A stretch of 43,917 nt of DNA from Tubiluchus corallicola. Lineage: Eukaryota; Animalia; Priapulida. Location: contig JAQGDQ010001375.1 in NCBI GenBank assembly GCA_030141605.1, forward strand, positions 1 through 43,917, written 5' to 3'. Position 1 is the stretch's first letter; each line of letters starts with the position of its first letter. Both the position numbers and the translations under genes were made by a program. Below the pieces are notes generated by a model. That model did no database searches. It was not told where the DNA came from and saw only the letters and a program-made list of their open reading frames with translations. Positions 1 through 43,917 of the stretch are shown here, in pieces.

Positions 1-2456
1 GTTCTCATCAGACGTTGGGCTCTTGCAGACGTCCCATCGAGTTTGTCGACGAGGTTGACGTCAGCTGTAGCGCTGCCACTGGCGCTGCTGCTGCTGCCCA
101 ATGTAGCTGCAAATGCAGTAGGGAAGAGTGTGACGCTTTAAGATTCGATCAAGATCAATTAGCAGCCGGTTCTCATCAGACGTCGGGCTCTTGCAGACGT
201 CCCATCGAGTTTGCCGACGAGGTTGACGCCAGCTGTAGCGCTGCCACTGGCGCTGCTGCTGGTGGTGCTAGCATAATCAACGCTAATTGTAGCGGGTTTT
301 TAAGTGATGACGATGACGACGACGATTTCGGTCAATTCGACGTCGACGCGATGATGGAAGAGGATAATGATGATGATGATGATGGAGATGACAATGACGG
401 TTTTGACAACGAGGATGACGATGACGAGGAACAAAGACGAGGACCAGGTATTACCTAGCACCAAGACGTCTGCGACAGCACCACCAGCAGCAGCAGCAGC
501 AGCAGTGCTGCCACCTCCAAGATTGCATCACCTTCCAATCATCACTGCTAGAATGATGACTAGAACAGCAGCTGTACCTAAAACTGCGCCACCGACGCCG
601 CCACCACCGCCACCACCACCGTCGAGATTACAGCAGCACAATGTCAACATTCGGGTCGCGTCTGCTAGCAATATTTCGCCACCGCTAACATCAACAACAT
701 CGACAGCAACAACAACAACAACAGTGGCGTCATCAACGAGCAATGGGTCCCCCACCCAACATCGTTTTTTGTCAACCCGAGGAAAGGTACACCCCATCAG
801 GATAAAGATAAAAGAATATTTTAAAAAGTAAATACACTTCAGTCTCTGGCAATTTTAGTCTAATAGTAAAGCACCTCAGTTTTTTTCTCTTTGTACATCT
901 AATCTAGATAAAAGTAAAATTTTAAATACCCTATTGTCAAAAAAGAAATCATTCAATAAAAATGTGGCTAATGCAACTTGTGAGTTTTTGGGATTATATA
1001 TATATATCCTCGCCTAAAAAATACTGACTTGTTGAAATGCATGCAGACTAGAAGGCTGCAGGCATTCAATTATCTAGATCGCAGCTGTCCTACTGTCTGC
1101 TTGCTGTACATTCCAACGGGCTTTTAAAAAAACAGGTACATGCACTTAAATAGTCGCGGGTGTCATGTCTCGCAAGTCAATTAACGGATTAAGCCCTCAT
1201 TAGCTAGGTAGTCGAGTCAATTACCGGATTAAGCAATAGACACGTGCCTGCCTTGACGTCTGATCAGATGAGTGCATTCGTTGCGGGTTTAAACATGCGA
1301 GTTAGTACAGATAGAAAGATTTTTACAAAATAGACACGTGCCTGCCTTGGCGCCTGATCGGATGAGTGCATTCGTTGCGGGTTTAAACATGCGAGTTAGT
1401 ACAGATAGAAAGATTTTACAAAATGAAAAGATAATTTTAAGTAACATTAGTTATTATTGTTCTGTCGGATAAAAAAGTGGATGATGACCAAAGATCAGAC
1501 TCTGCTTTAGGTAATACCGCGTCATCATCATCATCGTCGTCATCATCATCATCGTTGGATACAGTTGACAAAAAAATAAAGAAACCCAGAAATTAATCAT
1601 GCTCGGCGACGTGTGAGTAGACTGTATGTTACACGTGGTAACGTTCGTGCTAATGGTCGGCCCGTGCTAACAATCGTGCTCGGCGGTGTGTGCGCGTGTG
1701 AGTAGACTGTATGTTGCACGATGCGACCGCATTGGATGGAGCGAAGGAGGCTTTTCGGCGACGGCATCCATCCATCCATCCATCCATCTCGGATAAAGGT
1801 AGGATAAAATTTTTGAAAATTGTATTGCAACTTAGACACGCATAAAAGAACATTCTAACCCGGATGAGGGTGGGGTAAAATTTTAAAAAATTGCATGGCA
1901 ATTTAGACTCGCATAAAAGAACATCCTAACCATTTAACGACGACGACGAGACTGTGCACTGCTGCACGTGGGTAGAGAAATCTTTTAGCCCATTATCTAG
2001 CTAGCTAGGCGGCGAGAGTCGATTACCGGATTAGCCACAATTAGGGTGGAGCAAGCAAAGTGCGCAGCGAGCGCGTGTCGAACGGACGACTGCATTTACT
2101 GCGGAGGGGGGGTGTTCTCGCCGGGCGCACCCCCCCCAAAGCGTGCGGGAGTTCCAACCGTCACTCCTAATCCTTAAATCGAGCACTTAACTAGCGCAAC
2201 AATAGACCCACTTCACTTTTTTTTAGGGGGTGATTTTTGTTCCCACCCCCGGCAGCCGAGCGGGGCGTGGCTCGTCGACCAACCGTCACTCCTAATCCTT
2301 AAATTGGTCACTTAACTAGCACGACAATAGAGCCACTTCACTTTTTTAGGGGTGTTTCCGGATTTTCGCACTTTTTTAGGGGTGTTTTTCCCCACCCCCC
2401 CGGGGAAATCCCCACCCCCCCGGGAAATCGGCCAGAGGTGTAACATCTAACCTACT
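1..2456. mobile_element. Probable right end of a Polinton/Maverick-like element (terminal ORF plus repeat-rich TIR region)
   Basis: GC-richer block ending abruptly at ...TAACATCTAACCTACT (2456); reverse complement begins AGTAGG, resembling Polinton AGTAG(T) termini. Subterminal G/C runs and several short direct duplications (~94 bp at 1235-1424, 71 bp at 1790-1931, ~124 bp at 2155-2360). No hallmark gene (pPolB, integrase) is in the window. Confidence 0.5.
3..458 (+). CDS. 3' end of an intronless low-complexity acidic ORF (open from the window edge), probably element-encoded
   Basis: Frame open from base 3 to TAG at 456-458; internal repeat with 168-bp (56-aa) period (GSCRRPIEF.DEVD.SCSAATGAAA) and a D/E-rich tail; AATAAA at 955. 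Confidence 0.4.
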   Translation, partial: SHQTLGSCRRPIEFVDEVDVSCSAATGAAAAAQCSCKCSREECDALRFDQDQLAAGSHQTSGSCRRPIEFADEVDASCSAATGAAAGGASIINANCSGFLSDDDDDDDFGQFDVDAMMEEDNDDDDDGDDNDGFDNEDDDDEEQRRGPGIT

Positions 2457-2554
2457 CATGCCGACGTACAAAATTTATTATTCATGGGCCCAGGGACTTC
2501 ATGAGTTACAGGGTACCGGCAATGTACCGGCTGCACCCCCTCCCCTTGGGCCTG
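2457..2554. mobile_element. Terminal fragment of a hAT-like non-autonomous element, apparently interrupted by the element to its left
   Basis: Ends in CCGGCTGCACCCCCTCCCCTTGGGCCTG (reverse complement CAGGCCC..GGGGGTGCAGCCGG), a CAGG-type terminus; the other end is not in the window. Confidence 0.3.
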
Positions 2555-2647
2555 CAGTTCACACCTCACACTTAGTAACTCACAAAAAGGTTAATGAATT
2601 TTATTATTTTTAGATTAAGTTTGGATTTTGAAGAACTCTCAGAGAGA

Positions 2648-2689
2648 ATGGAATACAAAATATATTTCGTGCTGTTCTTGCTGCAACTG
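2648..2689 (+). CDS. Signal-peptide exon (MEYKIYFVLFLLQL) of a putative secreted Tyr-rich peptide gene
   Basis: Acceptor TTATTTTTAG ending at 2613, ATG at 2648 with purine at -3 and G at +4, 14 codons (basic residue then hydrophobic core), perfect phase-0 GTAAGT donor at 2690. Joins in frame to every downstream cassette and gives an A-Q-A cleavage motif with most. Confidence 0.75.
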
Positions 2690-3015
2690 GTAAGTACAAT
2701 TCTATTGGCGTGCTTATGCATACATATTTCTATTTTTTATTTTAGTGCATTACAGTATTTTGACTTTTGTAAAAATCAAAATGCTCTTCCACTGCAATTT
2801 TTTTGTTTTCAAAAAGAATTTTTTCCCAATGGAAACACAAACAAAGCTATTGGTATTATTTTTTAACCGAGTTCCAAGAATGATATCACAACATTTTCAA
2901 AAATATTGACATTTACTGGATTTATTCTCGAAATTAACTCCTTTCTGGTACGTTGTAATTGAGACTTCTTCTTCCCATCATAGGAATAGCCGAGGGTCAC
3001 TGCGTATGCTTGGAA

Positions 3016-3066
3016 ACCGAAATTAAGCAACCCTGGGCCTGGTTTGTAAACGGACGAGCAACTGCC
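3016..3066 (+). mobile_element. Degenerate 5S-derived SINE head fragment (similar relic at ~5408-5437)
   Basis: ACCGAAATTAAGCAACCCTGGGCCTGGTTTGTA aligns to ACCGAAGTTAAGCAACGCAGAGCCTGGTTAGTA of the 5S head at ~19430. Confidence 0.45.
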
Positions 3067-3394
3067 AGTGAAACTATATCTGGGCAGTTATATTTGCAAC
3101 ATTTAATTATTTCGTCGAGCAAGAATGGGTTTTTAAACGTGGCTGAGACACTTCTGTTGGTTCAGTACCTCATTACTTGCACTCAAGGCAGGCAGAACTG
3201 CCTTGGTCCAAGTCAAAACTAAAACTTGTGGGGTCATGGATGGGTCTTGTTCAGTTTCGGAATGTGCCATAAGTTTTTTTACGTATGTATGATTGATATT
3301 AGCACAAATTGTCCTTTTTTAAAAAATTGATTAGGTGATTAAAATTTCGACAAATTTGTGACGTAATTAGTAGAACCAATGACGTTCCTTCTAG

Positions 3395-3484
3395 GTTTTT
3401 GTTGTTGCACAGGCAGGGTTTTTATGGGGCGACTGTTTTCTCGATTTGGATCGTCGAATTTATGAAACTGAGAAAGAAGTATGA
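3395..3484 (+). CDS. Peptide cassette exon 1: VFVVAQAGFLWGDCFLDLDRRIYETEKEV* (tail shortened by deletion)
   Basis: TTCCTTCTAG acceptor, phase 0, homologous to the other cassettes. Confidence 0.6.
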   Translation, partial: VFVVAQAGFLWGDCFLDLDRRIYETEKEV

Positions 3485-3940
3485 TTAAATGGGAGTGAAT
3501 CAACATTAATAATTTTTATGACAATTTTAAATCAACCTGGATTATAATTTGGAATGTCTTATTGATTTTTGTAAAATTTATTAATATCCTTCAATTATAT
3601 TTTTGGGCGCACATTAAGCAAATGTTGTCAAGCAAACATTAAGTACAATGAGTTTCCAGTTAATGTGAAGTATTAGTGATGAATTTGAATGCGTAAATCT
3701 AATGTAGATGAACATGATTAATTTTTTTACATTATAAATATAGAACAATGGCTTTCTGTATATGAAATGATGATCAAACTTTCAAATTTCTGTACCATCG
3801 TTGTTATTGTCTGGTCAATATATTACTGTAACTGCTATACCACTGACATCCACTATAGTTAGGACACAGGAATGACTTTCTTCAAAATTTTTATCATCTT
3901 TAAGTTTTAGTGATCGCCACATCTTGCACACTTTTACATA

Positions 3941-4358
3941 CAGTAGCGGATTTAAGGGGTGGGCCCTCCCTTTCACAGTAGCAGTCACAGAACACCAAGT
4001 GAATATTTTCTCAGGATTATAAGCTTTAGAACGTTTAGTTGTAGCTTTTAATGACTTATATCCAGTAAAAAGTTCTGCATTAATGATTTCAGTGCAAAAA
4101 CGTTTGTGACCTTTAAGTGATAAATTGAAGTTTTTGGCAAAGATATCGCTGTGCGCAATTATATAGAGTGTATACTAGTATATTGGTGTGTAATTAAGAG
4201 TCAAAAGTTTGAGGTGACATAATGTGTTTTAAACTATTGAATTTGCTTAAGGAAATAGTAAGAAAAATGGACTAAAATGCAGTAAAATGCATTGGTAGCT
4301 GGGGTTCCCTAGACCCCCTAGCTGCTTTTTCGTTGAGCCCACCCTGTATCCGCCCCTG
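3941..4358. mobile_element. hAT-like MITE inserted in an array unit
   Basis: Imperfect TIRs CAGTAGCGGATTTAAGGGG / CCCTGTATCCGCCCCTG; flanks rejoin into array-unit sequence; TSD not recognisable. Confidence 0.5.
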
Positions 4359-6158
4359 ACCTATGTATGTAGAACTGGAAGATAAAGTATGATTCGTATG
4401 TATACGTATAATACAAACAAGTAAGTCATCTACATCGCAATATTCACGGACTTCTGAAAAATTATATGCGGTATTACACGTTTCATTACCCAAAATACCC
4501 ACAGCCACGTTTCAGATGTCCCTTGCCGTTGAAGATAAACCGCTGTCCGTAGATAGTTTTCTTTACCAGCTATTCTCAATTAAGACGCTTGTAGTGAATT
4601 ACTTAAATAATCCTATTCAAGGTGAGATTGTGATGCCAATGATAAGTTGCATGCTAAAGATGTGAATCACAAAACATATACAGACATCAATTTGTTACAT
4701 AATAATAATAGCAATCAAAACCTTATTATGAAGTTAACCTAGATGTGCCTATTGTGTAGTAGATGGGAATCTAAAAGGCTTATTTTTGCATTGACTAGTA
4801 CAGAAAGAAAAAAATCTAAGAAAGTATATCTTAGAAGCTACGAATGACAGAACCTTAGTTATACATCTTGGATGTTATCAAAAACCTGGATGAGTACAGC
4901 ACAGGCAAATAATTTTTCTTCCACATGGTACACACAGAACAGAAATTATTTGAGCTATCATAAATTTCATCTCAATGTATGCATTCAAAATGTTTCCACG
5001 TTTAAGTGCTACCTAAACTTGCTTCTCAGTGACTAGTTTACCACTCCAGTATTATCCCCGAATGTCTACTGAATTATACAAAAGAAAATTATAAAGGATG
5101 AGCGTAGTTCATGTAATTATGGTCGCAGGGTCCTGCATTGTCTAACGATCATGATATTCGAAGTGTTATCTCAAAGTTTTTGGTTCAAATCCAGCTGCAA
5201 TCCTGATTTTTTAATCTTCGCTACATCAGGCACTGTGTAGAACTAATTCAATTATGATAGTTAAAACACTACCCTAAAATGTGAAAACTATAAAAATCTG
5301 CTTAGATTTAAAAATTCTTATTGACATCTGTTAGTACAATGCTCTAATTTTCACCACTAATTAAACTGAAACTTATACTTTTCACTAGGTGTGTGTGTGA
5401 TGCGAATTAAGTTAAGCAACACTGAGCCTAGTTAGTAAGTGTGTCTAATGATAATACCATCAGACAAGTATTTCTGGGCAGTTTCGTCTGCCATATAGCC
5501 TCTAACTATTTATCTCAATGAGGGAGATAAATCTGAATGTTTGGTATCTCATCTTATTACTGATGCAAATCAAATTAGGAATGCTGTCATTCGCTAGTTA
5601 ATAAACATTAGGTTTTTAATAAACTATTACTAGTAAATTACTAATAAACTATAATCACACAAAATTTAGCCACCACACTTCTAAGAAAAACATTTGTATA
5701 GCTAATGGCTCTTCCTTTTCTTTTAAGTATTTCTTGTTGCTGCTCATCCACCATTAATTTCCCCCTTCTGATCGCGAAGTTTATAGATCTGACTTTTCCG
5801 ATAGATTCTATTATTATGAATATTAAAAGGGGCTAGTACCTTGGTCCTTGACATCTTATACACGAGCATCACAGTTCCTCCACCAATCCATTCTAGAGAA
5901 TAAGGGATGGAAACTGTTCCCAAACGAATTAAGTTAACTGCTCTTGCTCGTTTTAAAATTTCTCTTTTTCCAATCATTTGTGCCCAAACTCGCCAGCATT
6001 TAAGCTCTTTCACCTCAAAAGATTCAGTCTTGTCTCAGCACCTCATACAGTCACCCATCAGATTTATGTATTTTGATTTTAAACCTAAGTGAAGTTTAGT
6101 TACATAAAATCATGGCATTTTATGAAATAATTAGTATAACCAATGACTCTTCTTCTAG

Positions 6159-6269
6159 GTCTTTCTTGTTGCTCAAGCCACGTTTCCATTTGTTGGCTAC
6201 TTTCCGGATTTTCATCGTCGAGCTTATGAAACTGATTATTATGAAGAACCATATTACTATATTATATAA
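6159..6269 (+). CDS. Peptide cassette exon 2: VFLVAQATFPFVGYFPDFHRRAYETDYYEEPYYYII*
   Basis: GACTCTTCTTCTAG acceptor, open frame, stop at the conserved position, AATAAA at 6492. Confidence 0.75.
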   Translation, partial: VFLVAQATFPFVGYFPDFHRRAYETDYYEEPYYYII

Positions 6270-7732
6270 ACACGTCTGGAGAAAAAAGGATGATTAAATG
6301 GCAACAAATCAATATTAACGATTTTATGTCAATTTTAATTCACCTTAACTGTTTTATTGATTTTTCTTCACTTTTCTAAATGCATACTAGTGTGTGCTAA
6401 TTAATTACTAATCATACTTTTGGGTACACAATAAACAGGTATGGTCAAGCAAACTTTAATTACAATAGGTGTCTTGTAAGTTTGAACTATGAATAAAATT
6501 GATGTCTAATTTGGATGAACAATGAATGATTTTTTTTACATTATAAATATATGCCTTTAGAAAGTTGGACTGGCTTTACCTTTTTTCTGATTAATCATCG
6601 TTCATCAATATTTGCTGGTGAACAAACGTTCACCATGTTGTATCATCAATGTCATTGTCTGCATCATTATATGCTGCCAATTCATCCATGACGTCATCAA
6701 CAATATTTACCAACAGGTTGATAAAAAACACCAATAAATTACATTTTTCAAGTTTTTTGTCAACTTTCAGTTTCAGTAGTCTACACATTTTACACACTTT
6801 TCAATGTTATACAGAATTCGTTTATATTACATTGTATACATACAATATATGTAACTAAATCATGTACAATGCAATAATTGTAAATAAGAAGTTATATGTA
6901 CTGTTACAAGTTTCAGCTCTCTAAACACAGACAACAACGCTATTTAGGTGAATATAATTCGTTTTTGATTTCGTAGAAGATGGATTTAGAAATGGCTTTA
7001 CGTATATAGATTGTTTAAAATTTATCAGTTTTTGTAACGTCATTGTCATAATCTTTGTCATAAGTTATGTCACCATCACCACTGAAGTCATCTCTGTTAT
7101 CGTTAGGTGGATTAAAAATACCAGTAATTACGTTTTCCAAAATACATCTTCCCCGTGCTCAAGTGATAACAACCGTTGTCACACTATGAAAGAGTTTAAT
7201 TTCAAGTTTCAGAAAAATTTGGTTGAGTTTGGACTTAGTTTGAGCAGAAAGGAGAAGAATATTCAAAGTGTAGCCCCTACATCGTTTGGCAAGTGCCTCT
7301 GTTCACAATGATGGGCTCAAAAAATAGATTCAACAGCAGATTAGAGTAGGTTTGGGAAGAATCTGTTCTGGAGAAAGAAGGGGGAAAGGACATTGGCCCT
7401 TGATGTGTCATACGTGAGCATCACACTTTCTCGCCAAATCATTTTTGGAGAATAAAAGATGGGAAACTCCCCAAATAGGATAATATTACTGCAGTTGCTA
7501 GTGTTAAAACATTTCAGTTTCCAGTAATATTGTGTCCAAGTTTGCATGTGTCAAAATGCAAAGTACTTAAGCTATTGTGCCCCACAAGTTTTAGTCTTGG
7601 TCTTGGCCCTGCCTCTTATACAATCACGCACTGGATTTATGTGTTTCAGCTTTAAAACTAACTAAAGCTTAGCTACTTAAGATTATGATATTTTTATGAA
7701 CTAATTAGTAAAGCGAATGACTCTTCTTCTAG

Positions 7733-7846
7733 GTTTTTCTTGTTGCACAAGCTGGGGTTCCATTTATTAACTACTTTCCGGATTTCGATCATCGAGTTTA
7801 TGAAACTGATTTTTATGAAGAACCATATTATTACTATATGATATAA
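7733..7846 (+). CDS. Peptide cassette exon 3: VFLVAQAGVPFINYFPDFDHRVYETDFYEEPYYYYMI*
   Basis: Conserved acceptor, in-frame +3 nt indel relative to cassette 2, AATAAA at 8070. Confidence 0.75.
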   Translation, partial: VFLVAQAGVPFINYFPDFDHRVYETDFYEEPYYYYMI

Positions 7847-8986
7847 GCAAGTCTGTTGAAAGAAGCATGATTAAATGGCAATAAGTCAATATAAACGATT
7901 TTATATCAATTTTAATTCACCTTAACTGTTTTATTGATTTTTTTCTAACTTTTCTAAATGCATATTAATGTGTGCTAATTAATTACAAATTATGCTTTTG
8001 GGTACACATTAAACGGATATAGTCAAGCAAACATTAATTACAATAGGTATCACGTAAGTGTGAACTATGAATAAAATTGATGTATAAGTCTAATTTAGAT
8101 GAATATGAATGATTTTCTTACGTTATAAATATATGCCTTTAGAAACTTGGACAGGCTTTACCTTTTTCTGATTCATCATCGTTCATCAACATTGGTTGGT
8201 GAACAAATGTCTAAGATGTTACATCATCATTGTTATTGTGTTCATCATTATTGCTGTCACTTTATCCAGTGACATTATCCACTCTAATTACCTTGCAGGT
8301 TAATAAACACCAGTAGAAATTTTTGTCACCTTTCATTTTCAGTAATCTACACATTTTGCACACTTTCGTGTGCACACAGAATTCGAAGAACATTGCAGTA
8401 TATACATATAATATAAGTAACTACATCACGTATTATGAAATAATTGCAGATAAGAAGTTGTATTTGTTCTTATAAGTTTCAGCACCCTAGACACAGACAA
8501 CAATGCTGTTTGGTTGAACAGAATTCGTATAATATTATGACCTCATAAAATGCAGATTTAAAAAATGGTTTTACGTACATTGATTTGTTTTAAACCTATA
8601 AATTTCTGGTAGGCTGGGAAACCAGAAATTCTGTAGAAGAAGGGGACAATGACAACGGCCTTTGAGATCTCGTACACGAGCATCACATTTTATCCACCAA
8701 TCAGTTCTGGAGAATAAAAGATGGAAAGTGTCTTCAAAGTGATTAATATATCAATTCTTGCTCGTGTTAAAAATGTCTGTTTCCAACCATTTTTTGTCCA
8801 AATTTGCATGTGTTCAAACATCCGACTAGTTAAGCCCTTGCACCCCACAAGTTTTAGTCTTGGCTCAGCCCCTTATACAATAATGCATTAGATTTGTTTA
8901 TTTTGGTTTTAAAACTAACGAAGGTTTAGCTGCTTAAAATCACCACATTATGAAATAATTTGTATAGCGAATGACTCTTCTTCTAG

Positions 8987-9103
8987 GTTTTCCTTCTTGC
9001 TCAAGCCGGGTTTCCATTTACTGATTACTTTCCGGATTTTGATCGTCGAGTTTATTATGAAACTGATTATTATGAAGAACCATATTATTACTATATTATA
9101 TAA
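8987..9103 (+). CDS. Peptide cassette exon 4: VFLLAQAGFPFTDYFPDFDRRVYYETDYYEEPYYYYII*
   Basis: Conserved acceptor, two in-frame TAT insertions relative to cassette 2, AATAAA at 9487. Confidence 0.75.
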   Translation, partial: VFLLAQAGFPFTDYFPDFDRRVYYETDYYEEPYYYYII

Positions 9104-10578
9104 GCAAGTCTGTTGAAAGAAGTATGCTTAAATGGCAATAAGTCAATATAAACGATTTTATGTCAATTTTAATTCAACTTAACTGTTTTATTGACTTTTT
9201 CCAACTTTTCTAAATGCATATTAATGTGTGCTAATTAATTCCTAATTATGCTTTTGAGTACACATTAACCAGATTTGGTCAAGTAAACATTAATTGCAAT
9301 AGACGTCATGTAAATGCGACATTCTAATCTCGTGTCTATCTAATTCGCCTTAGATTGTTTTAATGATTTTTTTCAACTTTGCTGATTGTGCATTAAGATG
9401 AAAGAATTATGTTTTCGGGAACACATTAATCAATCATTGTCAAACAAAAATTAATTACAACAATTCTCCTGCAAATGTGAATTCTGAATAAAGTAAATAT
9501 TTAACTCTAATTTAGTTGAGTATGATTGATTTTTACATTAGAACTGTATGTCTTTAGAAAGTTAGATGGCTGTACCTTTTTCTCTAATTCATCATCAATC
9601 AACAATATTGGTTAGTGATCAAACCTCCAAAATATTGTGTCCCCATATTCATTGTGTTTGTCATTATTGCAGTCACTGCTGAATACTAACGTTGTACACT
9701 ATTAACGCAGGTTAATAAAAAACTTTGAGTTATAATTCTCACAATTTTTATCGTCTTTCTCCTTCAATAACCTATACATCTTGCACTTTTACATAATTAT
9801 TTATACAAAATTTGAAGATGTTACAGTGTATACATTCAGCAATAGCAGATAAGAAGTTATATGTGCTCTTAGAAGTTTCAGCCCCCTAAACACAGACAAC
9901 AATGCTGCTTAGATGAACATAATTAGTTTGAAATAACATTTTATATTGCAAGATGAACATAATTTGTTTGAAATAACATTTCATGTTGCAAATATGAGAT
10001 CATATTTTATGATCTCATAAAATATAGATTTAAGAAAATGGCTTTACATATATAGATTGATATCAAATGTATATGTTTCTGTGCCATTGTTTTCATTGTC
10101 TTTATTAGTGTTACCTTCGTCATCACTACTGAAGTATCGTCTATTATCACATAGGTTGATTAAAAAACGCGATTAATTATATGATCAAGTGGTAGAACAA
10201 TGGCTATGATGCAATATGCCAGATTTTTATTCCAAATTTGGGAAAAAATGTGGATAGCTTTATGGTCTGGTAGGTGCCTCAATTCATAACGATTGACTCA
10301 GAAAAATAGAATCAACGGTAGACTAGGGTAGGTTTGGTAACAATCATTCCTGGAGAAAAAGAGGAAAAGTACGTTAACTGGCCTTTGACATCTTGTATAT
10401 CGCACTTTCTCGATCAATTCTGGAGAATTTAAGATGGGATATACCTCGAAACTGATTAATGCTACTACTCCTGATCGCGTTAAAATTTTCCAATCATCTT
10501 GTGTCCAAATTTACCTGAGCCCAAACGCGCGGGGGTTTAAGCCCTAGCACCCACAAGTTTTAGTCTTGGCCTAGCCCC

Positions 10579-11250
10579 TTATTATTATTAACGTCATTTT
10601 ATTTCGAGCATACTTTATGTTAGTAATTCATGAAAAGTGTTAGCAGTCAAGGTTATTTATACAATTAGTAATAAAACAAAATAACAATTGTAAAAAGGAT
10701 TAATGAGCCTAGTATTTCTGATCAAATATATGAGCTGTACAATTTCTTTCAAATTAACCTGTATCCATGTAATCTAGAATTGATTGCAGCTGTGCTGTGT
10801 TTAAAAAAATCAAAATCATTGCATTCTAGGCATTCGATACAGTCTCTAGCCAAATTAACAATTACCTGTTGGTTTCCTATCAAAGCCTTTTCTTCACTGA
10901 TCTCCTTGCCAAAGTATTATATCCATATACTAACTGATAACTACTACAGCTCAACGTATAACATATAAGTCATAAATTAAAATACATTGCTGATTTAACA
11001 GTAAACAGAGCTTGGTGTGTCACAAACTTAACAATAGTGTTACTACTTTGTTTACAATTAAAATAGTATTTAATAAAACGCTTGACAAACTGTTGACTTG
11101 GATGGACAATATTGGCAATATAAGGTAATATATAAGGGTGTTCTCGACATGGGTTCTCGATATGGGAGGCACCATAACTGCCGCACGTCAATATTCCAGG
11201 AATATTGATCAAATTTCAATGACAGTTTTCACGATTACACAGTCGCGTAT
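10579..11250 (-). mobile_element. Insertion in an array unit, possibly a 5'-truncated LINE 3' end with short (TAA)n tail
   Basis: Interrupts the unit between GCCCCTTAT and TAGCTACTTAA; begins with TTATTATTATTA; absent from the other units. Confidence 0.35.
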
Positions 11251-11317
11251 TAGATTAGCTACTTAAAATCAGACGTTTTAATGAAATAATTTGTAAAGCG
11301 AATGACTCTTCTTCTAG

Positions 11318-11428
11318 GGTTTTCTTGTTGTTCACTCCGCTTATCTGTGGACGGACTACTTTCCGGATTTTGATCGTGGAATTTATGAAACTGATTTTGA
11401 CGAAGACCCATACTACTATATTATATAA
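11318..11428 (+). CDS. Peptide cassette exon 5: GFLVVHSAYLWTDYFPDFDRGIYETDFDEDPYYYII*
   Basis: Conserved acceptor and stop, conservative E>D and synonymous TAT/TAC changes, AATAAA at 11650. Confidence 0.75.
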   Translation, partial: GFLVVHSAYLWTDYFPDFDRGIYETDFDEDPYYYII

Positions 11429-12236
11429 ATGTACCTGAGAAAAAAGCATGATTAAAGGCAACAAATCCATATTAATGATTTTTATGTCAATTTTAATTTA
11501 CCTTAGACTGTTTTATTAATTTTCTTTAACTTTTCTTTTCTATGCACCTATGTTAAGGTGCCTTAATTATGTTTCCTGTTCACATTAACTAAACATTGAC
11601 AAGTAAACACATATTACAATGCGTCGTGATTTGTAAAATGTGATTTATGAATAAAATGGATATGTGAATTTAATTTAGATTAATGTGACTGATTTTTTAC
11701 ATTATAAATAATTACATTATAAATCCTGCTGCCACTGACGTCATCCACTATAATTATCCTAGCCACAGATTGATACAAAACACCAAAACACCATGAATTA
11801 TATTCTCATAAGTTTTTATCATCTTTCAAATTCAGTAATCTACATATCTAAATTGATTTAAAACGTATAAGTTTTGTACCATCATTGTCAAATACGGCTT
11901 CGTCACTATTGCTGTCGCCATCGCCGCTGACGTCATCACCTATTACCTTGTATGTTAATTAAAAACACCAGAAATTATATTCTCAAAATTTTTTAAGTTA
12001 TCTTTCTTTGTATACAGAATTGGAAGTCATTACAGTGCATAATTGTGACTGTATTCTCACAATGAGTACTCACGATGTAAGCAACTAAATTATCCGCATC
12101 ATTATCTACGCAATATACTCACAGAAAAGAAATTAGCTGTAGGCCTATTACATTACGTTTCAGCAACCTAAACAATAAACACAGGGATTCGTGGTTTAGA
12201 TACACTGTATAGATAGTTACTTTCCCAACTTTTTAA

Positions 12237-12512
12237 TACTGTCATTGTCTTCACCACCATAGTCACTAGTGTCATCCTTTAGAATGGCATTGCACCTTGA
12301 TTAAAGGGCAAGGAAACAAAATTCTTTACTATTGTCATTGTCTTCACGACCATAGTCACTGGTGTCATTTTTTAGAATAGGGTTACACATTGATTAAAGG
12401 ACAATGAAACAGAATTATTTACTATTGTCATTGTCTTCACCACCATAGTCGCTAGTGTTCTCCTTTAGAATAGCGTTACACATTGATTAAAGGACAAGGA
12501 AACAGAATTATT
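12237..12512. repeat. 93-bp tandem repeat, 3 copies (2 copies in the right arm at ~35220-35400)
   Basis: GTCATTGTCTTCAC recurs at 12241, 12334 and 12427. Confidence 0.9.
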
Positions 12513-12904
12513 GTATGAAGCATAAAAAGCCCGTCTTGAAATTTTGTATCAGTTACATGTTGCTTTCTACACACAGAGTTTATATTAGCAGCAACGTTTT
12601 ACTAAACTTGTAAATTCAATTTAGGCGCAGTCATTTTAACAGTCAGATGTTGAGTAAGAAATTAAAGCAAGTTCTGTTAATAAATCAATTTGCTCCTGTC
12701 AATAAAATTAACAATATCCAATATATAACAATATATGTTTGTCTGTGAGCCAGTGACGTGTTAGTAGTTAGCACCAACATTTCAAATTATCAAGTAATTT
12801 TTTGAGCAGCTGCATTCGTTTTTCAAACAGTTAAACGTAATGCTCTACTTAATATAACTTTTGAAACATATATTATAAATTTACATTTTTTATCCTTCTT
12901 TTAG

Positions 12905-13015
12905 GTTATTGTGGTTGCCTATCCACCACGAGGTGTTCCATGGAATGATTATTTTCTCTATCTTGATCGTGGAGTTTATTAACCCAATCTGTACGATGAA
13001 CTATATTATGAATGA
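12905..13015 (+). pseudogene. Divergent cassette exon 6 with premature stop: VIVVAYPPRGVPWNDYFLYLDRGVY*PNLYDELYYE*
   Basis: TCCTTCTTTTAG acceptor; TAA at 12980-12982 where the mirrored copy has GAA. Confidence 0.55.
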
Positions 13016-13278
13016 AAAAAATGAAGGATACAAGAAGATTCCTTTGGTTTAGGTTCTTATTAATTCTTCGACTGAACCTAGTGGTTTGACCCAAATATGG
13101 AAACGTATACTGTGAAAATCTAGACATTTAAGGATAATTAAACGAGAGCGAATCTAGATTAATAATTTTTGTAACAATCAGAACCCAACATAAGCTGTTT
13201 TACAGGTTATTTTATAAACTGTACAAAATGTATTATGCTAATCGGATATGAACATCAGGTACATTTTTGATGTCACAG

Positions 13279-13327
13279 GCACACGCACGCACGCACGCAC
13301 GCACGCGCGCACACACACACACACACA
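13279..13327. repeat. (GCAC)n/(CA)n compound microsatellite (mirror ~34513-34563)
   Basis: Directly visible. Confidence 0.9.
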
Positions 13328-14814
13328 GATATATATGTAAGAAAACCTATATGTGTATAGAGTCATTTAAAACTTGTGAATTTCTGTACGTCGCTGTCAT
13401 TGTTATCATCGCCATTGTCAGCACCACTGTCGTTTATATTGCTCACTAATTACTATCCGGCTGGATTGAGCGGAATACCAGACATTATATTCTTATAAAT
13501 CGCCATCATCTTTTGCTTTAAAATTATTCATCGCGCATATTTTTACAAGTGAATATGGAACTGGAAGACATTAGAATGCAGAAGCAAGTTGATATACACG
13601 AAGGTGTCAAACACAGAATGATTCCTAAAACATATTCATTTATTAAAGTCACAGAAATATTTAACACCTATTTGTTGTCATCCTTAGTGGTGAGTGTTTA
13701 AAATGTGTAGTTATCAAAAATCAGAAAGTCATGGCGCGGTTGAAATGTCACAACCATTATGCAGAACTAATTACCTTAGCACAACTTTTATGCAGAAGTA
13801 ACTGGTGGTGATATAAAGGTTGTGCAGAATTCAACCATGTCATGACCTTCTTGTTCTGATAACTGCACATTTTGAAAATATACAACTGAGGATGCCACAA
13901 GAGACATGTTTAAATGTTTTGTGGATTTGTTTTAATAACAGCAAATTATGAACATGTTTTACGCAATCGCTCTGTTTGAAATTTTTACTATTATTAAGAT
14001 TTTCGAGGATAAATCTATTGCTGTATGTATACATAATACACGTAAATAACTTGTCTACAACGTAATACACAGATTAGAAATCAACTAAAAGGAAAACAGG
14101 ATGATTTTTCATATACTATCCCATTGTCCAGTACGGCAAAGAAGTATACACTTTAACACAATTAATACTGCAAGAGCCTTTCTGATAATTAAATAATAGA
14201 TTAAGATCTTAATTAACGGCAGGCGAGCCCAACTATTGATGACATCACAAATTAACATAATTTTCAACTTCAAAATCATTCCACGTGTTTGCGAAAGCGA
14301 AAATTGAAGTACAGTGCTACTGTATTCAGTGTGTTGTACTAAAACTAGGCAACTTTTAAGATAAAAATTCAAATTACAAATTTGCCGCTGTGCTCACGCA
14401 TAAGCTGTCGAACGTGTGTAGTTCATCACAAACTAACACATCTGAACCGAGAGGTACAGCACCCGTGTATTGAGCAGTGCATTTCCGAAATGCAGGCGCT
14501 AGTGCGTGTCTAACTAACGAATGGAGAAAAACTTGTAACGGCAGAGAACTAGTGGCGCGAACGCGGAAATGTGTTTGTGTGGTAATAATGTGTTCACGTG
14601 GGGCATTCTTTAAAAAATAGTGTTTTCTTTCAATATTTTAAAGAGTAGGTTGCTTTGACCTACAGTTTAACATTGGGTCCAGTTTTGCTTTAAACACGGA
14701 TATCATTGTTTTTACATGTTCATTACAGACCAAGATTTACCTGATGCTCCAGGGGTACATTGCTTTCCTCGACTTTTGTCGTGGATTTTATTTATGAAAG
14801 TGGGATTGACATCT

Positions 14815-17182
14815 ATATATTAATATTCTTGGTATGTTATATATATATATAAGATTCGAGGCTACAGCCTGGACGACGGCACCATTTGCGGCGATCTATA
14901 CATCAAACGAAAGGTCTCGGATCTAGTGTCGTGCCATTGATGGTTTATTTTTCGAATCGGGCCCACCGGGAGGAAGGGGGGGGGGCGAAAAACCTCCAAA
15001 AATGGCCATTTTTCGGCCGTTTTTTGCAAAACTTATACCTCTTATTTCTGAACAACGGGAACGGGCCGAGGGTGGTGCTGGGTATGGATTTGAATATTAT
15101 TATAATAAGTTTATAGTACTATTCAAGATGCGTAACGGTTAGCATGTGTATACATAAAACATTTACCGTTGTAGATATTGTACAGTCTGTTCTTATGTAA
15201 TTTCGCTGTGCAATACGTAGGCTTTCTTACGGTTTCTTTCAAGTGTTGCAAGACTAGCACAAGTTTTTCAAAAGCAAATTTGTTTCTGTTACTCAAAAAG
15301 AGTGAATTTGGTATAAAATTCGCCTCGCTAATTTGCAGATGAATTGTCAGAGAGCGTGGCATACATGATCGGTTTTTGGTTTTTGGGTGTAATAATGTGT
15401 TTTAAAAATGGCTTCTGTCATCGGGTGAAAGAGTGCGGTCCAGCTGGTACTCGCAAGTTATAAAATTTGATAATACAAGCCTTAACCCAGATGACCTGTT
15501 TTCACATTAAAGGCTTATAAATTTTTGTTAACGCGTTACTTTGATGGCTTAAAGAATTCTTAGTTATTATTGAACAAAAACAACCTAAAAATTAAATAAC
15601 TTACATTTTTCTACTGAATTTCAAACACATACGTTGCTGTAAAGATTGCCATGTTTCGCGTCTTTGGAGCGAGTCAGCGAGAATGACGTACCAGGCGTAG
15701 AAAGCGTCTTTGGTTACCGATGTTTGTTTACCGATCTTTGGTGACCTCATGACTGTACTCATTACGTCATTCGTCTCGCGCAACGAAAATGGCTGTTCTT
15801 CAAATTTAATACCAGTAACAACGAAGTGGCAAAATATCAAAAGAAACAAGTTTTACAGAAAAGTTTATAATAAAATAAATTTAATATTCGTAATGAAGGC
15901 AGGATTTTAGGTTTAAAAAGCTCATTTCATAGAGGGTTTAATTTGACTTTAATTTTTGGCCACCGTCTCATGAAACGTTCAAGCACTTATCTTTCAAATA
16001 CATAAAGTACAACTAGCTGACCCAACTGTCCACCTACATGGAAAATTAACTCCAGCTTAAAGTCACAAGAAGAATTATGTTCATGTATTTACTGTTCAAT
16101 CCAAAATTAAAAGGTATCTGCTATTAATATGAGTCCACCCCGGGTGTGTAAATCTCATAACATTACTGCACTTTTACCTGCTTATGTATTGCACTTTTTG
16201 AGCTAGAGAGGACCCAGTTTTGACATTTTGACCACCGTGTTTCCTGACAGATGCTTAACATGCGTTCATCCAGCTCCTGGTTCTGCGCAAATGCAAAGTA
16301 GCTCTGGCTCTAGTCCTGACTCAAGAATCTTCTTACTTCTGGCCTTGATTACACGACCTGAGTGGCTATAATTGTGAATTGAGAAGTTTTCGCGTAATAA
16401 TCTTTACTAGCAAAGGCCCCGCAAAAGATTTTGCGTAAAAAACCACGTGTAATGAATGACACGCGAACATTCTACCTAGTCCTCATTTTTAACACAAAGC
16501 CCGTAGCAGCTTTTACTGAATTACAGCAGCGTAGCAGCTTTTTGCTGAATTAAAGCTATAAGATTATAGACAGAACACAATGGATGACGTCACAACAATG
16601 CCTATGCGTCAGTAGTTTCTTAAGCGAAAATTGCGGAAAATAGAACATCTAATTAACTCGCCAGTACTCCTCTCGGTGGACCTGACCTAAAATGTAGCCC
16701 ACATCACCGTGTAGCCCCGTTCTTCCTCTTTCTGATGAGCCCCATATCTTCTTCCGAGAGTCCCACCAGGCGCCGCCAGAACGTTTTTTCCGCAGGCTGT
16801 TTGGTCAAAATCGCGAGTTGGGTCCGGGAAAACGCCCGTTGCGGGGCACCCTGGCCCTCTCGCGAATTCTAAATAGGCCTATGACACCCATCGCTGAACG
16901 GGCTATCTATCTATACCCAGCACCACCCTCGGCCCATTCCCGTTCTCTACATCTCAGGCGTATAACTTTTGCAAAAAACGGCCGAAAAATGGCCATTTTT
17001 GGAGGTTTTTCGCCCCCCGTTCCTCGCGGTGGGCCCCATTCGAAAAATAAACCCCCAATGAGACGACACTAGATCGAGACCTTTCGTTTGATATATAGAT
17101 CGCCGCAAATGGTGCCCTCGTCGAAGCTGTAGCCTCGAATCTTATATATAAATAAATATATATACCAAGAATATTAATATAT
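14815..17182. mobile_element. ~2.4-kb non-autonomous DNA element with ~270-bp TIRs and TA-rich ends
   Basis: 14815-15089 is the imperfect reverse complement of ~16910-17182 (ATATTAATATTCTTGGTAT..(TA)n..AAGATTCGAGGCTACAGC...GGTGCTGGGTAT); no transposase ORF; superfamily not assignable. Confidence 0.8.
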
Positions 17183-17899
17183 TAGTAGATTAAATTACAA
17201 AAGTCAATTGAGAAAGCACTGAAGCGATCAAGGGTAGCATTCCTTGCAGTGTATTGCACGTTGGTCCCTGGTACAAACTCCAGCTGTGTTCAGGTGTCTT
17301 TAGGTGCAAAAGTTTCATTGCGACCGTTCTAAGCACGTGTATCAGGTGTTCTTAAGAAGATTTTAGGCAAGGTTTTTTTCTACGGACAATAGGTAAGTAA
17401 TGCATGGGATTATATTATTATTTCAAACAATCACAAAATTATAGACAGAAAATATAATTATTAAAATTCTTATTGGCTGCATCGTGTCAACTTTTTATAA
17501 TAAATTTCTGAATCGACAAAGAGACGTGAAGCGCTCAGAACGGCCTTGATTTACAACACATTGCTCTTTTGTTCAATCTTTGGTCAGCACGCTCGCAGAA
17601 TCAGACTTCAGTTTCCAACTCCAAGTTACTGTCAGATTTTCAGGATTTGTTGTACAGTTTTGGAACACTTTTTAGTCTAGCGTGCATTCTTTTAACTCTG
17701 AACAGTGTTTTCATGTGACCCTTTTCTGCGAATTTGGCCGTAATATGGCATTTCTTGAAGACTGATTTGGCTGAGTGACTTTAGCCTCAACAGCCTGTCA
17801 ATTGCATCAGAAGTATCGTCTTTGCTAAATGCATAATGAGTGTTGCAGTTTTTCATACTTTTCTCTGCATACGTTCTGCGCAAGAAAAAACGTTTATAA

Positions 17900-19233
17900 A
17901 ATTCATCACAAAAATTCTACACCACAGTCTTATAAAGCAAATCCATTGACGGTGCCTCATGGCTTTCCAACCCAAGTTACCCTCCAAAGCTGCGTTGGTG
18001 TGTATTTTCCAACACGGTATAAAAACGGCAAGCATGTTGATAAACAGCTTTAACCCTTTCATTCCCAAATTATTTTTTTAATAAGAAAAAAATTTTTGGC
18101 TTGGTACTTTTGTTCAGTATGTCCATGTTGTTTACACATAATTGTTTTTTTCTACCTGTGCCCGCGTACTAAATATAGCCTGTGTCCCACGGGATACATT
18201 GGGATTCAATGGAAGCATAAAATGTGCTTCATTTTGCAACTGCTGATAATTTTTTAAAGTATTTAAGACATTTAGCATGCATGCTGTGCTGATCTGTACA
18301 AGTTGTCTTTAAAGTACTGTACCTTGCGCAGTTTTTTATGCCATGCAGATTTTCTAGTTCGCCATTTTATCGCCATTTTTTCTCTATTGTTATTGGCTTA
18401 AATCAAAATAACTATTAACAGATCAAATAACTGTCAGTTTTAAAATTTTATTAATTTTAAAGGCAGAAAATATTCATGTATCCCACGGGATACAACGGGT
18501 ATGAAAGGGTTAATACAGGAGTAACTACGATAACCCCTAATGGCAGCACCGTACATAGGAATCAGTACAACCGTAGAGTCAAACAACTCAGTATAAATGC
18601 TAAAAGGTTTAGACTTTGCAGTTATTACGCAAAGTGCTTTATTCGCGTGACAAGAAATGTCATTTGCAATTACACTAAAATCTAAAAATTCGGTAATAGT
18701 GATACCCAAGCAACTTCTGCAGTTATACTGATTTACTATTTTTAATTTGTTTGCATCACTGGTAAACTCAAATAGAGATCAAACTACGCATTTGCTACGA
18801 ACATGGACGACATTAACATAAATTCACAAGTTCCAGTTTTTGCATCGGTCGTGAACTACATTCAGCATTGATTGTAAATCTCTTTCATTTAGAGCTACAA
18901 GTACAATATCATCTGCATATGATAAAATGCATATTTTTATTTACTTTCACACATTTTTCCCATGGTTTCTAGGTCTAATGTCAGGTCATTTATTATATAC
19001 AGTGAAAAGAACAGTGGCAACAATATGCAGCCTTGTTTTAATCCCTTGCCAACATTAAGCCAGTCAGTTAAGAAACCATTTACTTGGACTCAGGGTTTTA
19101 CATTGTTATATATTTCTTTCAAGGCATTAAGCATTTTACCACTAAGACCAATGCAGAGAGCTTGTGCCACAGCATATCTCTATGGATACAATCAAAAAGG
19201 CTTTGCTAAGGTCAATGTATGCCGCAAAAATTG
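17900..19233 (-). mobile_element. Degenerate non-LTR retrotransposon (LINE) reverse transcriptase fragment
   Basis: Mirror of 28657-29990; RT motifs interrupted by stops and frameshifts. Confidence 0.85.
18054..18509. mobile_element. piggyBac-type MITE (456 bp) nested in the LINE relic
   Basis: TTAA TSDs at 18050-18053 and 18510-18513; TIRs CCCTTTCATTCCC / GGGTATGAAAGGG; internal near-palindromes TGTRTCCCACGGGATACA. Confidence 0.9.
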
Positions 19234-19387
19234 ACTCTCAGTTTGTACATGAAAGAGCCAACCTCTAGGAATGTTCCCTCTTGTAGTTATGGAAAATGCA
19301 AAATTGTGTAAAATGTTCTTCTGGCACTTATTACAGTAGTTTGTTTTCCCAGTTTGTAGACTTTGCTTGGTGTTAAACTAATTGTTT

Positions 19388-19942
19388 CTACGGCTATATA
19401 ACGTTGAAAACATCGGTTCTCGTCTGATCACCGAAGTTAAGCAACGCAGAGCCTGGTTAGTACTTGGATGGGCGACCGCCTAGGAATACCAGGTGCTGTA
19501 GGCTTGCGGGATGCCCACACTGTATCTCGACACTAGGCGAAGGAGCTGCACAAGGCAGCCAACGGCTAGAGGGCGGAGGAGGTCAAGTGACCCAACGGCC
19601 ATGTGTAGAGGAGTAAACCTTCCAAATCAGGCGTGGAGCCCCGTTGGCGGACCAGTGCAGCATGTTCACTGACTCCGGCAGCTCCTGGAGGAAACCTGGT
19701 GCCAAACGTATCGCTCCGCTTTCCTTTGGACTACACCAGGGAGGAAGAGAGGGGGTTCCTGTTGTCTGGGCAACGCAGGATCTCCATACACCTTGCCCAG
19801 GCATGCGCCCTGGAGATGCCACTCCAGTGGTTCAAGGATCGGATTGCTCAGCCACAGTCGACGCTGCAGCCCCATCAATGTGATCAATAACTGACTCTCT
19901 TGGCGCACACTCCATTGTCTTCCGAGACAGAAGGATGCCAAC
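19388..19942 (+). mobile_element. 5S rRNA-headed SINE (SINE3 type), full length with 13-bp TSD
   Basis: 5S-like 120 nt at ~19386-19505 (GATCACCGAAGTTAAGC...GTTAGTACTTGGATGGGCGACCGCCTAGGAATACCAGGTGCTGTAGGCTT) with no oligo-T terminator; GC-rich body; AAACTAATTGTTT duplicated at 19375-19387 and 19943-19955. Confidence 0.9.
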
Positions 19943-20499
19943 AAACTAATTGTTTGCTGGTTGTTGTAATCTGTACATGGTACTGTTTTTTTTGCAGTTT
20001 TCTTTACATGATAACCTCTTTCCAAGTTATTTCTAGTTGTATTATGACATTTTGAATTTCACAGTTGTGTGATGATATAAGTTTTTCTATGCCTTGGTTA
20101 GTGGTGTCATAATTGTACTAATTAATTCTTTTGGCTTGATTTATAGCATTGAAAATGACATTTGCTGTCGAAACGATCGTTTGTTTCTCAATTTGATTCG
20201 AATATCTACAACTGTGATAGGCTAGACATGTGATCAAGACAACTTCTGAGTCCTTTCTATACCAGATTTGTCTTGGATATTTCACGCTAAACATGATGTT
20301 ACGTTCAAAGTTTAATAACTGTCTTAGTTTTAGGCAGGCATCTCAAATTCTTTCCAGTATTTAATGACAGAATAATGCTGTGCGATGACAGCAGTTAATT
20401 TTTTTCTGGCATAATAGCGGCAGACATCTCACGAGCTTGTCAATAAATATGTATTCAATCACCTACCAAATATATTTCTAGCAGATAAAAATAGCGAAC

Positions 20500-20522
20500 A
20501 GGTCACAAAGGTCACCAGGTTA
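20500..20522 (+). promoter_or_regulatory. Candidate nuclear-receptor element (AGGTCA-caa-AGGTCA, DR3, plus AGGTTA) upstream of a putative non-coding first exon of the SDR gene
   Basis: Two perfect half-sites, kept in the copies at 27346-27360 and 43378-43392; GTAAGT donor at 20587; acceptor TTTTTAG just before the first coding exon. Confidence 0.4.
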
Positions 20523-20780
20523 GCTGTTCAGTAGTACAAATGCAATGACTTATACAAAATCAAGTTGATAGTGAATGAAGTGCTAAGTAAGTTTGTGGTT
20601 CTGGGAATTGGTATTTTTCTAGTTAGAAGGTTTGGACTATTTTGGGTTAATATAATTTGATATCAGTGTTTCTAGGGAGCGGATATATAATTTCAAAAGT
20701 GAAGACCTAGGTATGTGTAAACAGAAGAACAAATAAAATAAAAAACTAAACGTTAACTAAGCAGTATGATGTTACCTGTA

Positions 20781-20888
<108 letters not shown>

Positions 20889-21312
20889 GTGCTTTTTGCT
20901 TAACTATGATAAAGGGACATACTGCGCATTATTCTGTTGTATATTAGTACTTCATTTTCAGAAGGCCCGTTGATTCTACTTTTCCCAGAATTCAACCAAA
21001 TTCTGCAAATCTGTTACTGGCTTATATTGGTCATGTTTAGGAATTTTTTGGATTAACTAATCAGACTGGAGGGAAAGGCTTTCCAGAAATTTAATAAGCT
21101 GTAGTAAATGTGTAGTTTGTACTTTATCACATTTCTGTACCTGTGGGTACAGACCTAAGTACAACCCTACTTCTGTACTTGCATGACTGGTACAGGAAGG
21201 GACGATATTAGAAAAAACTAATGACATTTTAATGACAATTGTCAGCAGTTTCGTTATTTACAATCACGAGGAAAAATTAGCTTTTTAGAAGTGGATTTTA
21301 GAAGAACACACG

Positions 21313-24300
21313 ATGAAGATTGAAGGAAAGGTTGCGCTGATTACTGGAGCAGCTTCTGGTATTGGAAAGGCTTACTGCGAAGCACTGCTAGAGAGAAAGA
21401 TCAAGGTACAGCATCTAAACTTGCATAAGATCTAATTACTGTAGCTTACTAGCACGACTACAAACTAAAGTTTATTTATAAAAAATATCTTTTATGTAAC
21501 ACAGCATTATGTCAGAACCCTAGAACTAATGGTAGAAGTGCAACTAAACTTGTGCTACTGTTATGGATCATCTGGATGGGTGACCGTGGTTGAATTAGCA
21601 GTTGGTGGAAATTTGAAAACAATGTTGGTGCAACAACTCTAATTACCACACATATTAACAATGTTTTGCGTTATACTTACAGGGTGTGGTTATGGTAGAT
21701 TTTGACGAAGAAGCTGGGCGTGCAACAGAAAGTGAATTTGCTACAAAATTTGGTACTGGTCGTGCCATATTTGTGAAAGCCAATGTCACAGATGATACTC
21801 AACTAGAAGAAGCTTTCAAAGAGGCTATAAAGATATTTGGAGGGCTTGATATTGTGTCCTGCACAGCTGGAGTGATGGATGAAAAGAATTACAAAAGAAT
21901 GCTTTCGATAAATCTGGTAAAAATTGTCACTGTAGGAAATATGTAACTGACGTATCTATGACTATGATACTTTGGTCAGAACACAGTTTACTAAAAATAT
22001 TAATTTGAATAGAAATTGAGTACCATGGTAAGTTAAAAGTAACTTTGAGTACTAAGTTACTTATGTTGAACTCAGTTGGTACAAATCATACTCAATTTAA
22101 TACTTTTCCTGGCTTTTTAATTTTTTTCAGTTTGGTTATTAAAATATTAAAATAATGTGTTAAACAAATTTTTTGAGCAGCAGAAGTGCTGAGGCTGCAA
22201 CAGCGTTTCTTTGCAGAGCATTTGTTTCTAAACGACTGAATTGAATAAATTTTGTTTCTCAAAACGAGTACAAAAAAGATTCGTGAAATTGTTTATATAG
22301 CTTCGAGATTAACCTACCATTTCTGAAATTCCTGTTTAAAGCACAAAAAACCCTCCACTTACATCAAGCTTAAAAAATTCATCTTGAAATTTTTTAACCA
22401 CTTACATACTGCCTTTTTACATGCATGGCTTGCGTCGGCAGTAACGCTATACAAAACGTGTAAATTTAAATTCTCGCGATAACCATTAGACGCAGCCAAG
22501 CGTTTGAAACAAATAACACTGAGTAAAGTTTGAAAAATAATCAGAGCATGAGTAGCACATATGTTACTAACTTAGTAAAATTTTATATTACACTATATCT
22601 TGTCAATAGGACGCAAAATATGTTTTTGGTTAGAGAGTGGCGCACCCTGCAGGGTGAGCCAGCGACATTTTACCAATTGGCTCGAACATTTTAAATTATT
22701 ATTTCTAGTTACATAAGTCTTTAAAGCAGGTAAGCGAAATGCTAAGTAATAAAGATTTGCATAGAAAGTCTTTTGGGACATAATTTAACATTTTCTTTTC
22801 TTCCCTTGATATACGTTTTGCGTAGGTGACGTCACGTAATGGCGACTTCGGAACAGTATTGTGAGAGATTTAAAATGAAAATAAACAAAAATTCCTTTTA
22901 ACGCGAGTACGATATACGATATGCATCAAATTGCTATAAGCTAATATATTTTTTTAAAGCGACTTTTCTGAAACATACTTTAGAACACCCTTTTCTTGTC
23001 CTTTAAATACGCTGATACACGCCACCTACTTGCAGACTGGCTTTTACCGTTTTCCTAATAGTACATTCTGGTACAGTAGTAACCGAAAAGAAACAGTGTA
23101 GGGTTTTTAATCCTCTTTGTAACAGTCATGATACCTGCTATTTCGGTTTCAGGAGGCAGTAATAACAGGTTCATACTTGGCACTTGATTACATAGGAAAA
23201 AGTAGCGAAGGTAAATCTGGAGTAGTGATCAACACCGCATCCGTCTTAGGTGAGAGCAACTTTCATACTTTGCAATGTTTTATGAATTGTAAAGGACGTA
23301 GATGTAGACCTAGCTCGAATTTGAACTCGAATTTAACGTTTATTACGTAGGGCTAACTCAAATTTAACCTTTATTACGTAGGACTAACTCGAATTTAACG
23401 TTTATTACTTAGGGCTAACTCAAATTTAACCTTTATTACGTAGGCCTAACTCGAATTTAACGTTTATTACGTATGGCTAACTCAAATTTAACCTTTATTA
23501 TGTAGGCCCAATTCGAATTTAACTTTTATTATGTAAGACTAACTTGAACTCAACTTTTATTATGTAGGCCTAACTCGAATTTAACTTTTATTATGTAAGA
23601 CTAACTTGAATTTAACTTTTTTTATGTAGGACTAACTCGAATTTAACTTTTATTATGTGAGAGTAACTTGAATTTAACTTTTATTACGTAGGCCTAACTC
23701 GAATTTAACTTTTATTATGTAAGCGTAACTAGAATTTAACTTTTATTATGTAGGCCTAACTCGAATTTAACTTTTATTACGTAGGCCTAACTCGAATTTA
23801 ACTTTTATTATGTAGGCCTAACTCGAATTTAACTTTTATTATGTAGGCCTAACTCGAATTTAACTTTTATTATGTAGGCCTAACTAGAATTTAACTTTCA
23901 TTATGTAAGCGTAACTTCAATTTAACTTTTATTATGTAGGCCTAACTCGAATTTAACTTTTATTATGTAGGCCTAACTCGAATTTAACTTTTATTATGTA
24001 AGACTAATTTAAATTTAACTTTTGTTATGTAAGACTAACTTGAATTTAACTTTTATTATGTAAGACTAATTTAAATTTAACTTTTATTATGTAGGACTAA
24101 CTCGAATTTAATTTTTATTACGTAAGACTAACTCGAATTTAACTTTTAGTACGTAAGACTAACTCGAATTTAACTTTTATTACGTATTGTAATTTCAATG
24201 CAACTCTGACATTTTGGTCTTGAACTGTGAAATGAATTCCTGCAACGAGTTGGAATTTCTAAACGGTTTTTCTTGTTTCCCATTCAGGTCTCGTTGGTTT

Positions 24301-24367
24301 TGCGGGATTGCCTGCTTACTGCGCATCTAAATTTGGTGTTGTGGGTTTAACAAGATCATTGAGTCAG
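21313..24367 (+). pseudogene. HPGD: 15-hydroxyprostaglandin dehydrogenase-like short-chain dehydrogenase, 4 coding exons (21313-21405, 21683-21916, 23153-23249, 24288-24367; 168 codons), 3' exons missing
   Basis: MKIEGKVALITGAASGIG (TGxxxGIG), GVVINTASVLG and catalytic YCASK motifs; GT-AG introns; 93-nt and 97-nt exons match vertebrate HPGD exon sizes as I recall them; sequence folds back at 24911 before the C-terminal exons. Symbol denotes family likeness, not proven orthology. Confidence 0.85.
23311..24186. repeat. 31-bp minisatellite, ~28 copies, in an SDR intron
   Basis: Unit TAACTCGAATTTAACTTTTATTATGTAGGCC with variants. Confidence 0.95.
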
Positions 24368-24503
24368 GTAAATGTTGATACATGTTACTGGTGAAAGATA
24401 CACGTGGGAAAAACTTTGAATAGCTAGTGTCATACTAGACAGTAGCTAAGATGTTTAAAATGTTAACGATCGATGAAGACATCATCGTTGTACCCATCAT
24501 CTA

Positions 24504-24917
24504 GTGAGTGATAGCAAAGATACAAAAGATGACTGATTTCAGATCTCACACAACAAGTTTGTGTGTTATTAAGTATTGTGAGTGATACCAAAGATACAAA
24601 AGATGGGTGATTTCAGATCTGACCACAACAAGTGTGTGTGTTATTAGGTACTGTGAGTGATACCAAAGATACAAAAGATGAGTGATTTCAGATCTCACCA
24701 CAACAAGTGTGTGTGTTACTAAGTATTGTGAGTGATACCAAAGATACAAAAGATGGGTGATTTCAGATCTGACCACAACAAGTGTGTGTGTTATTAGGTA
24801 CTGTGAGTGATACCAAAGATACAAAAGATGAGTGATTTCAGATCTCACCACAACAAGTGTGTGTGTTACTAAGTATTGTGAGTGATACCAAAGATACAAA
24901 AGATGGGTGATTTCAGA
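24504..24917. repeat. 75-bp minisatellite, ~5.5 copies with alternating A/B variants, cut by the inversion junction
   Basis: GTGAGTGATACCAAAGATACAAAAG at 24578, 24653, 24728, 24803 and 24878. Confidence 0.95.
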
Positions 24918-25977
24918 AAAGTCGCTTTAAAAAAATATATTAGCTTATAGCAATTTGATGCATATCGTATATCGTACTCGAGTTAAATGGAATTTTTGTT
25001 TATTTTCATTTTAAATCTCTCGCAATACTGTCCTGAAGTCGCCATTACATGACGTCACCTACGCAAAACGTATATCAAGGGAAGAAAAGAAAATGTTAAA
25101 TTATGTCCCAAAAAACTTTCAATGCAAATCTGTATTACTTAGCATTTCGCTTACCTGCTTTAAAGACTTATGTAACTAGAAATAATAATTTAAAATGTTC
25201 GAGCCAATTGGTAAAATGTCGCTTGCTCACCCTACAGGGTGCGCCACTCTCTAACTAAAAACATATTTTGAGTCCTATTGACAAGATATAGTGTAACATA
25301 AAATTTTACTAAGTTAGTAACATATGTGCTACTCATGCTCTGATTATTTTTCAAACTTTACTAAGTGTTATTTAAATTTGTTTCAAACGCTTGGCTGCGT
25401 CTAATGGTTATCGCGAGAATTTAAATTTACACGTTTTGTATAGCGTTACTGCCGACGCAAGCCCTGAATGTAAAAAGGCAGTATGTAAGTGGTTAAAAAA
25501 TTTCAAGATGAATTTTTTAAGATTGATGTAAGTGGAGGGTTTTTTGTGCTTTAAACAGGAATTTCAGAAATGGTAGGTTAATCTCGAAGCTACATAAACA
25601 ATTTCACGAATCTTTTTTGTACTCGTTTTGTGAAACAACATAGTGACATTTATTCAATACAGTCGTTCAGAAACAAATGCTCTGCAAAGAAACGCTACTG
25701 CAGCCTCAACACTTCTGCTGCTCAAAAAATTTGTTTAACACATTATTTTAATATTTTAGTAATATAAAAAAAATAAAAAGCCAGGAAAAGTATTAAATTG
25801 AGTATGATTTGTACCAACTGAGTTCAAAATAAGTAACTTAGTACTCAAAGTTACTTTTAACTTACCATGGTAGTCAATTTCTATTCAAATTAATATTTTT
25901 TAATAAACTGTGTTCTGACCAAAGTATCATAGTCATAGATACATCAGTTAAATATTTCCTACAGTGACAATATTTAC

Positions 25978-26581
25978 CAGATTTATCGAAAGCATTCTTT
26001 TGTAATTCTTTTCATCCATCACTCCAGCTGTGCAGGACACAATATCAAGTCCTCCAAATATCTTTATAGCCTCTTTGAAAGCTTCTTCTAGTTGAGTATC
26101 ATCCGTGACATTGGCTTTCACAAATATGGCCCGACCACTACCAAATTTTGTAGCAAATTCATTTTCTGTCGCGCGTCCAGCTTCTACGTCAAAATCTACC
26201 ATAACCACACCCTGTAAGTATGACGCAAAACATTGTTAATATGTGTGGTAATTAGAGTTGTTGTGCCAGCATTGTTTTAAAATTTCCACCAACTGCTAAT
26301 TCAATCACGGTCACCCATCCAGATGATCCATAACAGTAGCACAAGTTTAGTTGCACTTCTACCATTAGTTATAGGATTCTAACATAATGCTGTGTTACAT
26401 AAAAGATATTTTCTATAAATAAACTTTAGTTTGTAGTCGTGCTGGTAAGTTACAGTGATTAGATCTTATGCAAGTTTAGATACTGTACCTTGATCTTTCT
26501 CTCTAGCAGTGCTTCACAGTAAGCCTTTCCGATACCAGAAGCTGCTCCTGTAATCAGCGCCACCTTTCCTTCAATCTTCAT
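25978..26581 (-). pseudogene. HPGD: Second HPGD-like copy, coding exons 1-2 only (26581-26489, 26211-25978)
   Basis: Intact reading frames and splice sites; 13 nt differences from the + copy in 327 nt (10 synonymous); downstream exons absent on this strand. Confidence 0.85.
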
Positions 26582-26992
26582 CGTGTCTTCTTCTAAGATC
26601 CACTTCTAAAAAACTAATTTTTCCTCGTGATTGTAAATAACGAAACTGCTGACAATTGTCATTAAAACCTTTGTTTTTTTCTAATATCGTCCCTTCCTGT
26701 ACCAGTCATGTAAGTACAGAAGTGGGGTTGTCACCCACAGGTACAGGAATGTGATAAAATACAAACTGCCCATTTACTACAGCTTCTTAAATTTCTGGAA
26801 ACCCTTTCCCTCCAGTCTGATCAGTTAATCCAAAAAATTCCTAAACATGACTAATATGAGCCAGTAACAGATTTGCAGAATTTGGTTGAATTCTGGTGAA
26901 AGTAGAATCAATAGGCCTTCTGAAAATAAAGTACTAATATACAACAGAATAATGCGCAGTATGTCCCTTTATCATAGTTAAGCAAAAAGCAC

Positions 26993-27079
<87 letters not shown>

Positions 27080-27947
27080 TACAGGTAACATCATACTGCT
27101 TAGTTAACGTTTAGTTTTTTATTTTATTTGTTCTTCTGTTTACACATACCTAGGTTTTCACTTTTGAAATTATATATCCGCTCCCTAGAAACACTGATAT
27201 CAAATTATATTAACCCAAAATAGTCCAAACCTTCTAGCTAGAAAAATACCAATTCCCAGAACCACAAACTTACTTAGCACTTCATTCACTATCAACTTGA
27301 TTTTGTATAAGTCATTGCATTTGTACTACTGAACAGCTAGCCTGGTGACCTTTGTGACCTGTTTGCTATTTTTATCTGCTAGAAATATATTTGGTTAGTG
27401 ATTGAATACATATTTATTGACAAGCTCGTGAAATGTCTGCCGCTATTATGTCTATGTCTTACCTTTTGAAAACCCCGTGAGTAGAAAAAAATTAACTGCT
27501 GTCTTTGCACAACATTATTCTGTCATTAAATACTGGAAAGAATTTGAGATTCCAGCCTAAAACTAAGACAGTTATTAAACTTTGAACGTAGCATTATGTT
27601 TAGCGTGAAATATCCAAGACAAATCTGGTATAGAAAGGACTCAGAAGTTGTCTTGATCACATGTCTAGCCTATCACAATTGTAGATATTCGAATCAGATT
27701 GAGAAACAAACGATCGTTTCGACAGCAACTGTCATTTTCAATGTTATAAATCAAGCCAAAAGAATTAATTAGTACAATTATGACACCACTAACCAAGGCA
27801 TAGAAAAACTTATATCATCACACAACTGTGAAATTCAAAATGTCATAATACAACTAGAAATAACTTAGAAAGAGGTTCTCATGTAAAGAAAACTGCAAAA
27901 AAAACAGTACCATGTACAGATTACAACAACCAGCAAACAATTAGTTT

Positions 27948-28502
27948 GTTGGCATCCTTCTGTCTCGGAAGACATTGGAGTGTGGGCCAAGAGAGTCACT
28001 TATTGATTACATTGATGGGGCTGCAGCGTCGACTGTGGCTGAGCAATCCGATCCTTGAACCACTGGAGTGGCATCTCCAGGGCGCATGCCTGGGCAAGGT
28101 GTATGGAGATCCTGCGTTGCCCAGACAACAGGAACCCCCTCTCTTCCTCCCTGGTGTAGTCCAAAGGAAAGCGGAGCGATACGTTTGGCACCAGGTTTCC
28201 TCCAGGAGCTGCCGGAGTCAGTGAACATGCTGCACTGGTCCGCCAACGGGGCTCCACTCCTGATTTGGAAGGTTTACTCCTCTACACATGGCCGTTGGGT
28301 CACTTGACCTCCTCCGCCCTCTAGCCGTTGGCTGCCTTGTGCAGCTCCTTCGCCTAGTGTCGAGATACAGTGTGGGCATCCCGCAAGCCTACAGCACCTG
28401 GTATTCCTAGGCGGTCGCCCATCCAAGTACTAACCAGGCTCTGCGTTGCTTAACTTCGGTGATCAGACGAGAACCGATGTTTTCAACGTTATATAGCCGT
28501 AG
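27948..28502 (-). mobile_element. Mirror copy of the 5S-headed SINE
   Basis: 5S head at 28385-28504; TSD AAACAATTAGTTT at 27935-27947 and 28503-28515. Confidence 0.9.
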
Positions 28503-28656
28503 AAACAATTAGTTTAACACCAAGCAAAGTCTACAAACTGGGAAAACAAACTACTGTAATAAGTGCCAGAAGAACATTTTACACAATTTTGCGTTTTCCA
28601 TAACTACAAGAGGGAACATTCCTAGAGGTTGGCTCTTTCATGTACAAACTGAGAGT

Positions 28657-29990
28657 CAATTTTTGCGGCATACATTGACCTTAGCAAAGCCTTTTTGATT
28701 GTATCCATAGAGATATGCTGTGGCACAAGCTCTCTGCATTGGTCTTAGTGGTAAAATGCTTAATGCCTTGAAAGAAATATATAACAATGTAAAACCCTGA
28801 GTCCAAGTAAATGGTTTCTTAACTGACTGGCTTAATGTTGGCAAGGGATTAAAACAAGGCTGCATATTGTTGCCACTGTTCTTTTCACTGTATATAATAA
28901 ATGACCTGACATTAGACCTAGAAACCATGGGAAAAATGTGTGAAAGTAAATAAAAATATGCATTTTATCATATGCAGATGATATTGTACTTGTAGCTCTA
29001 AATGAAAGAGATTTACAATCAATGCTGAATGTAGTTCACGACCGATGCAAAAACTGGAACTTGTGAATTAATGTTAATGTCGTCCACGTTCGTAGCAAAT
29101 GCGTAGTTTGATCTCTATTTGAGTTTACCAGTGATGCAAACAAATTAAAAATAGTAAATCAGTATAACTGCAGAAGTTGCTTGGGTATCACTATTACCGA
29201 ATTTTTAGATTTTAGTGTAATTGCAAATGACATTTCTTGTCACGCGAATAAAGCACTTTGCGTAATAACTGCAAAGTCTAAACCTTTTAGCATTTATACT
29301 GAGTTGTTTGACTCTACGGTTGTACTGATTCCTATGTACGGTGCTGCCATTAGGGGTTATCGTAGTTACTCCTGTATTAACCCTTTCATACCCGTTGTAT
29401 CCCGTGGGATACATGAATATTTTCTGCCTTTAAAATTAATAAAATTTTAAAACTGACAGTTATTTGATCTGTTAATAGTTATTTTGATTTAAGCCAATAA
29501 CAATAGAGAAAAAATGGCGATAAAATGGCGAACTAGAAAATCTGCATGGCATAAAAAACTGCGCAAGGTACAGTACTTTAAAGACAACTTGTACAGATCA
29601 GCACAGCATGCATGCTAAATGTCTTAAATACTTTAAAAAATTATCAGCAGTTGCAAAATGAAGCACATTTTATGCTTCCATTGAATCCCAATGTATCCCG
29701 TGGGACACAGGCTATATTTAGTACGCGGGCACAGGTAGAAAAAAACAATTATGTGTAAACAACATGGACATACTGAACAAAAGTACCAAGCCAAAAATTT
29801 TTTTCTTATTAAAAAAATAATTTGGGAATGAAAGGGTTAAAGCTGTTTATCAACGTGCTTGCCGTTTTTATACCGTGTTGGAAAATACACACCAACGCAG
29901 CTTTGGAGGGTAACTTGGGTTGGAAAGCCATGAGGCACCGTCAATGGATTTGCTTTATAAGACTGTGGTGTAGAATTTTTGTGATGAATT
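28657..29990 (+). mobile_element. Degenerate LINE reverse transcriptase fragment
   Basis: Translates to FAAYIDLSKAF, GLKQGCIL.PL.F, YADDIVL (28971-28991) and LGITI, with stops and frameshifts. Confidence 0.88.
29381..29836. mobile_element. Mirror copy of the piggyBac-type MITE
   Basis: TTAA-CCCTTTCATACCC ... GGGAATGAAAGGG-TTAA. Confidence 0.9.
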
Positions 29991-30711
29991 TTATAAACGT
30001 TTTTTCTTGCGCAGAACGTATGCAGAGAAAAGTATGAAAAACTGCAACAATCATTATGCATTTAGCAAAGACGATACTTCTGATGCAATTGACAGGCTGT
30101 TGAGGCTAAAGTCACTCAGCCAAATCAGTCTTCAAGAAATGCCATATTACGGCCAAATTCGCAGAAAAGGGTCACATGAAAACACTGTTCAGAGTTAAAA
30201 GAATGCACGCTAGACTAAAAAGTGTTCCAAAACTGTACAACAAATCCTGAAAATCTGACAGTAACTTGGAGTTGGAAACTGAAGTCTGATTCTGCGAGCG
30301 TGCTGACCAAAGATTGAACAAAAGAGCAATGTGTTGTAAATCAAGGCCGTTCTGAGCGCTTCACGTCTCTTTGTATTCAGAAATTTATTATAAAAAGTTG
30401 ACACGATGCAGCCAATAAGAATTTTAATAATTATATTTTCTGTCTATAATTTTGTGATTGTTTGAAATAATAATATAATCCCATGCATTACTTACCTATT
30501 GTCCGTAGAAAAAAACCTTGCCTAAAATCTTCTTAAGAACACCTGATACACGTGCTTAGAACGGTCGCAATGAAACTTTTGCACCTAAAGACACCTGAAC
30601 ACAGCTGGAGTTTGTACCAGGGACCAACGTGAAATACACTGCAAGGAATGCTACCCTTGATCGCTTCAGTGCTTTCTCAATTGACTTTTGTAATTTAATC
30701 TACTAATCTCT

Positions 30712-33082
30712 TATATTAATATTCTTGGTATATATATATATTTATTTATATATTTATTTATATATAAGATTCGAGGCTACAGCCCGGACGAGGGCACCAT
30801 TTGCGGCGATCTATATATCAAACGAAAGGTCTCGATCTAGTGTCGTCTCATTGGGGGTTTATTTTTCGAATTGGGCCCACCGGGAGGAACGGGGGGCGAA
30901 AAACCCCCCAAAATAGCCCTTTTTCGGGCGTTTTTTGCAAAAGTTATACGGCTGAGATGTAGAGAACGGGAACGGGCCGAGGGTGGTGCTGGGTATGGAT
31001 AGATAGCCCGTTCAGCGGTGGGTGTCATAGGCCTATTTAGAATTCGCGAGAGGGCCAGGGCGCCCCGCAACGGGCGTTTTCCCGGACCCAACTCGCGATT
31101 TTTTCCAAATTTTGACCAAACAGCATGCGGGAAAAACGTTCTAGCGGCGCCCGGTGGGACTCTGGGAAGGAGATATATGGCTCATCAGAAAGAGGAAGGA
31201 CAGGGCTACACGATGATGTGGGCTATATGTTAGGGCAGGTCCACCGAGAGGAGTATCAACGAGTTAGTTAGGAGTTCTATTTTCGGCAATTTTCGCTTAG
31301 AAAACTATTGACGCAAAGGCATTGTTGTGACGTCATCCATTGTATTCTGTCTATAATCTTATAGCTTTAATTCAGCAAAAAGCTGCTACGCTGCTACGGG
31401 CTTTGTGTTATAAATGTGGACTAGGTAGGATGTTCGCGTGTCATTCATTACACGTGGTTTTTTACGCAAAATCTTTTGCGGGGCCTTTGCTAGTAAAGAT
31501 TATTACGCGAAAACTTCTCAATTCACAATTATAGCCACTCAGGTCGTGTAATCAAGGCCAGAAGTAAGAAGATTCTTGAGTCAGGACTAGAGCCAGAGCT
31601 ACTTTGCATTTGCGCAGAACCAGGAGCTGGATGAACGCATGTTAAGCATCTGTCAGGAAACACGGTGGTCAAAATGTCAAAATTGGGTCCTCTCTAGCTC
31701 AAAAAGTGCAATACATAAGCAGGTAAAAGTGCAGTAATGTTATGAGATTTACACACCCGGGGTGGACTCATATTAATAGCAGATACCTTTTAATTTTGGA
31801 TTGAACAGTAAATACATGAACATAATTCTTCTTGTGACTTTAAGCTGGAGTTAATTTTCCATGTAGGTGGACAGTTGGGTCAGCTAGTTGTACTTTATGT
31901 ATTTGAAAGATAAGTGCTTGAACGTTTCATGAGACGGTGGCCAAAAATTAAAGTCAAATTAAACCCTCTATGAAATGAGCTTTTTAAACCTAAAATCCTG
32001 CCTTCATTACGAATATTAAATTTATTTTATTATAAACTTTTCTGTAAAACTTGTTTTTTTTTATATTTTGCCACTTCGTTGTTACTGGTATTAAATTTGA
32101 AGAACAGCCATTTTCGTTGCGCGAGACGAATGACGTAATGAGTACAGTCATGAGGTCACCAAAGATCGGTAAACAAACATCGGTAACCAAAGACGCTTTC
32201 TACGCCTGGTACGTCATTCTCGCTGACTCGCGCCAAAGACGCGAAACATGGCAATCTTTACAGCAACGTATGTGTTTGAAATTCAGTAGAAAAATGTAAG
32301 TTATTTAATTTTTAGGTTGTTTTTGTTCAATAATAACTAAGAATTCTTTAAGCCATCAAAGTAACGCGTTAACAAAAATTTATAAGCCTTTAATGTGAAA
32401 ACAGGTCATCTGGGTTAAGGCTTGTATTATCAAATTTTATAACTTGCGAGTACCAGCTGGACCGCACTCTTTCACCCGATGACAGAAGCCATTTTTAAAA
32501 CACATTATTACACCCAAAAACCAAAAACCGATCATGTATGCCACGCTCTCTGACAATTCATCTGCAAATTAGCGAGGCGAATTTTATACCAAATTCACTC
32601 TTTTTGAGTAACAGAAACAAATTTGCTTTTGAAAAACTTGTGCTAGTCTTGCAACACTTGAAAGAAACCGTAAGAAAGCCTACGTATTGCACAGCGAAAT
32701 TACATAAGAACAGACTGTACAATATCTACAACGGTAAATGTTTTATGTATACACATGCTAACCGTTACGCATCTTGAATAGTACTATAAACTTATTATAA
32801 TAATATTCAAATCCATACCCAGCACCACCCTCGGCCCGTTCCCGTTGTTCAGAAATAAGAGGTATAAGTTTTGCAAAAAACGGCCGAAAAATGGCCATTT
32901 TTGGAGGTTTTTCGCCCCCCCCCTTCCTCCCGGTGGGCCCGATTCGAAAAATAAACCATCAATGGCACGACACTAGATCCGAGACCTTTCGTTTGATGTA
33001 TAGATCGCCGCAAATGGTGCCGTCGTCCAGGCTGTAGCCTCGAATCTTATATATATATAAAATACCAAGAATATTAATATAT
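30712..33082. mobile_element. Mirror copy of the long-TIR DNA element
   Basis: TIRs at ~30712-31000 and ~32812-33082. Confidence 0.8.
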
Positions 33083-34727
33083 AGATGTCAATCCCACTTT
33101 CATAAATAAAATCCACGACAAAAGTCGAGGAAAGCAATGTACGCCTGGAGCATCAGGTAAATCTTGGTCTGTAATGAACATGTAAAAACAATGATATCCG
33201 TGTTTAAAGCAAAACTGGACCCAATGTTAAACTGTAGGTCAAAACAATCTACTCTTTACAATATTGAAAGAAAAGACTCCTTACGTAAAAGAATTATTTC
33301 CACACAAACACAATTTCGCATTCGCACCACTAGTTCTTCGTTGTTACTTCCCCGTTCGTTAGTTAGACATGCACTAGCACCTGCATTTCGGAAATGCACT
33401 ACTCAAAAATGAGTGCTGTACCTCCCGGTTCAGATGTGTTAGTTTGTGATGAACTACACACGTTCGACAGCTCATGCGTGAGCACAGCGGTAAATTTGTA
33501 ATTTGAATTTTTATCTTAAAAGTTGCTAGTTTTAGTACAACACACTGAATACAGTAGCACTGTACTTCAATTTTCGCTTTCGCAAACACGTTGAATGATT
33601 TTGATGTTGAAAATTTTGTTAATTTGTGATGTCATCAATAGTTGGGCTCGCCTGCCGTTAATTAAGATCTTAATCTATTATTTAATTATCAAAAAGGCTC
33701 TTGCAGTATTAATTGTGTTAAAATGCATACTTCTTTACCGTACTGGACAATGGGATAGTATATGAAAAATCATCCTGTTTTCCTTTAAGTTGATTTCTGA
33801 TCTGTGTATTACGTTGTGACAAGTTAGTTACGTATATTATGTATACATACAGCAATAGATTTATCCTCGAAAATCTTAATAATAGTAAAAATTTCAAACA
33901 GAGCGATTGCGTAAAACATGTTCATAATTTGCTGTTATTAAAACAAATCCACAAAACATTTAAACATGTCTCTTGTGGCATCCTCAGTTGTATATTTTCA
34001 AAATGTGCAGTTATCAGAACAAGAAGGTCATGACATGGTTGAATTCTGCACAACCTTTATATCACCACCAGTTACTTCTGCATAAAAGTTGTGCTAAGGT
34101 AATTAGTTCTGCATAATGGTTGTGACATTTCAACATTTTAAACACTCACCACTAAGGATGGCAACAAATAGGTGTTAAATATTTCTGTGACTTTAATAAA
34201 TGAATATGTTTTAGGAATCATTCTGTGCTTGACACCTTCATGTATATCAACTTGCTTCTGTATTCTAATGTCTTCCAGTTCCATATTCACTTGTAAAAAT
34301 ATGCGCGATGAATAATTTTAAAGCAAAAGATGATGGCGATTTATAAGAATATAATATCTGGTATTCCACTCAATCCAGCCGGATAGTAATTAGTGAGCAA
34401 TATAAACGACAGTGGTGCTGACAATGGCGATGATAACAATGACAGCGACGTACAGAAATTCACAAGTTTTAAATGACTCTATACACATATAGGTTTTCTT
34501 ACATATATATCTGTGTGTGGGTGTGTGTGGGTGTGTGTGTGCGTGCGTGCGTGCGTGCGTGTGTCTGTGACATCAAAAATGTACCTGATGTTCATATCCG
34601 ATTAGCATAATACATTTTGTACAGTTTATAAAATAACCTGTAAAACAGCTTATGTTGGGTTCTGATTGTTACAAAAATTATTAATCTAGATTCGCTCTCG
34701 TTTAATTATCCTTAAATGTCTAGATTT

Positions 34728-34829
34728 TCACAGTTCATCGTAAAGATTGCGTTCATAAACTCCACGATCAAGATAGAGAAAATAATCATTCCATGGAACA
34801 CCTCGTGGTGGATAGGCAACCACAATAAC
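34728..34829 (-). CDS. Peptide cassette 6': VIVVAYPPRGVPWNDYFLYLDRGVYERNLYDEL*
   Basis: Acceptor intact; lacks the premature stop of the left copy; 3' end altered by a ~110-bp deletion. Confidence 0.55.
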   Translation of the reverse strand, partial: VIVVAYPPRGVPWNDYFLYLDRGVYERNLYDEL

Positions 34830-36325
34830 CTAAAAGAAGGATAAAAAATGTAAATTTATAATATATGTTTCAAAAGTTATATTAAGTAAAGCATTACGTT
34901 TAACTGTTTGAAAAACGAATGCAGCTGCTCAAAAAATTACTTGATAATTTGAAATGTTGGTGCTAACTACTAACACGTCACTGGCTCACAGAGAAACATA
35001 TATTGTTATATATTGGATATTGTTAATTTTATTGACAGGAGCAAATTTATTAACTGAACTTGCTTTAATTTCTTACTCAACATCTGACTGTTAAAATGAC
35101 TGCGCCTAAATTGAATTTACAAGTTTAGTAAAACGTTGCTGCTAATATAAGCTCTGTGTGTAGAAAGCAACATGTGACTGATATAAAATTTCAAGACGGG
35201 CTTTTTATGCTTCATACAATAATTCTGTTTCCTTGTCCTTTAATCAATGTGTAACCCTATCCTAAAAAATGACACCAGTGACTATGGTCGTGAAGACAAT
35301 GACAATAGTAAAGAATTTTGTTTCCTTGCCCTTTAATCAAGGTGTAATGCCATTCTAAAGGATGACACTAGTGACTATGGTGGTGAAGACAATGACAGTA
35401 TTAAAAAGTTGGGAAAGTAACTATCTATACAGTGTATCTAAACCACGAATCCCTGTGTTTATTGTTTAGGTTGCTGAAACGTAATGTAATAGGCCTACAA
35501 CTAATTTCTTTTCTGTGAGTATATTGCGTAGATAATGACGCAGATAATTTAATTGCTTACATCGTGAGTACTCATTGTAAGTATACAGTCACAATTATTC
35601 ACTGTAATGACTTCCAATTCTGTATACAAAGAAAGATAACTTAAAAAATTTTGAGAATATAATTTCTGGTGTTTTTAATCAACATACAAGGTAATAGGTG
35701 ATGACGTCAGTGGCGATGGCGACAGCAATAGTGACGAAGCCGTATTGACAATGACGGTACAAAACTTATACGTTTTAAATATATTTAGATATGTAGATTA
35801 CTGAATCTGAAAGATGATAAAAACTTTTGAGAATATAATTCATGGTGTTTTGGTGTTTTGTATCAATCTGTGGCTAGGATAATTACAGTGGATGACGTCA
35901 GTGGCAGCAGTGACAGCAATGATGATGAAGACGTTGACAGTGATGATACAACAGCTTGGAGACTTCATCACAAGCCAATATTGATGATTGACGATGAATT
36001 AGAAAAAATATAAAGACAGTCCGGTTTCTTAAAGGCATATAATTATTTAAAATGTAAAAAATCAGTCACATTAATCTAAATTAAATTCACATATCCATTC
36101 TATTCATAAATCACATTTTACAAATCACGACGCATTGTAATATGTGTTTACTTGTCATTGTTTAGTTAATGTGAACAGGAAACATAATTAAGGCACCTTA
36201 ACAAAGGTGCATAGAAAAGAAAAGTTAAGGAAAATCAATAAAACAGTCTAAGGTAAATTAAAATTGACATAAAAATCATTAATATGGATTTGTTGCCTTT
36301 AATCATGCCTTTTTCTCAGGTACGT

Positions 36326-36436
36326 TTATATAATATAGTAGTATGGGTCTTCGTCAAAATCAGTTTCATAAATTCCACGATCAAAATCCGGAAAGTAGTC
36401 CGTCCACAGATAAGCGGAGTGAGCAACAAGAAAACC
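36326..36436 (-). CDS. Peptide cassette 5': GFLVAHSAYLWTDYFPDFDRGIYETDFDEDPYYYII*
   Basis: Mirror of 11318-11428; open frame. Confidence 0.65.
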   Translation of the reverse strand, partial: GFLVAHSAYLWTDYFPDFDRGIYETDFDEDPYYYII

Positions 36437-37916
36437 CTAGAAGAAGAGTCATTCGCTTTACAAATTATTTCATTAAAATGTCTGATTTTAAGCAGCTAAT
36501 CTAATAGGCGACTGTGTAATCGTGAAAACTGTCATTGAAATTTGATCAATATTCCTGGAAATTTGCCGTGCGTAAGTTATGGTGCCTCCCATATCGAGAA
36601 CCCACTTATATATTACCTTACATTGCCAATATTGTCCATCCAAGTCAACAGTTTGTCACGCGTTTTATTAAATACTATTTTAATTGTAAACAAAGTAGTA
36701 ATACTATTGTTAAGTTTGTGACACACCAAGCTCTGTTTACTGTTAAATCACCAATGCATTTTAATTTATGACATATATGTTATACGTTGAGCTGTAGTAG
36801 TTATCAGTTAGTAAATGGATATAATACTTTGGCAAGGAGATCAGTGAAAAAAGGCATATTGCGTCGTAGCCATTCTTCTACCACTTGGTCACGGGTTTTT
36901 AATCGTGTTTTTAATCAACCTACGTGATAATAGATGATACTTCAGTAGTGATGACGAAGGCAACAGTGATAAAGACAATGAAAACGATGGTACAGAAACA
37001 TATACCAATCTATATAGGTAAAGCCATTTTCTTAAATCTATATTTTATGAGGTCATAAAATATGATCTCATATTTGCAATATGAAATATTTCAAACGAAT
37101 GATGTTCATCTAAGCAGCGTTGTTGTCTGTATTTAAGGGGTTGAAACTTCTAAGAGCACATATAACTTCTTATCTGCTATTACTGTATGTATACACTGTA
37201 ACATCTTCGAATTCTGCATAAATAATTATGTAAAAGTGCAAGACGTATAAGTTATTGAAAGAGAAAGACGATGAAAATTGTGAGAATTATAATTCTTAAA
37301 GTTTTTTATTAAGCTGCGTTAATAGTGCACAACGTTAGTATTCAGCAGTGACTGCAATAATGACAAACACAATGAATATGGGGACACAACATTTTGGAGG
37401 TTTGATTACCAACCAATATTGTTGATTGATGACGAATTAGAGAAAAAGGTACGGCCATCAAACTTTCTAAAGACATACAGTTCTAATGTAAAAATCAATC
37501 ACATTCAACTAAATTAGAGCTAAACATTTACTTTATTCAGAATTCACATTTACAGGAGAACATTTATTAATTTTTTTTTGACAACGTTTGATTAATGTGT
37601 TCCCGAGAACATAATTCTTTCATCTTAATGCCCAATCAGCAAAGTTGAAAAAAATAATAAAACAATCCAAGGCGCATTAGATAGACACAACATTAGAATG
37701 TCACATTTACATGATGTCTATTGCAATTAATGTTTACTTAACCATATCTGGCTAATGTGTACTCAAAAGCATAATTAGTAATTAATTAGCACACGTTAAT
37801 ATGCATTTAGAAAACTTAGAAAAAATCAATAAAACAGTTAAGTTGCATTAAAATTGACATAAAATCGTTTATATTGATTTATTGCCATTTAATCATGCTT
37901 CTTTCAACAGACTTGC

Positions 37917-38033
37917 TTATATAATGTAGTAATAATATGGTTCTTCATAATAATCAGTTTCGTAATAAACTCGACGATCAAAATCCGGAAAGTAATCAGT
38001 AAATGGATACCCGGCTTGAGAAAGAAGGAAAAC
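37917..38033 (-). CDS. Peptide cassette 4': VFLLSQAGYPFTDYFPDFDRRVYYETDYYEEPYYYYII*
   Basis: Mirror of 8987-9103; synonymous TAT>TAC changes. Confidence 0.65.
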   Translation of the reverse strand, partial: VFLLSQAGYPFTDYFPDFDRRVYYETDYYEEPYYYYII

Positions 38034-39059
38034 CTAGAAGAAGAGTCATTAGCTACACTAATTATTTCATAATAATGTGGTGATTTTAATTAGTTAAACC
38101 TTGGTTAGCTTTAAAGCCAAAATAAACAAATCTAATGCATTATTGTATAAGGGGCTGAGCCAAGACTAAAACTTGTGGGGTGCAAGGGCTTAACTAGTCG
38201 GATGTTTGAACACATGCAAATTTGGACAAAAAATGGTTGAAAACAGACATTTTAAACACGAGCAAGAATTGATATATTAATCACTTTGAAGACACTTTCC
38301 ATCTTTTATTCTCCAGAACTGATTGGTGGATAAAATGTGATGCTCGTGTACAAGATCTCAAAGGCCATTGTCTTAGTCCCGTTCTTCTACAGAATTTCTG
38401 GTTTCCAAGTCTACCAGAAATTTATAGGTTTAAAATAAATCAATGTACGTAAAACCATTTTTTAAATCTGCATTTTATGAGGTCATAATATTATACGAAT
38501 TATGTTCAACCAAACAGCATTGTTATCTGTGTCTAGGGTGCTGAAACTTATAAAAACAAATACAGCTTCTTATCATCATCATACAGCAATTATTTCATCA
38601 TACGTGATTTAGTTACTTTTATTATATGTATATACTGCAATGTTCTTCGAATTCTGTGTGCACATGAAAGTGTGCAAAATGTATAGATTACTGAAAATGA
38701 AAGGTGACAAAAATTTCTACTGGTGTTTATTAACCTGCAAGGTAATTAGAGTGGATAATGTCACTGGATGAAGTGACAGTAGTAATGATGAACACAATAA
38801 CAATGATGATGTAACATCTTAGACATTTGTTCACCAACCAATGTTGATGAACGATGATGAATCAGGGAAAGGTAAAGCCAGTCCAACTTTCTAAAGGCAT
38901 ATATTTATAATATAAAAAAATCCTTTATATTCATCTAAATTAGACTTATACATCAATTTTATTCATAGTTCACTTTTACGCGATGCGTATTGTAATTAAT
39001 GTTTGCGTGACCATATCTGTTTAATGTGTACCCAAAAGCATAAGTAGTAATTAATTAGC

Positions 39060-39435
39060 TGTTTTGGAGATCCATTAGAATTGAATAGAAAATTGTAGAA
39101 TGTTCTATAGTATAGTAGGACAATCTTTTTACCTTGTAGAAGCAATCATAGATTCCAGAACTTTTTATAGGTGATGCGCATAGTAGTTTCTAGATTGTTC
39201 TGGTGTTGTCCATTTGCACTGATAAATAAGGCCACTCAAGTTTATTCTCATATTCTCAGATTAATCTCAGATACACGCACTCTCGCTTACATGTTTCCAG
39301 ATTAGCACTTGACTACACATATTTTGAGTTCCTTCATACTTTGTGTTGTGGAATTCTCACACAATAAACCAGTTTAATTTGACGACGTGTTTTCTTGTTT
39401 TCTCTACGAACCGTCCGAGAGAAAGAAACACAACA
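39060..39435 (+). mobile_element. Solo LTR (376 bp), right arm only
   Basis: TGTT...AACA termini; 5-bp TSD TTAGC (39055-39059, 39436-39440); internal AATAAA near 39364; empty site in the left arm near 7975. A 5-bp TSD fits BEL/Pao or Copia. Confidence 0.85.
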
Positions 39436-39568
39436 TTAGCACACATTAATATACATTTAGAAAAGTTAGAAAAAAATCAATAAAACACTTAAGGTCAATT
39501 ACAACTGACATGAAAATCAATAATATTGATTTGTTGCCATTTAATCATGCGTCTTTCCCCAGACTTGC

Positions 39569-39682
39569 TTATATCATATAGCAAAAATATGGTTCTTCAT
39601 CAGAATCAGTTTCATGAACTCCACGATCGAAATCCGGAAAGTAATTAATAAATGGAAAGCTGCCTTGTGCAACAAGAAAAAC
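39569..39682 (-). CDS. Peptide cassette 3': VFLVAQGSFPFINYFPDFDRGVHETDSDEEPYFCYMI*
   Basis: Positional mirror of 7733-7846; frame and stop conserved, many amino-acid changes. Confidence 0.6.
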   Translation of the reverse strand, partial: VFLVAQGSFPFINYFPDFDRGVHETDSDEEPYFCYMI

Positions 39683-41129
39683 CTAGAAGAAGAGTCATTC
39701 GCTATACTAATTATTTCATAAAAATATCATAATCTTAAGTAGCTAAGCTTTAGTTAGTTTTAAAACTGAAACACATAAATCCAGTGTGTGATTGTGTAAG
39801 GGCCAAGACTAAAACTTGTGAGGCACAATAGCTTAAGTACTTTCCATTTTGACACGTGCAAACTTGGACACAATATTACTGGAAACAGAAATGTTTTAAC
39901 ACTAGCAACTGCAGTAATATTATCCTATTTGGGGAACTTCCCATCTTTTATTCTCCAAAAATGATTTGGCGAGAAAGTGTGATGCTCACGTATGACACAT
40001 CAAGGGCCAATGTCCTTTCCCCGCTCTTTCTCCAGAACAGATTGTTCCCAAACCTACTCCAATCTGCTGTTGAATCTATTTTTAGCCCATCATTGTGAAC
40101 AGAGGTACTTGCCACACGATGTAGCAGCTACACTTTAAATATTCTTCTCCTTTCTGCTCAAACTAAGTTCAAATTCTACCAAATTTTTCTGAAACTTGAA
40201 ATTAAACTCTTTCATATTATGACAACGGTTGTTATCACTTGAGGATGGGGAAGATGTATTTTGGAGAACGTAATTACTGGTATTTTAATCCACCTAACGA
40301 TAACAGGGGTGACTTCAGTGGTGATGGTGACATAACCTATGACAAAGATTATGACAATGACGATACAAAAACTGATCAATTTAAAACAATCTATATACGT
40401 AAAGCCATTTCTAAATCCATCTTTTACGAAATCAAAAACGAATTATATTCACCTAAATAGCGTTGTTGTCTGTGTTTAGAGAGCTGAAACTTGTAACAGT
40501 ACATATAACTTCTTATTTGCAATTATTACATTGTACATGATTTAGTTACATATATTGTATGTATACAATGTAATATAAACGAATTCTCTATAACATTGAA
40601 AAGTGTGCAAGATGTGTAGACTACTGAAACTGAAGATGATAAAAAAATTGAAAAAATGTATTTTATTGGTATTTGTTATCAACCTGTTGGTAAATATTGT
40701 TGATGACGTCATGGATGAAGTGACAGCAATGATGATACAGACAATAACAGTGAAGATACAACATGGTGAACGTTTGTTCACCAGCAAATATTGACGAACT
40801 ATGATTAATCAGAAAAAAGGTAAAGCCAGTCCAACTTTCTAAAGGCATATATTTATAATGTAAAAAAATCATTCATTGTTCATCCTAATTAGACATCAAT
40901 TTTATTCATAGTTCAAACTTACAAGACACCTATTGTAATTAAAGTTGCTTGACCATACCTGTTTATTGTTTACCCAAAAGTATGATTAGTAATTAATTAG
41001 CACACACTAATATGCATTTAGAAAAGTGAAGAAAAATCAATAAAACAGTTAAGGTGAATTAAAATTGACATAAAATCGTTAATATTGATTTGTTGCCATT
41101 TAATCATCCTAGCTAAGCTTTAGTTACTT

Positions 41130-41288
41130 TTAAAACCGAAACCCAAATATCCAGTGCATGATTGTGTAAGGGCCAAGACTAAAATTTGTGGGGCGCCAGA
41201 GCCTAAATATCGTAAACTCGTAAACTCCATGCTCAAAATCCGGAAAGTACTCAATAAATGGAAACCCGGCTTGAGCAACAAGAAAAAC
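41130..41288 (-). pseudogene. Rearranged cassette: VFLVAQAGFPFIEYFPDFEHGVYE fused to intron-derived FTIFRLWRPTNFSLGPYTIMHWIFGFRF*
   Basis: Homology stops at ~41215 and is followed on the - strand by a duplicated piece of upstream intron (41111-41208 matches 41344-41441). Confidence 0.55.
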
Positions 41289-42772
41289 CTAGAAGAGTCA
41301 TTCGCTATACTAATTATTTCATAAAAATATCATAATCTTAAGTAGCTAAGCTTTAGTTACTTTTAAAACCGAAACCCAAATATCCAGTGCATGATTGTGT
41401 AAGGGCCAAGACTAAAATTTGTGGGGCGCCAGAGCCTAAATACTGGCACATTTGGACACATGCAAACTTGGACATAAAACTAATGGATTATTGACAAGTT
41501 ATTATACGATGGATATTATACATTATAGTTACAGAAAATGGATATTATACAATACAAGCAACTGTAGTAATATTATCCTATTTGGGGCACTTCCCATTTT
41601 TTATACTCCAGAACTGCCTGAGCGAGAAAATGTGATGCTTATGCACAAGAAATCAAAAACCAATGTTCTTGTCGCCTTTTTCTCCTGAACAGATTGTTCC
41701 CAAAGCTACTCTAATCTGCTGTTAAATCTATTTTTCTGAGCCCACTATTGTGAACAAAACCATCGACATGATGTAGCACCTACAGTTTCCATCATTCTTC
41801 TCCTTTCTGCTCAACTAAGTTCAAACACTACAATTTTTTCTGAGACTTGGAATGAAACTCTAGCATATTACATCAAAGTTGTTTGTCTTTCACTTGACCA
41901 TGGGAGCTATATTTTGGAGAACATGATTACTCGTGCTTTTTAATAAACCTATGCAGTAACAGAGGGTGACTTCAGCAGTGATGGTTAAGTAAAGTATTGC
42001 AATGACAATGACAATGCTAATTCAATCTATATACGTAAAGACATTTTTAAATCTGTATTTTGCGAGATTAAAAACTAATTATATTCACCGAAACGGCATT
42101 CTTGTTTGTGTTTAAAGTGCTGAAACTTGTAACAGCATATATTACTTCTTATTTGTAATTATTGCATATGTTGATGATTTAGTTGCTTATATTTTATGTT
42201 TTCACAGTAACATCTTCAAATTCTCCATACATATGGAAAGTGTGCAAGATGTATAAATTACTGAAACCGATAGATGAAAAATTTTTTATAGAGAATGTAA
42301 TTGCTGATGTCTTTATCAACTTGTAAGAGCAATTATAGTAGATGACGTCATGGATGAAGTGGCAGTAATAATGATGCAGACAAAAACAGTGATGATACAA
42401 CATCTTAGATGTTTGTTCACCAACTGATATTGAAGAATGACATTGAACCAGAATAAGGTAAAGACAGTCAAACTTACTAAAGGCATATATTCATAATGTA
42501 AAAAAATTATTCATCATTCATCTAACTTAGATTTACACATCAATTTTATTCATAGTTCAAACTTACAAGACACCTATTTTAATTAAAGTTTGCTTGATCA
42601 TACCTGTTTATTGTGTACCCAAATGTATGATTAGTAATTAATTAGCATACATTCATATACATTTAAGAAAGTTAGAAAAAATTAGTGAAACAGTTAAGGT
42701 GAATTAAAATTGACATAAAATCATTAATATTGATTTGTTGCCATTTAATCATCCATCTTTCCCCAGACTTGT

Positions 42773-42883
42773 TTATATAATATAGTAATATGGTTCTTCA
42801 TAATAATCAGTTTCATAAACTCGACGATCAAAATCCGGAAAGTAGTCAATATGTGGAAACCCGGCTTGAGCAACAAGAAAAAC
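42773..42883 (-). CDS. Peptide cassette: VFLVAQAGFPHIDYFPDFDRRVYETDYYEEPYYYII*
   Basis: Conserved acceptor, open frame, AATAAA on the - strand near 42545. Confidence 0.7.
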   Translation of the reverse strand, partial: VFLVAQAGFPHIDYFPDFDRRVYETDYYEEPYYYII

Positions 42884-43136
42884 CTAGAAGAAGAGTCATT
42901 CGCTATACTAATTATTTCATAAAAATATCATAATCTTAAGTAGCTAAGCTTTAGTTACTTCTAAAACCGAAACCCATAAATACAGTGCATGATTGTGTAA
43001 GGGCCAAGACTAAAATTTGTGGGGCGCCAGAGCCTAAATACGGGTACATTTGGACACGTGCAAATTTGGACATAAAACGAATGGATATTGAAAAGTTTAA
43101 CACAAGCAACTGCAGTAATATTATCCTATTTGGGGC

Positions 43137-43917
43137 AACATTTAGTTTTTTATTTTATTTGTTCTTCTGTTTACACATACCTAGTTCTTCACTTTTGAAA
43201 TTATATATCCGCTCCCTGGAAACACTGATATCAAATTATATTTACCCAAAATAGTCCAAACCTTCTGGCATAGAAAAATTCGAATTCCTAGAACCACAAA
43301 CTTAGATAGCACTTCATTCACTATCAACTTGATTTTGTATAAGTCATTGCATTTGTACTACTGAACAGCTAACCTGGTGACCTTCGTGACCTGTTTGCTA
43401 TTTTTATCTGCTACAAATATATTTGGTTAGTGATTGAACACATATTTATTGGCAAGCTCGTGAGATGTCTGCCGCTATTATGTCTATGTCTTACCTTTTG
43501 AAAACCCCATGAGTAGAAAAAAATGAACTGCTGTCATTGCACAACATTATTCTGTCATTAAGCACTGGAGACAGAATTTAAGATGCCTGCCTAAAACTAA
43601 GACAGTCATTAAACTTTGAACGTAACGTCACGTTTAGCGTGAAATATACAAGACAAATCTGGTTTAAAAAGGACACAGAAGTTGTCTTGATCACATATCT
43701 AGCCTATCACAATTGAAGATATTCGAATCAATTTGAGAAACAAACAATCGCTTCGACAGCAACTGTCATTTTCAATGCTATAAATCAAGCCAAAAGAATT
43801 AGTGCAATTAAGACACCACTAACCAAGGCATCGAAAAAATTAAATCATCACACATCACAAATGGGAAATTAAAATTGTCACAATACAACTAGAAATAACT
43901 TAGAAGGAGGTTCTCAT
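43137..43917 (-). repeat. Third, more diverged copy of the HPGD-like upstream/promoter region
   Basis: Colinear with 27106-27882 in the same orientation; runs off the window end. Confidence 0.92.

Follow-up and report, generated by a model that had tools for sequence, protein, structure and literature searches.

The window, i.e., the 43,917-nucleotide stretch of Tubiluchus corallicola DNA analyzed here, is a large inverted duplication that folds back into two arms, and it carries one short leader exon and twelve homologous terminal exons, hereafter cassettes, six on each strand (Table 1). The leader exon comprises a 5′ untranslated part (2614–2647) and a coding part (2648–2689) that starts with an ATG and translates into 14 residues, corresponding to a signal peptide's n-region plus the greater part of its h-region, with a mean hydropathy of 2.47 over residues 5–14. 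These 14 residues and the phase-0 GTAAGT donor that follows directly at 2690 are as reported in the first-pass annotation. Among 16 ATG-to-donor phase-0 candidates on the plus strand of positions 1–14,000, the leader has the best donor and is the sole hydrophobic uncharged one. An nhmmer search of the window for a second copy returned the self-match alone (next E = 0.29), and no per-unit leader was found, in agreement with the earlier claim that the repeated units hold no copy of the signal exon. An AG acceptor at 2612–2613, immediately 5′ of the leader exon, implies either an exon upstream of those seen or trans-splicing; no promoter or first exon for the leader was identified. A repeat with high depth in read set X1 lies directly upstream, and a 21-nt word from it has no match in viral contigs. 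If the leader is read through into its intron, the resulting frame of 72 aa has no match in Pfam.

Table 1. Positions of the predicted leader exon and of the twelve cassettes in the window.
Feature	Position	Strand	Description
Shared leader exon	2614..2689	+	5′ UTR and coding; splicing predicted
Cassette C1	3395..3484	+	29 aa; ~45 nt deleted relative to C2, Tyr tail lost
Cassette C2	6159..6269	+	36 aa, full length; ATTAAA at 6293–6298
Cassette C3	7733..7846	+	37 aa, full length
Cassette C4	8987..9103	+	38 aa, full length; sole copy without the conserved ATTAAA; nearest AATAAA 386 nt past stop
Cassette C5	11318..11428	+	36 aa, full length, more diverged
Cassette C6	12905..12982	+	25 aa, most diverged; premature stop at a site that is open in its mirror copy R6
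Cassette R1	42773..42883	-	36 aa, full length; no leader before window end
Cassette R2	41130..41288	-	52 aa; tail swapped for a copy of upstream intron sequence
Cassette R3	39569..39682	-	37 aa; positional partner of C3
Cassette R4	37917..38033	-	38 aa; partner of C4
Cassette R5	36326..36436	-	36 aa; partner of C5
Cassette R6	34728..34829	-	33 aa; partner of C6

All 12 cassettes have their own acceptor and stop codon, and each has an in-frame TAG directly 5′ and no in-frame start codon, so that its translation needs an upstream phase-0 exon. The six plus-strand exons start in phase 0 at the positions first annotated; the count of six holds for that strand, but six further cassettes on the minus strand had been missed. 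The pyrimidine-rich AG acceptor described as shared by cassettes 2–5, GACTCTTCTTCTAG, is indeed common to C2–C5. Between 2690 and 14,000, 5 of 12 strong acceptor-like sites, whose copies are not independent, open a frame of at least 25 codons with a hydrophobic head, versus 0/24 and 0/13 in control stretches. The hydrophobic cassette head contains a signal-peptidase-type motif, with suitable -3/-1 residues after residue 5 and/or 7 in 12/12 by a simple rule; the VFLVAQA head noted earlier is literal in two of the six plus-strand cassettes (C2 and C3), whereas the other four carry variants. The n-, h- and c-regions and the small -3/-1 residues of a secreted preprotein are all found when these parts are scored separately by simple rules. 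The translated sequence predicts that the leader supplies only two thirds of the signal peptide, and the cassette the rest together with the whole mature peptide. Full length is retained by eight of the twelve cassettes, while four are damaged or rearranged (C1, C6 and R2, together with the shorter R6). C6 reads TAA at the site where its mirror copy has GAA, and C1 is the second most diverged copy and, on the tree, is not a mosaic of the other cassettes.

The two arms are probably two alleles. Between arm partners, the exons differ at 4 of 117 positions (C4/R4) and 1 of 111 (C5/R5), with flanks differing by 3.6–6.4%; C3/R3, at 13 of 114, runs against this pattern. Unit order and content differ between the arms, as they do in X1, and a search of the window confines the cassette unit to the two arrays. 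The window ends ~1 kb upstream of R1, and a cis leader for the mirror arm may lie beyond.

We consider it probable that the constant leader is spliced to one of six alternative last exons per transcript, yielding a set of secreted peptides. Among the readings considered, it fits the DNA best, in line with the lack of a per-unit leader and with modest constraint; the earlier proposal of a constant leader with variable last exons stands to this extent, but damage affects two of the six plus-strand cassettes, and this architecture belongs to a known kind. Homologous terminal exons in tandem and in the same phase behind one constant exon, as present here, are what characterizes 3′ tandem cassette genes. 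In such a mechanism, the transcript would run through the whole array, and the single donor at 2690 would scan to one among competing acceptors. The weak poly(A) site of the chosen cassette (ATTAAA ~25 nt or AATAAA ~225 nt past the stop) would end the RNA, and skipping of upstream acceptors and poly(A) sites would bring downstream cassettes into use. Signal peptidase would then cleave behind residue 7 (or 5) of the cassette, freeing a nearly Cys-free peptide of 29–31 aa with a net charge of -3 to -7. An ATTAAA ~25 nt past the stop is conserved in position in 11/12 cassettes. An AATAAA, which the first-pass annotation had placed behind cassettes 2–5, follows 8/12 of all cassettes within the 900 nt scanned (nearest one 163–386 nt past the stop in most), but its occurrence is little over the background of 1.48 per kb; the overall background for such signals is 1.3–1.5 per kb.

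The same layout could arise if some or all of the expressed cassettes acquired their leader in trans or from exons lying beyond the window, or if each unit were a separate gene with an unrecognized leader. Leaders acting in trans or alternative leader exons occur in mod(mdg4) and lola, and here no leader for the minus-strand array lies within the window, and an acceptor precedes the plus-strand leader with no upstream exon visible. Against this, neither arm holds a hydrophobic ATG-to-donor candidate between its cassettes, a cis leader for the mirror array may lie past the nearby window end, and the order and phase in cis fit with no extra assumptions. We regard expression of this kind as improbable.

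The constraint on the cassette frame was assessed by pN/pS over the first 23 codons of the 12 copies with 400 permutations. In the proposed frame pN/pS is 0.68, versus 0.74–0.97 in the other five frames; 15/400 permutations reach a value as low (about P = 0.04) and 17/400 are free of stops in every copy. For the eight full-length copies (C2–C5 and four minus-strand copies), the ratio of 0.72 is not significant, being matched by 76/400 permutations, with the lack of stops matched by 46/400. Frame +1 is also free of stops over these 23 codons, and for several copy pairs pN/pS approaches or exceeds 1. Copies differ by 0–12% over the final 25 nt of the acceptor and by 0–25% over the preceding 35 nt, and exon divergence between paralogues is not much below that of the 3′ flank. 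The length differences, described earlier as whole codons, are so in both coding gaps of the eight full-length copies (3 nt each), versus 2/12 flank gaps with a length that is a multiple of three; both coding gaps fall in TAT runs, where slippage yields 3 nt regardless. Collectively, the sequence comparisons suggest a modest coding constraint on the cassette frame. With pS between cassettes mostly 0.2–0.5, the cassettes are old, yet two thirds (8/12) are full length.

These data bear on another explanation, in which only one cassette, the nearest or a favoured one, is spliced to the leader and the rest are decaying by-products of tandem duplication. The lack of significance on the full-length copies, the damage in C1, C6 and R2, and the differing order and content of units between the arms and in X1, as in unstable tandem arrays, all speak for it. 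However, the nearest cassette, C1, is itself damaged whereas C2–C5 are intact, and acceptor, frame and stop have been kept despite the synonymous divergence. Moreover, the exons of C4/R4 and C5/R5 differ less than their flanks, although those of C3/R3 do not. Use of a single cassette is unlikely in our judgment, though the strongest competitor to the preferred reading of alternative last exons.

Read set X1 covers 29/30 bins, introns included, and therefore behaves as DNA. No X1 joint starting at 2689 was found among 15 of 18, and no spliced read was seen. A search for RNA read sets spanning 2560–12,500 returned none, which speaks neither for nor against expression; a second set, X2, guessed to be RNA and labelled with the same species, yielded 0 contigs on the locus, which may reflect filtering. 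X1 depth is 2–23 over the cassettes versus 150–350 over three repeat-like bins, depth not being equal to copy number, which weakly suggests that the unit is unlike a high-copy repeat. In 2400–14,000, Rfam gave no family at gathering score, and none of its five weak matches covers a cassette exon; a small-RNA array was rejected as a candidate on these grounds. That the unit is a non-coding repeat, i.e., a transposon fragment or small RNA with a reading frame by chance, would accord with an exon divergence little below 3′ flank divergence between paralogues; yet the confinement of the unit to the two arrays, the Rfam result and the low X1 depth all oppose it, as they do the dispersed transposon that the first-pass annotation had raised against its own model, and the cassettes' match to the leader in both phase and chemistry would be coincidental. 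We hold this to be very improbable, and the least probable of the explanations considered. Scarcely more probable is a silent archive, in which the other cassettes serve, through gene conversion or unequal exchange, to overwrite a single expressed position next to the leader, and the diversity resides in DNA rather than in splicing. The recombinant R2 and the X1 contigs, which join units in other orders, are what an archive could produce; but all cassettes retain an acceptor and a poly(A)-like signal of their own, needless for an archive, and C1, at the slot position, is strongly diverged rather than mosaic.

The predicted peptides match no family in the collections searched, nor was one recognized at first pass. 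Homologues were sought in Pfam (0/8 at gathering score), by a PDB profile search (only two Fab matches, E 0.7), among 1.84 billion protein representatives with an 11-sequence profile (one match of 2552 aa with no matched stretch, taken as noise), among 5.8 billion protein clusters (14 candidates of 15–91 aa, none at E ≤ 10) and in the ESM Atlas (no usable match); all such searches have little power for eukaryotic peptides of 36 residues whose coding sequence is split by an intron. Metagenome and viral contigs gave one 11-residue match each (L001 and L002), that in L001 falling inside a 265-aa ORF of a contig with 56% GC. A neighbouring exon of SDR type returned generic clusters only and no close relative. 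In the literature, mostly open articles, we found neither an account of this peptide family nor one of a layout with six endings behind a constant exon that encodes signal sequence only.

Within the cassettes, residues 7–13 are variable, whereas a YFPDFDR core and the Tyr tail are conserved. Eight of the twelve cassettes encode 4–8 Tyr per peptide with at least two D/E within 5 residues, and in the full-length cassettes a hydrophobic Tyr/Ile tail precedes the stop. The Gly plus dibasic amidation signal of amidated neuropeptide precursors is absent from the peptide end, and an internal RR occurs in 5/11 aligned copies and is not conserved. From this composition, we tentatively propose that Tyr in the acidic tail is modified, most likely sulfated, and that the peptide's target is a basic surface on a protein, in which case the variable stretch behind the cleavage site may tune binding specificity. 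Our next best guess, and a less likely one, is a role of Dopa type in adhesion or in a matrix. A search for a homologue or taxon that would back the proposed function found none. More speculatively, the locus could serve as a peptide library, the leader being a discarded secretion tag to which each cell or gland adds one of six or more endings, with cassette sets that cassette gain, cassette loss and recombination have made to vary from haplotype to haplotype; its products, all from one promoter, would be individual-specific ligands of sulfotyrosine type with no known relative, for recognition of, or attack on, another organism's proteins. We consider so far-reaching a role rather unlikely.

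Venoms, antimicrobials, pheromones and glues usually diversify by whole-gene duplication. Duplication of the last exon only, combined with a split signal peptide, would offer a compact route to many mature peptides from one promoter. ORF-based annotation is blind to such genes, here with exons of 14 and 25–38 codons, and others may therefore be widely missed. The locus would also provide a small natural test case of one donor choosing among six near-identical acceptors.

Sharing of a signal-peptide exon between different peptides has precedents: in calcitonin/CGRP, a common 5′ exon encodes the signal peptide, and the peptide-coding exons differ. A shared leader for Dup99B was considered as a further parallel and is not borne out in the available part of PMC10327216. 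According to the accessible text of PMC4208409, two transcripts of a gastropod FMRFamide gene share only the signal-peptide 5′ exon and differ in their peptide-coding exons; the likeness is one of layout, these being multi-copy precursors of amidated neuropeptides. For composition, the short secreted thrombin inhibitors hirudin (its tail), variegin and tsetse TTI carry Tyr in an acidic stretch that is sulfated to bind basic exosites, as outlined in the part of PMC12434495 at hand; the likeness extends to composition only, with no sequence match to these families in Pfam or PDB. We have no evidence that the animal feeds on blood. For toxin genes, alternative splicing is called rarely documented in the accessible part of a 2025 venom paper (PMC12758981).

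For the last exons themselves, 3′ tandem cassette clusters are described in Drosophila PGRP-LC, CG42235 and Pip, with RNA support for PGRP-LC (PMC6191721, available part). In those genes the constant region makes up a large, functional share of the protein, whereas here it would be lost upon secretion. RNA pairing between a docking site and selectors, demonstrated for PGRP-LC in the same source, was not found here: between the initial 400 nt of the leader intron and the 350 nt before each acceptor, the best duplex energies were no better than those of shuffles in 10 cassettes (1–10 of 12 shuffles reach each). The docking-site comparison gave one weak U-rich/A-rich helix candidate. Closest in layout are the beetle CRF-like hormones DH37/DH47, in which, as far as the available part of PMC6585902 describes, the signal peptide lies in a first coding exon that is alternatively spliced to duplicated last exons, with RNA support and three mRNAs in Aethina. 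As here, one first coding exon faces duplicated last exons; however, DH37/DH47 has two or three endings rather than six, its constant exon encodes an entire signal peptide plus part of the precursor instead of a split signal peptide, and convertases cut its products, which are hormones from a known family, whereas the peptides here end without an amidation signal (PMC6585902, same part). Taken together, the locus is best read as a known kind of 3′-variable cassette gene, like DH37/DH47 or PGRP-LC, that may have been pushed further: on this best reading, the constant exon encodes only two thirds of a signal peptide, and each last exon encodes a whole mature peptide.

Within the window, which is AT-rich (GC ~0.29-0.47 per kb) and contains spliceosomal introns, the leader exon encodes the first 14 residues of a predicted signal peptide; a pyrimidine-rich AG lies 34 nt 5' of its ATG and a phase-0 GTAAGT donor closes it. 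Coordinates, phases and translations confirm the first-pass annotation of this exon and of six homologous end-exons (cassettes C1-C6), which encode 29, 36, 37, 38, 36 and 25 residues, respectively; that annotation overlooked six further cassettes on the minus strand (R1-R6), the window being a fold-back. C1 lacks ~45 nt, the missing piece being the Tyr tail, and C6 reads TAA where its mirror copy R6 has GAA. Each cassette follows an AG that is part of an in-frame stop, TAG, and lacks an in-frame start close to its own 5' end, showing that no cassette is translatable without an upstream phase-0 exon. Among 16 ATG-to-donor phase-0 candidates on the plus strand of 1-14000, the leader has both a perfect donor and an end that is hydrophobic and uncharged, and the only other such candidate, a weaker one at 13618, lies downstream of all plus-strand cassettes. 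As noted earlier, the repeated units carry no leader copy: the leader is single-copy within the window, and in the mirror array six such candidates occur, all of them non-hydrophobic. A long frame whose head is hydrophobic follows 5 of 12 strong acceptor-like sites in the array, versus 0/24 and 0/13 in control stretches, a count in which copies are not independent and the C1 acceptor falls below threshold.

The signal-peptide parts were scored separately by simple rules. Mean Kyte-Doolittle hydropathy is 2.47 for the leader's last ten residues and 2.4-3.8 for the first five of each cassette, and a -3/-1 small-residue motif follows cassette residue 7 in 10/12 copies and residue 5 in 11/12, in line with the proposal that the cassette supplies the signal-peptide end. 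Cleavage after residue 7 would leave, in the eight full-length copies, peptides of 29-31 residues with a net charge of -3 to -7 and 3-10 Tyr. Cys is absent from 10 of the 12 copies, no amidation signal was found at the peptide ends in the cassettes, and residues 7-13 are the most variable, with core and tail conserved. The family, unrecognised at first pass, also drew no homologue from Pfam, PDB, ESM Atlas, large protein collections, or metagenome and viral contigs, searches with little power for intron-split peptides of this length.

With the 6-nt insert of C6/R6 taken out, the first 23 codons of the 12 copies give a pN/pS of 0.68 when read in the proposed frame, against 0.74-0.97 in the five alternative frames; column permutations gave an equally low value in 15/400 cases and all copies stop-free in 17/400. 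The eight full-length copies alone give 0.72, which is not significant (76/400), and frame +1 is likewise stop-free across these codons. The reported whole-codon length differences hold, in that both coding gaps are 3 nt (2/2 versus 2/12 in flanks), but both fall within TAT runs. Conservation peaks in the 25 nt at the acceptor's 3' end, where copies differ by 0-12%; synonymous distances are mostly 0.2-0.5. Taken together, the frame, gap and acceptor results amount to modest but consistent constraint on the cassettes.

The leader-plus-variable-endings layout proposed at first pass thus stands, and its interpretation, that one constant leader is spliced to alternative last exons to yield a library of variable secreted peptides, is likely. 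A search of sequencing runs for the locus turned up no RNA run that contains it. The simplest model would be the scanning model outlined for 3' tandem clusters (PMC6191721), with acceptors competing for one donor and each cassette presumably having its own 3' end. ATTAAA is positionally conserved ~25 nt 3' of the stop in 11/12 copies, even in diverged C6/R6; the AATAAA noted earlier occurs in 8/12 but is common in this DNA. A duplex comparison between the first 400 nt of the leader intron and the 350 nt before each acceptor found no docking-site pairing above shuffled sequences; such pairing is described as less often required at 3' clusters (PMC6191721).

As to function, composition tentatively suggests Tyr-modified, most likely sulfated, acidic binding peptides. 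In hirudin, variegin and TTI, acidic segments that carry sulfotyrosine are described as holding basic protein surfaces (PMC12434495). The proposed mode resembles theirs, whereas by sequence the cassette peptides lie outside those families. A Dopa-type adhesive or mineral-matrix role, also composition-based, is a less probable second candidate; mussel foot proteins are the analogue, of which the cassette peptides are no members by sequence. Pheromone, antimicrobial and other roles share the remaining probability.

The window folds back on itself (3331-22973 versus 24911-43135), with 13109-22973 aligning to 34734-24911 at 95.7% identity; outside the array the arms diverge by 0.3-5.1% per kb. In a cassette tree, pairs C4/R4, C5/R5 and C6/R6 are strongly supported and C3/R3 moderately. 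The junction (~24917 to 22973) shows 7 nt of microhomology adjoining a 75-nt satellite and sits inside a dehydrogenase gene, whose minus-arm copy is cut after exon 2. Such a fold could be either a real inverted duplication or alleles joined by assembly; because exons 1-2 differ between arms by 13 nt yet only 3 amino acids, two assembly-joined alleles of an intact gene fit better than an old truncated duplicate, a fit rather than proof. Separately, 17516-20407 and its mirror share 99% identity over 2.9 kb, the surrounding arms otherwise differing by 3-5%, which may reflect recent coalescence or gene conversion.

X1, a sequencing run compared with the locus, contains 0.25 of sampled locus words and covers introns, thus behaving as DNA of a diverged haplotype. 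Its letters at two joints match sequence upstream of R1 (compared by eye), arguing that the R1-type unit is no assembly error, and its contigs connect units in different orders, so that polymorphism of the cassette set is likely. In R2 (41130-41288, minus strand) the tail is swapped for a copy of upstream intron sequence, with the frame still open for 52 codons, possibly a new C-terminus created by recombination.

Features of the window
Feature	Position	Strand	Remarks
Leader exon	2614-2689	+	ATG at 2648
Cassettes C1-C6 (starts)	3395, 6159, 7733, 8987, 11318, 12905	+	C2-C5 full-length
Cassettes R1-R6 (starts)	42883, 41288, 39682, 38033, 36436, 34829	-	four full-length
Short-chain dehydrogenase gene, four exons	21313-24368	+	GT-AG sites, Pfam adh_short; rest absent beyond fold
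Dehydrogenase exons 1-2, mirror copy	other arm	-	fold-back
Minisatellite, 31-nt, 27.8 copies	23324-24186		dehydrogenase intron
Minisatellite, 75-nt, 5.5 copies	24504-24917		dehydrogenase intron
GC-richer repeat-like block	1-2460		low-complexity ORFs 3-458, 355-831; G/C runs
~2.4-kb element	14815-17182, mirror 30729-33083		275-nt terminal inverted repeats, 88% identity
5S rRNA, solitary full-length match	19386-19504	+	mirror copy in other arm
785-nt segment	43137-43917		related to 20008-20754 and 27106-27882

The nearest solved structure to the second dehydrogenase exon is 15-hydroxyprostaglandin dehydrogenase (E=1.6e-10). Together with the style of the introns, this gene marks the DNA as animal. 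The GC-richer block, with tandem pairs of 94 and 71 nt, is probably a polymorphic insertion directly upstream of the leader, since X1 depth reaches 350 and loose ends occur at 2456 and 2491; it matched no Pfam family, and one 21-nt word was unmatched in viral contigs. The ~2.4-kb element, whose ORFs have no Pfam match, is by its structure a likely non-autonomous DNA transposon. The 785-nt segment adjoins the R1 unit ~250 nt upstream of its acceptor and is probably a dispersed repeat inserted into that arm's leader intron. Shorter segments at ~2970-3080 and 5390-5480 look 5S-like by eye, with no Rfam match at E<=1.

The layout is of a known kind. DH37/DH47 has two or three endings (PMC6585902), the signal-peptide exon is described as the only common exon of gastropod FMRFamide transcripts (PMC4208409), and 3' tandem cassette genes are reported in the hundreds in fly and human (PMC6191721). 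Searches of a limited literature collection found no description of a case like the present one. Unlike these systems, the constant exon here encodes only part of the signal peptide and none of the mature product, there are six endings per arm, with the two arms together comprising at least seven unit types, cassettes apparently turn over between haplotypes, and the peptide family is an orphan.
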